DNA of 64,000 nt from a virus. Shown one piece after another: positions 1 through 64,000 of the stretch. The notes under the pieces were generated by a model. That model was not told the origin of the DNA. It did not search any database and saw only the letters and a program-made list of their open reading frames with translations. The DNA lies in IMG/VR virus record IMGVR_UViG_3300023174_000063; one strand, written 5' to 3'. The position numbers were made by a program, and so were the translations under genes. Position 1 is the first letter of the stretch. The number at the start of each line of letters is the position of its first letter.

Positions 1-1
1 A

Positions 2-187
2 ATTGATATTTCTGGACCTAAAGAAAAAGTCGAGTGCATTTTAGAAGTTTTAAGATCATCTAGACTTCTTTTTCTGGAATTGGAAAACAAAAATTCAACG
101 CTAAAAGAGATTTTATCACTAACAGCGAAGAAAAATCTGGCTGCACAAAAATATAAAAATATTACTGGAAAAGTCTGGTATTTTTGA
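2..187 (+). CDS. 3' end of a hypothetical protein (partial, runs off window start)
   Basis: Open frame IDISGPKEKVECILEV...GKVWYF* ending TGA at 185-187; not in the ORF track because it has no start inside the window. Confidence 0.7.
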   Translation: MDISGPKEKVECILEVLRSSRLLFLELENKNSTLKEILSLTAKKNLAAQKYKNITGKVWYF

Positions 188-225
188 CACTTATCTAATT
201 AATTCTAGAAGGATACAGTGCTTAA

Positions 226-3200
226 ATGGCAGATACACCTGATGTAGGCGTTGGAAATCTAGACTTGCAGCGACAGCTCAATAGTCTAATTACAGAGCGC
301 AATAAAATATTAGCACAGCACAATTCTACAATTGAGGCTCACAATAATCTTATTGCAGAAATGTCTCTGAAGTTATCCAACATGCAGCTAGCAACAGCTG
401 GTGCTGCTAGATCTAATGCTGAAATGAATAGTGCATTAGAGGAGTCTTCTCGACTTGCACGTGCTACCAGTGAAGACATTGATGATCTAAACAAGAAGCT
501 TAAAGAGACAGACAAGAAATCTTTTAACGTCACCGGCATTCTCAAAAAAATGGGTGGAGCTTTACTGTCTGTTGGTAAAGTCGCAGGTAGCATCATTGGT
601 GTGTTAATCGATGCAGGAGCTGCAATTTTTAATATAGCAAAAGCAGTCATTGCATGGCCATTTGCCCTTTTAGGCGCCCTGATTGAACAAGCTAACAGTC
701 TACCTTCAGGACCCAATCCAATTAAAGTGGCTTTAGAAGATATTAGAAAAGCCTTTGGTGATCTTAACGCTAACGAAGGCAAAGCAGTTGCCGGCTCTCT
801 AGGTGAAATTAGGCGAGAATTAAGCGATTTTGCCGGAACTGGCTTGAGAGTTGCTAGAATTTATGGCTACGGATCTGAAGGTATTGCTGCAGCAATGAAA
901 GATTTTCAGGCAATTGCTGAGGCTCTCGGGCCTAGTCTTAATAGATTGCAGCAAGATGTGAGAGGCAACATACCAGAGCTGCTAGCACTCACAAAAGGAT
1001 TTACTACTAGCGCAGAAGCAACTGCTGCTATGCTTAAGCATGCCAAATCGCTAGGTAAAGACGGTACACAAGAAATTATACGCATGACCGGCATGGCCCA
1101 AAGAATGGGCAAGCAGTACGGAATTAATGCTAAAATTATTGGCAAAGCAGTCGGAGAAATGTCCAAAGACGTCTCTAACTTTGGATCATTGTCGTCCAAG
1201 CAATTAATGTCATCAGCTGTTTATGCGTCAAAATTAGGAATTGAAATCAAAGAGCTCGCAGATGTAATGAATAAATTCCTTAATTTTGAAGATGCTGCCA
1301 AGGGTGCTGCAGAAATGGCACAAGCATTCGGCATGAACGTCGATGTCATGGAGCTCATGAAAGGCGGCCCTGAAGCAATCGACGAAATGAGAAAAGCATT
1401 TTTTGCTTCAGGCAGGTCGATCGAGAACATGTCAAATGCCGAACGAAAACTGCTTGAAATGCAAACGGGTCTGACCGGCGCGTCTCTAGAGGCAGCACTT
1501 GCTGCAGAAAATCAAGGCCTCTCATATGATCAAATAGCGTCTTCAGCAGAGGATGCTGAGAGTGTTCAAGAGCAGCAAATTAAGGTAATGAGAGAGCTCG
1601 GCAAGAGTATTGAGAGAGTTTTTGGCAGCGGCGGAGATACATTTAAAGATTTTACTGAGTCGATTACGAAGGGATTTAATGACGGTCTTAATAGAGCCGG
1701 CCCCTTCTTGCAAGTACTTCAATTTATTAGAACAGACCTTAGAAAGGCTAATTGGTTTGGTCGTGAACTCGGAAAGACTTTCGGTACGCTTTTCCCTGGA
1801 TTTGTTAAATTTTCTAACGGGCTAGCAGCTGTCTTTAATCCTGTAAATTTTAAGCAATTATTTCATGATTTTAGTGGCAACTTCAGACAGTTTATGAACG
1901 ATCTTTCTGATCCCAAGAAGAATGCAGTCAAAGTTTTTCTAGAAAACATTAAGAAGACATTTAGCAGTTTCTTTAGCAGAAGTGGACCCGGCGGGGAAAA
2001 GATTTTTGACGGCTTCAAGACAATGGTATCGACGGTCTGGAGAATTTTCAAGGAGCTTGTAACGGTAGGAGCAGAAGAATTAACCGCTTTAATTAAAGAT
2101 TTTCTTAAGGGTGATTTTATTAAGTCATTGACGTCAGGCGTTGATAGTGCATCATCTGAGGTTGGAAAAGCTTTGGGTGGTCTATGGGATGCGATTGTAA
2201 AGGCGTGGGATACACTGTGGCCTGTTTTGCAGCCAAAATTAGAAGAGTTTGGCACTTGGCTTAAAGAGAAATTTTTTGCAATTATTAACTCTTTATTTGG
2301 GATCACAAAGGAAGATGTTGAAAGTTCAGCCGGCTCTCTTATGTCTGCATTTAGCTCGGCTGCACCTTTTCTTGTGGGAGGAATGATTGCACCAATTGCT
2401 GCAATGTTGGCGCCAGCACTTGGTGGTGTCATTAAAGGAGCTTTTACGGCGACAACAGAGCTAATAACTAGATTTGCACTGACTAGTCTGGTTCCTGCGC
2501 TCGGTGGACTGCCTGGTGCAGCACCTCCTATTCCTGGCGCGCCTATGTCTGGTGCGGCATTTGGCAGCTTTTTGGCAAAAGGTTTAGCTATCTTGGTAAT
2601 CGGCGCTGTCTTAATACCTCTGGCAGCGTCTTATCTTAAAAAAATAACGCCCAGTCTTATGGAAATTAATCCTGAGGTGCTTCCAAAGCTAGGCATTGCA
2701 ATGTTAGCCTTAGGCGGCTTATTTCTTGCCGGCGCCGGCATGTTAGGAATGATAAAGCTAGCTTCTTACTTAGACGTCAAGGCAGGGGCCATGCTAGCAG
2801 GCATAGGCATAATAGCTGCAGCAGTTGGCGCAATGGCACTTACAGCAAAAGCAGTTAACTGGCTGCTAGAAGACATCGATGCTAATAAGCTCAAGACACA
2901 AGCTGAAGCACTCGACAAACTAACGTGGATGGGCACGAAAATGTCAGCTGCAGCGCTGGTTATTGGAGCAATTGTTGTTCAGACCTACGGCCTCGGCGCA
3001 CTTGTTATTGGTGCAGGCGTAGCAATGATAGCTTCAGTCATTACTGGAACAGTTACAGCATTAATGCCGGCAATTAAAGCGCTCTCAAAAATAAAACTAG
3101 AAAACCCAGAACATTTTGAAAAGACAACAACTATAATTACAAAATTGGCAGATACCGGCGCAAATACTGCTATGGCAATTGCAGCAATTATGAAAGCAAT

Positions 3201-4755
3201 TCCTACCGGAAGCTATTTTAGTTTTGCTGATACAAGGCTAGGCCGTCTAAAAGAAGGAATGAAATTAGTTACATCACTTTCTGATTCGCTCAGTGATCCT
3301 ATAAAGAAGATGCAGCCAATAATTGCCGACGTCAGGACGATGATGACAACAACAGACCCTGCAGCATTTGAAGCGGGCACAAAGTTTTTAGCCGCTCTTT
3401 TGCCTCCAATTCTTGATTTTATGATGATGGGACCCAAGCTTTTTTCTTCAATACAGAAATCAGTTACCAATAGTGAAGGTGAAATTAATACAATAAAATT
3501 TGAAAGATTAGCCATAATAACGGGTCAGATAATGAGCTCAGTATCAAAGCCCGAAATGCTGACTAGTTTTAGTGAAGCCGTAAAAGGAATTACCAAGCTT
3601 GTCAATGACAAGTCATTCTCTGAAGACGTTATGAAGCCTGGATTCGATAAAAAAATGACAAAAGTTGTAAAGATTTTCGAAGTCATTAAATCTTTTAGCT
3701 CAATAACAGCTGATCTCATAGGAATTGTCACTGCTTTGCCTTATCTAGGCAATGGAAAGTCTGATTCTGAAAAAATCACATCAACGGTGACTTTGCTCAA
3801 TAGCATTATTGGCTCAATTCCAGGGATGCTGAGCCGGCTCGTGACAGAAAGTGCAAATGTTTTCAATAGCCCTGAATTGAACCAGGCACTAAAAGACTAC
3901 GACCCTAAAAAAGTTGAAGACAAGGTCGAAATGATCAAGTCGCTGTTTGAAATTCTAGGAGGGTTTACGTCAACAGTTGCAGGAATTTCCGAAGAAGTTA
4001 TTGAAAAATCTAATGACGCAACCACACGTACTGGAGGCCTGACACTGGCGCCTGATAAAGTAGTCATGGGTACTAAATTTGGCCAAACAATGGAAGTCAT
4101 CAGCAAAATAATTTCAGATGGCAAACTAAGAGATTTTGTAGGACAAATGTCGACCATTTTTGGCAATCTTTTTAAAGAAGTTGGACAAGACGGTTTGGCA
4201 AATGTTGGTAAATTTCAAGATTTTATTAGAGAAAGTATTTCAGCGCTTAAAGAATTTACTAACTTTCCTTCGGGCATAAGTAGTGGAATTAGAGATGCGT
4301 ATGATGCGATTGTTCAGGGCGCTCCAGCTACATCTAGCGGTCTCATGCAAGGCACTTGGCTGCAAGCTATCGTACAAGCGCTAAGTTATACAGGCAACGC
4401 AGAAACTTTAAAAAATGCCGAGTCAAATTCAGATACGTGGATTAAAATTGCCAACAATACCGCTAGCTTTCTAAAAATTCTTTCAGAATCTGCACAATTT
4501 GTTGATGCTGTTGCCTCAACATACATAGGCGCAGTTACTAAGATCCAAGAAATTGGCGATGCTTTTGCAACAACGAAGACTTTCGAACTGGCCATGGATC
4601 TTAGAGATCTTTTGCAGTCAAATAAAAAAGTCGTAGTAGATACAACTGGCGCAGAGTATCATATATCTTTAGTCGTTAATATCGATGCTGAAAAGTTAGC
4701 AGAAAATTTGGCAAAGACAAAAATATTCGGTGAAAAACTTGGAACAGGATCCTAA
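226..4755 (+). CDS. Tail tape measure protein
   Basis: 1509 aa, Ala/Gly/Leu-rich and helical, N-terminal coiled coil, central hydrophobic segments; directly upstream of baseplate genes. Confidence 0.8.
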   Translation: MADTPDVGVGNLDLQRQLNSLITERNKILAQHNSTIEAHNNLIAEMSLKLSNMQLATAGAARSNAEMNSALEESSRLARATSEDIDDLNKKLKETDKKSFNVTGILKKMGGALLSVGKVAGSIIGVLIDAGAAIFNIAKAVIAWPFALLGALIEQANSLPSGPNPIKVALEDIRKAFGDLNANEGKAVAGSLGEIRRELSDFAGTGLRVARIYGYGSEGIAAAMKDFQAIAEALGPSLNRLQQDVRGNIPELLALTKGFTTSAEATAAMLKHAKSLGKDGTQEIIRMTGMAQRMGKQYGINAKIIGKAVGEMSKDVSNFGSLSSKQLMSSAVYASKLGIEIKELADVMNKFLNFEDAAKGAAEMAQAFGMNVDVMELMKGGPEAIDEMRKAFFASGRSIENMSNAERKLLEMQTGLTGASLEAALAAENQGLSYDQIASSAEDAESVQEQQIKVMRELGKSIERVFGSGGDTFKDFTESITKGFNDGLNRAGPFLQVLQFIRTDLRKANWFGRELGKTFGTLFPGFVKFSNGLAAVFNPVNFKQLFHDFSGNFRQFMNDLSDPKKNAVKVFLENIKKTFSSFFSRSGPGGEKIFDGFKTMVSTVWRIFKELVTVGAEELTALIKDFLKGDFIKSLTSGVDSASSEVGKALGGLWDAIVKAWDTLWPVLQPKLEEFGTWLKEKFFAIINSLFGITKEDVESSAGSLMSAFSSAAPFLVGGMIAPIAAMLAPALGGVIKGAFTATTELITRFALTSLVPALGGLPGAAPPIPGAPMSGAAFGSFLAKGLAILVIGAVLIPLAASYLKKITPSLMEINPEVLPKLGIAMLALGGLFLAGAGMLGMIKLASYLDVKAGAMLAGIGIIAAAVGAMALTAKAVNWLLEDIDANKLKTQAEALDKLTWMGTKMSAAALVIGAIVVQTYGLGALVIGAGVAMIASVITGTVTALMPAIKALSKIKLENPEHFEKTTTIITKLADTGANTAMAIAAIMKAIPTGSYFSFADTRLGRLKEGMKLVTSLSDSLSDPIKKMQPIIADVRTMMTTTDPAAFEAGTKFLAALLPPILDFMMMGPKLFSSIQKSVTNSEGEINTIKFERLAIITGQIMSSVSKPEMLTSFSEAVKGITKLVNDKSFSEDVMKPGFDKKMTKVVKIFEVIKSFSSITADLIGIVTALPYLGNGKSDSEKITSTVTLLNSIIGSIPGMLSRLVTESANVFNSPELNQALKDYDPKKVEDKVEMIKSLFEILGGFTSTVAGISEEVIEKSNDATTRTGGLTLAPDKVVMGTKFGQTMEVISKIISDGKLRDFVGQMSTIFGNLFKEVGQDGLANVGKFQDFIRESISALKEFTNFPSGISSGIRDAYDAIVQGAPATSSGLMQGTWLQAIVQALSYTGNAETLKNAESNSDTWIKIANNTASFLKILSESAQFVDAVASTYIGAVTKIQEIGDAFATTKTFELAMDLRDLLQSNKKVVVDTTGAEYHISLVVNIDAEKLAENLAKTKIFGEKLGTGS

Positions 4756-4788
4756 GGCATAGTATTTGATTAATTTCGGAGCACACAT

Positions 4789-4992
4789 ATGAATAATTTT
4801 GAAGATTTTGACATGCTGTTTGAGGCTCTGACACAGGACTGGGAGACTGATGTCAAGGATAAATGCAAAGCTGAGTATGAAGAAATTAAAAAAGAAAGTC
4901 TTAATTTTATTGAATATTTTAATAAAATCTTAAGTGACAAGTCTCTTGCAGAGCAAATTGAGAATGAATTAGACAAGAGGTTAAGATCTTGA
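4789..4992 (+). CDS. Small hypothetical protein
   Basis: 67 aa, GGAG upstream of ATG, 4-nt overlap with the next gene. Confidence 0.6.
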   Translation: MNNFEDFDMLFEALTQDWETDVKDKCKAEYEEIKKESLNFIEYFNKILSDKSLAEQIENELDKRLRS

Positions 4993-7900
4993 CAAAAAAA
5001 ACACATGATACTAAGGCGACGCTCTCTAATAATTTAGAGCCGGAGCAGATTTATCAGACAGGCTACTATAGTCAGTCGAATAGAAGAGGATCGTCTGAAG
5101 AACCTCCGGCGCCCGTAAGACCTGACAATAACGAAGACATTAGCAGAGACGCTTTAGAGACAACTGCTGATTACACGAGTCGCTTAACGACTGGCGAAAT
5201 CGGCGATCAGCAGCAGCGTCGTCTTAGAAAAGGAAATGTGTTTGCTGTCGATAGTGATTTAAATTATTTGCACTCTAGACAGGGTTTGACTAGCGGCGAA
5301 TCCAATGATAATGCGAACACTGAGATTATTAGAGACGGTAGAACTCTTGGAACATTTTTAGATGCTTCACGTCAAGCTAATAGTGAACAGGCCAATAGAT
5401 TTGACACTACAAGCTTATCGAGCTATGGAAGGCCAGAGTCAACAGATAACCCATTTTTTAAAGAACGTCCTGTTATAGATAAAACTAAATCAAAGGATGG
5501 TCACGTTCTACTGACCAATATTAAAGAAGAAAAGAAAAATTCTAGAACAGGTGCACCAGCAGTCTATACAGATGGCGACAATAGATCGCTCCCAGAAACT
5601 CAAAAAAGAATTTCATCTGTGTTAGAAAACAATAGATTTAACCCTTCAGATAAAACTCCTTTTATGAGAGATAATTCTAGAATTGTCGACGATCAAGGGC
5701 GCAAGAGATTCGGCACAACAAAACAGGGAGAAATGGGTGTTTATAATAAAAATTCTGATTTTGTCTTAGAGGAGGAACTCAAAAAAGTCGGAACTCAGCT
5801 TGTTAACGTTGCATCAGGTCAGGCCGATCTAAATGATGGTAAAACTACTCGTGATGGTAATGTTAATATTGCAGAAATTTTTAGTGCACAGAGACTTACG
5901 GGCTGGCAGTCAATTGATGCCTCGGACATGCGTGCCTTTAGTACACCCGCAGGTGGCGAGATAGTCGCTCCTACGTCGGGCGAAAAAAGCAGTCTTTTAC
6001 AAGAAGAGGGTTCTGAGGGAAATCCGGATGCTAAAAAGTCTTATGGTGTCCTCAACAATTCATACGAGCAATTCTCTAGCCCAGCTCCCGTTTCAATGAT
6101 TGTGAATACGCTAGTTGGAATGTTGACGCTTTTTGCAACTGCCGTGCTAATTAGAACCCTAATGTCAGCTTTTGCCAGATCAGAAAATGAGGGAATTATT
6201 CCTGGAGCTGAACATCCAAAGAATATGGTTCCAGGTAGGCACAGCCTCTATAAAAACTTATTGAGTTCAAAAATGCGCAAGCTCTTTAACGTTCCAGACC
6301 TGGAACATGATTTTGATTCTTGCGTGGTTGCCGGCATTCTCTCGTTCTACGGGCTCGAGGGATTTGCACAATTTTTGCCCGATTCACTAATTAAAAAGCC
6401 CAGCATTAAGGATATTGCAGAAGCGGCAAAAAATCCTGGAGCGATTACGGGATTAAATGTCTTGGATAAATTTAGTTCATTAGCAAATTCTGCCGGCTAT
6501 TATTCAATTATCACTAGAGCGGCGTCTCGAGATTCTAGACAAATTTTAGACGCATTTAAAGCCTCTTCGGGCAGCTCAATTATCGGTGCTGTTTCTACAC
6601 CACTTAGAATTTTTGATGCAATTTTAGAGTCTACAACATATAAGTTTTTAATGACAATTGCCGTAGTCGGCGACAAACTATTTTCAAGCATGCAGGGTCA
6701 CCCCACTATTGGTGGTAATGTTGGACCAAGAGCAGATTCACCTCTAGCAAGAGTGTCATCAAATAGAAATTTATCTGGAGAGTTGACATGGAGAAATTCT
6801 TCTGTTAATTCAATGTATCTCTTGCCCGAAGTTTTCACACAGGCAAATCTTAAAGTAAGGAAGAACAGTGAAATTATTGCTGATAAAATTTTTAAGTCAG
6901 CCGGCGCAGTCGATCAGGCCTTAGAATTCGACATAAACGAGACGAAAGGATCCAATACCAAGAATACAGGACGCTTCAGCAAAGACGTTGTAGAGGCAAT
7001 TGAAAATAGGCTTGATGCCGAATATGTCCCCTTTTATTTTCATGATATCAGAACTAATGAAATTATCGCTTTTCATGCATTTTTAACAACGTTGGATGAT
7101 TCGTACTCGGCAGATTATGCGTCAACCCCTGCATATGGTCGAGGAGATGAAATAAAGACCTACAGCAAGACAACTAGAGCAATATCGTTAAAATTTTATA
7201 TTGCTGCAACCAATCCAGACGACATGAATGAGATGTATTGGAAGCTTAATAAATTGGTTTCGTTGGTATACCCGCAGTGGTCTAGAGGTAGATCTGTTGT
7301 CAACGGAGAAGGAATTAATGCCGAAAAATTTATTCAACCATTCTCTCAAATTCCTACGGCGTCACCTCTTGTGCGAATTAGGCTGGGAGATGTTTTGACT
7401 TCTAACTATTCTAGATTCGGTCTCATGAGACTCTTTGGTTTGGGTGATAACAAAAATGTTTTTACACTAGATTTAGATGAGTCTAAGAGCTCCATCGTAG
7501 AGGATCCACGCAAAGAGCAATATGAAAAAGACCTCAAAGAAGCAGAAAGAAAGCAATATTTGGCGCTGGCGCTGAGAGAAGTTAATCCAGGTGCTGACGA
7601 TGCCTCTCAGCGCACCACATTCACCAATGCTTATGCTTTATATGGCGCTGAAGATGCACAGGGTGCTGTAAATTCTGTCGACTTTGGAGACAACTCAATT
7701 TTTGGATATCAGCCAGGCGATAAAATTTTAATACATCCTACACACGGAGATGGCGCGAAAGGTTATTGGCCTAGAAATGCTGAAGGAAAGTTGGCAAAAC
7801 AGATCAGCGGATACAAAACTACTAACAGCGTTACAACCCAGACTATCGAATTTGCCACAGGAAGATCAGGAACACGAGGGCGAAATATTTATAAAACTGA

Positions 7901-8804
7901 AACAAAGGCTGTAGCAACTCCTGCAAATAAGCTAATTGCGTATTCCACTTCTGATGTTAGAGTAGAGGTGATTAAAAGAATACCTGACGGTGTTTCTCCT
8001 CTTGTGCAAAATGAAAAAAACTTTTCAAAGCATGTAGATAAAGTAGATGGCAATCCTGCTATCGCTTGGTTTGATGAAGCAACTGCCGATTTTATGTCAC
8101 AGCATAACGGTGACCCAAATCACTTTGGCACAATGGCATATCTCGTCAAGGTGCACCCTGGATCAGACGCGGATATTCAATGTGACAAGAGAAAGATTCC
8201 AACTGACATGAGATACCATCGAGTCTTGCATGATCAAATTTGTGGCATGTGGGATACTACGAATCTTGTGGGGTGGCCAGAGCCTATAGAGCCCGACCAA
8301 ACAATTTGGTCAAATAGAGAGCACAGTTATGATAAATTGCAGCAATTTTTTGACCCTAAAAACAACTTTATTGTAAGATCATTTGAAAGCACTGCAGGAC
8401 GTGGCCTTGCCGGCTTTATTACTACACTTGGCATTGATTGGAAATTGAACGAAGCGACTTGGGATATTGATTTTGGAATGATTGCACCAAAATATGTCGA
8501 AGTAAATATTGGTTTCTCGCCAATTCACGACATTCCTCTGGGTTTGGATCACTCTGGCATGATGAGATCTTTACCGTATAAAGTGGGTGGTACATCAAGA
8601 CTCGTTGGCGGAGATCCACATAATTCTTCTGCAGAAGAAAGACGTGCGTCTTTCGAGGCTCTAGAGGACATAGTGAGCGATCAGGAAAAAAAGTTTGTCG
8701 AGAACGTGGAAAAGGCGAAGAAAGATGTGGATAAAATTGAAAAAACTGTTAATACTGCCAAAAATTCTGCAGTTGACATAAAGAAATTTGGAGGAATTCT
8801 ATGA
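4989..8804 (+). CDS. Baseplate/tail-tube-initiator-like structural protein (gp48/gp54-like domain)
   Basis: Segment FHAFLTTLDDSYSADY..YGRGDEIKTYSKTTRAISLKF...PLVRIRLGD and C-terminal GFITTLGIDW...W...PKYVEVNIGFSPIH resemble tail-tube-fold baseplate proteins; lies between TMP and LysM gene. Confidence 0.6.
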   Translation: MTKKTHDTKATLSNNLEPEQIYQTGYYSQSNRRGSSEEPPAPVRPDNNEDISRDALETTADYTSRLTTGEIGDQQQRRLRKGNVFAVDSDLNYLHSRQGLTSGESNDNANTEIIRDGRTLGTFLDASRQANSEQANRFDTTSLSSYGRPESTDNPFFKERPVIDKTKSKDGHVLLTNIKEEKKNSRTGAPAVYTDGDNRSLPETQKRISSVLENNRFNPSDKTPFMRDNSRIVDDQGRKRFGTTKQGEMGVYNKNSDFVLEEELKKVGTQLVNVASGQADLNDGKTTRDGNVNIAEIFSAQRLTGWQSIDASDMRAFSTPAGGEIVAPTSGEKSSLLQEEGSEGNPDAKKSYGVLNNSYEQFSSPAPVSMIVNTLVGMLTLFATAVLIRTLMSAFARSENEGIIPGAEHPKNMVPGRHSLYKNLLSSKMRKLFNVPDLEHDFDSCVVAGILSFYGLEGFAQFLPDSLIKKPSIKDIAEAAKNPGAITGLNVLDKFSSLANSAGYYSIITRAASRDSRQILDAFKASSGSSIIGAVSTPLRIFDAILESTTYKFLMTIAVVGDKLFSSMQGHPTIGGNVGPRADSPLARVSSNRNLSGELTWRNSSVNSMYLLPEVFTQANLKVRKNSEIIADKIFKSAGAVDQALEFDINETKGSNTKNTGRFSKDVVEAIENRLDAEYVPFYFHDIRTNEIIAFHAFLTTLDDSYSADYASTPAYGRGDEIKTYSKTTRAISLKFYIAATNPDDMNEMYWKLNKLVSLVYPQWSRGRSVVNGEGINAEKFIQPFSQIPTASPLVRIRLGDVLTSNYSRFGLMRLFGLGDNKNVFTLDLDESKSSIVEDPRKEQYEKDLKEAERKQYLALALREVNPGADDASQRTTFTNAYALYGAEDAQGAVNSVDFGDNSIFGYQPGDKILIHPTHGDGAKGYWPRNAEGKLAKQISGYKTTNSVTTQTIEFATGRSGTRGRNIYKTETKAVATPANKLIAYSTSDVRVEVIKRIPDGVSPLVQNEKNFSKHVDKVDGNPAIAWFDEATADFMSQHNGDPNHFGTMAYLVKVHPGSDADIQCDKRKIPTDMRYHRVLHDQICGMWDTTNLVGWPEPIEPDQTIWSNREHSYDKLQQFFDPKNNFIVRSFESTAGRGLAGFITTLGIDWKLNEATWDIDFGMIAPKYVEVNIGFSPIHDIPLGLDHSGMMRSLPYKVGGTSRLVGGDPHNSSAEERRASFEALEDIVSDQEKKFVENVEKAKKDVDKIEKTVNTAKNSAVDIKKFGGIL

Positions 8805-9097
8805 GTGTTTCTAGATATAGAAGATCTTCTAGGATTAAAGCGGGAACCCAGCTGAGTACATCTAATATTAGTGCGCTAATTTACTCTAATGTCAGAGAGG
8901 GAAATATTACGACATTTAATTACGTCCTCAAAGAAGGAGAAAGACTCGATCAACTAGCTGGAAGATATTTGGGGAATGGTGATCTTTGGTGGGTTATTGC
9001 TGCTGCAAGTGGAATCGGGTGGATGTTGCAGGCAGCTCCAGGAACTAGAATTAAAATACCCGACAATGTCGGACAAATTATGTCGTATGTGAGTTAA
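8801..9097 (+). CDS. LysM-like baseplate wedge protein (gp53/GpX-like)
   Basis: YVLKEGERLDQLAGRYLGNGDLWWVIAAASGI...PGTRIKIP, the typical LysM/tail-X pattern. Confidence 0.85.
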   Translation: MSVSRYRRSSRIKAGTQLSTSNISALIYSNVREGNITTFNYVLKEGERLDQLAGRYLGNGDLWWVIAAASGIGWMLQAAPGTRIKIPDNVGQIMSYVS

Positions 9098-9099
9098 AA

Positions 9100-12000
9100 A
9101 TGTCAAATGTTACAGTTCGACCTGAGTTAGACGAAATAATTAATAGACTTGGTAGATATTTTGGATCCATCTCTAAGAGTGCATTCTTAAATTACGCCGC
9201 TAAAAAAAGAGAAAAAGATGGCAAAATTGAACCCTTGAGCGGAATTGAGACGGCTATTACAACGCTAGGTGATGTCATTCTTGATATGCAAGAAGGCGGC
9301 AAGATGACAAAAGACATTATTCAACAAGTAAATGAGAAACTAAATAGAACTTCCCCAGAAGATTCTGAAAATAGTCTAGACACTACAATGCCATCTGTTC
9401 TTAGAATTACATATGAACCGATTCCTGACGCCGCCGCATGCAATATCGTTCATGGGCATACGGCCGGAGCGAAATTAAAAGATCAAGGTTCTTTTGCAGG
9501 CTCTACAGACAGTAATATTTTTTCAATTAGAAAAGTTTTAGGAAAGCTAGACGAATCAAATTTTATTAACATCAATCCAGAAGCACCTGACAAAGATACA
9601 TCTCCTGGGCTCTCTGTTATTCAAATGATACCTCCGGCACTAACACCGGCAAATAGAGACACCGGTGCAATTTCTTTATTAATGAATACGATTCCGACTC
9701 TAGAGATGAGTCGAGCCGTCCCATATATTGACATTGTAGCTATTTCTAGAACACCGTCGCTTACAGAAGCGTCTAATGGTGCTGGTAGAATTGCCCAAAT
9801 GTCTCTTGGGCAATTTTTATTAGGAAATGATAATGTTACCGGTGTTTCAAAAGTTATAGCAGGAGCGCTAGATCAATCTGTAGTCAAGGACCCGCCGCCA
9901 CCGCTAGATAATAATGATGGAACTTCTTCTAGAGCATCAACAGTAAAAGATTTTGGTACTGCAGGAATGGAGCTTTTTACGAGCCCACAGACTCTTGTGA
10001 ATGCAGATGAAATGCACAATGAATTTGACTCAATTGAGAACAGTAATTTTAATACTCTCACCGGCGAAAAAGAGACTGAAACTCTTCATCCGGGCGGGAA
10101 AAGGGCAGCACCAGTAATCGACCGCTTCAGGCCCTTAATGTCGCTTTCTGACTTTAAGGTAAATGTTTCGCCTTTGAAGGGTGTAATGTCTTACAAGAGC
10201 GCTGAAATGAATCTTATACTGCACGATAGATCTAGACTAGCAGAAATTGCACCCTTTGTCAAGCCAGACGTATTTGATAGAAATCATTTTCTCATTGAGT
10301 ACGGCTGGGCACATCCTGAAAACAAAGTTCATGAATTTTCTCCTTTGGGACAATCGATGAATATTAAGCAACTTGATGATGATTTAAATGCCAATCTAAT
10401 CGGCTTATTTATTTCTCACATGAGATGCAGAGAAAAATATCACGTTATCAACTCTTCCTTCACATTTGATGAAACTGGGCAAGTTCAAATTAACGTCAAA
10501 TTGGCAATGTTGGGAGGCGAAGACAGATTTCTGACTAGAATTGGCAGCGGTGGAGAAGTAGAAGAACAATCAAAAGCAATCAAAAAAGTCACAGAAGCAA
10601 TTGCAGAAGTAAGAAAAAAAATAGGCAGCTCGCAGGCCGGTGGCTCTGAAGATGTTTTAGGAGATAGCAATATACTCAATATTGCATCTACAGCAGAATC
10701 AGCAGTCAATCTCAAAAAAGATGATATGAAAAAAATCAATGAATTTCTCAAAAAGAACAAAGGACAATCACAAGTTCAAGAAATAGAGAAACTCAAAGAA
10801 TGCTTTACACAGCTATTAGGACCGAATGGCGACGGCACAGGAACTTCATTAATAGCTAGCATTAGAGGAAGTATCGCAGCCGAAATTAATAGAAAAATGT
10901 CTGCAATTAAAAACGGATATGATCCATGGATTCGAACAATGTCTTTGGGTGGAAAAGACATCACTGAAAAGAACATTGGAAATTACGTTTCTCTCGGTAA
11001 AATTTTTACTATCTTTTTAGGAATGCCACTAGCTGACACTAAAAAATTTGATGATGTTCAAATATATTTTTACTCCTTCAATGACAAAGCATCCTTCGCC
11101 AAAGATTTAAACATCGCACAATTTCCAATCCCTTGCGACGACTTAGAAGAAATGCTTAAAGAGACAATGAAATTAGAGGCAAATCTTCCACTTATGTCTT
11201 TCATTAATTTCATTAATAATGCTTTCATCTGCGATCAAGGAAGCCCTGCGTACGGCATGACAAATATTTTTACTGACAGAGACAAAGAAAGCAAGCTTAA
11301 AAGAAAGTTAGCCAAAGAATTCGAAGAAGACGGCACGCTTATGTTTGGAGAAAAGCAGAGAATCTTAAGGAGCGCATACGGAGAAGGTGCCGATCTTGTT
11401 TTTAAGCTTCCAGCTTTAAAGATTAAAGTAGAGACAGTCCCAGTAGCCGATAAGACTAAAGATTCTGATGGTGTCGACGAAATGGGTGCCAGCAAGACAA
11501 TTCTTAGGGTCCATGTGTTCGATGCGCAAGCATCTTCTTACACGTGTCTTTCATCTCTTCTTGCGGCATCTAGAAGAGACCAGATGGGCATCATAACAAA
11601 GTCTGCCGGGAATGTAACTAATGCATCAACTGCATCACCCCAGCACAATGATGAATTTAACAAGTATCTTGCTGAAGCTGTAAGCAGGGGACTTTTAGAG
11701 TTAATTCCCGCGACATCAGAAAAAATTAGTCCCGAGATGAAATCGACAGAAGAAGCCTCAAAGGGCAAACGTTATTATCGCCTCGCTGGTGGTTTCCCTG
11801 CCCTAAAAAACTATATTAGCAGAGCAATGCCTTCAGTTGCATACGGGTCACAAAATTCAGGTATTATTAAAGCTAATGTTCAGAGCATGCAGAATGCTCT
11901 ACTTTCCACAGTGAACATGCAACGACAAGGTTTGCGTCCCGGCGACCAGCCACAGAGTAAGAGAGACGCAGGAGTTCCTATGACTGTCCAGCCTGTCGAA

Positions 12001-12273
12001 TGCAGCCTAGAAACAATTGGTTGTCCTCTATGGGAGTTTGGGCAGCAAATATTTATCGATTTTGGAACTGGAACTTCTGTTGACAATGTCTATCAAGTTA
12101 TTGGTCTTGATCACTCCCTTAAGGCAGGAGAGTTTAGAACTACAGTTAAGCTGGCGTCATTGTTGACGTGGGGCGTCTATGAATCAATGGTTGACAAGAT
12201 TATGGAGGCCACTGCAGTCATTGCAAGTGCGCCGGCGGCTAATCCTCCGGACGATCCCACTGCGAAAAATTAA
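9100..12273 (+). CDS. Baseplate hub protein (gp27/GpD-like)
   Basis: IEYGWAHP motif; C-terminal ETIGCPLWEFGQQIFIDF..DNVYQVIGLDHSLKAGEFRTTVKL typical of hub proteins; follows the LysM gene. Confidence 0.7.
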   Translation: MSNVTVRPELDEIINRLGRYFGSISKSAFLNYAAKKREKDGKIEPLSGIETAITTLGDVILDMQEGGKMTKDIIQQVNEKLNRTSPEDSENSLDTTMPSVLRITYEPIPDAAACNIVHGHTAGAKLKDQGSFAGSTDSNIFSIRKVLGKLDESNFININPEAPDKDTSPGLSVIQMIPPALTPANRDTGAISLLMNTIPTLEMSRAVPYIDIVAISRTPSLTEASNGAGRIAQMSLGQFLLGNDNVTGVSKVIAGALDQSVVKDPPPPLDNNDGTSSRASTVKDFGTAGMELFTSPQTLVNADEMHNEFDSIENSNFNTLTGEKETETLHPGGKRAAPVIDRFRPLMSLSDFKVNVSPLKGVMSYKSAEMNLILHDRSRLAEIAPFVKPDVFDRNHFLIEYGWAHPENKVHEFSPLGQSMNIKQLDDDLNANLIGLFISHMRCREKYHVINSSFTFDETGQVQINVKLAMLGGEDRFLTRIGSGGEVEEQSKAIKKVTEAIAEVRKKIGSSQAGGSEDVLGDSNILNIASTAESAVNLKKDDMKKINEFLKKNKGQSQVQEIEKLKECFTQLLGPNGDGTGTSLIASIRGSIAAEINRKMSAIKNGYDPWIRTMSLGGKDITEKNIGNYVSLGKIFTIFLGMPLADTKKFDDVQIYFYSFNDKASFAKDLNIAQFPIPCDDLEEMLKETMKLEANLPLMSFINFINNAFICDQGSPAYGMTNIFTDRDKESKLKRKLAKEFEEDGTLMFGEKQRILRSAYGEGADLVFKLPALKIKVETVPVADKTKDSDGVDEMGASKTILRVHVFDAQASSYTCLSSLLAASRRDQMGIITKSAGNVTNASTASPQHNDEFNKYLAEAVSRGLLELIPATSEKISPEMKSTEEASKGKRYYRLAGGFPALKNYISRAMPSVAYGSQNSGIIKANVQSMQNALLSTVNMQRQGLRPGDQPQSKRDAGVPMTVQPVECSLETIGCPLWEFGQQIFIDFGTGTSVDNVYQVIGLDHSLKAGEFRTTVKLASLLTWGVYESMVDKIMEATAVIASAPAANPPDDPTAKN

Positions 12274-12309
12274 TTTATAAAAATCTACTTTAAGTGCTAT
12301 CGTTGTTTT

Positions 12310-13533
12310 ATGACGACGATTCTAATTCATAAAACGCTTTCCGGAACAAAAAATCATCTTCGAAATGATCCTTCCGGATTTGCAATTACGCATGAAATTT
12401 TAGATGATAATTGGATTGTCGGCAATGAAGAGACAGTTAAGTCTGTAGATGTAGTTTCGCAGATTTTTGATGAACAGCTACCACGAATCTGTGATGCTGC
12501 ACACTTAGCTGCCTTTAAAGCTCTTAATCTGGACGAAGATAATCCAATTCCTTGGCACTTAGTTCTTTCAAAAGAAGAGTTTAAGTGCAGAATTTCTAGG
12601 ATTATGACTTCTTCTAATGAAGTGTTGAAAAAGCTTAAGCTTTCAAACTACGAAGAAATATTTGTTCAGAATAGAAAATTTTTAAAGTCATTGTCAAAAG
12701 CTGCAATCGATCTAGAAAAACTAGAAAATTATCTGAGTGACTCAAGTGACAATCCCACAAGGGCATCAACACTTAAGACTTTTTTGCCTGGTGCTGATGG
12801 TTTTGCAGACGCTATAAATTACGACCAGACTGCAACAGTAACAGGACGACTTACAGTTAAGTCGGGACCTCGAGTGCTTACGCAGCCGGCGGAGACACGT
12901 GACATATTTAAGTCTAGATACACTAATGGCACAGTTTATTCAGTTGACTTTGTTTCTCTCGAACCTCGTGTTATTAGAAAAATAATGTTTGGCGATGAGA
13001 CGCCTACTGACATTTACCAGCATGTTCAAGATCTGATTGGTAATAAGACTTTGGCGCGCAACGAAATAAAGCGACTAATCATTTCTTGCATTTATGGCGC
13101 TTCAAAACAGAGATTAAATTCTATGTCCAAGATAAGCAATCTTTCGAGCGCAATGATTACGATAGATGATTATTTTGGCATTGAAAGATTAAATCAAAAA
13201 TTACAGCAGTGTCATTCCGAGAATGGTCATATTATCAATTACTTTGGTCGCCCCGTCTTTAATGACAAAGAAGAGAGTCATTTGTGGCTTAGCCACTATG
13301 TGCAATCAACAGCTGTAGACGTGGCGCTCGATGGATTCTCTAAGATGTCAAAAGATCTGAATTGTCTAGACAAAGACATCGTTCCTTTCGCTGTCATTCA
13401 CGATGCAGTTCTCTTTGATGTGCCCAGCAAGTCAAACAATCTCTTTGTCGATTATACAAATGAACAAATCACGACAAGACTAGGTCAATTTCCAGTGTCT
13501 AGGACAGAAATTAGCAGGAGGTCAGATGTCTGA
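12310..13533 (+). CDS. polA: Family A DNA polymerase, polymerase domain only (no recognisable 3'-5' exonuclease)
   Basis: TVTGRL; motif A SVDFVSLEPRV; motif B RNEIKRLIISCIYG; VQSTAVD; motif C IHDAVLFD. Confidence 0.85.
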   Translation: MTTILIHKTLSGTKNHLRNDPSGFAITHEILDDNWIVGNEETVKSVDVVSQIFDEQLPRICDAAHLAAFKALNLDEDNPIPWHLVLSKEEFKCRISRIMTSSNEVLKKLKLSNYEEIFVQNRKFLKSLSKAAIDLEKLENYLSDSSDNPTRASTLKTFLPGADGFADAINYDQTATVTGRLTVKSGPRVLTQPAETRDIFKSRYTNGTVYSVDFVSLEPRVIRKIMFGDETPTDIYQHVQDLIGNKTLARNEIKRLIISCIYGASKQRLNSMSKISNLSSAMITIDDYFGIERLNQKLQQCHSENGHIINYFGRPVFNDKEESHLWLSHYVQSTAVDVALDGFSKMSKDLNCLDKDIVPFAVIHDAVLFDVPSKSNNLFVDYTNEQITTRLGQFPVSRTEISRRSDV

Positions 13534-14101
13534 AGATTTAGAAGTAACGTGGTCGACTTACGAGAAACTCTGCAAGAAGCTCGACGATCCCGGCGTCAAT
13601 CGATTACTCGATGAGCTTGGTGAGAGGCTAATCGTTTGTCCCTTTGCCATCAAGACGTCACAGAAAGGCTGTGAGCCTGGTGGCCTTATTAATTATCATT
13701 TGGGTGTCACAGATGTCATGCGAAAGGTGTCTGCAGCAGTTGGTGACGGCTGCTCAACTAAGTCCATTTTGAAAGTGGGCCTTCTTCATGAGATCGGAAA
13801 AGTTGGCGATGAAGTCAATAATCTTTTTCTCGATCAGGACTCATCTTGGCACAGAGAGAAGCTCGGGCAACTTTACAAGTACAACGAGCAGGTTCAGAAA
13901 ATGCCAGTTGCCCAGAGGACGCTGTACCTGCTTCAGCACTTTAGAGTCAATCTCACACTAGACGAGTGGATTGCGATCCAGGTGAGCCAGGGCTTGCATT
14001 GCGAAGAAAATAAATTCTATATTGGGTCATTGCCGCCGCTAGCGGTTCTCTTAAATTCAGCAAGGAGTTTATTTCTGCCAAATAAGATCGAAGAAGCGTA
14101 A
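13526..14101 (+). CDS. HD-domain-like protein (HE variant)
   Basis: GGLINYH...GLLHEIGK...LTLDEWIAI; HD-hydrolase pattern with HD changed to HE. Confidence 0.65.
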   Translation: MSEDLEVTWSTYEKLCKKLDDPGVNRLLDELGERLIVCPFAIKTSQKGCEPGGLINYHLGVTDVMRKVSAAVGDGCSTKSILKVGLLHEIGKVGDEVNNLFLDQDSSWHREKLGQLYKYNEQVQKMPVAQRTLYLLQHFRVNLTLDEWIAIQVSQGLHCEENKFYIGSLPPLAVLLNSARSLFLPNKIEEA

Positions 14102-14107
14102 TATTTA
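14101..14107 (+). promoter_or_regulatory. Putative late promoter motif ATATTTA
   Basis: Immediately upstream of the 14113 ATG; ATA[ATC]TTA recurs before several virion-like genes. Confidence 0.4.
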
Positions 14108-14112
14108 GTTAT

Positions 14113-14346
14113 ATGCCTAATCTCATTGATGAATTTTGTGACCACTTGGTCAAAGAGTCTAAAAAAGAACTTCTCGCTGATGACAGTCAGTGTGAAAATG
14201 AAACCAATGAGATGAGCACAGTTGGTGGCGCTATGGGAGGAGCTCCTGCAATTGCGGGCTATACGCTTCCTCTCGGTGCTAGCAATGACAATTATACAAA
14301 AACTAGACGCAAAACTAAGCGAAAATCTAAACGCAAAAATGCTTGA
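14113..14346 (+). CDS. Small hypothetical protein, possibly an internal head protein
   Basis: 77 aa; VKES and TNEM motifs, Gly-rich core, basic C-tail; late-type motif upstream. Confidence 0.6.
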   Translation: MPNLIDEFCDHLVKESKKELLADDSQCENETNEMSTVGGAMGGAPAIAGYTLPLGASNDNYTKTRRKTKRKSKRKNA

Positions 14347-14371
14347 ACAACAAGCAAAACCAAACTAAACT
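14343..14371 (+). promoter_or_regulatory. sigma70-type promoter TTGAAC-N17-TAAACT upstream of the SSB gene
   Basis: 17-nt spacer; fits the promoter class seen elsewhere in the window. Confidence 0.5.
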
Positions 14372-14388
14372 AACATTAGCCGCTCAAA

Positions 14389-14424
14389 GAAAACTAAGTT
14401 GAAAACTAAGGAGAAAACTTTATG
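14389..14424 (+). repeat. Three 12-nt-periodic direct repeats (GAAAACT core) covering the SSB RBS and start codon
   Basis: GAAAACTAAGTT GAAAACTAAGGA GAAAACTTTATG at 14389, 14401, 14413. Confidence 0.8.
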
Positions 14425-15255
14425 CCTATTGATTTTGATGCAATTCGACGCAAACTGAATAAACTTTCTGGAAATACAACTTCTCGAAAAGATTCAATGT
14501 GGAAACCAGCTGATGATAGCGAGACAAATGTGCGTCTTCTGTCATTTCCGAATAATGAGGGACAGCCCTTCAAGGAGCGTTGGTTCTACTACGGCATTGG
14601 TAATAGTCCAGGCCTTTTAGCTCCTCACCAGTTTGGCAAGCCTGATCCGGTTCAAGAGCTCATTAATAAGCTCCGCGAGGATGGCACAAAAGAGTCGCTA
14701 GAGCTTGCAAAGAAGCTGTATCCTAAGATGCGCTGCTACGCGCCAGTTATCGTTCGAGGCGAAGAGGACAAGGGCGTAAGGCTTTGGGCCTTTAGCAAGA
14801 CTGTCTACCAGTCTCTCCTCAACATCATGCTTGATGAAGACTACGGTGATATTACGGATGCACTAGAGGGACGCGACATTCGTGTTGCAATCTCTAAGGT
14901 ACCAGGCAAGTCGTACAGCGACACAAAGGTGACACCTCGAGCAAAAACCTCAAAGCTCTCGGAGGATTCTAAGAAGTTCCAGGAGTGGACATCTAATATT
15001 CCTGATCTAGATGAGCTTTACAGCTGCAAGTCATATGAGGAGCTCGAGAAGATTGTAAATGATTGGCTCAATGGCGACCAGACAGGAGATGAGACAGGAA
15101 CTCCTAGAGGTGCCAGCCCTGTGGAAAGTGATACTTCAGACCCGGACACAGATGATGCACCAGCTCAGGCAGCTCCCTCGCCTAAGAAAGCAGCTCCAGC
15201 GTCTGGCAAGTATAAGAATCTAGACGACGCATTCGCTGATCTAGAAGACCTCTGA
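14422..15255 (+). CDS. Single-stranded DNA-binding protein (T4 gp32-like)
   Basis: WKP...VRLL..P..PFKERWFYY; VIVRGEEDKGVRLWAF; DYGDITD..EGRD; acidic tail LDDAFADLEDL; next to RecA. Confidence 0.85.
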   Translation: MPIDFDAIRRKLNKLSGNTTSRKDSMWKPADDSETNVRLLSFPNNEGQPFKERWFYYGIGNSPGLLAPHQFGKPDPVQELINKLREDGTKESLELAKKLYPKMRCYAPVIVRGEEDKGVRLWAFSKTVYQSLLNIMLDEDYGDITDALEGRDIRVAISKVPGKSYSDTKVTPRAKTSKLSEDSKKFQEWTSNIPDLDELYSCKSYEELEKIVNDWLNGDQTGDETGTPRGASPVESDTSDPDTDDAPAQAAPSPKKAAPASGKYKNLDDAFADLEDL

Positions 15256-15272
15256 TTATTAACTAGCAACAG

Positions 15273-15298
15273 GGGAGCCGCATGAGCTCCCTTTTTTT
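15273..15298 (+). terminator. Rho-independent terminator after the SSB gene
   Basis: GGGAGC-cgcatga-GCTCCC followed by T7. Confidence 0.75.
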
Positions 15299-15317
15299 AT
15301 GATTAGGAGTGCATTAA

Positions 15318-16541
15318 ATGGCAAGAAAGTCTAGTGCTGTCGAAAAGGCAGACAAGCAAGATAAATCAAATGAGCAAGATTTTTCAATCGATCTAATTCG
15401 TGCGATTAATAAAGAGCAGGGAACACGTGTAGCATATAATCTAGCATGCGATGAGTCTCCCACGCACATCAAGCGCTGGATTAGCACAGGCTGCAAACAG
15501 CTTGACTATATCGTGTCGAACAGGCGCAATGGAGGACTGCCAGAGGGTCGTATCATTGAGATCTTTGGCCCACCGTCAATTGGTAAGTCTCATATTGCTT
15601 TGCAGATTGCAAGATCAACCCAGCAGATGGGCGGAATTGTTGTATACATCGACACAGAGAATGCGACGTCTGTAGAAAACCTAGGTTTGCTGGGTGTTGA
15701 TATTACAAAGCGATTTGTGTATGTTGACACTCACTGTACTGAAGAAGTGTTGTCAATTGCGGAGGCGACAATCGTCAAGGCAAAGGCAATGAACAAGGAC
15801 GTACCAATTACAATCATCTGGGACTCTGTTGCTGCAACTAGTCCTAAGGCAGAGCTGGATGGTGATTATGATGCGAATAGCATTGGATTGCAAGCGCGCG
15901 CAATTTCAAAGGGAATGAGAAAAATCACAGGCATTATTGCCAATCAAAATGTTTTGTTTGTTTGCCTCAATCAGACACGAACAAAGATCGGTGTAATGTA
16001 TGGTGACCCAATGACTACCAGCGGTGGCACGGCAATTCCATATCACGCTTCTGTCAGAATCAAGCTTGGCGCAGGTTCTCCTATCCTCAATAAGGCGAAG
16101 GAGACAATTGGAATTAATGTCAGTGCCAAGACGATCAAGAACAAAGTTTCAGCGCCATTTAGGACATGCAATTTTGAAATTCACTTTGGCAAGGGAATCA
16201 TCGAAGACGAGCAGGTCTTTGATATTCTACGACAGCACGGAGCAGAGACGTTAGCGACGGGTGAGACTGTTGAAGTAGGCGGAGATGCTGCTTGGAAGCA
16301 GGTTCTGGTTACAAACTCCAAGAACGGCGAAGTGATTCTTGATAAGAAGTTTCATAAAGCAGAGTTTGGAAGTGTTTGGCGAGATCCTGTCTACGCAAGG
16401 TACATTGATGACCTCCTTGACAAGTGCATGGTAAAGCAGATAACTGATGCATCCTCTACAGATTTTGATGAGAACTCATATGAGGAAGTTCGTGCAGTGG
16501 CGATGGAGATCCAGGATGATTTAGGCCCCGAGGACTACTAA
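15318..16541 (+). CDS. recA: RecA/UvsX recombinase
   Basis: WISTG..LD; GGLPEGRIIEIFGPPSIGKS (Walker A); YIDTENA; IIWDSVAA; IGLQAR; NQTRTKIGVMYGDP. Confidence 0.95.
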   Translation: MARKSSAVEKADKQDKSNEQDFSIDLIRAINKEQGTRVAYNLACDESPTHIKRWISTGCKQLDYIVSNRRNGGLPEGRIIEIFGPPSIGKSHIALQIARSTQQMGGIVVYIDTENATSVENLGLLGVDITKRFVYVDTHCTEEVLSIAEATIVKAKAMNKDVPITIIWDSVAATSPKAELDGDYDANSIGLQARAISKGMRKITGIIANQNVLFVCLNQTRTKIGVMYGDPMTTSGGTAIPYHASVRIKLGAGSPILNKAKETIGINVSAKTIKNKVSAPFRTCNFEIHFGKGIIEDEQVFDILRQHGAETLATGETVEVGGDAAWKQVLVTNSKNGEVILDKKFHKAEFGSVWRDPVYARYIDDLLDKCMVKQITDASSTDFDENSYEEVRAVAMEIQDDLGPEDY

Positions 16542-16542
16542 C

Positions 16543-17487
16543 ATGCGCGACGTTATTATGTTAGTCGACGCCATGAATCTCTTCATAAGACATTTTGTGG
16601 TGAATCCGACAGCAAGCAATAACGGAGCGCATGTTGGTGGTTTTGTGGGATTTCTTGGCGCAATTAGGACACTTAGCGAACGACTGAATCCTAAAAAGAT
16701 TGTGGTCGTTTGGGAGAGCGGTGGATCCCCGCGGCGCCGAAGAATTTTTCCTGATTATAAAAAGGGTAGAAGACCACAGCGTCTCAACAGAAATAACGAA
16801 GATATTCCTAATACAGTTTCAAATCATGACCAGCAGATAATGCTGATTATTGAAGCGTTGAGACATGTACCTGTTTCTCAAATTTATATTGCTGATTGTG
16901 AAGCTGATGATGTAATCGGCTACCTTGTCAAATATAAATTTAGAGATGAAAAGTGCGTGATTGTATCTTCAGACAAAGATCTCTATCAGCTTTTAAACGC
17001 TAATGTGTCACAATGGTCGCTGGGCCAAAAAATGCTGATAACTCCAGAAGTAGTTCTAGAAAAGTTTGGGGTCTCTAGCAATAACTTTTGCGTTGCTCGA
17101 TGCTTTGTGGGAGACAATTCTGATGGAATTCCAGGCGTTGAGCGAGCAGGCTTTAAAACTTTGTCTAAATATTTTACAAGTTTACGTGAACATGTCGACT
17201 TGTCGGTAGAAGATATTGTTGAGGAGGCATCTAAGCGGGTTACAAATAAATCACCTGCGCTTTTCAATAACATTGTTAGCGAGATGTCAACTGCCAAAAG
17301 AAACTGGAGCCTGATGTATCTAGACACTAGGAATCTTTCGGGAGATCAAATACAAAAAATCAATGATACATTAGAGACTTCGACACCAAATAAAAACAAA
17401 ATGGCATTAATTCGTCTCCTCCTTCGTGAGGGCATTCAGACGTTTGATGTCGACACCTTCTTTATGTCACTAAAAACACTAGGATAA
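16543..17487 (+). CDS. 5'-3' exonuclease / flap endonuclease (T4 RNase H-like)
   Basis: LVDAMNLFIR; RRRIFPDYKKGR; CEADDVIG; SSDKDLYQL; GDNSDGIPGV. Confidence 0.92.
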   Translation: MRDVIMLVDAMNLFIRHFVVNPTASNNGAHVGGFVGFLGAIRTLSERLNPKKIVVVWESGGSPRRRRIFPDYKKGRRPQRLNRNNEDIPNTVSNHDQQIMLIIEALRHVPVSQIYIADCEADDVIGYLVKYKFRDEKCVIVSSDKDLYQLLNANVSQWSLGQKMLITPEVVLEKFGVSSNNFCVARCFVGDNSDGIPGVERAGFKTLSKYFTSLREHVDLSVEDIVEEASKRVTNKSPALFNNIVSEMSTAKRNWSLMYLDTRNLSGDQIQKINDTLETSTPNKNKMALIRLLLREGIQTFDVDTFFMSLKTLG

Positions 17488-17488
17488 A

Positions 17489-18898
17489 ATGGAAACCGTA
17501 GAAACACTTCAAATTCGACGCAATGGAGATGTGAATTTTTCGAAATATGGAAAGCAGTTCCAGGAAACTATTTTCCAAGGTCTTTTGACTGACTTTACTT
17601 GGGCATCTCAAATGTCCGAAGTCATGGATCCTAGCTACTTCGATGTTAAGTATCTGACCTTTCTTGCAGAAAGGTACTTTTCATATTTTTCGAAGTACCG
17701 CACATTTCCAACTCTCGGTCTTTTGGCGACAATTGTCAAAGAGGATCTAGCAGCTGGATCTGAGACTGATCACATTTTGCGAGATCAGATTGTTGAATTC
17801 CTGCATCGTGTTAAGTCGAATCCAAATCTGGCAGACTTGCAGTATGTCAAAGACAAGAGTCTAGACTTCTGTAAGCGTCAAGCTTTCAAAGATGCTCTGC
17901 AGCAAGCAGTAGAGCTGATCTCTACAGACAAGTTTGAAAGCGTAGTGGGTCTAATGAAGAACGCTGTCGCTGTCGGCATGCCAAATTCTGTGGGTCATGA
18001 CTTCTTTGATGACATGGAGGCTCGATTTGTAAAGCAGCGGCGCATTGTTTGCCCGACCGGTTTCGCAAAACTTGATAGCAAAGAGATCTTCCAGGGCGGC
18101 TTAGGCAAGGGAGAAATCGGTGTTATTACTGCTAACACTGGCGTCGGTAAGAGTCACTTTCTCGTTGCACTTGGTGCCAATGCAATGAGAGCAGGAAAGA
18201 ATGTCTTGCATTACACCTTTGAGCTCTCAGAGACAAATGTCGGTCTTCGATATGACTCAAATCTTTGTGACATGAATAGCAATGAAATTCAGGACAATAA
18301 AGACATCGTTAAAGCACGATATCAAGATCATGACCTGGGCAGATTAATTATTAAGGAGTTCCCCACAGGGTCTGCATCAGTTCTGACACTTAGAAATCAT
18401 ATCGAGAAGCTTTCGATGAAAGGATTTGTGCCCGGTGTCATTATGGTTGACTACGCGGACGTTATGAGATCTACAAGAAGCTATGATTCTATGCGCCATG
18501 AGCTTAAGCTTATCTACGAAGAGCTCAGAAATATGGCCATGGAAATGAATGTGCCTATTTGGACTGCCTCTCAGGCGAACAGAGATTCGGCAAATTCTAA
18601 TATCGTAGGCCTCGAGAATATGTCTGAAGCATATGGCAAGGCAATGGTTGCTGACGTCGTCATCTCTGTTTCTAGAAAGGCTGTTGAAAAAGCGACAGGT
18701 GCAGCAAGACTTTTTGTTGCAAAGAACAGAGCTGGAAAAGACGGCATTCTTTTTCCTATTCACATTGACACAGGTCGCTCTAAAATAGAGATACTGGACG
18801 AGAATCAACTAACCTTGGGTGAGGCAGTAAGTCAAGATGCTTCTGACACCAAGACACTTCTACGCAAGAAGTGGAACGAATTGAACAGCCCTGAATAA
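17489..18898 (+). CDS. Replicative DnaB/gp41-like helicase
   Basis: ANTGVGKS (Walker A); HYTFEL; LIIKEFPT; IMVDYAD; IWTASQANR; VAKNRAG. Confidence 0.92.
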   Translation: METVETLQIRRNGDVNFSKYGKQFQETIFQGLLTDFTWASQMSEVMDPSYFDVKYLTFLAERYFSYFSKYRTFPTLGLLATIVKEDLAAGSETDHILRDQIVEFLHRVKSNPNLADLQYVKDKSLDFCKRQAFKDALQQAVELISTDKFESVVGLMKNAVAVGMPNSVGHDFFDDMEARFVKQRRIVCPTGFAKLDSKEIFQGGLGKGEIGVITANTGVGKSHFLVALGANAMRAGKNVLHYTFELSETNVGLRYDSNLCDMNSNEIQDNKDIVKARYQDHDLGRLIIKEFPTGSASVLTLRNHIEKLSMKGFVPGVIMVDYADVMRSTRSYDSMRHELKLIYEELRNMAMEMNVPIWTASQANRDSANSNIVGLENMSEAYGKAMVADVVISVSRKAVEKATGAARLFVAKNRAGKDGILFPIHIDTGRSKIEILDENQLTLGEAVSQDASDTKTLLRKKWNELNSPE

Positions 18899-21402
18899 TG
18901 ATGGAGAAATTTATGACAGAGTCGGTTAGAGAGAAGGCTCTTAGAGAGACAAATGAATACTTCGAGGGTGATGAATTAGCACCTGATGTCTTTATGAAGT
19001 ACGCGCTTCGAGACACCGCAGGAAATTTGCTTGAGACAAATCCCGATCAGATGCATCGAAGACTAGCAAAGGAATTCGCTCGCATCGAGAGCAAGTATTC
19101 AAATCCAATGAGCGAAGAAGAGATCTATCTTCTCCTCAAGGACTTTAGAGATGTAGTTCCCCAGGGCTCACCGATGTCTGGTATTGGAAATGCATTTCAG
19201 CTGCAGTCTCTCTCTAACTGCTTTGTAATCGACCAGCCTCATGATTCTTACGGTGGCATTCTTTTCTCTGATCAGGAGCAAGTTCAGATCATGAAGCGCC
19301 GCGGCGGAGTTGGCTTTGATGTGTCTACAATACGCCCAAAGGGACAGCCAACCACAAATGCTGCTAGGACAACTGACGGCATTGGCATCTTTATGGAGCG
19401 CTTTAGTAATTCGACACGTGAAGTCGCCCAAGGGGGCCGCCGGGGGGCCCTAATGCTTACCATCGACTGTCGCCATCCTGAGATTGAAACTTTCATCGAT
19501 ATTAAGCGAGATCTCAAGAAGGTCACGGGCGCTAATATTTCTGTTCGCTTTACAGATGAATTTATGCGCGCAATTGAATCAAATTCTGATTTTATTCTTC
19601 GCTGGCCTGTTGAGTCGACCATTGAAAGTGCAGAAATTTGCAAAACAGTTAATGCAAGGCAGATTTGGGAAAAATTTGTTGATGCAGCATGGACATCTGC
19701 GGAGCCAGGAGCCCTATTCTGGGACACAGTTGTAAATCAAGGAATTGTTGACTGCTATCGAGATGTAGGCTACAAGACAATTTCAACAAATCCTTGCGGA
19801 GAAATTCCACTCAGCCCGTATGATTCGTGTCGTCTGATGGTCGTCAACCTTACGTCTTTCGTTAACGACCCGTTTACAGGCAACGCCCAGTTTGATTTCG
19901 ACAGATTTAACAGCGTCGTGATGAAGGCACAGCGCCTCATGGACGATCTTGTTGATCTTGAGGTAGAGTGCGTGGATCGAATTCTTTCAAAGATCAAGAA
20001 CGACCCACAGCCGACTCACGTAAAGAAAATTGAGTCTGATCTCTGGGAGAAAATTCGAGCAGCAGGTCTTAACGGCCGAAGGACAGGTCTAGGAGTTACA
20101 GGACTTGGTGATGCACTAGCTGCTCTTAATATTCAGTACGGCAATGACAGATCTATTTCGATGACTGAAAGCATCTATAAAGCGTTAGCAGTTGGTGCAC
20201 ACAGGTCTTCGCTCCAGCTGGCAAAAGAGCGTGGTGCTTTCCCTGTCTTCGAGTACGAGAGAGAGAAAGATCACCCTTATCTCACAAAGGTCATGAATGA
20301 AGCTGGCAATGATGCCGTCCAAATGTGGCAATCGACAGGACGACGCAATATTGCTTTGACGACAACAGCTCCCGTTGGTTCAGTTTCATGCCTCACAAGA
20401 ACAACTTCAGGAATTGAGCCCGCATTCCTCTTGTCGTATAAGCGCCGTCGCAAAATTACTCAGGGAGATTTGACATCTCGTGTTGATTATGTCGATCCTA
20501 TGGGTGATAAGTGGCAGGAGTACACTGTCTATCATCACTGGTTTAAGAAGTGGATGGATGTGACAGGTAAGTCTGATCCAAAAGATTCTCCATACTGGGG
20601 AGGAACTGCAAATGATATTGACTGGGTTAAGTCTGTAGACATTCAGGCTGCTGCGCAGCGCTGGATTGACCACTCAATTAGCAAGACATGCAATCTCCCC
20701 AACTCTGCAACAAAAGAGACAGTCAATGATGTCTACCTTCGAGCATGGGCATCTGGCTGCAAAGGATTTACAGTCTACAGAGACGGCTGTCGAACGGGCG
20801 TTCTAGTTGCAACAGATGAGCCCAAGAAGGAAAGCAAAAAGCAGGAGGAGCGCACGGCTCCTAAGCGTCCTAAAGCGCTCTCTTGTGATATTCATAGAGC
20901 AAATGTGAGAGATGCATCAGGTGAGTCGCAGCCATGGCTCGTTCTTGTGGGACTGCTCGACGGAAAGCCGTATGAGGTCTTCTGCGGAATTCCCACAAGC
21001 ATTGAGATTCCAAAGAAGTACAAGACAGGCAGCATTGTCAAGAATGGCAAACGAGACGGTATTACAACTTATAATCTACATGTTCCTGTTGATGATGAGA
21101 ATCTAGTGTTTAAAGATATTGCGAATCTATTCGACAACCCCACACAGGGTGCATTTTCGAGGACAGTATCTCTGGCACTACGTCATGAAGTTCCCATCCA
21201 GTATATTGTTGAGCAGATCCAGAAAGACAAGAACTCTGATATGTTCTCATTTTCAAAGGTTGTTTCAAGAGTTCTTAAGGGGTATATACCTGATGGAGCA
21301 AAGACCGGAGGCATGACGTGCTCTGAGTGCGGTAGCAAAGACCTCGTCTATCAAGAGGGCTGCATGACATGTGCATCCTGCGGAAGCAGTAAGTGCTCGT
21401 AA
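18898..21402 (+). CDS. nrdJ: Class II (adenosylcobalamin-dependent) ribonucleotide reductase
   Basis: SLSNCFV; GGVGFD; QGGRRGALM; STNPCGEIPL; RRTGLGVTG; APVGSVS..TTSGIEP; SISKTCN; KGFTVYRDG; C-terminal CSECG..EGCMTCASCGSSKC; no nrdB neighbour. Confidence 0.93.
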   Translation: MMEKFMTESVREKALRETNEYFEGDELAPDVFMKYALRDTAGNLLETNPDQMHRRLAKEFARIESKYSNPMSEEEIYLLLKDFRDVVPQGSPMSGIGNAFQLQSLSNCFVIDQPHDSYGGILFSDQEQVQIMKRRGGVGFDVSTIRPKGQPTTNAARTTDGIGIFMERFSNSTREVAQGGRRGALMLTIDCRHPEIETFIDIKRDLKKVTGANISVRFTDEFMRAIESNSDFILRWPVESTIESAEICKTVNARQIWEKFVDAAWTSAEPGALFWDTVVNQGIVDCYRDVGYKTISTNPCGEIPLSPYDSCRLMVVNLTSFVNDPFTGNAQFDFDRFNSVVMKAQRLMDDLVDLEVECVDRILSKIKNDPQPTHVKKIESDLWEKIRAAGLNGRRTGLGVTGLGDALAALNIQYGNDRSISMTESIYKALAVGAHRSSLQLAKERGAFPVFEYEREKDHPYLTKVMNEAGNDAVQMWQSTGRRNIALTTTAPVGSVSCLTRTTSGIEPAFLLSYKRRRKITQGDLTSRVDYVDPMGDKWQEYTVYHHWFKKWMDVTGKSDPKDSPYWGGTANDIDWVKSVDIQAAAQRWIDHSISKTCNLPNSATKETVNDVYLRAWASGCKGFTVYRDGCRTGVLVATDEPKKESKKQEERTAPKRPKALSCDIHRANVRDASGESQPWLVLVGLLDGKPYEVFCGIPTSIEIPKKYKTGSIVKNGKRDGITTYNLHVPVDDENLVFKDIANLFDNPTQGAFSRTVSLALRHEVPIQYIVEQIQKDKNSDMFSFSKVVSRVLKGYIPDGAKTGGMTCSECGSKDLVYQEGCMTCASCGSSKCS

Positions 21403-21439
21403 AAAAATAAAAAAAAATTTTAAAAATACTTTTTTAAGA

Positions 21440-21446
21440 ATATTTA
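21440..21446 (+). promoter_or_regulatory. Putative late promoter motif ATATTTA with upstream A/T tracts
   Basis: Intergenic, about 100 nt upstream of the fibre-like gene. Confidence 0.4.
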
Positions 21447-21544
21447 AATCTGAACCGCTTGTTCGGTGAGTTTTCTGACTAAAAAGTCAAAGTCGTATAG
21501 TTCTGTCATGTAGGGTTTTGTCAAACACTAACATAGGAGACTAT

Positions 21545-23605
21545 ATGTCATTTACAACAAAAATGAGACTCTCGCAGATGACCGGATCAATCGGTACAGG
21601 CGAAGGTCAGATTCGTGACGATCACAGCGCAGAAGTTTCTACAGCAATTGAGGCTGGTGATCTCGGCGTAATGCTAAGCCACATGGCTTCAGCAATTAAG
21701 CGCATCCACGGTGCAGACAGCTTCACAGAGGCTGCTGCCGGTAATTTCGAAATTGCTCTCTACGCACAGGACGCACTGTACGTCTCAGGCGCTGCTGAGT
21801 TTGCAGACAACATTCACGCTCTAATGAGCCTCGACGTTGATGGCGACATCACAGGCTCAAATTTGTCACTCTCGAGCAACCTCTCAGCCGTTGACGGCAC
21901 CTTCTCAGGTAACATCTCGGCCGTTGACGCCACCCTCTCGGGCGACCTCTCGGCTGTCAGCGGTACATTCTCAAGCAACATCTCGGCCGTCGGTGCAACA
22001 CTGTCGGCAGACCTTGCTGCTGTCAATGCCACACTTTCAGGCGACCTCTCGGCTGTCGACGGCACCTTCTCAGGTGACATCTCGGCAGTTGATGCGACCC
22101 TCTCGGGCGACCTCTCGGCTGTCAGTGGTACATTCTCAAGCAACATCTCGGCCGTTGGTGCAACACTGTCAGCTGATCTCTCAGCTGTCAATGCCACGCT
22201 TTCAGGCGATCTCTCGGCTGTCGACGGCACCTTCTCAGGTGACATCTCGGCAGTTGATGCGACCCTCTCGGGCGACCTCTCGGCTGTCAGTGGTACATTC
22301 TCAAGCAACATCTCGGCAGTTGGAGCAACATTGTCAGCAGACCTCGCTGCTGTCAATGCCACACTGTCAGGTGACCTCTCAGCCGTTGACGGCACCTTCT
22401 CAGGTGACATCTCGGCTGTTGACGCCACACTGTCGGGTGACCTCTCGGCTGTAAGCGGTACATTCTCAAGCAACATCTCGGCCGTCGGTGCAACACTGTC
22501 AGCTGATCTCTCAGCTGTCAATGCCACACTGTCAGGTGACCTCTCGGCAGTTGATGCGACCCTCTCGGGCGACCTCTCAGCCGTTGACGGTAACTTCTCA
22601 GGTGACGTTGTAATCACCGGTGATCTCACCGTCCAGGGAACAACTACAACACTCGACACACAGAACCTCCTCGTCGAGGATCCTATCGTTCTCTTCGGTT
22701 CGAATGCAGTTACATCGAACTCGAACGGCGGTATTGCAATCCTCTCGGGTTCTTCGGTCGCTGATCAGTCACTCGTCCTCGGCCGCGTTGCCAACGACGT
22801 GTGGGGTGTTGGTCGCAAGGACGTCGAGGGCGGCACAGTTACAACACTGGCCGACATGACACTCGTCGCTTTCCGCGCTGATAAGCTCGAGCTCGGCAGC
22901 GCTTCAGACTACATCCACGTCACAGGTTCGGACATGAACATCATCGCCGCTGGCGACATCATGATCGATCCTGCAGGTGGCGACGTCTTCTTCGACGCTC
23001 CTATCCAGCCCAAGTCCGGTGAGATTCACGATCTAGGTAAGGATGGCAATGCATGGCGCGACCTCTGGATGCGCTCCAGCGGAAAGTTGACATTCGGCGC
23101 CGGTGGTTCAAAGGGTGTTATCGAGCACGCCGTGCACGATGGCGCATTTGCAATCACAGTTCCCAGCGGCTCACTGGTCGCCGAGAACAAACTCTACGTT
23201 GAGAACATCATGGTCGCCAAGGACCAGGGTGCAGACCCTGCTTCACCCAACAGCGGCTACGGTGCATTCTACGTAAAGAATGACAAGCCTTACTTCAAGA
23301 ACGACGGCGGATCTGTTTGGGATCTAACAGCCGGTTCATCGTACTACAAGGCACAGCATGCTGTTACAGCTTCTGTTGCAGCCAACACATCTGTCGCCAT
23401 CGGCGCAGTCAATCACGACAATGCTGTTCCTGAGCACCTTGACGTTTACGTCAACGGTAACCTCCTGCTGTCGGGTGCACTCTCGGCTGGAAACGTTGCC
23501 TCTGGCGCTGACTACTCGATCGACGGACTCTCCGGCGCAGAATTCAAGTTCGCGTTCGGCCTCGAGCCCGGCGACGTCGTAGTCGTCAAGAAGATCGCTG
23601 TCTAA
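21545..23605 (+). CDS. Fibre-like structural protein with tandem 11-aa repeats
   Basis: Start placed at ATG 21545 (AGGAGA SD); post-repeat GDLTVQGTTTTLDTQNLLVEDPIV and C-terminal LDVYVNGNLL..DY..FKFAFGLEPGDVV are typical of phage fibre/baseplate-attached proteins. Confidence 0.75.
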   Translation: MSFTTKMRLSQMTGSIGTGEGQIRDDHSAEVSTAIEAGDLGVMLSHMASAIKRIHGADSFTEAAAGNFEIALYAQDALYVSGAAEFADNIHALMSLDVDGDITGSNLSLSSNLSAVDGTFSGNISAVDATLSGDLSAVSGTFSSNISAVGATLSADLAAVNATLSGDLSAVDGTFSGDISAVDATLSGDLSAVSGTFSSNISAVGATLSADLSAVNATLSGDLSAVDGTFSGDISAVDATLSGDLSAVSGTFSSNISAVGATLSADLAAVNATLSGDLSAVDGTFSGDISAVDATLSGDLSAVSGTFSSNISAVGATLSADLSAVNATLSGDLSAVDATLSGDLSAVDGNFSGDVVITGDLTVQGTTTTLDTQNLLVEDPIVLFGSNAVTSNSNGGIAILSGSSVADQSLVLGRVANDVWGVGRKDVEGGTVTTLADMTLVAFRADKLELGSASDYIHVTGSDMNIIAAGDIMIDPAGGDVFFDAPIQPKSGEIHDLGKDGNAWRDLWMRSSGKLTFGAGGSKGVIEHAVHDGAFAITVPSGSLVAENKLYVENIMVAKDQGADPASPNSGYGAFYVKNDKPYFKNDGGSVWDLTAGSSYYKAQHAVTASVAANTSVAIGAVNHDNAVPEHLDVYVNGNLLLSGALSAGNVASGADYSIDGLSGAEFKFAFGLEPGDVVVVKKIAV
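21881..22606 (+). repeat. Coding tandem repeat: 22 x 33 nt (11 aa), arranged as 4 x 165-nt super-repeats plus 2 units
   Basis: Unit cycle LSAVDGTFSGD / ISAVDATLSGD / LSAVSGTFSSN / ISAVGATLSAD / L[AS]AVNATLSGD. Confidence 0.95.
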
Positions 23606-23648
23606 TTTAATCTTAGACTATCGGCACTAACTTTTAGTTAGTGATTTG

Positions 23649-23687
23649 GCGCCCCGGAGATATTTACTCTCCGGGGCGTTTTATTTT
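23649..23687 (+). terminator. Strong Rho-independent terminator
   Basis: CGCCCCGGAGA-tatttac-TCTCCGGGGCG then TTTTATTTT. Confidence 0.9.
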
Positions 23688-23701
23688 GCACGGAGGGTTT
23701 T

Positions 23702-24232
23702 GTGAAAGAATTACATGAAGAGTTTGTTGAATTAGTTAAAACAACAGATGAGGAAGTCAAAAAGGCACAGTCGAAATCGTCGACACTCAATACACTTAGT
23801 GGACATATTGTCCCAAAGATTGAAGCACTAGTGACAAAAGTTCTTACTCTCGAAGACCTCAACAGCGGAATGTCAGATATTGTAGTTAGCTTGCTTCAAA
23901 TTAAAAAAGATATTGAAGTTGCCCAATATGCTGAACAGGTGCAGGTAGCATTTCGCTTAGGCCAGCAGTTAGTTGCTCAAGCAACTGCCAGCAAGACAGA
24001 AGAAATTTTAAAGGCAGAAGATGAGAAGCAGAGAACTGAAGAGTTAAAAGAGAAAATCTCTGCAGGAGAAGTAGATCCAGAAGCTCACAGGCGTCCTGGC
24101 CAGAGACCTGAATCGTTAAGAAATATTCGAAATGCACAAAAACTCATTGAGGAGTCAAAGTCATCTGAAGAAGTCTCTAATGAGAAGCCTAAAAAGTCTT
24201 CCGGCAAATTTAAGAAAAAGAGCAACACTTAA
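23702..24232 (+). CDS. Hypothetical coiled-coil protein
   Basis: GTG start with GGAGG SD; helical, basic tail. Confidence 0.75.
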   Translation: MKELHEEFVELVKTTDEEVKKAQSKSSTLNTLSGHIVPKIEALVTKVLTLEDLNSGMSDIVVSLLQIKKDIEVAQYAEQVQVAFRLGQQLVAQATASKTEEILKAEDEKQRTEELKEKISAGEVDPEAHRRPGQRPESLRNIRNAQKLIEESKSSEEVSNEKPKKSSGKFKKKSNT

Positions 24233-24238
24233 AAGATA

Positions 24239-24982
24239 ATGCTCAAGAGTCCAAACGATAAAGTTTTAGGCATCAGGCTTACTTCGCAAGCACGTAAGCT
24301 ACAGACTGCACAGCAAGACTTAGATGACCATCAACTTATCGCAGGGGTTTATGAGCAGGACTTTCAGAGGGTTATTAGGATTGCTGCAGGAAACATCAGA
24401 ACAAAACATGACCCTGAAGTACTCCAGAAAAATATTGAAGAAGCAAAAGCGAAGGCAGCAAGTGAAGAAAACCCTGAAGATCTAGATGACTCTGAGACTA
24501 ATCCAACGCTTAAAAATCTTCATCGACGCATTGCTCTCTTGACTCACCCAGACAGACTTGTTTCTGAGACTAGCGCTGCCGAAAAGGAGCGCAAAGAAGC
24601 ACTGTTTAAAAGGGCAGCTAAAGCGTATGATGATCAAGATCTTTGTGAGCTTGTCTTAATCGCATCTGAACTTAAAATTGCAGTCGAAGATTTCGTCGAT
24701 GCGCAGACTCTCATGATGGCATATGATGAAAAAATTAGCGCAATCCAGAAAAAAGTGAAGAACATTAAAGAGTCTTATGTTTGGATTTGGGGAGAGTCAC
24801 ACGGCAATCTAGACATGCGGGTGAGATTGCTTGACATTTACCTGCAGCAAACAGGGCATGCTAAAGTTGACGAACAAATTCTTCGAGATATTATCATGCA
24901 CCACGAAGAGCCGACAGATGTTAGAAATATTTCAGTTCGTCAACGTGAAGCAGGCACTAGACCAAAGAGACTTATCAGATAA
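24239..24982 (+). CDS. J-domain-containing protein (internal DnaJ domain)
   Basis: LKNLHRRIALLTHPDRL...KEALFKRAAKAY: HPD motif with flanking helices. Confidence 0.75.
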   Translation: MLKSPNDKVLGIRLTSQARKLQTAQQDLDDHQLIAGVYEQDFQRVIRIAAGNIRTKHDPEVLQKNIEEAKAKAASEENPEDLDDSETNPTLKNLHRRIALLTHPDRLVSETSAAEKERKEALFKRAAKAYDDQDLCELVLIASELKIAVEDFVDAQTLMMAYDEKISAIQKKVKNIKESYVWIWGESHGNLDMRVRLLDIYLQQTGHAKVDEQILRDIIMHHEEPTDVRNISVRQREAGTRPKRLIR

Positions 24983-24998
24983 ACAAAGATTTTTCTTT

Positions 24999-25027
24999 GT
25001 GTAAATTGTGCCTACGTTTGGTACAAT
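24999..25027 (+). promoter_or_regulatory. Promoter GTGTAA-N17-TACAAT upstream of the topoisomerase genes
   Basis: Recurrent motif with fixed 17-nt spacer; TGn extended -10. Confidence 0.7.
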
Positions 25028-25051
25028 TTAAGAGAAAGCAATGGAGGTCCT

Positions 25052-26950
25052 GTGAAGTCAATCGAGCAAAAGTATCAAAAGCTAGACGACATTAGCCACG
25101 TGCTCTTGCGCCCAGGCATGTACTGCGGTTCGACTAAGACTCGTGAGGAAGATGTTTTTCTCCTCAATGAAGATCGACATTTTGAAAAGCGTCAAGCAAA
25201 TGTTAATCCGGCATTCCTTAAGATCTTTGATGAGATCGTAAGTAATGCTGCAGATGAGCATCGGAGAGATGGATCAAAGCTTGATCGCATTGATGTAAAG
25301 GTCGAGCCTGAGACAGGCACCGTCACCGTCGAGGACAATGGCGGAATTCCTGTTGTAAAGCATGCCACTCACAACGAGTGGGTTCCTGAGATTATTTTCT
25401 CTAATCTCAAGGCAGGGTCTAATTTTGATGATTCTGAAGAGCGTTTGACTGCTGGCACAAATGGCGTTGGCGCAACACTTACTAACATTTTCTCTACTGA
25501 ATTCAAAGTAGAGACGTGTGACGGCAAAAATAAGTTCACGCAGGTCTTTACAAATAACATGCGTGATCGCACAGATCCTATTATTGAAAAGTTTCGCAAG
25601 GGTCACACGAGAATCACGTATAAACCTGACCTAGGACGCTTTGGCCTCTCATCGATTGACACCGATCATGTGCAGATGATGCGTAAGCGTTGCACGGATC
25701 TTGCAGCATGCAACCCAAAGCTTACTGTTTCATTTAATGACGAAGTCTTTAAGTTCACGACATTCTCAGAATATTGTAAGCTCTATTCTGATAAGGTCTT
25801 TAGCGAGACATCAGAACGCTGGTCAGTTGGAATTAGTAGCTCAAACGGCAGCATGCAGCAGGTATCATTCGTCAATGGAGTTGAGACCCGCGACGGCGGC
25901 ACACACGTAGACCTTATTGCTTCACAGATTGTCGAATTCGTCAGGAAGCGTCTTGAAAAGAAGCACAAGGTCAGTTTGCGACCGGCTGAGATTAAGAATC
26001 ACTTGTTTGTCTTTATCAGAGCAGACATTATTAATTCAGCGTTTAGCTCTCAGACAAAAGAGAAGCTTATCACGGACCCACGTGACTTTGGTTCTAAGCA
26101 TGAAGTCTCTGAGAAGACGCTGAAGGCACTGTTTGAGTCAGACATTATTCAGAATATCCTTGATTGGGCCCAGCAGAAAGCGTTAGCTGATGAGCGTAAG
26201 ATGCTTCGAGAGCTCAATAAGCAGGTTTCTCGAGAAAAGGTGCTTAAGCTTATTGACGCAAAGGGTCGCGATAGAGAGAAGTGTACGCTAGCTCTCTTCG
26301 AAGGTAATTCAGCAAGTTCGGCATTTAGAAAGTATCGTGACCCACAGATTCACGGAGCATTCCCGCTTCGTGGTAAATTCTTGAATGTCACTGAGATGCC
26401 TGCTGCAAAAATTATCCAGAATGCAGAGGTCAAAGATATTTTGACTGCGATGGGTCTTAAGATGGGTGAGTCTCCCACTGACCTTCGTTATGGCAAAATT
26501 CTCATCTATTCTGACGCAGATCCTGATGGTGATTCGATCGCAGGACTTCTTGTTAACTTTTTTGGTACCTTCTGGCCTGAGTTGCTTGAGCAGAAACGTC
26601 TACTTCGTGTAATCACTCCTCTAGTGGTTGCAAAGAAGGGAAAAACTGTCCTGTCTTTCTACACATCAAAAGAGCTTGAGGACTGGATGGCACAGCAGAA
26701 AGATCTAAACACATGGGATATTGCCTATAAGAAGGGTCTTGCAGCACTAGAAGATGATGAGTACTGCGAGATCATCCAGAATCCTAGGATGTTTGCTCTC
26801 ACATCAGGTTCTAATCTCAAGACTTCTCTGTATGCCTGGTTCGGCGGAGATCCTTCAATTAGAAAGAGAAAGATTTTAGGCCTCGAAGAAGACGATGCCA
26901 GTGCAAATGTCGTAGATGATGTGGTAGATTCTACCAGTATGTTCCAGTGA
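25052..26950 (+). CDS. Type IIA topoisomerase large subunit (T4 gp39+gp60-like)
   Basis: HVLLRPGMYCGS; FDEIVSNAAD; GTNGVGAT; EGNSA; PLRGKFLN; DADPDG; YKKGLAA. Confidence 0.95.
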   Translation: MKSIEQKYQKLDDISHVLLRPGMYCGSTKTREEDVFLLNEDRHFEKRQANVNPAFLKIFDEIVSNAADEHRRDGSKLDRIDVKVEPETGTVTVEDNGGIPVVKHATHNEWVPEIIFSNLKAGSNFDDSEERLTAGTNGVGATLTNIFSTEFKVETCDGKNKFTQVFTNNMRDRTDPIIEKFRKGHTRITYKPDLGRFGLSSIDTDHVQMMRKRCTDLAACNPKLTVSFNDEVFKFTTFSEYCKLYSDKVFSETSERWSVGISSSNGSMQQVSFVNGVETRDGGTHVDLIASQIVEFVRKRLEKKHKVSLRPAEIKNHLFVFIRADIINSAFSSQTKEKLITDPRDFGSKHEVSEKTLKALFESDIIQNILDWAQQKALADERKMLRELNKQVSREKVLKLIDAKGRDREKCTLALFEGNSASSAFRKYRDPQIHGAFPLRGKFLNVTEMPAAKIIQNAEVKDILTAMGLKMGESPTDLRYGKILIYSDADPDGDSIAGLLVNFFGTFWPELLEQKRLLRVITPLVVAKKGKTVLSFYTSKELEDWMAQQKDLNTWDIAYKKGLAALEDDEYCEIIQNPRMFALTSGSNLKTSLYAWFGGDPSIRKRKILGLEEDDASANVVDDVVDSTSMFQ

Positions 26951-26959
26951 GGTTTTAAG

Positions 26960-28330
26960 ATGTCGAGCAATAATCTTGCAGTTCGAACAGTCGATGACTT
27001 TTTTGACCATGAATTGCGTGATTACGCAAAGTATGTAGTCCGTCATCGTGCAATTCCAAGTGTAATTGATGGCTTTAAGCCATCGCAGCGGAAGATTGCA
27101 CACACTGCCAATACTGTCTGGAAGACAGGCAACGAAAAGCCCATGAAGGTTTTTCAGCTCGGCGGCCTGGCAGCATCACAGACAATGTTCCACCACGGCT
27201 CTCTGGATGGTACAATCATTGGGATGACACAAGAGTTTAAAAACTCAATGTCAATCTTTCAAGGCATTGGCCAGTTTGGCTCTCTTCGGTCTCCCGAGGC
27301 AGGTGCTCCTCGATACGTTGGTGTTAAGTTCAATGAGAATTTTAGACTCCTATACCAGGACTTCGATCTTGTTGAGAAGCAGACCGAAGAAGGCGTCGAA
27401 ATCGAGCCTAAGTTCTTTCTGCCTATCTTGCCCACAGTTCTTTTGAACGGCGGAAGTGGCATCGCTGTAGGCTTCGCGACTAACATCTTGAATAGACATC
27501 CTGTGCATCTTATTGATGCTTGTCTTGATACGTTGAATGGCAAGTCTTGTACTACCTTGAAGCCATGGATTAACGGCTATGTGGGAGATATTGATCTAGT
27601 TCCGGGGACCCAAAAATCTTGGGTGCTGCAGGGTAAGTTCGATGTTAAAAATACTTCCACTGTAGAGATCACAGAGCTTCCACCGTCTTGGACGTACGAG
27701 AAGTATGAAGTGCTGCTTGATGGACTAGTCAATAAGGGCTTGATCCACTCCTATGACGACCATTCAGCTACGACACCGCACTATGTCCTGAAGTTTAATA
27801 GGCTGAAGCTAGCAGAGCTTATTCAGAAGAATAAGCTTGCAGATCTCCTTAAGATGTCAGAGCGTGAGACCGAAAATTTTACGACACTCGATGAGTCGGG
27901 TGATCTTAAAATCTTTGATACCGCTGAAGGCATCGTCGATTATTTCGTAAATTTTCGTCTGAAGTACTACGATATTCGACGTAGCAAGCTCATTGAGAAG
28001 ATCAACTCAGAGCTGAAGGTCATCGATAACCGTTGCAAGTTTATCGATGCGATTCTCTCAGAAACACTTGTCATTAGCGGTCGAAAGAGGGCTGAGATCG
28101 AAGCAGATCTTGTGAAGCTGCAGATTGACAAGCACGAAGACAGCTACAATTATCTGCTAAACATGGCAATTCACAGCTTGACACAAGAGAAGGTTAAAGA
28201 GCTGGTTGCATCTAAGCTTAAGAAGCAGAAGGAACTCAAGCAGATTGAATCAACAACAGGAAAGAGAATGTATGTCGATGACCTCCAGGATCTTCGCGCC
28301 AAGCTCATCAAGCAAGGTTACACTCCCTGA
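26960..28330 (+). CDS. Type IIA topoisomerase medium subunit (T4 gp52-like)
   Basis: RAIPSVIDGFKPSQRK; FHHG; GQFGS; GAPRY catalytic Tyr; GIAVGFAT; EITELP. Confidence 0.95.
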   Translation: MSSNNLAVRTVDDFFDHELRDYAKYVVRHRAIPSVIDGFKPSQRKIAHTANTVWKTGNEKPMKVFQLGGLAASQTMFHHGSLDGTIIGMTQEFKNSMSIFQGIGQFGSLRSPEAGAPRYVGVKFNENFRLLYQDFDLVEKQTEEGVEIEPKFFLPILPTVLLNGGSGIAVGFATNILNRHPVHLIDACLDTLNGKSCTTLKPWINGYVGDIDLVPGTQKSWVLQGKFDVKNTSTVEITELPPSWTYEKYEVLLDGLVNKGLIHSYDDHSATTPHYVLKFNRLKLAELIQKNKLADLLKMSERETENFTTLDESGDLKIFDTAEGIVDYFVNFRLKYYDIRRSKLIEKINSELKVIDNRCKFIDAILSETLVISGRKRAEIEADLVKLQIDKHEDSYNYLLNMAIHSLTQEKVKELVASKLKKQKELKQIESTTGKRMYVDDLQDLRAKLIKQGYTP

Positions 28331-28760
28331 AAACTGGTCTCCTCCTAGATCTCCTATCGGACTCATACAAGAAGATCTCTGGCCAAATGAATGGAAGATT
28401 CTTGTAGCATGTCTGCTGCTCAACCTCACGACACGCAAGCAGGTTGATGGCGTCATCTATGAGCTATTTAAAAAATACCCCACTCCGGAGGCCCTGGGAG
28501 CTGCAGGAGACATCGAATTGGAGGAGATGATCAAACCATTGGGTATGCAGAAGAAACGCTCTGCGACACTGCGGCGGTTCTCTAATGAATATCTCCAAAA
28601 GTCATGGAAGACTGCATCTGATCTTCACGGGTGTGGCAAATACGCAAATGACTGCTGGCGGATTTTTTGTCTAGGTGAGTGGCGTAGTGTTCAACCTAGC
28701 GATCACGCTTTAAACAAGTATGTAGACTACCTTAAGAAAGGAGATTCAATCGATGCCTGA
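28272..28760 (+). CDS. MBD4-like HhH-GPD mismatch DNA glycosylase (stand-alone catalytic domain)
   Basis: WSPPRSPIGLIQEDLW..WKILVACLLLNLT; KYP; KPLG; LHGCGKYANDCWRIFC..EW..V.P.DHALNKY matches the MBD4 glycosylase domain as I recall it; start codon uncertain (28272 or 28278). Confidence 0.85.
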   Translation: MSMTSRIFAPSSSSKVTLPENWSPPRSPIGLIQEDLWPNEWKILVACLLLNLTTRKQVDGVIYELFKKYPTPEALGAAGDIELEEMIKPLGMQKKRSATLRRFSNEYLQKSWKTASDLHGCGKYANDCWRIFCLGEWRSVQPSDHALNKYVDYLKKGDSIDA

Positions 28761-29559
28761 GGGACCTGAGGTGCGACGCTTTGGCGACGACTTGGCAAGA
28801 GAAATTTCAGGAAAGACACTTGTCGATGTCAAAGTGCTTACTGGACGATATCTCAAGAAGCCAATTAACGGAATCGAAGATTTTAAGGCGAGACTACCAC
28901 TTTCAGTTGTAGGCACCGGTGTTCACGGTAAGTTCTTGTACTGGATTCTAGAAGATTGCAATTTTGTTTTTAATACATTGGGAATGACAGGGCACTGGTC
29001 CAAGACGCCGGGTAAACACTCTAGAGTGGAGTTTAAGTTCTCAAGCGGAGAAAGTGTATTCTTTGAAGACACACGAAATTTCGGCACAATCTCTCTAGAG
29101 CGAGGCAAGAATAAGTTCTACAAGAAAATAAACAGTCTCGGTCCTGACATGCTGGTAGAAGATGTAACAGACGACGTTTTTGTCGACAGGCTCCAGAAGC
29201 ATCCTGACTGGCAGATTACAAGTGCCCTCATGGACCAGTCAGTAATCGCAGGCGTTGGCAATTACGTTAAAGCTGAAGCACTATACAGGTCGAATATATC
29301 ACCTCTGCGTGCTGTCAGGTCAATTACGCGGCAAGAAGCAATTCTTCTGAATAAATCAATTAAAGACATTCTGAGAGAGAGCTACAATGCCGGAGGCACA
29401 ACGGTCAAAGATTATCGGCGAATGGATGGCTCTTTGGGCGTGTACACATTCGATCTTCGTGTTTATAATAAGAAATATGATCCGGCAGGTAATCCTGTTG
29501 TCAAAACATTAACAGAAGATAATAGAACCACGCACTGGGTCCCTAACACACAAAAGTGA
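28753..29559 (+). CDS. Fpg/Nei family DNA glycosylase/AP lyase (zincless finger)
   Basis: N-terminal MPEGPEV; HGK; LGMTG; DTRNFG; LGPD; LMDQ..IAGVGNYVKAEALY; C-terminal RTTHWVP..Q without Cys ligands. Confidence 0.92.
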   Translation: MPEGPEVRRFGDDLAREISGKTLVDVKVLTGRYLKKPINGIEDFKARLPLSVVGTGVHGKFLYWILEDCNFVFNTLGMTGHWSKTPGKHSRVEFKFSSGESVFFEDTRNFGTISLERGKNKFYKKINSLGPDMLVEDVTDDVFVDRLQKHPDWQITSALMDQSVIAGVGNYVKAEALYRSNISPLRAVRSITRQEAILLNKSIKDILRESYNAGGTTVKDYRRMDGSLGVYTFDLRVYNKKYDPAGNPVVKTLTEDNRTTHWVPNTQK

Positions 29560-29567
29560 GGCAGCAA

Positions 29568-29798
29568 ATGGATAACTTAAAGCTTTCGGATGACTCAATT
29601 TCTACTATTGCAAAGCTTTTGCAGATTGCAATTCTAACAGGAACTGACATCGTCGACAATCTTAGAATGGTGACATTCACTGTCAACGATGGAAAGCTTG
29701 TACCAACGCAGCAGTTTATAGACAATCTCAACGGCGGCATCAACTCGATGCTGGATAAAGTTGAGTCAATTAAGAGCGAAACAGAAACGGTCAACTGA
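29568..29798 (+). CDS. Small hypothetical protein
   Basis: MDNLKLSDDSISTIAKLLQIAILTGTDIVDNLR; start 29568 or 29556. Confidence 0.7.
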   Translation: MDNLKLSDDSISTIAKLLQIAILTGTDIVDNLRMVTFTVNDGKLVPTQQFIDNLNGGINSMLDKVESIKSETETVN

Positions 29799-29806
29799 GG
29801 TTAAAA

Positions 29807-30175
29807 ATGTCAGATCGATTTGACGAAATGTACGACCAGCAACGTGATTTCAACCAGCTACTGCATGAGCATCGTGGACAGCCTGCATTTCCACTAGATC
29901 TCAAGACAAAGCAGAACCAGCAGTATTTGAAGTCTCTCACACATGAGTGCATGCATGAGCTTTTTGAAGCAAATCTCCTGCTGAAAAACAGCAAGAAGCA
30001 TCGTGCAACAATCGTCGAAGATTTTGATCGTGAGTCCTACAAGGAAGAGCTCTGTGATGCACTGCATTACCTCCTGGGTATTGTCGTGTATTCTGGCATT
30101 TCTAAGGAAGAATTTTTCGAGGCCTACATGAAAAAAGGCCAGATCAATGTTGATCGTATCAAGAGCGGGTACTAA
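29807..30175 (+). CDS. All-alpha dimeric dUTPase/MazG-like nucleotide pyrophosphatase
   Basis: HELFEA...K.H...YKEELCDALHY..: ExxE/EExD metal-binding pattern. Confidence 0.8.
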   Translation: MSDRFDEMYDQQRDFNQLLHEHRGQPAFPLDLKTKQNQQYLKSLTHECMHELFEANLLLKNSKKHRATIVEDFDRESYKEELCDALHYLLGIVVYSGISKEEFFEAYMKKGQINVDRIKSGY

Positions 30176-30194
30176 ACCCTAAGGAGACCATCAA

Positions 30195-31154
30195 TTGTCT
30201 GATTCTAAGTTTGAGTCGCTTGTTAGTGCTCTGCTAGAGCAGCGTAAATTTTCAGATCTTTTCTATGACACCAAGAACATGTCTGAGTCGGAGCGAGAAG
30301 AGTCTTTGCGCCGACTAGCCTTGTGTGCACACACAGCTGTCTCAGACATCGTCTCTTCTGTCAACTTTAAGTCGCATCTCAAGACGCATCAGCATGTCGA
30401 CCATGCGAAGATGCTCTACAAGACAGTTGATCTTTTTAGGTACACATTGGCAGTACTCAATCTTTGGGATATTGACCCACAAAAGTTTGTAGATGCGTGT
30501 GATATCAAGAACAATTTTCTTCATATGCGTCACCGTTTAGATTCAGCGCCATGGGACGGTCGTCCTGTTGTTGTGTTTGATTGCGATGATGTAATTGCAA
30601 AGTTTAGAAGTCATTTTGATAATTTTCTCGAGAAGAAGTGGTCGATCCCACTAAACCCTGACTCTAACGAGTATTACAATAACGCAGGTCTTGTTGAGGC
30701 AGGTCTAAATCCCGAGATTGCATTTAGAGACTTCTTGAGCTCTGGGCAGATGCGAGAGCTTAAAGTAAATACAAATGTAGCAGACGCAATGAGAATTCTC
30801 TCTGATAGAGGTTACTGGATCCAAATTTTGACTGCTCGTCCTGCTGAGAGCCTTAATTGCTTCTATGACACATTTCACTGGATTGAAAAGAATGGAATTC
30901 CATGCAATGCCGTTGGATTTAGTTCTGAAAAGTACAGGTGGGTAAGCGAGCAACAGTTCTACATGGACGGCAAAATGGTCTGTGCAGTCGATGACTCTCC
31001 TAAGCATGCTGCCGAGTTTGCAGCGCATGGAGTGAAAGCCATAATGCCTGCTATGCCTTACAATGCACATGTCAAAAACTCTGACACGCTCGAGCGAGTA
31101 GACTTTTCTCTGCTGAGCGCTGATGAAATTGTCAAGCTTATTGTCGATCTTTAA
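30195..31154 (+). CDS. Fusion: degenerate MazG/dUTPase-like domain + HAD 5'(3')-deoxynucleotidase (NT5C-like)
   Basis: TTG start with AAGGAG; N-half parallels 29807 protein but lacks the acidic ligands; C-half has FDCDDVI, ILTAR, K, AVDDSP. Confidence 0.75.
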   Translation: MSDSKFESLVSALLEQRKFSDLFYDTKNMSESEREESLRRLALCAHTAVSDIVSSVNFKSHLKTHQHVDHAKMLYKTVDLFRYTLAVLNLWDIDPQKFVDACDIKNNFLHMRHRLDSAPWDGRPVVVFDCDDVIAKFRSHFDNFLEKKWSIPLNPDSNEYYNNAGLVEAGLNPEIAFRDFLSSGQMRELKVNTNVADAMRILSDRGYWIQILTARPAESLNCFYDTFHWIEKNGIPCNAVGFSSEKYRWVSEQQFYMDGKMVCAVDDSPKHAAEFAAHGVKAIMPAMPYNAHVKNSDTLERVDFSLLSADEIVKLIVDL

Positions 31155-31164
31155 TAGACTCTTT

Positions 31165-31193
31165 GTGTAAAATTCGAAGAGTTGTGCTACAAT
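31165..31193 (+). promoter_or_regulatory. Promoter GTGTAA-N17-TACAAT upstream of the ThyX-like gene
   Basis: Same boxes and spacer as at 24999 and 35356. Confidence 0.7.
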
Positions 31194-31214
31194 ATTAAAA
31201 AACGAGGAGTAGTG

Positions 31215-32195
31215 ATGCCAATTAATCATGATCTAGAGCCGATTGTTCTTCCTATGGAGCTTAAGTTTGGTCGTCCTGTCAAGACAGAATATCACAATGC
31301 ACTTGATGCACTCAAGGTTGAGCTTGTTGATGCGCCTACTCGACAGCAGGCTTGGAATGTTGCTTGGCACTTTGTAAAAGCCACATGGGCAGATCGACCT
31401 GATATTGACCCGGGTAGCGCAACACCGCATGAACTCTCTAAGAATCTTGAGGATGTCTTTGGTGGCAGGACTCTTCCTGCTCCAATGGAGTGCCTAGGCT
31501 TCACCTTCCGGCTAAGCGGTCTATCCTTCCAGGACGTAACCCACATTATTCGTCACCGTGCTGGAACATTTGCGGCACAGTGTACGGGCGACAGAGACCT
31601 GAGAGATGACGATGCTGTAATTCCCGAGCCGGTGCAAAACTCGCCAGAGTTTCTCGAGCGCTGGAAGAAGATCGTCGATGAATCGAAGCAGCTTTATGCT
31701 GATATGACAGACTCGAAGGTCGTCTCGATGATGGATGCTCGCCTCATTCTTCCAAAGTGCATGACGTCTTTCTACTATATGCGTCTGCCACTCAAGGATC
31801 TCATCGGCTTTATCTACCAGCGCCAGGATAGGCAGATTCAAACAGCTGCCGACAATATCCTTGCAGTCAGAATGGCAGTTGAAGTTGCAAAGGTTTTGCC
31901 CGAGTTTACAGCTCTCGTCGACTTCAATAAGCCCGATATGCACTACATTAAGACATTCCGAGTCAAGGAGGGCGATAAGTTTGTATCTCGTGGTACAAAC
32001 CTCTACTGGCCTGAGCCCAAGAATGATAAGTTCGACTTTCACCCTGAGGACACGATCTATCAATGTAGGAGAGAAGAGCTTAATGGAACACACGGCGACG
32101 GTGAACAGAAGAAGTTCCTCCAGCACTGGAACAGCGGTGTCGCAGAGTTTGATGAGATTAAGACAAATTACGCATCATGGAAGGCAGGTAAGTAA
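31215..32195 (+). CDS. thyX: Atypical flavin-dependent thymidylate synthase (ThyX/Thy1)-like protein
   Basis: PMEC.GFTF; HIIRHRAGTFAAQCTGDR; DARLILP; GFIYQR; start moved to ATG 31215 after GAGGAG SD. Confidence 0.8.
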   Translation: MPINHDLEPIVLPMELKFGRPVKTEYHNALDALKVELVDAPTRQQAWNVAWHFVKATWADRPDIDPGSATPHELSKNLEDVFGGRTLPAPMECLGFTFRLSGLSFQDVTHIIRHRAGTFAAQCTGDRDLRDDDAVIPEPVQNSPEFLERWKKIVDESKQLYADMTDSKVVSMMDARLILPKCMTSFYYMRLPLKDLIGFIYQRQDRQIQTAADNILAVRMAVEVAKVLPEFTALVDFNKPDMHYIKTFRVKEGDKFVSRGTNLYWPEPKNDKFDFHPEDTIYQCRREELNGTHGDGEQKKFLQHWNSGVAEFDEIKTNYASWKAGK

Positions 32196-32659
32196 TGAGT
32201 TTCGAAAGAAAGCAGTCAGTCTATCTCGCTAGCGGTTGGTTTTCTCCCGACCAGGACAAACAGCTCACAAAGCTCGAGAAGCTCTTTGATGATCGTTCAA
32301 GCTGGATTAATCTTGCATCTCCTCGTCGAATCTTTGTCTGCCCGCCTGACGCATCTCTTGAGGTGCAAGACAATGTTTTCAAGGGCAACATGAAGCATAT
32401 CAGAGAGTGCGATTTTACTCTTGTCAATACAACTTATCGTGATATTGGCACGATTTGGGAAGCCGGCGCTGCATTTGCGCTTGATCGAAAGATCATTTAC
32501 TTTTGTGAGAACCTGCCTGCCGGCGCAAAGTTCAATCTAATGCTTTCACGAAGCGGAATTAAGGTTTGTACAACTTTTGAACAACTTGAAGACTACCTCA
32601 ATCGATGTGAAGCAGCAGGTGAGCTTCTATATGAGCCGTACGACAAGGAAATTGAGTGA
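32195..32659 (+). CDS. Nucleoside 2-deoxyribosyltransferase / dNMP N-glycosidase (NDT/DNPH1/MilB family)
   Basis: VYLASGWFS; SP; DIGTIWEAG (catalytic Glu); FNLML. Confidence 0.85.
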   Translation: MSFERKQSVYLASGWFSPDQDKQLTKLEKLFDDRSSWINLASPRRIFVCPPDASLEVQDNVFKGNMKHIRECDFTLVNTTYRDIGTIWEAGAAFALDRKIIYFCENLPAGAKFNLMLSRSGIKVCTTFEQLEDYLNRCEAAGELLYEPYDKEIE

Positions 32660-32713
32660 GATTCGTCGATCTAAAACTGATCACAAAGTGCTATTGAACA
32701 CAGGAGATGGTAG

Positions 32714-33697
32714 ATGAACGTTTTTATCACAGGACATAATGGATTTATCGCTATCAATCTTGTGAGCGCCTTCAAAAGACTTGGTCATAAAGTCATTAAT
32801 TTTAATGAGGCACGAAATCGTCTCATCACAAACAGCAAGGGAGAGCCATGTGTCTATCAAAATAGCGAAGATGCATGGCACCAATTTTTTCTAGACACAA
32901 AGACTGATGTTATTGTGCACAATGCAGCGCTAGTAGGCACTGATGTTGTGGCACTAAACCCAGAAGAATCTACACTGAGCAATGTCATGGGTACTCACAC
33001 AATTTGTCGCGTCGCACGAAAAGCTTCTATCCCTGTGTGCTATCTGGGCACATCAGTCATCTATGACACTCCTAAGTACCAGAACGCTGCGATTACTGAG
33101 AGAAGTGAACAGCGTCCAGGCACTTTTTATGGGGTACAGAAGTTGGCCGGAGAACATATAGTCATGTCAACTGCGTCTGAGTGGCTCATCATGCGACCAC
33201 TTTTTGCTTATGGCGGCTTAGGCGATATGAACTCTCTTCCTGCAAAGACATTTTATGCACAGCATCGAGGCGTTGCCAGCATTCCAATGTTTCTAGATCC
33301 TGAAAAGTCAAAAGACTACATGCATGTTGAAGACTTTTGTGATGCAGTTGCGCTAGGGTGCGATGCAGGTCTTTGGCAGCAAGATTTTAATATTTCAGCT
33401 GAGCTGCCACTCAAGACAGGTGAAATCGTCAACCTGATGTCGTCTGTTTGTGGCCATGACTTGGAAAAGATTATTAAGTGGCACCCAGAGACGGATTACC
33501 TTGGAAATCATATTCTTTCATCAGAAAAATTTAGGAAAGCTACTACTTGGACACCTAAATTTACATTAGCCAAAGGGCTGAAGCAGTCATGGGAAAGTAT
33601 CCTCGGCGCCTCTAGTCAGTACAACCCTCTGACGTATTTGGATGAAGCTGAAAAAAGAGGAGTGGATCTAGTTCAATATTTTCCAAAGAGTACGTGA
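32714..33697 (+). CDS. NAD-dependent epimerase/dehydratase (extended SDR)
   Basis: ITGHNGFIA; HNAA; GTSVIY; YGVQK (YxxxK); DYMHVED. Confidence 0.88.
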   Translation: MNVFITGHNGFIAINLVSAFKRLGHKVINFNEARNRLITNSKGEPCVYQNSEDAWHQFFLDTKTDVIVHNAALVGTDVVALNPEESTLSNVMGTHTICRVARKASIPVCYLGTSVIYDTPKYQNAAITERSEQRPGTFYGVQKLAGEHIVMSTASEWLIMRPLFAYGGLGDMNSLPAKTFYAQHRGVASIPMFLDPEKSKDYMHVEDFCDAVALGCDAGLWQQDFNISAELPLKTGEIVNLMSSVCGHDLEKIIKWHPETDYLGNHILSSEKFRKATTWTPKFTLAKGLKQSWESILGASSQYNPLTYLDEAEKRGVDLVQYFPKST

Positions 33698-33951
33698 ATG
33701 TGTCAAGATATCAACTAGAAGATGTGTTCCCAGTAGGCACTCTTCTTAAGCTTAGAGAAAAATATTCAGTACCAGAAAAATATCGCATAGGCCCGCCCAC
33801 GATATTTCTTGTTGTTGAATTGCTAGTTAGCCCAAATTCTCGTCGCCCCAATGACTCAGAGGTTGTGCTTCTTGCAGGTCAGGAAATTGTTAAATTTCCT
33901 ATCGGTACCTGCCTTGATGTTTTTGAAACTGTCTCTCATGAGACGCAATAA
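33694..33951 (+). CDS. Small hypothetical protein (SH3/KOW-like beta pattern)
   Basis: 4-nt overlap with the SDR gene; FPVGTLLKL...IFLVVE...VVLL. Confidence 0.6.
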   Translation: MNVSRYQLEDVFPVGTLLKLREKYSVPEKYRIGPPTIFLVVELLVSPNSRRPNDSEVVLLAGQEIVKFPIGTCLDVFETVSHETQ

Positions 33952-33970
33952 TTAAGAGAGGTCTAAATTA

Positions 33971-34249
33971 ATGCGCAATAAGCCTTGTAAAAATTGTAGC
34001 TGTACGCCACAAGAGAGCAGCACATGTCCTACGTGTGAGCTAATACTCAGCGAGTATATGTTCGCTGAAAATGAGACTCTCACCAAAGATGCGATGTTGC
34101 TGAAAATTTCAGCTCTACAGCTTGAGGTTTCAAGGCTTCTTGATCTAATAGGCCGCAAAGATCCCGTTAGATGTCCTTCTTGCAATGAAATTCGTGAGCG
34201 CCTAGAAAAAACATGCGGTAATTGTTTACACGAATTAGGCACGCTATAA
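33971..34249 (+). CDS. Cys-rich protein with four CxxC motifs (double zinc-ribbon-like)
   Basis: CKNC, CPTC, CPSC, CGNC flanking a helical linker; GAGG SD. Confidence 0.65.
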   Translation: MRNKPCKNCSCTPQESSTCPTCELILSEYMFAENETLTKDAMLLKISALQLEVSRLLDLIGRKDPVRCPSCNEIRERLEKTCGNCLHELGTL

Positions 34250-34279
34250 TCATTTTTTTATATCAGAATAGTGTAGAGA

Positions 34280-34286
34280 ATATTTA
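34280..34286 (+). promoter_or_regulatory. Putative late promoter motif ATATTTA
   Basis: Upstream of the 34324 gene, which carries the LAG tag. Confidence 0.45.
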
Positions 34287-34323
34287 CGCAGTATGACTAC
34301 TCTGCTGTGTGAGGAATTAAGCA

Positions 34324-35076
34324 ATGAAACTCTATCATGTTACGCCCGTTGAAAATGCCAAAAGTATTATTAAGACCGGAACGAAAAATAACACTAAACA
34401 CAAATTTAACCGTGGTGCTTTTTATTTTTTTTGTAGCTTGAGACATGCAATAAGTCATGCCGTCGCTGAGGAAAATGAACACCGCGGAAAAAACCTATGT
34501 ATACTGCAATTTGAAATGGAGCCAGACCCTGCAAATTTCAATATTGACACTGAAGCTAGTTACGAGTTTATTCACGCCTGGATCCGAAAGAATTCAGAAG
34601 AAATTTCTAGAGTTACCGGTTATAAATTAATGGAGCCGGCTAGTAAATTAACCGATAAATTTTCAGATGATCGAGAAGCGCCCCGATGGTTGTATAACCC
34701 AGACCCAAATAGACCTCCATCGGACCCGCGCTACGCCGCGCGCGGCCTCGTCGGCATGTCGTCGACGTACGACATAAAAATACCGCCCGACGACCCTTTT
34801 TTTTCTGCAAAAAAGGAAGACGCCGTAAAGGACAGATTATATGCATTTATTAGTAGCTTTCCACAGCTAGAGGCGTCAATGGAAAAATTTGCATTTGATC
34901 ACCCCCGGGTACGTAATGGTGAAGTTAGGCTAGCACTTGCATATTTTGGTCCGCCAGTCTTTCCAGAGAAAGTATTGTCACCCGAGGGAGCTGAAATACA
35001 GCTGCAGCAAGAAGGGTTTGCTAGCAGAAAAATAGTCGTTGAAAGATGGCAGCGTCTAGCTGGAATCTTAAAGTAG
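34324..35076 (+). CDS. ADP-ribosyltransferase-fold-like protein with C-terminal RWQRLAGI tag
   Basis: MKLYHVT....SIIKTG...GAFYF...A..HA is the HxT/YF pattern of PARP/Tpt1-like ART folds; ends IVVERWQRLAGILK. Confidence 0.5.
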   Translation: MKLYHVTPVENAKSIIKTGTKNNTKHKFNRGAFYFFCSLRHAISHAVAEENEHRGKNLCILQFEMEPDPANFNIDTEASYEFIHAWIRKNSEEISRVTGYKLMEPASKLTDKFSDDREAPRWLYNPDPNRPPSDPRYAARGLVGMSSTYDIKIPPDDPFFSAKKEDAVKDRLYAFISSFPQLEASMEKFAFDHPRVRNGEVRLALAYFGPPVFPEKVLSPEGAEIQLQQEGFASRKIVVERWQRLAGILK

Positions 35077-35099
35077 ACATAATAAAACGCAAGGATCAT

Positions 35100-35330
35100 A
35101 TGAAAATTTGGGAGAGACATATTGAATTGATGAAGAGCGAGCGCAAAGAAAGAGAAAAGCTTTTAGAGCCACTTCGCGAAAAGTATGATGCTCTTTATCG
35201 CGCTTTGCAAGCAGAATGCTCTCAGATTGGACACGAATGGCATTTTAGTCACTTTAATGTGGGATCTGATGCATGCTATAAGTGCAATTTTTGCGGCGTA
35301 GGCAGAGTTGAAAAGCGCTCAGTGGAGTAG
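35100..35330 (+). CDS. Hypothetical protein, coiled coil plus CxxxxH/CxxC Zn motif
   Basis: ATG 35100 after AAGGA; ECSQIGHEW...YKCNFCG. Confidence 0.65.
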   Translation: MKIWERHIELMKSERKEREKLLEPLREKYDALYRALQAECSQIGHEWHFSHFNVGSDACYKCNFCGVGRVEKRSVE

Positions 35331-35355
35331 TAAATTTACTAAAAGCCTACACGTC

Positions 35356-35384
35356 GTGTAATGATTTGCTTTGCATGCTACAAT
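35356..35384 (+). promoter_or_regulatory. Promoter GTGTAA-N17-TACAAT
   Basis: Recurrent motif; TGn extended -10. Confidence 0.7.
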
Positions 35385-35402
35385 TAGCCTTAGAGGTAGA
35401 TT

Positions 35403-35630
35403 ATGACATGTCACTGCGGTGAGAGCGGTTACTATCATTGCTCTGAACTCAGAGCCAGCCTAGATGAAGCAAAGAAGCTGATCAAACTAATTGTTGGATC
35501 AGGTTGTCTAGAAGGCTGGAACAAAGATCGTCCTGAAGAATTTGCACAGGACATTTATACAGAATGCGAAAGAGTCTTGTCTCTTCCCACAGAGATTCAA
35601 AGCTGCAACGAAGAAGACGAACACGTCTAA
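35403..35630 (+). CDS. Hypothetical protein
   Basis: GAGGT SD; downstream of promoter. Confidence 0.65.
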   Translation: MTCHCGESGYYHCSELRASLDEAKKLIKLIVGSGCLEGWNKDRPEEFAQDIYTECERVLSLPTEIQSCNEEDEHV

Positions 35631-35641
35631 GGAGGTTCTCT

Positions 35642-35923
35642 ATGAGCGGCGGACATTTTAATAGTCATGGGTACATTTACTACCGAGTCAGAGAATTTGC
35701 AGATGAGCTTGAGAACGATATTGAAAACAACGACAAGGAAGACGAGTGTGGTTACGCTCCCAGGTTTAGCGAAGAGACTCTTGCAATATTGAGAGAAAAT
35801 GTTGAGCTCTTGAGGGCAGTCGCCGAACGAATGCGTCATATCGATTACCTGTACTCAGGCGATCACGGAGAAGACTCTTTTAAAGAACACATGAATGAAT
35901 TGGCCTCTCGCGGAGATTCATGA
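35642..35923 (+). CDS. Hypothetical protein (MSGGHF...DYLYSGD..EDSF type)
   Basis: AAGGAGG SD before ATG 35642. Confidence 0.75.
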   Translation: MSGGHFNSHGYIYYRVREFADELENDIENNDKEDECGYAPRFSEETLAILRENVELLRAVAERMRHIDYLYSGDHGEDSFKEHMNELASRGDS

Positions 35924-36159
35924 TGTCTGTTCGGGACGTTGAGTTATACCATGCAAGTCTTTTTACTCCCGGTGATCTCTTCCATCTCAAATTAGATTTG
36001 TTGACGAATACAAATACTGATTTTTTTGTGGCGCCCCCCGGTTCAGCTGTTTTGGTAATTAACAAAGTAAACGCTGAAGGCACTGTCATAGACGTGCTGA
36101 TTGAAGGGCATATGTGCAGACTTTCTGCCTCTCATCTCGCAGAAGCTCTGTGCGTATGA
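35920..36159 (+). CDS. Small beta-barrel-like hypothetical protein, paralog A
   Basis: ATGA overlaps at both ends; FTPGDL...GSAVLVINK...VIDVLIEG. Confidence 0.65.
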   Translation: MMSVRDVELYHASLFTPGDLFHLKLDLLTNTNTDFFVAPPGSAVLVINKVNAEGTVIDVLIEGHMCRLSASHLAEALCV

Positions 36160-36383
36160 TAAAACGAAAGATTCCTGGTGACAGTTATAAGATGACTCTC
36201 CCATTCGAGCCAGGCACAGTCTGGTATCTCGCAGATAAAATACCCTTAGATGAACATGTTATTGAGAAGGGTGCAACTGTTCTAGTTCTGCATAAGCAGC
36301 GAAATGTAGTTGACACGCTAATTGAAGGTCAAATACTACGCTGGGATGTGTGGTCATTGTCTGATGCAGTACGTATCGTGTAA
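36156..36383 (+). CDS. Small beta-barrel-like hypothetical protein, paralog B
   Basis: ATGA overlap; FEPGTV...GATVLVLHK...VVDTLIEG. Confidence 0.65.
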   Translation: MIKRKIPGDSYKMTLPFEPGTVWYLADKIPLDEHVIEKGATVLVLHKQRNVVDTLIEGQILRWDVWSLSDAVRIV

Positions 36384-36406
36384 TTCTTGTGTGTTCGATG
36401 TATAAT
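36378..36406 (+). promoter_or_regulatory. Promoter GTGTAA-N17-TATAAT upstream of dnaE
   Basis: Perfect -10 box, 17-nt spacer. Confidence 0.75.
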
Positions 36407-36434
36407 AAGCTTATAAGCAAAGCATGGAGAAAAT

Positions 36435-39400
36435 ATGTCGTTTGACAGTGCAGCTCTACAAAATCTCTTGAAAATTTCACCGCCCAAGAACTTTACAGGG
36501 CTCCATTCACACTCGTCGTTTTCGACGTTCGATGGGCTCGGTTATCCAAAGGATCACATCGAGTTCATCACTAGCGAAGCACAGGGCATGGACTCGTGGG
36601 CACTGACTGACCACGGCAACGGCTCAGGCCTCGCACACGCTCGAGCTGCTGCTGTTAAGAAGCAAAAGTCAGGCAAGAAGTATCGCCAGCTTTACGGCGT
36701 TGAGTTCTATTTTGTTCCCTCACTTGATGAGTGGCAAAAGCAGATAGATGCCCACCAGCAGTCTGTAAAGGACGCAAAGTCTTCTCGCGAGGCACAGCTC
36801 CTCGCTGAGTCTCCCACAATCATCAAGCCTGCCGACGAGGATGATGAGCAGGGCGGTCACGTTATTGAAAACGAGGAGGAGACAAAGGAATCGAAGACAG
36901 ACAAGCCCGAGTGGAAGCGATACTACCACCTTGTTGTCATCGCCAAAAACAGAGTGGGTCTCGGCAATCTCTTCACGCTCGTAAAGAAGTCATTCAAGCA
37001 CGGCTTCTACCGATTCCCGAGAATCGATTATAAGATGTTGAAAGAGCACGGCGAAGGTCTTGTCGTCAGCACGGCATGTGTTGGCGGCCTTCCATCGTCG
37101 CTTATCTACCGCGAGTTTGCCGGCAAGTCTTTCAATGAACTTACGCCTGATCTCTTGACAGGACCTGCTGCAGAGGCTGCCGTCAAGAATATTCGCGGAC
37201 GTCTTGATAATATGGCAGATCGTTTTGTTGACTGCGTCGGCCGTGACAATTTCTTCCTGGAACTCCAGTTTAACGATCTTCCTGCACAGCATCTGACAAA
37301 TCAGTGTCTCATCGAGCTTTCGCAGCGCACAGGTCTTCCTCTTGTCGCAACGGCTGACTCACACTTCCCGTCTCCTGACAAGTGGCAGGCACGTGAGCTC
37401 TACAAGAAGCTTGGCTGGATTGGCGCAAAGCTTGACAAGACCATGATTCCCAAGCTCGAAGACATGAAGACGATGTTGTACCCGAAGAATGCCGAGCAGA
37501 TGTGGGAAGAGTTTAAGAAGGGCTACACACAGTACTCCTTCTATCAGGGTCATGAAGAACTAGTTCGTGATGCAATCGAGCGCACACACGATATTGCTTG
37601 GCAGAAGTGCGAAGACACCTGGGTCGACACCAGCGTCAAGCTCCCAATTCACCGCTTCGAGGACAAGACACCATTTCAGCGCCTTGTTGAGCTTGCAAAG
37701 GACCATCTCGCCCAGGAAGGTCTTGCTGACAATCCCGTCTATGTTGAGCGTCTCAAGGAGGAGCTTTCTGACATCAAGCATCTTGGTCATGAATCGTACT
37801 TCCTTACGATGTACGAGGTCTTCAAGCGCGCTGAGAAGCGTACGCTTATGGGTCCTGGTCGTGGCTCTGCTGCTGGTTCACTTCTAAACTTCCTGCTCGG
37901 CATCACACAGTTTGACCCACTTCCTTACGGTCTGCTTTGGGGTCGTTTTCTTGGGCGCTGGCGCGTCTCATATCCCGATATCGACACTGACGCTGCCAAT
38001 CGTGACATTCTTATTGATTCTGCACGAGAGCTCTACGGCGATGATGCGGTCATTCCAGTATCTAACTTCAATACTCTCAAGCTGAAGTCTCTGATCAAGG
38101 ACATCTCTAAGTTCTATGACGTGCCCTTCGAGGAGGTGAATGCCATGACTGGTCCCCTCCAGGACGAGGTCATGCCTCACGCTCGAGATGACGACCAGGA
38201 GAAGTCTGTGTTCGTCTTGAAGCACGAGGACTGCATGAAGTACTCAGAGGGCTACAGAACCTTCATGGAGAAATATCCTGACGTTGCGGCGCACGTAGAA
38301 ACGCTATTCATGGAGAATAGAAGCATCGGTCGTCACGCTGGCGGCGTCATTCTTGCAGATCCCACCGCGCTTGAGCAGTCAATGCCAATCATCAGTGTGC
38401 GCGGTGAACTCCAGACGCCGTGGACCGAGGGCATGAACTTTCGCAATCTTGAGGACAATGGATTCTTGAAGTTTGACTTCTTGGGTCTCACTCTCTTGAA
38501 GGACGTCGAGGACTGCATTGCTCGAATTCTGCGTCGTAGAGGCAATAAGAATCCCACCTTTGCGGACGTTAAGGCTTTCTTTGACGAGAACATTAACTGC
38601 CGCTATCACAAGCTTGACGACCCTGCTGTCTACAAGCACGTCTATCACCAGCGTCGCAAGACGGGCGTATTTCAGTTTACCAACGAGGGGGCTAGAAAGC
38701 TCTGTGAGGAGGCGCGCCCTTCATCCATCGAAGAGGTTGCAGCTATTACAGCAATTTATCGGCCGGGCCCCCTCAAGGCAAATGTGCACAGAAAGTACAT
38801 CAAGGCTCGTGAGGAGTTCGGCGCAGGTCGAATGAAGTTTGATCATCCTATTATTGAAGAAATTCTAGGACCTACTGCTGGATTCTTAATCTATCAGGAG
38901 CAGTTCATGGAGTTGGCTCGACGTCTGGGCGGCTTTACGAACGCAGAGTCAGATCAGCTTCGCAAGACTCTTGTTAAGAAGTCGCTGGATACTCTCGACA
39001 AGAAGGGTTCTGAGAAGGAGCTAGCAAAGCAGAAGTTCATCGAGGGCGCGCAGAAGCTCCACGGGTTGAGTCCTGCCATTACAGAGCCGCTCTGGCAGAC
39101 AATCGATTTCATGTCTGTATACTGCTTCAATAAGTCTCACAGCGTTTCTTATGCAATTGATTCTTACTACGCTGCATGGTTCCACACGCACTATGAGACT
39201 GATTGGCTGGCAACTTGTCTACAATCTGAGAATAATAATCCTGACGGTCTAGAGAAGACGATCACAGAGATTAAGTCGTACGGCTACAAGTTCATGCAAT
39301 CAGACATCAACTATTCAGGTGATGTGTGGATGTATTCTAATGAGCTCCAAGCATTTATTCCGCCTCTCAGCTCTGTCAAGGGTGTAGGAACCACTGCCAT

Positions 39401-40109
39401 GGAAGAAATCATGAAGAATCGTCCTTACAAGAATCTTGATGATCTTCTCTACGATGCGAGTGGTGAGTGGCGACACTCTAAGGTCAATAAGACTGCCATG
39501 CGATCACTCTGCCTTATCGAGGCTTTCTCCTCGCTTGAAGAGCTGAAGAGCGGTCGAATTAGAAATCATAGGCAGCTTTTGGCTCTCCTGACAGATGAGA
39601 AGAACTATGACACTCTTCGCAAGGGTCGCTTTGGATTGTCTCCAACACAGATCAAGAAGCTGCAGAAGAGCGGCGAGGTTGTTGTACCCATCATTGATAA
39701 GCTTATTGAGACTTACGAGGGGCTGCCCGACTGGAGTCGAACTGAGAAGCTTAAGAATCTCATGGAGATGACGTCCAGTGTCAGCAATGACCTGCTCTTC
39801 CCATCATCGTTAATGCGCAAAGTGAAAGAGAAGTCAGTGCCTTCAGTCTTTCAAATTCCAGGGGGTACAAAGGGCATTGGTTGGTTCTGCGTGACGGAAG
39901 TTCACCAGAAGTCAACCAAGAACGGAAAGAGCTTTTTGCGCCTTAGAATAATTGACAATGAGAATAATTCGACATGGCTGCGCTGCTGGGGCAAGTTTGA
40001 AGAAACACCGGATGAGTTCTCTCTCTGGATCGGTGAAATCGAAAATGACTCCAGCTGGGGCATGTCAACATCTTCCTGGAAGATTAAGCAGCTCAAGGCA
40101 TTTGAGTAA
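36435..40109 (+). CDS. dnaE: DNA polymerase III alpha subunit (family C)
   Basis: PHP motifs LHSHSSFS..DG, TDHG, DSH; GPGRGSAAGS; PDIDTD; GRHAGG; KFDFLGL; YQEQFM; FNKSHSVSY; C-terminal OB fold. Confidence 0.97.
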   Translation: MSFDSAALQNLLKISPPKNFTGLHSHSSFSTFDGLGYPKDHIEFITSEAQGMDSWALTDHGNGSGLAHARAAAVKKQKSGKKYRQLYGVEFYFVPSLDEWQKQIDAHQQSVKDAKSSREAQLLAESPTIIKPADEDDEQGGHVIENEEETKESKTDKPEWKRYYHLVVIAKNRVGLGNLFTLVKKSFKHGFYRFPRIDYKMLKEHGEGLVVSTACVGGLPSSLIYREFAGKSFNELTPDLLTGPAAEAAVKNIRGRLDNMADRFVDCVGRDNFFLELQFNDLPAQHLTNQCLIELSQRTGLPLVATADSHFPSPDKWQARELYKKLGWIGAKLDKTMIPKLEDMKTMLYPKNAEQMWEEFKKGYTQYSFYQGHEELVRDAIERTHDIAWQKCEDTWVDTSVKLPIHRFEDKTPFQRLVELAKDHLAQEGLADNPVYVERLKEELSDIKHLGHESYFLTMYEVFKRAEKRTLMGPGRGSAAGSLLNFLLGITQFDPLPYGLLWGRFLGRWRVSYPDIDTDAANRDILIDSARELYGDDAVIPVSNFNTLKLKSLIKDISKFYDVPFEEVNAMTGPLQDEVMPHARDDDQEKSVFVLKHEDCMKYSEGYRTFMEKYPDVAAHVETLFMENRSIGRHAGGVILADPTALEQSMPIISVRGELQTPWTEGMNFRNLEDNGFLKFDFLGLTLLKDVEDCIARILRRRGNKNPTFADVKAFFDENINCRYHKLDDPAVYKHVYHQRRKTGVFQFTNEGARKLCEEARPSSIEEVAAITAIYRPGPLKANVHRKYIKAREEFGAGRMKFDHPIIEEILGPTAGFLIYQEQFMELARRLGGFTNAESDQLRKTLVKKSLDTLDKKGSEKELAKQKFIEGAQKLHGLSPAITEPLWQTIDFMSVYCFNKSHSVSYAIDSYYAAWFHTHYETDWLATCLQSENNNPDGLEKTITEIKSYGYKFMQSDINYSGDVWMYSNELQAFIPPLSSVKGVGTTAMEEIMKNRPYKNLDDLLYDASGEWRHSKVNKTAMRSLCLIEAFSSLEELKSGRIRNHRQLLALLTDEKNYDTLRKGRFGLSPTQIKKLQKSGEVVVPIIDKLIETYEGLPDWSRTEKLKNLMEMTSSVSNDLLFPSSLMRKVKEKSVPSVFQIPGGTKGIGWFCVTEVHQKSTKNGKSFLRLRIIDNENNSTWLRCWGKFEETPDEFSLWIGEIENDSSWGMSTSSWKIKQLKAFE

Positions 40110-40118
40110 AACTAAATT

Positions 40119-40147
40119 TTGTACACATCGAGTGCATTGTGTATAAT
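40119..40147 (+). promoter_or_regulatory. Promoter TTGTAC-N17-TATAAT
   Basis: Upstream of the kinase/TS fusion; variant of the recurrent class. Confidence 0.65.
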
Positions 40148-40167
40148 ACGTTGAATCCAACAAGGAG

Positions 40168-41133
40168 ATGTTCATAATGCTGAACTTGAAGTGCATTACT
40201 ATTGAGGGCCCTGACTGCGCCGGCAAGAGCTCTCTCTATAATGATATTCATCGAGAAACTAGCTTTAGATGGAATATTCAAGACAGAGGTCAGCTAAGCA
40301 TGGTTTGCTATGCTAGACTCTATGAACGAGGTAGTGAAATAGTTGATCATTGGCGCGCAGAACTTCATGAGTACCTTAAAAATCTAAATCAACGTCTAAT
40401 TGTGCTTCTGCCGCCTCTTCGTGTGCTACACCAGCGCCTGGAGTCACGAGGCGACCCCATGCAGAATGCAGAGTCCCTGTCTAAACTTTACGAGATATTT
40501 GATGACGAGCTTAAGATTTTGCACGCTGAAGATCTGCCTAATGTGTTGGTTATTAGAGGCGAAAATTCCCTAGATGAAAACGTTAAGCATTGCCTGTCAT
40601 GGTTGGCGCATGCGGGCATTTCCACTGCTAGAAATATTGCCAGCGACGTAGAGGCTGCAGTATTTGCATCACCTAAGAATGAAATATGTGGTTTAAATTT
40701 TGAACTCAATTTCAAGAGCGGCACCGCCGAGTTTCAGGCGCTGGAGAATCCAGCAGTAATGCAGTATCTGCCAGAAGAGGTGTATTACTCTGAAATACTG
40801 TCAAAAGTTTTAAAGAATATTGACGACGAAATCAATGGTAGAAATCCTTACTCACGCCCTGAGAACCCGCGGAGTACGCGCCGTTTTATCTTTGCGCAAG
40901 ATAGCTGCATTTCTACTATTCATACAATGATTCGCGACGATTCGATGACAATGAAGGTCTACTGTAGATCATCAAATGTTACCAATACATTTCCCCATGA
41001 TCTAGGATTTATCTGCTATCTTTTCACTAGAGTTTATCATCATTTATTTCACCGTACGCTATGGCGACCAACAAATTGCTCTCTGCGAGTAGAGATTGGA
41101 TCTGCACATTTACCCGCAATGGCGGGCCACTAA
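40168..41133 (+). CDS. Fusion: dNMP (thymidylate-type) kinase + truncated thymidylate-synthase/dCMP-hydroxymethylase-like domain
   Basis: ITIEGPDCAGKS, DRGQLS..Y, LESRGD (kinase); STRRFI..DSCISTIHTMIRD..MKVYCRSSNVTNTFPHD...GSAHL (TS fold); start 40168 or 40177. Confidence 0.75.
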   Translation: MFIMLNLKCITIEGPDCAGKSSLYNDIHRETSFRWNIQDRGQLSMVCYARLYERGSEIVDHWRAELHEYLKNLNQRLIVLLPPLRVLHQRLESRGDPMQNAESLSKLYEIFDDELKILHAEDLPNVLVIRGENSLDENVKHCLSWLAHAGISTARNIASDVEAAVFASPKNEICGLNFELNFKSGTAEFQALENPAVMQYLPEEVYYSEILSKVLKNIDDEINGRNPYSRPENPRSTRRFIFAQDSCISTIHTMIRDDSMTMKVYCRSSNVTNTFPHDLGFICYLFTRVYHHLFHRTLWRPTNCSLRVEIGSAHLPAMAGH

Positions 41134-41152
41134 TATTACTGGGAGTAACGCT

Positions 41153-42178
41153 ATGCATGTTTTAGTCACAGGTGGCGCAGGTTTTATTGGCAGCAATCTT
41201 GTTCACGCTCTTGTCCAAAAAGGCTGGATCGTCGACGTTATTGATGATTTAAGCAGTGGTAATTTAGATAATCTTGCAGGTCTAGAGACAAGGTTTTTGA
41301 CGACTAATATCCTGCATTTCTATGAGGAGAATGTAGAGTCAGGTGACCATAAAAAAGTTCGTTTTATTACTGGAGACTTTGCAAATCTCAATGTTCTTCG
41401 ACGCATAGAGGCTGGAAAATATCGCTATATCTTCCATCTAGCTGCAGTACCTAGAGTTGGTTTTAGTGTTCAATTTCCTGCAGAAACCGCAGAAACTAAT
41501 CTTTTAAAGACAATCAAGCTTTTTGAATCTGCTTCAAAGTCTGGATCTTGTCGTGTTATTTTCTCTTCGTCATCTTCTGTGTACGGCAACGCATCTGTCA
41601 GACCCACGCCTGAGTCCATTACAAAGCACCCGAGGTCGCCATATGCGCTACAGAAACTACACTGCGAAGATTATGCACGTCTTTTTAGAGAACTTCACGG
41701 ATTAGATTTTGTTGCGCTTCGATATTTTAATGTCTATGGGCCTCGACAGTTTGGCAACTCTCCTTACGCAACCGCCATCTCAGCTTGGTGCACTGCAGTT
41801 CACACAGGAAAGCCGCTTCGAAGCGACGGCGACGGCACACAGTCTAGAGATCTCACGTATGTCGATGACGTAGTAGAAGCAAATATTAAGGCAGCATTGG
41901 CTGGAGCATCATGTTCAGGAGAGAGCTATAATATTGCTGCCGGTAAGCCTGTTTCAAATCTCAAGATTCTCGAGGCGTTTCGAGATCGTTACGGAGATAA
42001 AGTCACTATAACAAAAGCACCTTGGCGCCCCGGCGACGTGATGCATACAGAGGCCGACCCTATGAAGGCACGGCTACAACTAGGATTTACGTGCAGTGTA
42101 GACTTTGACACTGGTCTGCGCAAGACATTTGAATGGTGGGATAATATTGTGCGCCTGGAGGAAGAAAATCATGCTTGA
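41153..42178 (+). CDS. NDP-sugar epimerase/dehydratase (GalE/WbpP-like SDR)
   Basis: VLVTGGAGFIGS; HLAA; SSSSVYG; SPYALQK; LRYFNVYGPRQ; GDGTQSRDLTYVDDVV. Confidence 0.92.
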   Translation: MHVLVTGGAGFIGSNLVHALVQKGWIVDVIDDLSSGNLDNLAGLETRFLTTNILHFYEENVESGDHKKVRFITGDFANLNVLRRIEAGKYRYIFHLAAVPRVGFSVQFPAETAETNLLKTIKLFESASKSGSCRVIFSSSSSVYGNASVRPTPESITKHPRSPYALQKLHCEDYARLFRELHGLDFVALRYFNVYGPRQFGNSPYATAISAWCTAVHTGKPLRSDGDGTQSRDLTYVDDVVEANIKAALAGASCSGESYNIAAGKPVSNLKILEAFRDRYGDKVTITKAPWRPGDVMHTEADPMKARLQLGFTCSVDFDTGLRKTFEWWDNIVRLEEENHA

Positions 42179-42743
42179 TGAATTTACAGACCCAGAATTT
42201 ATTATTTTTACAGGACCCATGTGGGGGTCTAAAACAACGAGAATGTTGGCAGCTGTCGATAGATATCGATATCAAAAGCGCAGCATTGTTGCTTTTAAGC
42301 CCGTGATGGATGCTCGATATTCAGAACAAGAGATTAGGACACACTCGGGGGGCAGTCTTCCTGCTGTAGGTGTTAATACAGGGCATGATATCGAAGAGTA
42401 TCTGAGACAACTGGCAGTTAAGACTGATGTTGTAGCAGTCGATGAGGCATTCATGATCGATGGGTCTGCTGAGACACTTGTAAGACTCTTTAGGTCGGGC
42501 AAGACAATTGTTGTCTCTTCTCTCCAGCTTTCCGCTAGCGGCAACGTTTTTACGGAGATTAGAGACATGATGCCATGGGCAACTCGCATTGAGGTTTGCC
42601 CAGCAGTCTGCCCATTAACAGGCAGAGATGCTTACTACACGCATCGCAAAGTAGATGGGCTTAGTGAAATCACTGTAGGAGGCTCTGAGCTCTATGAGCC
42701 TAGGTGCTGGCGCTACCACTCTTATATGAACTTGCGAGACTGA
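42171..42743 (+). CDS. tdk: Thymidine kinase
   Basis: TGPMWGSKTT; FKPVMDARY; VAVDEAF; AVC; VGGSELYEPRC. Confidence 0.88.
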   Translation: MLDEFTDPEFIIFTGPMWGSKTTRMLAAVDRYRYQKRSIVAFKPVMDARYSEQEIRTHSGGSLPAVGVNTGHDIEEYLRQLAVKTDVVAVDEAFMIDGSAETLVRLFRSGKTIVVSSLQLSASGNVFTEIRDMMPWATRIEVCPAVCPLTGRDAYYTHRKVDGLSEITVGGSELYEPRCWRYHSYMNLRD

Positions 42744-42744
42744 T

Positions 42745-43158
42745 ATGACACAGAGAGTTCGTCCAAGTTGGGATAGTGTTTGGATGAAGATGGCTGAGAC
42801 AATTGCGCAGCGGTCACACGATAATCGCTGTCAAGTTGGCGCTGTTGTAGTGACGAGCGACAACACGCAAGTGCTGTCAGTCGGTTATAACGGAAATTAT
42901 GCAGGAGGGCCTGATTGCTCAGAATCAGAAGAACCAGGCATGTCAGGACTTTTGCATGCAGAAATTAATGCTCTCCTTAAACTTGATTACAACAATCCTA
43001 AGAAAAAGATTTTGTATGTAACAATGTCACCTTGCGCAATGTGCGCTAAGGCAATTGTCAATGCCGGCATCAATGAAGTAGTCTACTCGCTAGTCTATAG
43101 AGATCTCCAGTGTTTTAAGATTTTAGATGACGCAGGTGTTATTATAAGAAAAATTTAA
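42745..43158 (+). CDS. dCMP deaminase
   Basis: VGAVVV..VGYNG; HAEINA; SPCAMC. Confidence 0.92.
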   Translation: MTQRVRPSWDSVWMKMAETIAQRSHDNRCQVGAVVVTSDNTQVLSVGYNGNYAGGPDCSESEEPGMSGLLHAEINALLKLDYNNPKKKILYVTMSPCAMCAKAIVNAGINEVVYSLVYRDLQCFKILDDAGVIIRKI

Positions 43159-43188
43159 TGTGCCGCCTTAAAACACTGCTTAGTCGTA

Positions 43189-43209
43189 ATACTTATTGCG
43201 GTATATTTA
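43189..43209 (+). promoter_or_regulatory. Tandem putative late promoter motifs ATACTTA / ATATTTA
   Basis: At 43189 and 43203, at the start of the virion-protein block. Confidence 0.45.
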
Positions 43210-43240
43210 AAAAATATCTTCAAAGCAGGAGTGAAGCGAC

Positions 43241-46198
43241 ATGTCTTATTTTGATAGTAAAGAGATTAACCACTTAGCAGATCTAATTGATCAAGGCCAG
43301 AGTTATTCGTGGACGTCTCGTAAAGAGGAAATATTTTGGACAAAAGCAGCAGAAAAAATTCTTCGTGAGCATGCTGCTGGACAAAAATCACCTCTTTCAG
43401 AGGCAGCTCTTACTTCATTTTCTAGACGCAGCGGTATTTTAAGAGAGAGTCTAGAGACGCATCTTGTTCTTCACGCCGGAAATAGAAATCTTGCTTCTCT
43501 TCTTGAGGCAGATGATGAGATGACAAAGAAATTCGAAAAGGAGCCTGAAAAGAAGGGCTTCTTTGGAAGTATCGCTAAGGGTTTGGGTAAAGGTCTTGCA
43601 TGGATTGCAAAAAAACTTCCCGGCAAAACTCTAAAGTCCAGAAACTGGAGAATTTTAGGTGGCGGCGGTTCAAAGGAAGACGAGAAGTATAGAAAGGCCA
43701 AAGAGGAAGCACTTTCAGCTGCCTATTTGCCCATTCTAAAGAAAGAATTTGATAAAATAATTAACAATATCGACATTCAGGCATCAGGTCTAGACAAAAA
43801 AGGCATGCCCAATTTTGCAGGAGATGGGACAGGCGTAATTTTTAAAGAAATGATTTATTCGCTTGTTAATTTTGCACTAATGGCAAGATCCGCGACCGGT
43901 GCGGGCCCTACAAAATCTGGAGCCTCTGTAGAAATAAAGAGTGATAGTCCGTTTAAAGATGCCGGCATCACTGCTGATGATGCTAACGCGCTCATACGTG
44001 GCGTTCGAAAAGTTCTTCTTGGATGGGATAGAGAGCTCGAAGATAGATGGATTTACGCTCTTGAAGGAAGAAAAAATCAAAATCTCCCGCTTCTCTCAGA
44101 AGTTATTCTAGATGAAGCTCCAGAGGCACCAGAAAACGAGCTTGGCAAAGCTGGACAAAAAGCCAGCTCACAAAAGTCATATTCAATGAAGGGTCCTGCT
44201 GTGTTAGCAGCTTTAGGCGCGCTCGGAGGCGTGTTTGGATGGCTGACAACGCAGTCGTGGTTCATGCAAATGTTCACCGAACCTGCAAGGTGGTCATCCA
44301 TTTTAAAGGCGGTTAAGGCTGTTAAGACACTTGGCATAACGCAGGAAATAGCTTTTCTAATAGGTAGACCAGGTGAAAATATAAGCAGTATGACCGTCGG
44401 CGAAATGAAAGAACGCATGATGGAATTTGGATGGCTCGGAGACGACGGCATGCCCACTGAGAGGCTAATAAAAATGGCTGAAATGTGCGGCAACCCAGAT
44501 ATCGTGAAATGGTGGGCAAAGAATGTAGCTGGAAGAGGAAGCAAGGTCACATTAGAGCAAGCTATTCCTTTGAGCGGCGCCGGCGCCCCAGGCGCCGGCG
44601 GCGATATCGGTGTTTTAGAGACTGTCGGTTATGAGGTTAAAAAGACTCTAATCGATGCGGGTGGACTGTCAGCTCTCGGTACGCTAGTTGCAAAAGCCGG
44701 TGCAGTCGCCGGACCCTTGGGCGTAGGCTTGCTAGGTGGAGCAGCTGCATCAGCACTGCTTAGAAAGTACGGCAAGGAGAATAGCAGAGCATCAGTTATA
44801 CAGGCTGCTCTCGATCTTTTAGAAGATGCCGAAGTCGATCCTTCTGAAGTACCTGAAACGCCTCCCCCTTCGAGCGAGAAACCCGAAGGCAAACCCGATG
44901 GTTCTAAAACATCGCCTACAGGTGACAAGCCTGCCGATGCACCTCCTGTGCCTGACTTGGATGGCGACATGATAGCATTGGCGCGCTATGCATTTGCAAA
45001 ATCACTTAGAGACAATGTCGGCTTTGACCCTGAGAAGGACGTCGAACTCAATAGTGCCGCTGATGAAGATCTTAAACAGTGGAAAAAAGTAAATCCTAGC
45101 GCTTCTCCCGAGGAGACGCAGGATGCGCTAAAAGCCTTTAGAAAAAAGAGAGGGGTAAAACCTGCAGGAGATGAAGCACACAAAAAGGAATTTATAAAGG
45201 TTCTAAATCAAGTTGCTCGCGACAGGGCAATTGCTGAGTCTATGCACAGAAAATTGACATTAGTAGAAGCAACAGCGCTTTTGAACGCGGGAATACTACT
45301 GAGTGACGTACTTCAAGAGGCCGGCCCCAAGCGTCTAGGCTTAGGTGATCCTGATGGCTCAGATAAAATTTCTACAGGTCCTGACGGAAGAATGTTTAGG
45401 GGGCAGTTTTCGTGGGTGGATAAGCCTGAAGTTATTGACAAGATGTGGTCACACGCACTCAATCATTTCAAAAAGGAAGGTGGCAGCCACGATTCAACAA
45501 AAGAGATAGGTCGAGCAAAAGAACAGCTTTCACGTAAAAAAATATTCGGCGGTACAGGTGGAAAAGATGCCTCTGCTGAAGAAAAAAGATTTATGATGGG
45601 GGCGTCGCCTGAAGCGCAAAAGGCACTCAATAAAAAGATGCTAGAGATGCTGAATAAAATTGTTAGTAGCGGAGTCCTTTACTTCAAAGACAAGCTCTCA
45701 AGCAAGAGTATAGCGATGAATCTAAACAATAAAGACGTTGCAACAGATTCAGGTAAGCAATTTGTCATGCGCGCAATTGTTGAATATGGCAAGAACCTTA
45801 GAACCGACCCTAAGGCAGCCTGGACTCTACAGTATCTAAGGTTCCAATATTCTAAATTGATTGACGGAGCACCCACAGATGAAGGCAAGAAGGCCGCGGT
45901 CTTGTCTATTAATCCGCAAGGATTTGAACTTAAGCCCGGATCTCCTATGGGTGCTGTCGCATCCAGCCTTTTTGGCACAGAAAAGATGAACTTTATTAGC
46001 GCAGACAATAAAAATTGGTTTGGCGAAGTACGCAAAGAAGGCGCATCAGCACCTACGGGCGCTAGAATACCCGCAGCAAATTTCATGATTGGCGAGGCGA
46101 CAAAGCGCTCTAATTCTGGAAAAATTTTGGCTGAGTCAACTGTTCCGGCTCCCGTCGACCCTGTTCTTTTAAAATGGCAGAAATTAGCAGGACTTTGA
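43241..46198 (+). CDS. Large putative internal virion (ejection-type) protein with C-terminal KWQKLAGL tag
   Basis: 985 aa; many L/I-x-E-A/S motifs; Gly/Ala hydrophobic segments; Pro-rich linker. Confidence 0.55.
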   Translation: MSYFDSKEINHLADLIDQGQSYSWTSRKEEIFWTKAAEKILREHAAGQKSPLSEAALTSFSRRSGILRESLETHLVLHAGNRNLASLLEADDEMTKKFEKEPEKKGFFGSIAKGLGKGLAWIAKKLPGKTLKSRNWRILGGGGSKEDEKYRKAKEEALSAAYLPILKKEFDKIINNIDIQASGLDKKGMPNFAGDGTGVIFKEMIYSLVNFALMARSATGAGPTKSGASVEIKSDSPFKDAGITADDANALIRGVRKVLLGWDRELEDRWIYALEGRKNQNLPLLSEVILDEAPEAPENELGKAGQKASSQKSYSMKGPAVLAALGALGGVFGWLTTQSWFMQMFTEPARWSSILKAVKAVKTLGITQEIAFLIGRPGENISSMTVGEMKERMMEFGWLGDDGMPTERLIKMAEMCGNPDIVKWWAKNVAGRGSKVTLEQAIPLSGAGAPGAGGDIGVLETVGYEVKKTLIDAGGLSALGTLVAKAGAVAGPLGVGLLGGAAASALLRKYGKENSRASVIQAALDLLEDAEVDPSEVPETPPPSSEKPEGKPDGSKTSPTGDKPADAPPVPDLDGDMIALARYAFAKSLRDNVGFDPEKDVELNSAADEDLKQWKKVNPSASPEETQDALKAFRKKRGVKPAGDEAHKKEFIKVLNQVARDRAIAESMHRKLTLVEATALLNAGILLSDVLQEAGPKRLGLGDPDGSDKISTGPDGRMFRGQFSWVDKPEVIDKMWSHALNHFKKEGGSHDSTKEIGRAKEQLSRKKIFGGTGGKDASAEEKRFMMGASPEAQKALNKKMLEMLNKIVSSGVLYFKDKLSSKSIAMNLNNKDVATDSGKQFVMRAIVEYGKNLRTDPKAAWTLQYLRFQYSKLIDGAPTDEGKKAAVLSINPQGFELKPGSPMGAVASSLFGTEKMNFISADNKNWFGEVRKEGASAPTGARIPAANFMIGEATKRSNSGKILAESTVPAPVDPVLLKWQKLAGL

Positions 46199-46335
46199 AG
46201 AACTTTCTAAATTATTGAGAGAATCTTATTTTCTATTAAGAGCTTAAAATTGAGCTGAAGAACTAAAAGAAAATTTAAATAAAAAACTTCAAGTCGAACC
46301 GCTAGGCTTAAAATACAAGGAATTGGTGTGTAATC

Positions 46336-46767
46336 GTGAAACAGAATAAAAAAATTACTGAAATGCAACTCATTAATGAGATGAGACGTATCTACCGCCA
46401 GAGACTAAATGAGACACTTCAAGGAATAAATGAAGTAGAAGTACATGACAAACAAGGAAAAATTATAATTTCTCCAGGATTAAAAGTACGTCACAAGAAG
46501 AGCAAATTTGAATATACTATACAAGATATCGATTCTTCTAAGAAGACCGTCAATCTACTTTCTCCAGAGGCTCCTAGAGTTACAAGCACACCGTCAGGTT
46601 CGTCAAAAATGAAAATGCTGCCAGACGAAGAACTAATTAAACTTATGAATAGTAAAATTGAAATACCTGCAAATCTTTTGCAGGGCGGCGAAGATGATTC
46701 ACAGAATGAAGAAGTACTCGCTGTTTCTTTTGCAGAATTTACCAAAAATTATGAGGTTACAGAATGA
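46336..46767 (+). CDS. Hypothetical protein, putative virion protein
   Basis: KITEMQLINE, LNET, INEV motifs; ATGA overlap with next gene. Confidence 0.7.
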   Translation: MKQNKKITEMQLINEMRRIYRQRLNETLQGINEVEVHDKQGKIIISPGLKVRHKKSKFEYTIQDIDSSKKTVNLLSPEAPRVTSTPSGSSKMKMLPDEELIKLMNSKIEIPANLLQGGEDDSQNEEVLAVSFAEFTKNYEVTE

Positions 46768-47447
46768 GCGATAGCAAAATTGATGCAGACATCAAGAAGA
46801 TTTTAGGTCTCAATGATCGCATTGTTAGCGAATCGTATGTAACTGCTGCAAAAAAATATGACGTCACGTCAGAGTTGCTTAGCGAGAAAAGTAAGTCTGC
46901 ACGCCAGAAGGAATATGAGAAGTACATTGATGCTCTAAATAAAGTTTCTGCGCAGCTTGATACTGCAAATCGACAGGAAGCAAATAGATTCTCGTCTGAG
47001 TTTAGGCATTGCAAGACAGAAGAGTCACATTTGCTGACCACTGCGTTTTTAAAGGCATATCATTTTGAAAACATCAGTGATCTTAGGAGTCAAATCGCCG
47101 TAGACTCTATTTGCTTCATGCGACTCGAGCGAGACTTTGGTTCATTTGATGATTGGCAGAAAGATTTTATTGCCTGTGGCATGTCAGCTAGAAATGGTTT
47201 TGTAATAACTGCATACAGCTTTTTGCTTCGAAGATATATTAATGTTATAGTAGATAATCAGTCTCAGGGAGTCCCTGTTGCATGTATGCCTGTTATCGTT
47301 CTCGATGTCTCAGACGGTGCTTACTATAGAGACTATTTAGATGATAGAAAGTCTTATATGACAGCAATGATGAAAGAGTTTGATTGGGAAAAAATTGAGG
47401 ATCGCTTCAAGCAGTCTGACAAAATGTCTAAGGTGATGGGGGCTTAA
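46764..47447 (+). CDS. Fe/Mn superoxide dismutase-like protein, degenerate (metal His ligands lost)
   Basis: FENI; LERDFGSFDDWQKDF; PVIVLDVSDGAYYRDY..DRKSY...FDWEKIEDRF (canonical DVWEHAYY). Confidence 0.75.
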   Translation: MSDSKIDADIKKILGLNDRIVSESYVTAAKKYDVTSELLSEKSKSARQKEYEKYIDALNKVSAQLDTANRQEANRFSSEFRHCKTEESHLLTTAFLKAYHFENISDLRSQIAVDSICFMRLERDFGSFDDWQKDFIACGMSARNGFVITAYSFLLRRYINVIVDNQSQGVPVACMPVIVLDVSDGAYYRDYLDDRKSYMTAMMKEFDWEKIEDRFKQSDKMSKVMGA

Positions 47448-47448
47448 C

Positions 47449-48210
47449 ATGAAAAGAAGAACTACATCTCTTTTTAAGAATCTAATGTATGAGAGCTATC
47501 TTCTAAATGAAGCCGACAAAGAAGAAGACGATCTTTTTGGAGACTCCGGAGAAGGTGATCCTGAAGAAGGTGACAAAAAAGAAGGCGAAGACGATGCAGA
47601 CAAAGATGCAGAAGAATCTCCTGATGATGCTGAAGGGAAGGATTCAAAAGACAAGAGTAAAGATCCGGCAGCAGACTTAACAGATGAAGAAAAAGAGAAG
47701 GTTGCTGCAACATGGGCTTCTGAGCAAGCATCTGAGACAGGGGGTGTCGATGGCGAGGAGACAATCGACCCTGACGTTCTTACGTCAGAGATTGAAAAGC
47801 ATTTAGAGAAAGCTGTAAGAGCTGCTGAAGAAAGTGCTAAAATTGATCTAGCGCGTCGTGTAAATTTCTTTAAAGGCAAAGAAGCCCCGGGATCAATAGC
47901 AGATGGTTGGTGGAGAAGAGGACTTTCGACGCTGCTGTATGAGGCAAATGATGCCAATAATGCATCATTTGACGTAGGAGAATATGCGCAGCATGTCTCA
48001 CGTTTTATCTTCAATTATGATAAAATGTTAGACATACCATTTATAATCTACACAAAGGCGTATGATTATATTAAGTCTCTCTACGGAGAAGACATTGCTG
48101 AGCAGTTTAAGTCAATAATGGAAGATCAGTACGACATTGAGTTCAACGAAGAAGAAGAAACACCTACAGTCTACGCCGTCGGCGCCAGGCCATCGGGAGG
48201 CACCGCGTAA
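47449..48210 (+). CDS. Acidic hypothetical protein, putative virion protein
   Basis: LMYES, LLNEA, LLYEA motifs; D/E-rich N-terminal region. Confidence 0.75.
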   Translation: MKRRTTSLFKNLMYESYLLNEADKEEDDLFGDSGEGDPEEGDKKEGEDDADKDAEESPDDAEGKDSKDKSKDPAADLTDEEKEKVAATWASEQASETGGVDGEETIDPDVLTSEIEKHLEKAVRAAEESAKIDLARRVNFFKGKEAPGSIADGWWRRGLSTLLYEANDANNASFDVGEYAQHVSRFIFNYDKMLDIPFIIYTKAYDYIKSLYGEDIAEQFKSIMEDQYDIEFNEEEETPTVYAVGARPSGGTA

Positions 48211-48505
48211 GCCAGAAGAGTTAACTCTGATTCCCTTGCGTGATTTTGAAACACGCAAGACAGTACACATAAGCATCATGAAGTCAACGCACGGAGAATT
48301 GCGTGCCTTACTCTTAAGGCGAGGTCTTTCGATGCAAGAAGTTTTTGATGCACTTGCATCAAAAATCTGCGAAGGAGATGAAGCTCTTGTTTCAATCCTG
48401 GATGATCTTGTGATTGGCAAGAGAACCAAGCAGCTCAAGCGCGTCTCATCGACGGACTCTGAGTCCATCTATCGTGTGATAGCAGACGAAAATCCCCTCA
48501 CGTGA
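48137..48505 (+). CDS. Ribbon-helix-helix-like DNA-binding protein (start uncertain)
   Basis: RKTVHISIMKSTHGELRALLLRRGLSMQEVFDALA fits the RHH strand-helix-helix pattern; alternative TTG start near 48236. Confidence 0.55.
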   Translation: MSSTKKKKHLQSTPSAPGHREAPRKPEELTLIPLRDFETRKTVHISIMKSTHGELRALLLRRGLSMQEVFDALASKICEGDEALVSILDDLVIGKRTKQLKRVSSTDSESIYRVIADENPLT

Positions 48506-48528
48506 CAAGAAAGATATAAAATACCAAC

Positions 48529-48834
48529 ATGGAAAAGTCGTTAGAAGAAAAAGTAAGTCAGCTAACAGAAGATTTTAAGTCAATGAAGGAGAAAATCGAC
48601 GTTCTCTTTTACAATACTGTCGCGCTTGATAGCTTGACGAAGTTTATGCTCCTTAATCAAAATCAGCTGATTGGTGACATGGCAATGTTGAATGATGTTC
48701 TCAAGCAATTGACAGACATGCTGGACGAGAAAGCAATGTCAGGCCAGTATGAGGACTCTGAAGATGCTGATGACTTTGATGACGTAGAAGAGGGTGATAG
48801 CGATGACGATGATCCTGTCGGATCTTTGAACTGA
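48529..48834 (+). CDS. Hypothetical coiled-coil protein with acidic tail
   Basis: 101-aa ORF in gene-dense context. Confidence 0.7.
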   Translation: MEKSLEEKVSQLTEDFKSMKEKIDVLFYNTVALDSLTKFMLLNQNQLIGDMAMLNDVLKQLTDMLDEKAMSGQYEDSEDADDFDDVEEGDSDDDDPVGSLN

Positions 48835-48836
48835 AG

Positions 48837-49268
48837 GTGAATGCTATGCTAAAAAATGTTTTAAATTTTCTTTTGAAGAATTGGAAACTAGTCTGTGTTC
48901 TGGCTGTCGTATGCTACGTATCATTTCTCGGCTGGAAAGTTAATAAGCTCACACTAGAAAACAGCGATCTACGCGCGCGAATTGAGATCGAAGAAAGAAT
49001 TTCTGCTGCTGCGGAGACAGAGATGACAGAAATCACTGATTTGATGCATGTCTACTATGAATCTAGATTTGATCTCTTGAAGAATGCGCAGAAAGAGTTC
49101 GATGAGGCACAAAGACTCGAGGACGAGAGATACAATTTAGCACTGGAAGAGCTTCGTCGCCGCCAGCGGCGCCTTCGTGAGGATCTGCTCGCGCTGGGAG
49201 AGTCTGATCCAGAGGGACTCACATGTGAGCTGGCAAAAAAGTTTAATTTACAGGGGTGCGTAAAATGA
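48837..49268 (+). CDS. Membrane-anchored coiled-coil protein (i-spanin-like)
   Basis: N-terminal TM (WKLVCVLAVVCYVSFLGW), long coiled coil, C-terminal Cys. Confidence 0.55.
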   Translation: MNAMLKNVLNFLLKNWKLVCVLAVVCYVSFLGWKVNKLTLENSDLRARIEIEERISAAAETEMTEITDLMHVYYESRFDLLKNAQKEFDEAQRLEDERYNLALEELRRRQRRLREDLLALGESDPEGLTCELAKKFNLQGCVK

Positions 49269-49753
49269 GAATTTTGTTGACTGCATTGATGCCTATTTTG
49301 CTGATGACTACCGCTGCATTTGCTCAAACAGATGATACTGACTCTGCACATGAACAAGCTGATTCTGGCAATCTTGTCCTTACACTCAAGATGGGGGCTC
49401 CTGCGCCATGGACAGGAACATTAATCTCGACTGGCGCAGCTGCGAGTATGATTTTATCAAGAACTCATCTAGAAGATAAATGTAAACAAGACATTGAGCA
49501 CACACAAAAGCTCGAAGAGAGCAAATGCACACGTGACAAAAGTATTCTAGAAGGAGAGAATAAGCTGCTCAAGTCATATTATGAGGGCGTCATTCTTGCA
49601 AAGGACAAGCACATTAAGTCGCTAGAGGACATTAAAAATCCACCTCCTCCTCCGCCACTAAAATTCTATGAGACGACCACTGCGTATTTCACATACGGCA
49701 TTTTAGCAGGCGCTGCTATTGCGATAGCTAGTACGCACTTTGCTAACAATTAA
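49265..49753 (+). CDS. Signal-peptide protein with C-terminal TM (possible spanin partner)
   Basis: MRILLTALMPILLMTTAAFA signal; PAPWTGTL; two Cys; poly-Pro; C-terminal FTYGILAGAAIAIA; ATGA overlap. Confidence 0.55.
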   Translation: MRILLTALMPILLMTTAAFAQTDDTDSAHEQADSGNLVLTLKMGAPAPWTGTLISTGAAASMILSRTHLEDKCKQDIEHTQKLEESKCTRDKSILEGENKLLKSYYEGVILAKDKHIKSLEDIKNPPPPPPLKFYETTTAYFTYGILAGAAIAIASTHFANN

Positions 49754-49766
49754 TGGACGCTGCTGC

Positions 49767-49773
49767 ATAATTA
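49767..49773 (+). promoter_or_regulatory. Putative late promoter motif ATAATTA
   Basis: Upstream of the GGAGG SD of the 49799 gene. Confidence 0.4.
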
Positions 49774-49798
49774 AGTGCAGAAACCTCGGAGGTCGCTA

Positions 49799-51766
49799 AT
49801 GTCAGATAAGAAGGCACTAACACGTCTTGCCAAGCATTTGCTTTTTGAATTCAATGACAAAGACGTCGTTGACAGATTTACGTTGTACGACAGGCCTGGA
49901 CCGCAGCTAAATAATCTTGAGGCAACTGCGGGTCAAGACGTAGAGTCAACAATAGGCAGAGAGGTGCCGCTCAAGCCCTCAGTTCTCATGGCGACTCAAA
50001 ATTTTGGAGAGCGACCACCCGTAGAGGATGATGATTACCTGCCATCTAATCGCAAAGAACTAGGTAATGCTGCGTCTGTTATTTCATCGATGGTGCCTCC
50101 TGATCAAATCGATTTTTTTTACAAGGGTCTTCATGATCTTTATGACGCTGCACGTGATCGAGAGGGTAGTGTCGATTCTGAAGACACTAGCAGCGACAAG
50201 ACACAGACACCCGAAAATATTGTTAACAAAGAGGAAAATATGAAAAAAGCCAAGCCCGCTTCGAAGAATGAAATTACAAAAGAAGGCAGAAGAATTATCT
50301 CACTTCTTAGGCAACTAATTGTCGAAGCATCTTCAGCAGACGTGGAGAGACTCCAGCGCCTACAGTCGCTCAGCAAAGACACCTCGAGTAATTTATCACG
50401 TGTAGACGCAGGATATTTGACGCCAAATTATGAGGAAGCAGCTAGAAAACTTCAGAAATTAGGCTACAATATTACAGCAGAAGAATTGGCTGCGAACGCT
50501 AGTGCTGCATCACCTCCTGCAGCCGGCACTCAAAAAATCAAAGATTTGCCTCAAGGACCGGCGATAGGCGACATGTACAAATACAGGAAAGATGGCGAAA
50601 ATTGGAGAGCTGGAGCACCCGCAATTGATCCTCGTAAGTCGCTTGAATACATGAAAAATGTTTTGGACTATTCTTCCGAATCAGGCGCTCGCCAAGCTGC
50701 CATCATAATTAAGCGCCGCCATGATCGTATTCTGGCACTTCTAAACGATCCTGATGCATCAGAAGCACTAGAAGATCTTCTCGATGTCGTTAAAGACGAT
50801 CTGTTCGACATAATGCTTAAGAAAAAGCTTATCACACCTGAATCTGCAGCTGCATGGAAAAAGTACCCAGAAGAATTAGGGCTTTTTACGCACCCAACAT
50901 TTAAAAATCTTGTCGGCAAGATTCTTGATCCCTTTCACAAGCAGGAAGAAAAAGCCATTCAGGATACTATTCGTCTCGCCGTACATAAGATCAGTATAAA
51001 TTCACCAAAATTAGGTAAAATAAGCGTCGGTCTTACAGGCCCAGTCTCAGATACTGTATTTAATCAGGTTGTTGGAGGCTCTGATCCTGATTTTGACAAC
51101 ATCAAGAAGCGACTTATGCAGAAAGATGGCCTCGGTGAAGCTGATGCTGCAGCACTCACAGAAAAGATTAAAAAATCTTTTATGAAGATTAGGAAAGATG
51201 TAGGCCTCGATACAGAAGGCGCAGATGAAGATTTTGCAGGTGAAGATATTCTTACTGCAGCACTTGATGACTGGATGAAGAAGTCAGAGAAAGACAAAGA
51301 GAAATTTGTCATGAGTGTCTCTGATGCTTTAAAGTCAGATGTACAAATGACAAAGAGAGAAAAAGATTACATTGAAAAGATTGGCAAGAGCGCAAAGCCA
51401 CAAAACTCATCAGTAGACAATGACGCAGTAGACGATCGTGACGAATCGATTGGCTCTTCTATGCCCGCATATGTACCACCAGCTCCTGGCTCAGCTCCTG
51501 AATCGGGTTGGGCGCGGTCACTTCGCAGAGACAGAGAGAGAATTGAAGCTGCAATTGCAGGTCGCAAAGTGACGAAAGCGAAAGAAGAAGAAGAATTAGC
51601 AAAGAGGCGCGCAGAATATGAGGCAAAAGGTGGCACTGCACCACCAGCACCCCGCGGCCGAGGTCGCCCACCAAAAGCTGCCACTGTTCCTGCGACAACA
51701 GTACCTCCAGCAGCTCCAGCCACTCAGGTCAATAGAGTCGATCCCGTGAGGAGAAAAAAGACTTAA
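49799..51766 (+). CDS. Large hypothetical protein with C-terminal AT-hook, putative internal head protein
   Basis: GGAGG SD; LLFE, LIVEA; PRGRGRPPK near the C-terminus. Confidence 0.7.
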   Translation: MSDKKALTRLAKHLLFEFNDKDVVDRFTLYDRPGPQLNNLEATAGQDVESTIGREVPLKPSVLMATQNFGERPPVEDDDYLPSNRKELGNAASVISSMVPPDQIDFFYKGLHDLYDAARDREGSVDSEDTSSDKTQTPENIVNKEENMKKAKPASKNEITKEGRRIISLLRQLIVEASSADVERLQRLQSLSKDTSSNLSRVDAGYLTPNYEEAARKLQKLGYNITAEELAANASAASPPAAGTQKIKDLPQGPAIGDMYKYRKDGENWRAGAPAIDPRKSLEYMKNVLDYSSESGARQAAIIIKRRHDRILALLNDPDASEALEDLLDVVKDDLFDIMLKKKLITPESAAAWKKYPEELGLFTHPTFKNLVGKILDPFHKQEEKAIQDTIRLAVHKISINSPKLGKISVGLTGPVSDTVFNQVVGGSDPDFDNIKKRLMQKDGLGEADAAALTEKIKKSFMKIRKDVGLDTEGADEDFAGEDILTAALDDWMKKSEKDKEKFVMSVSDALKSDVQMTKREKDYIEKIGKSAKPQNSSVDNDAVDDRDESIGSSMPAYVPPAPGSAPESGWARSLRRDRERIEAAIAGRKVTKAKEEEELAKRRAEYEAKGGTAPPAPRGRGRPPKAATVPATTVPPAAPATQVNRVDPVRRKKT

Positions 51767-51768
51767 AA

Positions 51769-52173
51769 ATGAAAAAGCTATTAACCGAAGTAATGCATGA
51801 TTACTTCGCTGGAGAGCAAGAGCAAGAATTTAATCCTTTGCGCGGCTTAGTTGTGCAGCGAGGCATGCCCGTTGTCCCTAAAAGGACGACAAGATGGCAA
51901 AAAGTTTCAAGCCCTAACAGGCTTCATGCGAGCTATACGTTCAAATCAAAAAATGAATACTATCTTTTCCTAGTAGAAATTTTTTCGCACGAACGCAAAG
52001 TCAACCATCATGCAAAAGTTATCTGTGAATACCCAGAAATTATAATTGAAGTTTACACACATGACGTCAATGATATTACTGAATTAGACTTAGAATATTC
52101 TCGAGAAATTGAGGAAATTTACAAGGACGTCAAGGATTATGCGAACTACAACGAAAAAGACACAGACGTATAA
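51769..52173 (+). CDS. Pterin-4a-carbinolamine dehydratase-like protein
   Basis: W......L..SYTFKS...FL.EI...E..VNHHAKV...VYTHDVNDITELDL. Confidence 0.75.
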   Translation: MKKLLTEVMHDYFAGEQEQEFNPLRGLVVQRGMPVVPKRTTRWQKVSSPNRLHASYTFKSKNEYYLFLVEIFSHERKVNHHAKVICEYPEIIIEVYTHDVNDITELDLEYSREIEEIYKDVKDYANYNEKDTDV

Positions 52174-52555
52174 CGAAACAGATAAAAACTTCTCGGACCT
52201 GCTTGATGAGTCAAAGCCTACAATTTTATTCAGTGATACGCTTAGAGAGACTGTCGACCACCTGCTCCAGACGCCTGCAGAAAGAGATGTTTTTAAGTGC
52301 AAGATCCGACTTGAACAAGAAGGCATTATTTGTAATTTAATTTGCGTAGATACTTGCGCTCAAGCAACAACCATAAAAGCTGAAGTAGACAGAGGCGATG
52401 CTTGGGTTGTGCTTAATTCTCTTGATTCTCTCACCAGTATAGAGATAGAAAAAAACAAGAATATGCTTGACAGTCATGTCATAGAGCGCATCAAGTTGTC
52501 TAAGAAGAAGTCAACAGATAAATTTCTGCTTAAGGTCAAGTTACTAAAGTCCTGA
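52139..52555 (+). CDS. Hypothetical protein
   Basis: Open frame; ATG 52139 after AAGGA (track start 52109). Confidence 0.55.
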   Translation: MRTTTKKTQTYNETDKNFSDLLDESKPTILFSDTLRETVDHLLQTPAERDVFKCKIRLEQEGIICNLICVDTCAQATTIKAEVDRGDAWVVLNSLDSLTSIEIEKNKNMLDSHVIERIKLSKKKSTDKFLLKVKLLKS

Positions 52556-52573
52556 ACAAATGAGAGTTTGACC

Positions 52574-52580
52574 ATAATTA
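52574..52580 (+). promoter_or_regulatory. Putative late promoter motif ATAATTA
   Basis: Upstream of the 52611 gene. Confidence 0.4.
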
Positions 52581-52610
52581 GTAAGCGTATAACAGAGCGC
52601 AGGAGCATAT

Positions 52611-52784
52611 ATGTCTCAAGAATCTTTTAATTTTGACAAGTTTATGGAAGATATGGAATCGCGTGAAAATCAAAAGAAGAAGCGCCAACAAGAATTAGCA
52701 AATGCTGAGGAAATGACTCCTAACCGGCGCCGTGATGCCAACAATAAAGAAGATTGGCGTAATAGGGTGAGGTGGTCTAGATAA
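52611..52784 (+). CDS. Small hypothetical protein, 57 aa (absent from the ORF track)
   Basis: AGGAG SD; MSQESFNFDKFMEDMESRE...WRNRVRWSR*; TAATG coupling with next gene. Confidence 0.8.
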   Translation: MSQESFNFDKFMEDMESRENQKKKRQQELANAEEMTPNRRRDANNKEDWRNRVRWSR

Positions 52785-53653
52785 TGAAAAAGCTAAACTT
52801 TTCATCTCTAAGTGATCTTATTGAAACAACTGTCAATGAGACATTTCGAGAGACAATAGCACCGCTTGTACTCGAGAATGAAAAAGAAAAAGCTCTGCAG
52901 AAAAAACAAGAGCTGGAAAACTCTGAATTTAAGAAAAATAATGCGCCTGAGCCTAAAGACAAAAACAAAGCTAACGATGCCTCCGGCGATAAAAGTAAGT
53001 CAAAAGTAAAGACAGAGCCAGAAGTAGAAAAGCCAGGACCTCCCGGAACGAGAGTTCCGGAAGCAGATAAGGATACACTCAATCCCAAGTCCATGATAGA
53101 TCAATTAGAGAAAATGGACGATGAAAATAAGCCAAACATCTCTAAAGAAAAAATGCAGATAGTCTTTCCATCTAAAGAGCAGGTCATTCGTGCAGATGTA
53201 AAACATGTTCTCATGATGCTTAACATGATGAGAAGCGGTAAGTCACTAAAGAAAACAGAGACAAGACGACAGCTGCAAGATTACTACGCAACCCTCAATT
53301 CAGGGGAAAAGCAGGCATTGTTTGCAACAATTAGTGGCCTAACCCAGATTTTAGCTGCAGGTGTTCCCGGCAAGAGTGCTGTTGATCCATCATACATTTC
53401 GCTTGGAATATCGACCAAACCTTCTGATAAAAAGCCAGAAAAATCAGGCGAAAGTGAAGAGGGCGAAGCGTCTGTAAAAGACACGCCTTCTGACGGTATC
53501 TTTAGAGTCTCAGCGCCTAACAAGACTGTCAAAAAATCTTCGCAAGGTGTGCCAAAAAAGCCTTCTGAGGGCGACGATACGCCTATTGTCGTAGGTGAAG
53601 TTGCAGACAAATCAGATATTAAAAAAATCTATGAGTCACTTCGTAAGGGTTGA
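52784..53653 (+). CDS. Hypothetical protein, putative virion protein
   Basis: LIET, VNET; K/E/P-rich linkers around a helical core (LNMMRSGKSLK). Confidence 0.75.
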   Translation: MKKLNFSSLSDLIETTVNETFRETIAPLVLENEKEKALQKKQELENSEFKKNNAPEPKDKNKANDASGDKSKSKVKTEPEVEKPGPPGTRVPEADKDTLNPKSMIDQLEKMDDENKPNISKEKMQIVFPSKEQVIRADVKHVLMMLNMMRSGKSLKKTETRRQLQDYYATLNSGEKQALFATISGLTQILAAGVPGKSAVDPSYISLGISTKPSDKKPEKSGESEEGEASVKDTPSDGIFRVSAPNKTVKKSSQGVPKKPSEGDDTPIVVGEVADKSDIKKIYESLRKG

Positions 53654-54096
53654 TTTTTATGCATCTAGACGCCGACATTCAAAATATTCTTGAGTCAGTT
53701 AAGCTTAAGCTGCACTTGCACGCGCTGATTGAGTCTGCTAAGAACGACAGTAAAATATCTGAATTAGATGATGACATTCTTATTGAAGCCATTGTTGATC
53801 GTCTTATCAGTGAAGCAAAGAAGAAAAAGAAAATCGACTATAAGGACGCTTATAAAAGATGGCATTCTTCAAAAAAAGCTAAGAGAGAAAGAGCGCAGCG
53901 TAACAAGATTAGAAGACAGTTTGAGAGAGAAGGCATTGTCGAAAAGGGCGATGGCAAAGAAATCGATCATATTGTTCCAAAAAGCAAGGGAGGATCTGAC
54001 TCAAGAAAGAATCTTAGAGTAGTTTCTCGACATGTCAATCGAACAAAAGGCTCAAAAATGCCGAAACGACGCAAGAGAAAAAATGCTGCTAAGTGA
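53650..54096 (+). CDS. HNH endonuclease domain protein with N-terminal L/I-x-E repeats
   Basis: DGKEIDHIVPKSKGGSDSRKNLRVVSRHVNRTKG; N-terminal ILES/LIES/LIEA/LISEA; start 53650 or 53659. Confidence 0.8.
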   Translation: MIFMHLDADIQNILESVKLKLHLHALIESAKNDSKISELDDDILIEAIVDRLISEAKKKKKIDYKDAYKRWHSSKKAKRERAQRNKIRRQFEREGIVEKGDGKEIDHIVPKSKGGSDSRKNLRVVSRHVNRTKGSKMPKRRKRKNAAK

Positions 54097-54388
54097 ATCA
54101 CAGCTCAGGCAAATTATAAGAGAAGCACTTGATAGATCTAGTGAAGAATATCATTGTCACAATGGCGAGGTGGTTTTATTTGGTTCGAGCCAGTGCATAG
54201 AAGATATAGAGTTACGTATAATAGATGTAGTACGCATGAGAAATCGAACGAGGCCAATGTCTGACAAACGTGTTCATTGCAACGGTTATTTAAAGATGCT
54301 TCGAAGAGAATTGGCAGCAGCACAAAGAGTTGCCACAGCTAAAGCATCAATTCCCGAAATAAAGCCAGACAACGACTGGGAGAAGTAA
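54083..54388 (+). CDS. Hypothetical protein with LSESQLRQIIREAL leader
   Basis: ATG 54083; leader resembles putative head-targeting sequences; C/H residues. Confidence 0.65.
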   Translation: MLLSESQLRQIIREALDRSSEEYHCHNGEVVLFGSSQCIEDIELRIIDVVRMRNRTRPMSDKRVHCNGYLKMLRRELAAAQRVATAKASIPEIKPDNDWEK

Positions 54389-54392
54389 AAAT

Positions 54393-55577
54393 ATGGGCGG
54401 CGCAGCTGGTCATATGAGTCACGTATATGAGGATTTAGATCTCACGTTTGGAGATTTGAAGCAGATATTACGTGACGTTGTAGACTCTAAAGTAGAGCTT
54501 TTTGAAAAAATTGACGGTCAAAATCTTTTCGTAACATTCGATCCTGATGTAGGAAAAATATATGCTGCGAGAAATTTGACAGATATTAAAAAGGGAGGTT
54601 CTCCAGCAGAAGATTTTATGCCGCGCTGGGAAGGACACCCTGCCGCAAAGCCTTTTACAGAGGGCTTTGCTGCATTAGAGCAAATATTTAGACGCCTCTC
54701 TGGAGACGACACCCAAAAAGTCTTTATTAGAGATGATGCAGGCAAGCTGCCATTTCTTAATTTAGAAATTGTCTGTTCTGCACACCCAAATCTTATTCAA
54801 TATGACAAGAATTTTTTGGTTTTTCATTCCTTAGACACAGGTGATGCCGAGTCTTTTTCACTGCTTGTCAGCGCACTTTCAGGTAAAAGAGCTACTGTCA
54901 GTGGTGAGGAATGGGAAGTCAGCGGTCCTCGAAGTGTCAAAATTAATATTAACAATTCAAAAAGTAGGGCACTTGACACATCAATTTTAAAAATTGATGA
55001 ATTAGGAATGAGTGATAGTTCTACTATCGCCGATTATGCTACAGAAAAACTCAGAGCAAATATTGTTTCAGAAATACCGGTAACCACAATTAAACAAGAG
55101 AGCATCATAAACCTAGTCTTAGGTAAGCCTGCTATGCATACCATCGCTTCACTGAAGAAAGACGAATCTCAAGTTGTGCAAAAGATTATTAGTAGTCTTT
55201 GCACACAAGAAAACGCTAGAAAGGCTAGGAGTGTTGTGCTAAGACCTATTGAAAATATTATTACGGACCTTTCAGCAGTAATATTAGACGGCGAGCCCTC
55301 AACGCTAGTTGACGATCATGCTCGTGTCATATCGCAACTCAAACAAGATGTTATAGATTCAATAGCGCAACTCAAGAAATTAGCTGACGCCGGAGATCTA
55401 GCAACAGAAAAATTACTTGACAAACAAATGCCTAAGCTTAGGACAGCTGACAACATTAATACATCGATGGAGGGTGTGGTATTTAAACACCCTGCGTCTG
55501 AGACAACGTATAAGATGACTGGCACATTTGCTATGGCAAATCAAATAGTTGGACACGCTAGGCGGTCTGGCGTCTAG
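54393..55577 (+). CDS. RNA-ligase/covalent nucleotidyltransferase-superfamily-like protein
   Basis: EKIDGQN (KxDG), ARN, NLEIV, VFH, MEGVVF, YKMTG follow ligase motif order I-V; N-terminal GHMSH. Confidence 0.55.
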   Translation: MGGAAGHMSHVYEDLDLTFGDLKQILRDVVDSKVELFEKIDGQNLFVTFDPDVGKIYAARNLTDIKKGGSPAEDFMPRWEGHPAAKPFTEGFAALEQIFRRLSGDDTQKVFIRDDAGKLPFLNLEIVCSAHPNLIQYDKNFLVFHSLDTGDAESFSLLVSALSGKRATVSGEEWEVSGPRSVKININNSKSRALDTSILKIDELGMSDSSTIADYATEKLRANIVSEIPVTTIKQESIINLVLGKPAMHTIASLKKDESQVVQKIISSLCTQENARKARSVVLRPIENIITDLSAVILDGEPSTLVDDHARVISQLKQDVIDSIAQLKKLADAGDLATEKLLDKQMPKLRTADNINTSMEGVVFKHPASETTYKMTGTFAMANQIVGHARRSGV

Positions 55578-55609
55578 GCACAAAATGCTACAAACAAAAA
55601 GCTCGCAGT

Positions 55610-55616
55610 ATAATTA
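55610..55616 (+). promoter_or_regulatory. Putative late promoter motif ATAATTA
   Basis: Upstream of the 55638 gene. Confidence 0.4.
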
Positions 55617-55637
55617 TTGGAGAATGCAGGAGACTAC

Positions 55638-57779
55638 ATGAGAATAGCCCTAATCCCTGGAAGCTTTAAGCCCTATCATGCAGGGCACGATACATTATTT
55701 CGAAAAGCCGCTGCAGAGAATGATAGAGTTATTGTCTTTTACTCGACTGCAGATAGAGCTCGTCCTGGAGAGCTAGCAGTCTCTGGCGAGAACTCAACTC
55801 ACATCATGAATGAGTACGTCTCACGCTCTTTGCCTGGTAATGTCAGTCTAGTAGCATCAAGAGTCCCCATTCGCTCCGTTTTTGAGCTACTGTCTGAAGT
55901 AGATAGTATTTCTAATGATAGCTATGTAATTTACGCTGGCAGCGAGAATATTGCTAAATACAGCACTATTTCAAAGTACGCACCAAATCTTGCAAATTCA
56001 GGAAGAATTGATCTAAAAGAGCTAGTTCGTGGAGAAGATTCACCTAATATTAGCGGAACTGCAATGAGAAACTTTATAATGATAGGTGATGTCGACGCTT
56101 TTAGAATGGGTCTGCCACCGCTACTGCGGCCACAAGCAGAAGAAATTTTTGATCTCTTGGGAGGTGCGTACAAGCGCCCTTTAGGCCCTTCTGAGGGTCT
56201 AGACCCCTCAAGACGTCATACAAGTCGCACGACAAGCTCAGTGCGCCTTAAGACAAACCAGACGATACAAGAGAATTCTAAAAAGAAAAATAAGGCATCC
56301 CAGAGATCGACAAGAAAAAATAAGCAGCTGTTAGAAGAATTTGTAACATCAAATTGCTTATTACTAGAATATGATGAAGGACCGACTGGCTATGATAGCT
56401 GGAGTTCGAGCCCTGGATTCTTAAAAAAAGCATTTATCGCGCCGTTTATGAATATAGTTGGCGCTGCCAAGGCCGGCGGTCTAGATATTGCCAACATTGT
56501 TTCAATACCCTTGAGAGCGCTCTCAGCGAAATTAGGCGGATCAGATGAAGCATTTAAAGATGCAATGTTGGGCTACAAGAGCAGCCGTAATAAGATAGAG
56601 AAGATTTGGGCACCAGTCAAAGAATTTAATAATAAAGCGTTATCGGGAGATGCGCAGATTTTAGCCTTTGGTTTGGCACCCAAAGCATATGTTGCATCAG
56701 CTCTTCTAAAGACTTTTAAGACAGCAATTGCCGGAAAACCTGGCAATGCAGAATCAGGCCTGATCGGTACTTTATCATCTTTGGGCTTGCTGCCTGATGA
56801 ATGGCAAAAATCTTGGGAAGACTTTTCCTCAAACAAGGAAGAAAAAGAAGATATTCAGTCTTATGATGATGCCCGAGAAGAAAAACTTAAGCGCAAAGAG
56901 TTTAAAGATAAACTAAGAAAGCTTGGCGCTGTGTTGTTGCCGGCGCTCGCGGCGCTTCCTGCTTATAGTAACGTCCCGAAAAAAATTCGAGATGAACTCG
57001 AAGAAATACAGGATGACGGAAAATATGAAAAAATTTCGTATGAGCACGTCGAGGCACTAAGAGAATTCCTTGACAACATGGAGGAAGACACAAAAAAAGC
57101 TGACAAATATCTAACAAAGCTAGATGAAATCGATCAAAATCGAAACATGTATCAGCGATACATGAGAGCGACAGGTCTTCGCGGCAGAAGATATAAAAAT
57201 CAAATCAAATTTAGCAATGAAGACTTAAGTAATGTAGCAGCAGGCTCTAAAGAGATTTTGGCGGCTAATTTTACAGCTTTGCGTGAATGCCTCGTTGAAT
57301 ATTCAAAAACAGCGTTGTATGCAGCCGCGCTATTTTCTTCAAAAACGCTAGAAGAAATGCAGAATAATCTAAGGCAGCACAGAGTTAAAGTTGAAAAAGA
57401 AATTAAAGATCTGAATAATGCACTTGAAAAAGGCGTCAAAAATGGAGACAAAAGCCTTCCTAAAGAAAAATTATTTGAGATATCAAAGGCGGCAGTCAAA
57501 GCCGGTCTAGGACAAGCCGTAGATCAAAGACAGCGACAGGTCGTTGATGTGATGAGACAGATTGAAAGTACTCTAGAGACGTCTGACGCAGAAGCAAAAA
57601 AGGTGTTAGAAAACAATCCGGCTGTAAAGACGTTACGGGAAACAATCGACAATACTAAAAAGCTAATGAATGACGTGTTCACGCAGATGAAAGCCGGAAA
57701 AATTCAGTCAGGCACTGCCAATAAAATCGAAGAGATGTTAAGGCAAATTGACGAATATACAAAAAAAATTAAGAGCTAA
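55638..57779 (+). CDS. HxGH cytidyltransferase-like domain fused to a long helical C-terminal region
   Basis: RIALIPGSFKPYHAGH; ISGTAMR; AGGAG SD before ATG 55638. Confidence 0.75.
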   Translation: MRIALIPGSFKPYHAGHDTLFRKAAAENDRVIVFYSTADRARPGELAVSGENSTHIMNEYVSRSLPGNVSLVASRVPIRSVFELLSEVDSISNDSYVIYAGSENIAKYSTISKYAPNLANSGRIDLKELVRGEDSPNISGTAMRNFIMIGDVDAFRMGLPPLLRPQAEEIFDLLGGAYKRPLGPSEGLDPSRRHTSRTTSSVRLKTNQTIQENSKKKNKASQRSTRKNKQLLEEFVTSNCLLLEYDEGPTGYDSWSSSPGFLKKAFIAPFMNIVGAAKAGGLDIANIVSIPLRALSAKLGGSDEAFKDAMLGYKSSRNKIEKIWAPVKEFNNKALSGDAQILAFGLAPKAYVASALLKTFKTAIAGKPGNAESGLIGTLSSLGLLPDEWQKSWEDFSSNKEEKEDIQSYDDAREEKLKRKEFKDKLRKLGAVLLPALAALPAYSNVPKKIRDELEEIQDDGKYEKISYEHVEALREFLDNMEEDTKKADKYLTKLDEIDQNRNMYQRYMRATGLRGRRYKNQIKFSNEDLSNVAAGSKEILAANFTALRECLVEYSKTALYAAALFSSKTLEEMQNNLRQHRVKVEKEIKDLNNALEKGVKNGDKSLPKEKLFEISKAAVKAGLGQAVDQRQRQVVDVMRQIESTLETSDAEAKKVLENNPAVKTLRETIDNTKKLMNDVFTQMKAGKIQSGTANKIEEMLRQIDEYTKKIKS

Positions 57780-57844
57780 TTAGTTATTAATTTTTTTGCT
57801 TCGCCTTGTAGAATTTCTTTGCAGTAGAAATTTTAAGAGGTTTT

Positions 57845-58165
57845 ATGCAGAAAAAACAGTGGATACCTGAAATCTACTATGAAGATACGCCAGACGGCAT
57901 CACGTCGTCTATTCCTTTTATTGACGTACCTGATGGGCATACTATGCCTGCCGTGCTTTTTATTTTTGAGTCTCAAAAAACAGGTGAATCAGAGCCGGGG
58001 CCTGAGGGCGAAGACATTCCAATTGTGCAGCTAGATTTACATCAATATGCAAATATGAAAATGTTGCAAGCATCACTTCCCCCGGGTACATATGATGAAG
58101 TTCGTCTGGCATTAGGTTTAGAGAAGTTAGAAGACGCCAGACGAAAAGGCAAAGAGTTAAATTAA
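57845..58165 (+). CDS. Hypothetical protein
   Basis: GAGG SD; 106 aa. Confidence 0.75.
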   Translation: MQKKQWIPEIYYEDTPDGITSSIPFIDVPDGHTMPAVLFIFESQKTGESEPGPEGEDIPIVQLDLHQYANMKMLQASLPPGTYDEVRLALGLEKLEDARRKGKELN

Positions 58166-58193
58166 TTCTTGAGACCAACACCAGGAGCAAATA

Positions 58194-58529
58194 ATGTATC
58201 AAGTAGGACAAATTATTTATGTTGTTGCTCAAAGGAAAGTCATTCCTGTGCAAATTGCTGAGCAATTAATTAGACGAACTGTCGATGGTGAGAGTGTAGA
58301 GTATCGTGTCACGATTGACTCGACCACAAAGCGACTCTTTGATTTGGCAGAAATTGGAAGTCTGCATTTTGAATCGATGCAGCTAGTACGTGAACACATG
58401 ATGGAAGTTGCAACGCGAACTGTCAACGATCTGTTGACGCATGCACACGAAGAGGCCTTAAAGCGCTTTAAAACTGCTGAAAGTAATTTTCACAACGAAA
58501 GCACTGAAGACTTTAGACAGACTGCTTAA
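58194..58529 (+). CDS. Hypothetical protein
   Basis: AGGAG SD; MYQVGQIIYVV. Confidence 0.75.
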   Translation: MYQVGQIIYVVAQRKVIPVQIAEQLIRRTVDGESVEYRVTIDSTTKRLFDLAEIGSLHFESMQLVREHMMEVATRTVNDLLTHAHEEALKRFKTAESNFHNESTEDFRQTA

Positions 58530-58543
58530 AATATCGCAATCAC

Positions 58544-58572
58544 GTGTATAAGTCTAGCTTGCGTGTTAGAGT
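58544..58572 (+). promoter_or_regulatory. Possible promoter GTGTAT-N17-TAGAGT
   Basis: Weaker match to the recurrent class. Confidence 0.4.
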
Positions 58573-58607
58573 TATTTTAACGACATGCTAGTCGTTCTAG
58601 GAGAACA

Positions 58608-59423
58608 ATGAAGGTTTTGCTTCTTGATGGATACAACATGCTGTATCGTGCAAGATCTGGACATGCAACTTTTGGCAGCAGCGCTGAAGACAACAATAGC
58701 ATTATATTCACGTTTTTCAGAAGCCTTCGTCACATCGTCGACACTCACAAGCCTGATCGCGTCTATTTTGTCTTAGAGGGTATTCCTAAAGACAGAATTG
58801 CTATGCATGAAGAGTACAAGGCACAGAGAGTCTATCATGACAGAGACGGATTTCAGCGTCAGCGCAAAAAAATCATAGAAGTCATAAGAAATTATTTGCC
58901 CATTCACGTTGTCCGTCATCCTGACTTTGAGTGCGATGACGTTTTGGCAGCAATAGCACAGCACACTCACGCAGAAGACGAGTGCATTGTTGTGTCGACT
59001 GACACTGACTTCTTTCAGCTTTTTAACTCTAGCAAGAATGTCAAAATTTACAATCCGATCAAGAAGTCTTTCGTCGAGCCTCTCGATTACGACTACGTAA
59101 CATACAAAGCTCTTAAAGGCGATAGCAGCGATAATATTGAAGGTTTTAAAGGCATTGGCGACAAGCGCGCCAAAAGTCTGTTGTCAAGCAAGGACAGCTT
59201 AAATGCGTTTCTTGCAGAATCAGATAATCGTGAAAAATTTGACAAAAATTGTTTTCTCATAAAATTTCATGATCTTAGTAGCAAGATGACAGAGCTTTCT
59301 AGCAGCTGCTCAGCATTTTTGACAAGCGAGTTGAAAGCTGTGTTCAATGAGCTCGGATTTCAGTCAATTACAAACGACATATCTTGGAAAAAGTACACGA
59401 AAACCTTCGCCGACCTTGCGTAA
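58608..59423 (+). CDS. Second 5'-3' exonuclease / flap endonuclease
   Basis: LLLDGYNMLYRA; EYKAQR; FECDDVLA; STDTDFFQL; LKGDSSDNIEGFKGIGDK. Confidence 0.92.
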   Translation: MKVLLLDGYNMLYRARSGHATFGSSAEDNNSIIFTFFRSLRHIVDTHKPDRVYFVLEGIPKDRIAMHEEYKAQRVYHDRDGFQRQRKKIIEVIRNYLPIHVVRHPDFECDDVLAAIAQHTHAEDECIVVSTDTDFFQLFNSSKNVKIYNPIKKSFVEPLDYDYVTYKALKGDSSDNIEGFKGIGDKRAKSLLSSKDSLNAFLAESDNREKFDKNCFLIKFHDLSSKMTELSSSCSAFLTSELKAVFNELGFQSITNDISWKKYTKTFADLA

Positions 59424-59426
59424 ATT

Positions 59427-59455
59427 GTGTACATTTGCGCAGTCGTGTCTATTAT
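59427..59455 (+). promoter_or_regulatory. Promoter GTGTAC-N17-TATTAT upstream of the groEL unit
   Basis: Variant of the recurrent class. Confidence 0.55.
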
Positions 59456-59482
59456 TCTAGTAATGATCTTGGAGGTATGTAA

Positions 59483-59668
59483 GTGGAAAAGTCGTTAAGC
59501 GAGAAAGATGTTCGAGCTCTTCGAGAGCAGGGAATATTGCAAACTGATGAAATGGCATTTCTGGTCGGTGGCGAAGTAATTGCAGAAAATATATTGAGCA
59601 AGACACGTCGACGACTTGATACTGCAGGTGTCTTGTTGGAGTCTAAGCGTACACTGCTAAGGGGCTAA
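59483..59668 (+). CDS. Small hypothetical protein upstream of groEL
   Basis: GGAGG SD; GTG start; 61 aa; not GroES-like. Confidence 0.7.
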   Translation: MEKSLSEKDVRALREQGILQTDEMAFLVGGEVIAENILSKTRRRLDTAGVLLESKRTLLRG

Positions 59669-59669
59669 T

Positions 59670-61277
59670 GTGAAAAAAGACATAATCTTTGGTGATGATG
59701 CTCGCTCAAGGCTCTACACAGGCGTCAATAAACTTGCAACTGCTGTTAGAGTCACAATGGGACCCAGCGGTCAGAATGTTCTAATTGAAAGGCAAGATGC
59801 ACCGCCCCATCTTACAAAAGATGGAGTCACTGTAGCACAAGCCATTCAGCTGCGTGACAAGTATGAGAATCTAGGCGCACAGATTGTAAAAGAAGCAGCA
59901 CAAAGAACTGCTGATATCGCAGGAGATGGCACAACAACTGCGACAGTTCTTGCACATTCAATGTATGCTGAAGGCCTTAAGATGATTGCGGCAGGCATGA
60001 GTACTTCTGAGATTTGTCGAGGAATTGATGCAGCTGTAAGACATGTTGAAGAAGAACTTCGTCTAATGTCAAAAGACGTCACGAGCGATGAAGACGTCGA
60101 GCATGTAGGAACCATTTCGGCAAATGGTGACTCGAATATTGGAAAGCTTCTTTGCAAGGCTGTCAGAGCTGTAGGGCCGACAGGCACTGTTACCGTAGAA
60201 GATGCTAAAGGTTTTGAGACAACTCTAGAGCTGACTGAGGGCACACACATAGACAGAGGTTATGTGTCACCTTACTTTGTGACCAATCAAGACAAGATGA
60301 CAGTTGAGCAGATTAATCCTCTTGTTTTTCTCGCTAACAAGCGTCTATCTTCTCTCAAAGAAATACTTCCAATTTTAGAGGCTGCTCATGAATCAAAGCG
60401 ACCCTTGCTTATTATCGCTGATGATATTGAAGGAGAAGCAGCCCAGGGTCTTGTTGTCAACAAGATAAAAGGCACATTGCAGGTTTGCGCAATTAAGTCT
60501 CCGGAGTTTGGAGAATCTCGAGTTGTTGCGATGCAAGACTTATCAGTTATGTTTGGGGCTCAAGTTTATACACATGCAGATTCTGCCATAGGACCTCCGT
60601 CCAAAGACAGCCTGGGTTCATGCAAGAAGGCTCTAATTACAAAGCAGACGACAATTATAATTGCAGACGACAAGCGTCGTGAGCTCATTGCTGACAGAAT
60701 TCAAAGTCTCAAGACTAGTCTAGCCGCATCAGAGGATCCAGAAGTCCTTCAAAGGAGTATATCTAGGCTATCAGATGGCATTGCAGTCATAAAGGTTGGC
60801 GGAGCGACTGAAATTGAGTTAAAAGAGCGAAAAGACAGAGTTGACGATGCACTCTGTGCAACGCAAGCAGCAATTGCTGAAGGAATTCTGCCTGGCGGCG
60901 GCGTGGCTCTAATTAGGGCTTCACTCAAGCTCAATTCATTTGCAAGTAGCAACAGCGCTGACTTCAACTGCGGCATTAAGATTGTTCAAGCAGCTTGTCA
61001 AGAGCCTCTTAGACAAATCGTTTTAAACACAGGCGGCGTTCCTGATCTTGTTTTAGAAAAAGTTCGACGACAAAAAGCAAACAAAGGATATGACGCGAGA
61101 ACGGGAAGTTTTGTAGACATGCTCGAATCTGGAATTATTGATCCATCTAGAGTTGTTAGAGCTGCAATCAGCAATGCCGGATCTGCTGCAAGAAACTTAC
61201 TTTCAGTTGGATGTGCTATGACCTTCGAAGAAGAGGTACCTGAGACTGACCAGTCGGGGCTTGTTGAGCTAGAGTAG
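59670..61277 (+). CDS. groEL: Chaperonin GroEL
   Basis: TMGPSG; TKDGVTVA; AGDGTTTATVLA; DRGYVSPYF; KVGGATEIELKERKDRVDDA; ILPGGG; GIIDP. Confidence 0.96.
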   Translation: MKKDIIFGDDARSRLYTGVNKLATAVRVTMGPSGQNVLIERQDAPPHLTKDGVTVAQAIQLRDKYENLGAQIVKEAAQRTADIAGDGTTTATVLAHSMYAEGLKMIAAGMSTSEICRGIDAAVRHVEEELRLMSKDVTSDEDVEHVGTISANGDSNIGKLLCKAVRAVGPTGTVTVEDAKGFETTLELTEGTHIDRGYVSPYFVTNQDKMTVEQINPLVFLANKRLSSLKEILPILEAAHESKRPLLIIADDIEGEAAQGLVVNKIKGTLQVCAIKSPEFGESRVVAMQDLSVMFGAQVYTHADSAIGPPSKDSLGSCKKALITKQTTIIIADDKRRELIADRIQSLKTSLAASEDPEVLQRSISRLSDGIAVIKVGGATEIELKERKDRVDDALCATQAAIAEGILPGGGVALIRASLKLNSFASSNSADFNCGIKIVQAACQEPLRQIVLNTGGVPDLVLEKVRRQKANKGYDARTGSFVDMLESGIIDPSRVVRAAISNAGSAARNLLSVGCAMTFEEEVPETDQSGLVELE

Positions 61278-61305
61278 TGCAAGACTTTGTACAATTTTGT
61301 ATAAT
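61277..61305 (+). promoter_or_regulatory. Promoter GTGCAA-N17-TATAAT upstream of the sigma-factor unit
   Basis: Perfect -10 box, 17-nt spacer. Confidence 0.65.
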
Positions 61306-61343
61306 GTCTTTATACCAGCTAAGTTATAAAAGGAGAAACTGTA

Positions 61344-61595
61344 ATGTCAAACGCTAATGTAAAGAATAGCATTGAAAACTTTAATAGAGACGTTCTAGTA
61401 AAGATGTCAGACTCTGAAGTAAATGATATGTTGTCGCAATTCAAGAATAGAATAGAGGTGCTGTCCCGCCGCGGCGAGAGCACAAAGCTTCTAGAGACTG
61501 AATTCTGTTATATTCAAGACGAGGCCCAGCGCCGCGCAAGGTACAGCCCTGTTTTTTCATATTTTCTCAATCAGAACAATCCAGTCGAAGCCTAA
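61344..61595 (+). CDS. Hypothetical protein
   Basis: AAGGAG SD; 83 aa. Confidence 0.75.
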   Translation: MSNANVKNSIENFNRDVLVKMSDSEVNDMLSQFKNRIEVLSRRGESTKLLETEFCYIQDEAQRRARYSPVFSYFLNQNNPVEA

Positions 61596-61632
61596 TTAAC
61601 CTGCCGGTTAATAAAACAAAAAGAGGTTTTTA

Positions 61633-62418
61633 ATGAGTGAAGTCTTGCAACAGTTTTTTAAGCAAGTTGGTCGCCGCGATCTCCTCACAAGAGACGAGGA
61701 AATAGAGCTTTCTCAAAAAATTGAGATGGGCGACCGACGAGCGCGCGACAAGATGATTCAAGCAAATCTTAGATTGGCAATCAGCATTGCTAAAAAGTAT
61801 CAAGATAAGGGATGCGATCTTTCTGACTTGATTCAAGAGTCGAGCGTCGGGCTCATTAAAGCTGTCGATAGGTTTGACTGGCGCCGGGGATTTAAGTTTT
61901 CAACTTATGCCTGCTGGTGGATCAAGCAGTCTGTTAGGCGTCATATTGCAGATCAGTCTGGTCTGATAAAGCTTCCTTCACACACCAAGAACATGATGTG
62001 GAAAATTAAGCAGACCACGCAGGAATATGAAGAAGAGTTTGGACAGCAACCCACTTTTGCAGAGCTAGCTGCTCTTCTTGGTGTCTCTGAGGAGACGATC
62101 GAAAATACTATTTCGTGCAATGTGGGTTCTATTGCATCACTTGACAGTGCGACGCATACCAACAATGACGAATCTAGTCGGCAACTCAGCGAGACTATTG
62201 TAGACACTCAGGCAGTTGACCCGCTTGAAATGCTTGACAAGCAAAAGACGCTGCAGATTATAAAAGATGCGCTCTCTTCTCTATCGCCCAGAGAAGAAAA
62301 GATTATGCGCCTTAGATTTGGAATTGTCGATCAGGAAAACGATCATGTTAACTTTCCTATCACGTTTAGCCAGATAGAAAAACTTAAGACACAGGAGAAT
62401 CATAACAATGATGCCTAA
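61633..62418 (+). CDS. sigma70-family (RpoD/RpoS-like) sigma factor truncated before region 4.2
   Basis: LLTRDEEIEL; ANLRLAISIAKKY; DLIQE..GLIKAVDRFD.RRGFKFSTYACWWIKQ; region 3; LSPREEKIMRLRFG with no TRERIRQ-type helix after it. Confidence 0.92.
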   Translation: MSEVLQQFFKQVGRRDLLTRDEEIELSQKIEMGDRRARDKMIQANLRLAISIAKKYQDKGCDLSDLIQESSVGLIKAVDRFDWRRGFKFSTYACWWIKQSVRRHIADQSGLIKLPSHTKNMMWKIKQTTQEYEEEFGQQPTFAELAALLGVSEETIENTISCNVGSIASLDSATHTNNDESSRQLSETIVDTQAVDPLEMLDKQKTLQIIKDALSSLSPREEKIMRLRFGIVDQENDHVNFPITFSQIEKLKTQENHNNDA

Positions 62419-62689
62419 GGGCCATAAGTCTAAAAACGGTTATGCTACAATTACAGATATTGAGGGAGCACTCGATTATCGTAGCATTGCTGAGAAAATG
62501 ACTGCGAGTGGTGATAAAATGAATCATGCAACTGCAAGAAATATTTTTATGAATGCAATGCGTAAAATTGCTAAGCCTCTTCATGAGTTGCACAATATGC
62601 CGCTTGATGAAAATTCCATTGCAGACACTGCAAGAGACCCTAGATTTCAAGAGGGCGTTATCTCAATTCTAGATGATGAACGGAACTAA
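62408..62689 (+). CDS. Helix-turn-helix protein resembling sigma region 4.2
   Basis: LDYRSIAEKMT..G.KMNHATARNIFMNAMRKIA; own AGGAG SD; 11-nt overlap with the sigma gene. Confidence 0.6.
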   Translation: MMPKGHKSKNGYATITDIEGALDYRSIAEKMTASGDKMNHATARNIFMNAMRKIAKPLHELHNMPLDENSIADTARDPRFQEGVISILDDERN

Positions 62690-62691
62690 AA

Positions 62692-63204
62692 ATGCCTTTA
62701 AAGTGGAAATATTTTTTGAGTAAGCGTCGAATGACGCCTAGCCAATTTTTAGAGACAAATAAGATTTCTAGCTATGATTCTTTGGCGGAGTGCTTGCAAA
62801 AACTCGATATCGAGCTGCCCCAGTTTGATGAAGTTGCGCATCATTTTACAAAAAAAATAATGCCGCCATTGCATTCAAATGAAAAGATAAAGACAAAATC
62901 TTCGAACAGCAAGACAGTCAATGTATCTGGGGCACGTGTCGATTTAGATGATAAGCCTCTGCTGCCAGAAGTAGATCAACCGAATACACAACAGGAATTC
63001 TTGTTGCAGGCGCCATCTGAGCGCAGCATTGTCGAGACAGTAGAAGAATCTAGCGAAGCAAGTGTTGTAAGCGCATCGGAGACTGCAACACATGTCACTC
63101 AGCAAAATGCTAGCAAGCCTAGCAAGAAGAACAAGTCCGCCAAAAAACAAAAGATTGTCTCATTCAGCCAGGAAGAGAATCTTGCCAAAGATGAGGCACA
63201 TTAA
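62692..63204 (+). CDS. Hypothetical protein (folded N-terminus, disordered C-terminus)
   Basis: 170-aa ORF tightly packed after the HTH gene. Confidence 0.7.
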   Translation: MPLKWKYFLSKRRMTPSQFLETNKISSYDSLAECLQKLDIELPQFDEVAHHFTKKIMPPLHSNEKIKTKSSNSKTVNVSGARVDLDDKPLLPEVDQPNTQQEFLLQAPSERSIVETVEESSEASVVSASETATHVTQQNASKPSKKNKSAKKQKIVSFSQEENLAKDEAH

Positions 63205-63254
63205 AATGTGCAATTTCTTTAAAACAAACACCTTGGATTCAGGGTGGTCTCACA

Positions 63255-63491
63255 ATGAAGTCAGTCGATAAAAAATGCTTAAAGCCTAATGCTCTGGTCT
63301 TGCTCGGGCAAGGCCACTATGCTCTGCCGATAGAAACAGGCAGCACATCAAATTTTTTTACTGTAAAAAACGAAGCAAGAGCACTCTTAATTGAAAGAGT
63401 CGGTGATAGTCACCATGGACCAAATTGCTGGCTTGTCCTCTCGAATGGTGAGAGGATGCTAGCTTGGGAAGATCAGTTTAAATTGGCTTGA
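63255..63491 (+). CDS. Small hypothetical protein (SH3-like beta pattern)
   Basis: LKPNALVLL...ALLIERV...WLVLSNGERM. Confidence 0.6.
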   Translation: MKSVDKKCLKPNALVLLGQGHYALPIETGSTSNFFTVKNEARALLIERVGDSHHGPNCWLVLSNGERMLAWEDQFKLA

Positions 63492-63519
63492 ATGCCACCG
63501 TTGATTGAAGGAGAAGACA

Positions 63520-63768
63520 ATGGCCACACGTGAGCTAGTTAATGAGCTTGTAGAGAAGTTGCTGTACCTTGAGAATGAGATGACGACTCTTAAGGAGGAC
63601 AAGAAGCAGCTCCTCGAGGATTACAAGGACAAGCTTGATGTTAAAGCATTTCAGGCAGCTGTACGAATCGCCAAGATCAAGGCCAAGTTGCGAGATACGT
63701 CAGAGACTGAGTTTGACAACATGCTTCTTGCAATTGAAGACAAGATCAGCGTCGACTTTATTCCGTAA
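63520..63768 (+). CDS. GapR/DUF2312 / T4 DsbA-like dsDNA-binding protein
   Basis: LVEKLLYLENEMTTLKEDKKQLLEDYK..LDVKAFQAAVRIAK; AAGGAG SD. Confidence 0.65.
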   Translation: MATRELVNELVEKLLYLENEMTTLKEDKKQLLEDYKDKLDVKAFQAAVRIAKIKAKLRDTSETEFDNMLLAIEDKISVDFIP

Positions 63769-63774
63769 GATAGC

Positions 63775-64000
63775 ATGAAAGTCTACGAGATTTTTACTTT
63801 CCTCGATAGAAGGGAACGCAGTGGTCGACAAGGTCATGTGGCGTTTGTTCTTGGCGAGTCTGAGTCTGAAGCATGGCATTCTGCTGCAAAGTCTATACCC
63901 CGCGTATGGCAAAATTGCGGAATAAGAGAGGTCACAAGAGAGAGCGTCAAGCAGCGTTTAAATTTTTTAAATTCTGAGCTTAAAGAATGCAAAGATATTT
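63775..64000 (+). CDS. Hypothetical protein (partial, runs off window end)
   Basis: MKVYEIFTFLDRRERSGRQGHVAFVLG... open to the end of the window. Confidence 0.6.
   Translation, partial: MKVYEIFTFLDRRERSGRQGHVAFVLGESESEAWHSAAKSIPRVWQNCGIREVTRESVKQRLNFLNSELKECKDI

What the first reader, a model, noticed from the sequence alone, without database searches (positions are those of the whole stretch)
40168..41133. dNMP kinase fused to a minimal thymidylate-synthase-fold domain with a cytosine-type specificity residue
Seen: a P-loop kinase N-half and a C-half with RR..., the catalytic Cys (DSC), RSSNVTNTFPHD and GSAHL. Established: ThyA has RSxD...PFN, where Asn177 selects dUMP; T4 gp42 has Asp at that position and uses dCMP. 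Here the position is Asp (FPHD), RSxD has become RSSN, and much of the folate-binding region seems absent. Inference: it modifies dCMP, perhaps with a non-folate electrophile, and channels the product to the fused kinase.
Basis: partly seen in the sequence, partly recalled or inferred. Interest (0 to 1): 0.8.

Follow-up and report, generated by a model that had tools for sequence, protein, structure and literature searches.

The report
Kinase fused to mini thymidylate-synthase-like enzyme
A gene of an uncultured large marine phage fuses a small nucleotide kinase to the smallest thymidylate-synthase-type enzyme domain yet seen, built to act on cytosine nucleotides, so this widespread phage group probably puts a chemically altered cytosine into its DNA.

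Summary
The ORF (probable true start 40177, 318 aa) has two confidently modelled domains. Residues 1-151 are a YorR/TMPK/dNK-type P-loop kinase. Residues 152-321 are a thymidylate-synthase (TS) fold cut down to about 170 aa.

In 144 relatives the catalytic Cys, the RR pair, the RS pair, the His and the Asp at the ThyA-N177 position are conserved in 142-144 sequences each. That Asp aligns with T4 gp42 D179. The folate-side elements are missing.

The fusion is conserved in at least 130 IMG/VR contigs, including a 284 kb complete genome. It always follows the phage DnaE, and usually sits with TK, dCMP deaminase, ThyX, a nucleotidase and SDR sugar enzymes. No cultured phage has it.

A 2026 paper shows that TS homologues with D169N plus N177D are flavin/O2-dependent 5-hydroxy-dCMP synthases. 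In three phage families they sit beside a YorR/TMPK-like kinase. Here the two are fused, and this protein carries both substitutions.

Best reading: a dimeric enzyme that makes a C5-modified dCMP, most likely 5-hydroxy-dCMP, and phosphorylates it. The chemistry stays open, because the "169" residue switches among N, D and E at least 19 times within the family. The scan noted this same stretch before, in another window of this genome.

Verdict: new variant of a known kind.

The parts
40177..41133 (+). Coding sequence of the kinase / mini-TS fusion. It is 318 aa from ATG 40177; the finding's ATG 40168 gives 321 aa. Residue numbers in this report count from 40168.
   Evidence: ORF. RBS spacing. 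An identical 318-aa database protein (P0002) and 66 full-length homologue clusters.
40162..40167 (+). AAGGAG ribosome-binding site, 9 nt before ATG 40177.
   Evidence: Read directly.
40177..40620 (+). N-terminal P-loop kinase domain (residues 4-151), YorR/TMPK/dNK type.
   Evidence: VIA-align: 3kb2 YorR Z 14.3, rmsd 2.7, 140 aligned; TMPKs and deoxyadenosine kinase Z about 13. Family profile against PDB: YorR E=9.5e-8. phrog_761 E=2.9e-10.
40204..40230 (+). P-loop EGPDCAGKS (residues 13-21).
   Evidence: G19 and K20 are invariant in 144 sequences.
40282..40287 (+). D39-R40, the DR motif of TMPK/dNK-type kinases.
   Evidence: Invariant 144/144. Aligned to IIDRF of YorR.
40435..40455 (+). LID-like segment R90...R94-G95-D96.
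   Evidence: R90, R94 and D96 are invariant 144/144. Aligned to RLRVRGDE of YorR.
40621..41130 (+). C-terminal minimal thymidylate-synthase-fold domain (residues 152-321).
   Evidence: Domain model pLDDT 94.1. VIA-align: 9iqu AfhB Z 11.0, rmsd 3.0, 139 aligned; ThyA Z about 10, covering E. coli ThyA 1-214; MilA 10.4. Wide search: only TS-superfamily chains reach Z>=8.
40879..40884 (+). R238-R239, equivalent to ThyA R126/R127, the phosphate-binding arginines donated across the dimer.
   Evidence: Conserved 144 and 143 of 144. In the predicted dimer, R238 and R239 of one copy touch R267 and S268 of the other.
40906..40908 (+). C247, the predicted catalytic nucleophile (ThyA C146, gp42 C148).
   Evidence: Invariant 144/144. 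Aligned to the catalytic Cys of T4 dCH and AfhB.
40966..41001 (+). RSSNVTNTFPHD. R267-S268 correspond to ThyA R166/S167, N270 to ThyA D169, and D278 to ThyA N177 / gp42 D179.
   Evidence: HMM alignments. Conservation. Meaning of the positions from PMC13326640.
41098..41112 (+). GSAHL. H314 corresponds to ThyA H207. The protein ends 7 residues later.
   Evidence: H314 in 142/144; tails of 2-7 residues in most members.

Best explanation
The gene encodes a homodimeric, bifunctional enzyme of phage DNA-precursor synthesis.

Step 1, the TS-like half. It binds dCMP. D278 reads the cytosine N3/N4 edge. The 5'-phosphate is held by R267 and S268, by R238' and R239' from the partner subunit, and probably by R256. 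C247 adds to C6, which makes C5 nucleophilic. C5 then attacks an electrophile held where ThyA holds the pterin ring. Because the folate-side elements are deleted, and by analogy with AfhB and RB69 gp48, the electrophile is most likely a flavin C4a-hydroperoxide. The product would then be 5-hydroxy-dCMP.

Step 2, the kinase half. The fused YorR/TMPK-like kinase converts the modified dCMP to the diphosphate. Host NDP kinase and the adjacent phage DnaE would put it into DNA.

Supporting roles around the gene. The neighbouring MazG-like NTP pyrophosphatase, the nucleotidase and the NDT-family enzyme would clean the pools. The dCMP deaminase, ThyX and TK would supply dTTP. The SDR epimerase/dehydratases may supply a sugar donor for later decoration.

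Shown here: fold, conserved catalytic set, Asp at the specificity position, TS-like predicted dimer, fusion and synteny. Inferred: substrate, cofactor, product, kinase specificity, and any glycosylation.

My odds: about 0.75 that it is an active C5-modifying pyrimidine-nucleotide enzyme coupled to a kinase; about 0.7 that the substrate is dCMP; about 0.4 that the product is 5-hydroxy-dCMP.
For: 1. Fold. The C-domain matches only TS-superfamily structures at Z>=8. The flavin-dependent dCMP hydroxylase (9iqc/9iqu) ranks first at Z 10.7-11.0, but it is tied within 1 Z of ThyA.

2. Catalytic residues are near-invariant in 144 sequences.

3. D278 aligns with gp42 D179.

4. This protein has both published signature residues of 5hodCMP synthases, D169N and N177D (PMC13326640).

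5. Like AfhB, the protein ends shortly after the SAH motif. The AfhB-type protein has 14-16 residues after it, this protein 7.

6. In DLP3, RB69 and RL38J1 a kinase whose best structural matches are YorR or TMPK sits beside the 5hodCMP synthase (Table 1). The JK45 orthologue of that kinase is phrog_761 (E=4e-45). That is also the best PHROG of our N-domain (E=2.9e-10). Here the two are one polypeptide. In L083 they are neighbouring genes separated by a homing-endonuclease gene.

7. Dimer prediction. Score 0.84, best of 3 controls 0.36. The mark was reached by 20 of 30 proteins solved as pairs of one chain and by 1 of 23 solved as single chains. The runs agree in at least 94% of contacts, and the partner's pLDDT is at least 88. 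R238 and R239 of one copy contact R267 and S268 of the other, as in ThyA. ThyA dimers are solved, so this pass may come from the model's memory. It shows likeness to ThyA dimers, not binding.

8. Context. DnaE is next to the gene in 80/80 loci, TK in 69, dCMP deaminase in 69, the SDR in 54 and the NDT-like gene in 49. ThyX is also present, so dTMP synthesis is covered by another enzyme. No PF00303 ThyA was found in five related contigs. In a sixth related contig, the 284 kb record rated 100% complete, the fusion is the only TMPK-like match. That record was not searched for ThyA.
Against: - The ThyA-D169 position is N in 61, D in 59 and E in 23 of 144 sequences. It changes at least 19 times on the family tree, and 13 of those changes are forced by well-supported branches. 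It does not correlate with neighbouring genes. So the published D169N rule does not cleanly apply, and the family may use another cofactor.
- Sequence similarity to AfhB is only E=0.07, weaker than to T4 dCH at E=0.0026. The structural scores of AfhB, ThyA and MilA are tied.
- The domain is about 50-65 aa smaller than AfhB, so a flavin site may not be retained.
- No DNA glycosyltransferase lies in the module. GT4 genes in relatives are about 100 kb away.
- A phage Fpg/Nei-like glycosylase (28753-29559) would be awkward for 5-hydroxycytosine DNA. This rests on my own knowledge of Nei/Fpg substrates.
- In RB69 the T4 gp1-type dNMP kinase, not the YorR-like kinase, was shown to phosphorylate 5hodCMP. 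The role of the YorR-like kinase is unproven even in the model systems.
Confidence: 0.4

Rival explanations
1. Folate-dependent dCMP hydroxymethylase or methylase, like T4 gp42 or XP12, fused to the kinase. The mini-TS domain would still bind 5,10-methylene-tetrahydrofolate and make 5-hydroxymethyl-dCMP or 5-methyl-dCMP, which the kinase phosphorylates.
For: - The best sequence match in PDB is T4 dCMP hydroxymethylase (profile E=0.0026; hhalign E=3.8e-5).
- 57% of family members keep an acidic residue (D or E) at the ThyA-D169 position. That residue binds the pterin ring in ThyA (my own knowledge).
- The residues before the Cys are polar (QDSC) rather than hydrophobic, as in the hydroxymethylases.
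- The module parallels T4's set of cd, tk, gp42, gp1 and gp56.
Against: - The ThyA segments that hold the pABA-glutamate part and close over folate are deleted. These are the region around W80/W83, the loop 133-143 and the C-terminal 50 residues.
- 42% of members, this one included, have Asn at the 169 position. That is the published mark of the non-folate hydroxylases.
Confidence: 0.2
2. The same covalent Cys-C6 chemistry, but with a cofactor or electrophile not yet described for the TS superfamily, giving an undescribed C5-modified cytosine. One candidate is a simple tetrahydropterin plus O2, recycled by the conserved phage pterin-4a-carbinolamine dehydratase. Others are formaldehyde or CO2 used directly.
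For: - This is the smallest TS-fold domain seen here, about 170 aa. Stand-alone forms of 164-230 aa exist.
- The cofactor-facing 169 position is evolutionarily labile.
- A 4a-hydroxytetrahydrobiopterin dehydratase gene lies about 10 kb from the fusion in 5 of 5 related contigs and in the window.
- A SOD-like gene is in 59 of 80 loci. Both fit O2 chemistry.
Against: This is purely circumstantial. The PCD and SOD genes may serve unrelated purposes. No pterin-dependent hydroxylation by a TS fold is known.
Confidence: 0.15
3. The kinase half is simply the phage's dTMP or dNMP kinase. The TS-like half would be a non-catalytic or regulatory nucleotide-binding or dimerisation module, or would act on another nucleotide such as dUMP or CMP.
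For: - The fusion is the only TMPK-like match in a 284 kb complete relative, so a phage that makes dTMP with ThyX may need it for dTDP.
- JGI annotates relatives as thymidylate kinase.
- The TS-like domain forms the predicted dimer interface.
Against: - A pseudo-enzyme would not keep Cys, RR, RS, His, Glu and Asp in 142-144 of 144 sequences down to about 30% identity.
- Stand-alone mini-TS proteins exist without any kinase.
- Asp at the N177 position argues against dUMP.
Confidence: 0.1

Closest known systems
Flavin-dependent dCMP 5-hydroxylases / 5hodCMP synthases (phage HY126 AfhB, PDB 9iqu/9iqc; RB69 gp48; DLP3 gp80)
   Same: - TS fold; it is the top structural match (Z 10.7-11.0).
- Catalytic Cys and the RS pair.
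- Asn at ThyA-169 and Asp at ThyA-177 in this protein.
- The protein ends soon after the SAH motif.
- Partnered with a YorR/TMPK-like kinase.
- Phage nucleotide-metabolism context with a MazG-type pyrophosphatase and sugar-nucleotide enzymes.
   Different: - About 170 aa instead of 217-238.
- Only 9 residues between RR and Cys.
- Sequence similarity is marginal (E=0.07).
- The 169 position is not fixed as Asn across the family.
- The kinase is fused rather than encoded next door.
- No adjacent glycosyltransferase or arabinose genes.
- Flavin binding is untested.
T4 gp42 dCMP hydroxymethylase (PDB 1b5d, 6l18)
   Same: - The best sequence-level match (profile E=0.0026).
- D278 aligns with D179.
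- Cys, RS and His align.
- The pathway logic is similar, with a dNMP kinase, dCMP deaminase, TK and a pyrophosphatase.
   Different: - gp42 is 246 aa with an intact folate site and RSND.
- It is not fused to its kinase gp1, which has a different kinase fold type from YorR/TMPK.
- Structural Z is 8.7, lower than for AfhB or ThyA.
Thymidylate synthase ThyA (PF00303) and MilA CMP hydroxymethylase
   Same: - Same fold (Z 9.6-10.7 for ThyA, 8.6-10.4 for MilA), aligned over E. coli ThyA 1-214.
- The predicted dimer has arginines shared across the interface.
   Different: - No PF00303 match.
- Lacks the W80/W83 region, loop 133-143 and the C-terminal 50 residues.
- Asp instead of Asn177.
- ThyX, not this protein, is the phage's thymidylate synthase.
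YorR (B. subtilis SPbeta, PDB 3kb2/2axp) and the cluster 'nucleotide kinases' RB69 gp45, DLP3 gp78 and RL38J1 gp214
   Same: - EGPD-type P-loop, DR motif and RxxxRGD LID.
- The best structural (Z 14.3) and sequence (E=9.5e-8) match is YorR.
- Same PHROG (761) as the JK45 orthologue of RB69 gp45.
   Different: - Shorter, about 150 aa.
- hhalign to the JK45 kinase aligns only the P-loop.
- No substrate is known for any member.
437-aa viral 'thymidylate kinase / thymidylate synthase' fusion cluster in the ESM Atlas
   Same: The same domain order idea, a TMPK-like part plus a TS-family part, in viruses.
   Different: Its TS part is full-size and recognised by PF00303. It shows no sequence-level link to this family, and I found no paper on it.

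Membership tests
Thymidylate synthase superfamily (ThyA / dCMP hydroxymethylase fold) | The TS alpha/beta fold | tested here: met
   The domain model has pLDDT 94. All 7 PDB representatives with Z>=8 are TS-superfamily chains, and the next is 5.6. 139-146 residues align at rmsd about 3 A, covering E. coli ThyA 1-214.
Thymidylate synthase superfamily (ThyA / dCMP hydroxymethylase fold) | Catalytic Cys, with RR before it and RS after it | tested here: met
   C247 144/144, R238 144, R239 143, R267 and S268 143 each. They align to T4 dCH and AfhB.
Thymidylate synthase superfamily (ThyA / dCMP hydroxymethylase fold) | Obligate dimer with arginines donated to the partner's active site | tested here: met
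   By prediction only. Score 0.84 against a best control of 0.36. The mark was reached by 20 of 30 proteins solved as pairs of one chain and by 1 of 23 solved as single chains. Contact agreement is at least 94% and pLDDT at least 88. R238 and R239 touch R267' and S268'. This may reflect the model's memory of solved ThyA dimers.
Thymidylate synthase superfamily (ThyA / dCMP hydroxymethylase fold) | Match to Pfam PF00303 above its cut-off | tested here: not met
   No PF00303 hit for the protein. There is only phrog_160 at E=0.018. Relatives reach PF00303 at E=0.02-0.12, below the cut-off. So it belongs to the superfamily by structure, not to the Pfam family by sequence threshold.
Thymidylate synthase superfamily (ThyA / dCMP hydroxymethylase fold) | Folate-binding elements: the W80/W83 region and a C-terminal tail closing the site | tested here: not met
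   16 residues (224-239) stand in place of about ThyA 66-125. There are 9 residues between RR and Cys, against 20-23. The protein ends 2-7 residues after the His.
5hodCMP synthase (flavin-dependent dCMP hydroxylase: AfhB, RB69 gp48) | Asp at ThyA-N177 (cytosine specificity) | tested here: met
   D278 is present in 142/144 sequences and aligns to gp42 D179.
5hodCMP synthase (flavin-dependent dCMP hydroxylase: AfhB, RB69 gp48) | Asn at ThyA-D169, the published diagnostic residue | tested here: inconclusive
   It is met in this protein (N270). Across orthologues it is N 61, D 59 and E 23, with at least 19 changes on the tree.
5hodCMP synthase (flavin-dependent dCMP hydroxylase: AfhB, RB69 gp48) | Bound flavin and O2-dependent hydroxylation | not testable with these tools
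   This needs purified protein, UV-vis at 370/455 nm and 18O2 labelling, as in PMC13326640.
5hodCMP synthase (flavin-dependent dCMP hydroxylase: AfhB, RB69 gp48) | Significant sequence relationship to characterised members | tested here: inconclusive
   Profile against AfhB E=0.07. hhalign against the JK45 AfhB-type protein gives probability 55% and E=1.2e-4 over 67 columns.
5hodCMP synthase (flavin-dependent dCMP hydroxylase: AfhB, RB69 gp48) | Association with a YorR/TMPK-like nucleotide kinase | tested here: met
   The two are fused in one polypeptide here. They are adjacent genes in DLP3, RB69 and RL38J1, in JK45 and in L083.
TMPK / dNK-type P-loop nucleotide kinases (YorR-like) | Fold, P-loop GK[ST], DR motif and Arg-rich LID | tested here: met
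   Z 14.3 to YorR and 13 to TMPKs. G19, K20, D39, R40, R90, R94 and D96 are invariant.
TMPK / dNK-type P-loop nucleotide kinases (YorR-like) | Match to PF02223 or PF01712 above the cut-off | tested here: not met
   PF01712 at E=0.19 and no PF02223 hit for this protein. Two homologues carry a precomputed PF02223 hit.
TMPK / dNK-type P-loop nucleotide kinases (YorR-like) | Phosphorylation of a (modified) dNMP | not testable with these tools
   This needs a kinase assay with dCMP, dTMP, 5ho-dCMP, 5hm-dCMP and the nucleosides.

The most novel reading that the evidence does not exclude
The mini-TS domain is a new catalytic branch of the TS superfamily that uses neither folate nor flavin. For example, it could use a simple tetrahydropterin plus O2, recycled by the conserved phage 4a-hydroxypterin dehydratase, or a small electrophile directly. 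It would then make a cytosine C5 modification not yet described. That base would replace C in the DNA of a widespread clade of uncultured marine jumbo phages.
Probability: 0.15. Interest if true: 0.85.

Novelty: new variant of a known kind. Interest (0 to 1): 0.62.

Why it matters
If the reading holds, a large and so far uncultured group of ocean phages carries a dedicated one-protein route to a non-canonical cytosine nucleotide. The group comprises at least 130 IMG/VR contigs and 428 protein clusters at 50% identity, with genomes up to 284 kb.

That would matter in four ways:
1. It would extend modified-cytosine DNA from a few cultured phage families to abundant marine viruses. Such DNA affects restriction and CRISPR evasion, sequencing bias and metagenome recovery.
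2. The fusion is Rosetta-stone evidence that the unexplained YorR/TMPK-like 'nucleotide kinase' in the 5-hydroxycytosine clusters of RB69, DLP3 and RL38J1 works with the TS homologue.
3. It defines the minimal catalytic core of the TS fold, about 165-170 aa.
4. It shows that the published D169N predictor does not transfer simply to this branch. Natural N, D and E variants of one orthologue offer a direct test of what that residue does.

Tried and rejected
- tblastn of the protein against 50,697 cultured-phage records found no match at E<=1e-3. The family is known only from metagenomes.
- No whole genome is held for the window. I used related IMG/VR records instead.
I had hoped to look for base-calling signs of modification, and no read-level check was possible.
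- I looked for a link between N, D or E at position 270 and the presence of the SDRs, NDT, ThyX, PCD, SOD, MazG or nucleotidase genes. There is no clean correlation. Mutual-information partners of position 270 look phylogenetic, not active-site.
- hhalign of the family profile against the JK45 cluster kinase aligned only the P-loop. Direct homology to RB69 gp45-type kinases therefore rests on the shared PHROG and the shared best structural match.
- The He et al. paper on AfhB is not in the library. Its flavin-contacting residues could not be compared.
I could not do pocket analysis, assign which ThyA helix equals helix 201-223 (E203/Y207), or examine the geometry between the kinase site and the TS site.
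- PDB sequence searches of the MazG-like and NDT-like neighbours gave no specific assignment. NCBIfam places the SDRs only generally, as GalE or dTDP-glucose dehydratase-like, below the cut-offs.
- The scan of 185,579 species genomes gave only two full-length hits, both in MAG contigs (L093, L105). It gave no host clue.
- Promoter-like sites in 39800-43400 are no more frequent than in shuffles, 6 against 6.6.
Full report
WHAT IS THERE

The + strand ORF 40168-41133 lies in a window where all genes are on one strand. That window is clearly a large phage. It encodes RNR, gp32-like, RecA-like, DnaB-like, topoisomerase II, DnaE, GroEL and more.

The first ATG touches the AAGGAG at 40162-40167. The second ATG, at 40177, is 9 nt downstream of it and matches the N-terminus of every homologue. 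The real product is therefore probably 318 aa. I keep the numbering from 40168.

They are EGPDCAGKS (13-21), R238-R239, DSC with C247, RSSNVTNTFPHD (267-278) and GSAHL (311-315).

TWO DOMAINS

AlphaFold2 with a 39-sequence alignment gives pLDDT 93.6 and pTM 0.89.

Residues 2-153 are a TMPK/dNK-type kinase. The best match is B. subtilis SPbeta YorR (3kb2: Z 14.3, rmsd 2.7, 140 aligned), followed by deoxyadenosine kinase and thymidylate kinases at Z about 13. The family profile finds YorR by sequence at E=9.5e-8. G19, K20, D39, R40, R90, R94 and D96 are invariant in 144 sequences.

Residues 150-321 were modelled alone, with pLDDT 94.1. They match the TS superfamily:
- 9iqu (phage HY126 dCMP hydroxylase AfhB): Z 11.0, rmsd 3.0, 139 aligned.
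- ThyA: Z about 10, spanning E. coli ThyA 1-214.
- MilA: Z 10.4.

An exhaustive alignment to 48,161 PDB representatives gives seven chains at Z>=8. All are TS-superfamily chains: 9iqc 10.7, four ThyA entries (one of them the TS part of a DHFR-TS) 9.2-10.2, T4 dCH 8.7 and MilA 8.6. The next chain scores 5.6.

By sequence, the profile reaches T4 dCMP hydroxymethylase at E=0.0026 and AfhB at E=0.07. Pfam and NCBIfam do not recognise the C-domain.

ACTIVE-SITE BOOKKEEPING

The HMM alignments give these equivalences:
- C247 is the catalytic Cys.
- R267-S268 are ThyA R166/S167.
- N270 is ThyA D169. It aligns to the D of gp42's RSND and the N of AfhB's RSQN.
- D278 is ThyA N177 and gp42 D179. The D179N mutant entry 6l18 shows N in that column.
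- H314 is ThyA H207.

Over 144 family sequences the counts are C247 144, R238 144, R239 143, R267 and S268 143 each, D278 142, H314 142 and E203 144. Y207, E221, G224 and N226 are each conserved in 140-142, and Y228 in 128. A pseudo-enzyme would not keep this set down to about 30% identity.

WHAT IS MISSING

Compared with ThyA, gp42 and AfhB, the domain differs in three places:
- Only 16 residues (224-239) stand where ThyA has roughly residues 66-125.
- Only 9 residues lie between RR and the Cys, against 20-23.
- The chain stops 2-7 residues after the His. gp42 has 28 residues there, the AfhB-type protein 14-16, and E. coli ThyA about 55 (the last from my own knowledge).

DIMER

Two copies of the full protein are predicted to pair. 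The score is 0.84 and the best of 3 controls is 0.36. The mark was reached by 20 of 30 proteins solved as pairs of one chain and by 1 of 23 solved as single chains. The runs agree in at least 94% of contacts, and the partner's pLDDT is at least 88.

The interface is the TS-like sheet (172-175, 238-268, 311-314). R238 and R239 of one copy touch R267 and S268 of the other, which is the ThyA arrangement. ThyA dimers are solved, so the pass may come from the model's memory. It shows likeness, not binding.

Conserved kinase residues (N36, D39, M45, Y48, R54) also lie at the interface. This hints that the kinase site is close to the partner, but I could not resolve it further.

DISTRIBUTION

- 66 clusters at 90% identity, all about 300-320 aa, some from Tara samples.
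- At least 130 IMG/VR contigs, all carrying the full-length fusion.
- 428 clusters at 50% identity in an exhaustive profile search with the C-domain alone.
- Related contigs reach 284 kb (CheckV 100%). Others of 147-237 kb are rated 44-77% complete, so these are jumbo phages.
- No cultured phage has the gene.

Stand-alone mini-TS proteins of 164-230 aa exist. One follows a 152-aa P-loop kinase and an inserted homing-endonuclease gene (L083). Another follows an HD nucleotidase and ThyX (L084).

The ESM Atlas holds three 'hypothetical' viral clusters of this family. It also holds a separate 437-aa viral TMPK plus full-size TS fusion cluster.

CONTEXT

The module is syntenic across 80 loci. The order is Fpg-like, MazG-like, nucleotidase, ThyX-like, NDT-like, SDR, DnaE, FUSION, SDR, TK, dCMP deaminase, then a SOD-like gene and, further on, pterin-4a-carbinolamine dehydratase.

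Counts out of 80 loci are DnaE 80, TK 69, dCMP deaminase 69, SOD-like 59, the second SDR 54 and NDT-like 49. PCD is present in 5 of 5 long relatives, about 10 kb from the fusion.

ThyX covers dTMP synthesis, and no PF00303 ThyA is present in five relatives. The mini-TS is therefore not the thymidylate synthase.

The set parallels T4's cd, tk, gp42, gp1 and gp56 logic. That parallel rests on my own knowledge and on the T4 annotation.

WHAT IS KNOWN

PMC13326640 (NAR 2026) reports four points that bear on this gene:
- RB69 gp48, DLP3 gp80 and nine other TS homologues carrying D169N together with N177D make 5-hydroxy-dCMP.
- The oxygen comes from O2, and the enzymes bind a flavin. The HY126 homologue AfhB was crystallised with flavin.
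- D169N is proposed as a predictor of this activity.
- The product needs a dNMP kinase to enter DNA and is then glycosylated.

Table 1 of that paper lists a 'nucleotide kinase' next to the synthase in DLP3, RB69 and RL38J1. Its best structural matches are YorR or TMPK, and its function is untested. In JK45 the same pair is annotated as dCMP hydroxymethylase and thymidylate kinase. That kinase falls in phrog_761 (E=4e-45), which is the best PHROG of our N-domain (E=2.9e-10). The synthase falls in phrog_160, which our C-domain hits weakly (E=0.018) and its stand-alone relatives hit at 1e-5 to 1e-6.

Thus the fusion joins the two protein types that recur together in 5-hydroxycytosine phages, and this protein carries both signature residues.

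WHY I STOP SHORT OF CALLING IT A 5hodCMP SYNTHASE

- Position 270 is N in 61, D in 59 and E in 23 of the 144 sequences. It changes at least 19 times on the tree (13 forced by supported branches), and it does not correlate with neighbouring genes. Either the residue is not decisive in this branch or the cofactor differs.
- AfhB, ThyA and MilA are tied structurally.
- Sequence similarity is slightly better to gp42.
- The domain is much smaller than AfhB.
- No glycosyltransferase lies nearby. GT4 genes in relatives are about 100 kb away.

VERDICT

Best-supported mechanism: a dimeric enzyme makes a C5-modified dCMP by covalent Cys catalysis and passes it to the fused kinase.

My odds:
- About 0.75 for that general statement.
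- About 0.4 for 5-hydroxylation by flavin and O2.
- About 0.2 for folate-dependent hydroxymethylation or methylation.
- About 0.15 for a new cofactor or electrophile. The conserved PCD and SOD genes make a pterin/O2 route worth testing.
- About 0.1 for a non-catalytic role or another substrate.

It is a new variant of a known kind. The fold and chemistry type are known. The minimal architecture, the fusion, the labile '169' residue and the phage clade are not described in anything I could find.

Noticed in passing
window 31182-32195 (+): This ThyX-like protein is 337 aa, with an N-terminal extension of about 95 aa. It matches Thy1/thyX only weakly (PF02511 E=1e-14; TIGR02170 31.6 bits against a cut-off of 87.9). 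It recurs beside mini-TS genes, in the window's module and in L084. It may not be an ordinary ThyX.
   Followed up: partly
window 51769-52173 (+): A pterin-4a-carbinolamine (4a-hydroxytetrahydrobiopterin) dehydratase gene sits in this phage. It is present about 10 kb from the fusion in 5 of 5 related long contigs. No pterin-dependent hydroxylase was identified.
   Followed up: partly
window 46764-47447 (+): An Fe/Mn superoxide-dismutase-like protein (Sod_Fe_C E=7e-15; haloarchaeal Mn-SOD model E=1.5e-20, below its cut-off). It is conserved in 59 of 80 related loci.
   Followed up: partly
window 28753-29559 (+), and 28206-28760: A complete Fpg/Nei-type DNA glycosylase with all three Pfam domains is encoded by the phage. 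This is odd for a phage suspected of carrying an oxidised or modified pyrimidine.
   Followed up: no
window 29807-30175, 30195-31154, 32195-32659 (+): Three possible pool-cleaning genes lie here: a MazG/dimeric-dUTPase-like NTP pyrophosphatase (122 aa), an NT5C-type 5'-nucleotidase with an N-terminal extension of about 120 aa, and an NDT-family protein (PDB 6evs E=1e-11). Their specificities are unknown.
   Followed up: partly
window 41096-42178 and 32714-33697 (+): Two extended-SDR NDP-sugar epimerase/dehydratase genes flank DnaE and the fusion. Both are GalE or dTDP-glucose-dehydratase-like, below equivalog cut-offs. The listed TTG start at 41096 overlaps the fusion. ATG 41153 (MHVLVTGGAGFIG) is the likely start.
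   Followed up: partly
L083:2499-3990: In one metagenomic contig the kinase (152 aa) and the mini-TS (186 aa) are separate genes, with a NUMOD3 homing-endonuclease-like ORF between them. This is a split form of the fusion.
   Followed up: partly
ESM Atlas cluster (row 5): A 437-aa viral 'thymidylate kinase / thymidylate synthase' fusion cluster has a full-size PF00303 domain and 62 members. It appears to be a separate, larger version of the same architecture.
   Followed up: no
L094, L096, L097, L100, L103, L109: Small stand-alone kinases of 161-177 aa share the EGPDCSGKST P-loop. They occur in Nanoarchaeota/Woesearchaeota and Patescibacteria MAGs and sit at the border between TMPK and dNK. 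They are relatives of the fusion's N-domain.
   Followed up: partly
window 40120-40147 (+): A sigma-70-like site (TGTACA, 16 nt spacer, TATAAT; 10 of 12 matches) lies in the 58-nt gap between DnaE and the fusion. The count of such sites in the region is at chance level.
   Followed up: yes
window 55617-57779 (+): A 720-aa protein has an N-terminal cytidylyl/adenylyltransferase-like domain (phrog_395 E=1e-5). It could be a nucleotidyltransferase for a sugar or cofactor.
   Followed up: no
window 12310-13533, 16543-17487, 58608-59423 (+): A short (407 aa) family-A polymerase-like ORF and two separate 5'-3' exonuclease (FEN) genes sit alongside the DnaE-type replicase.
   Followed up: no
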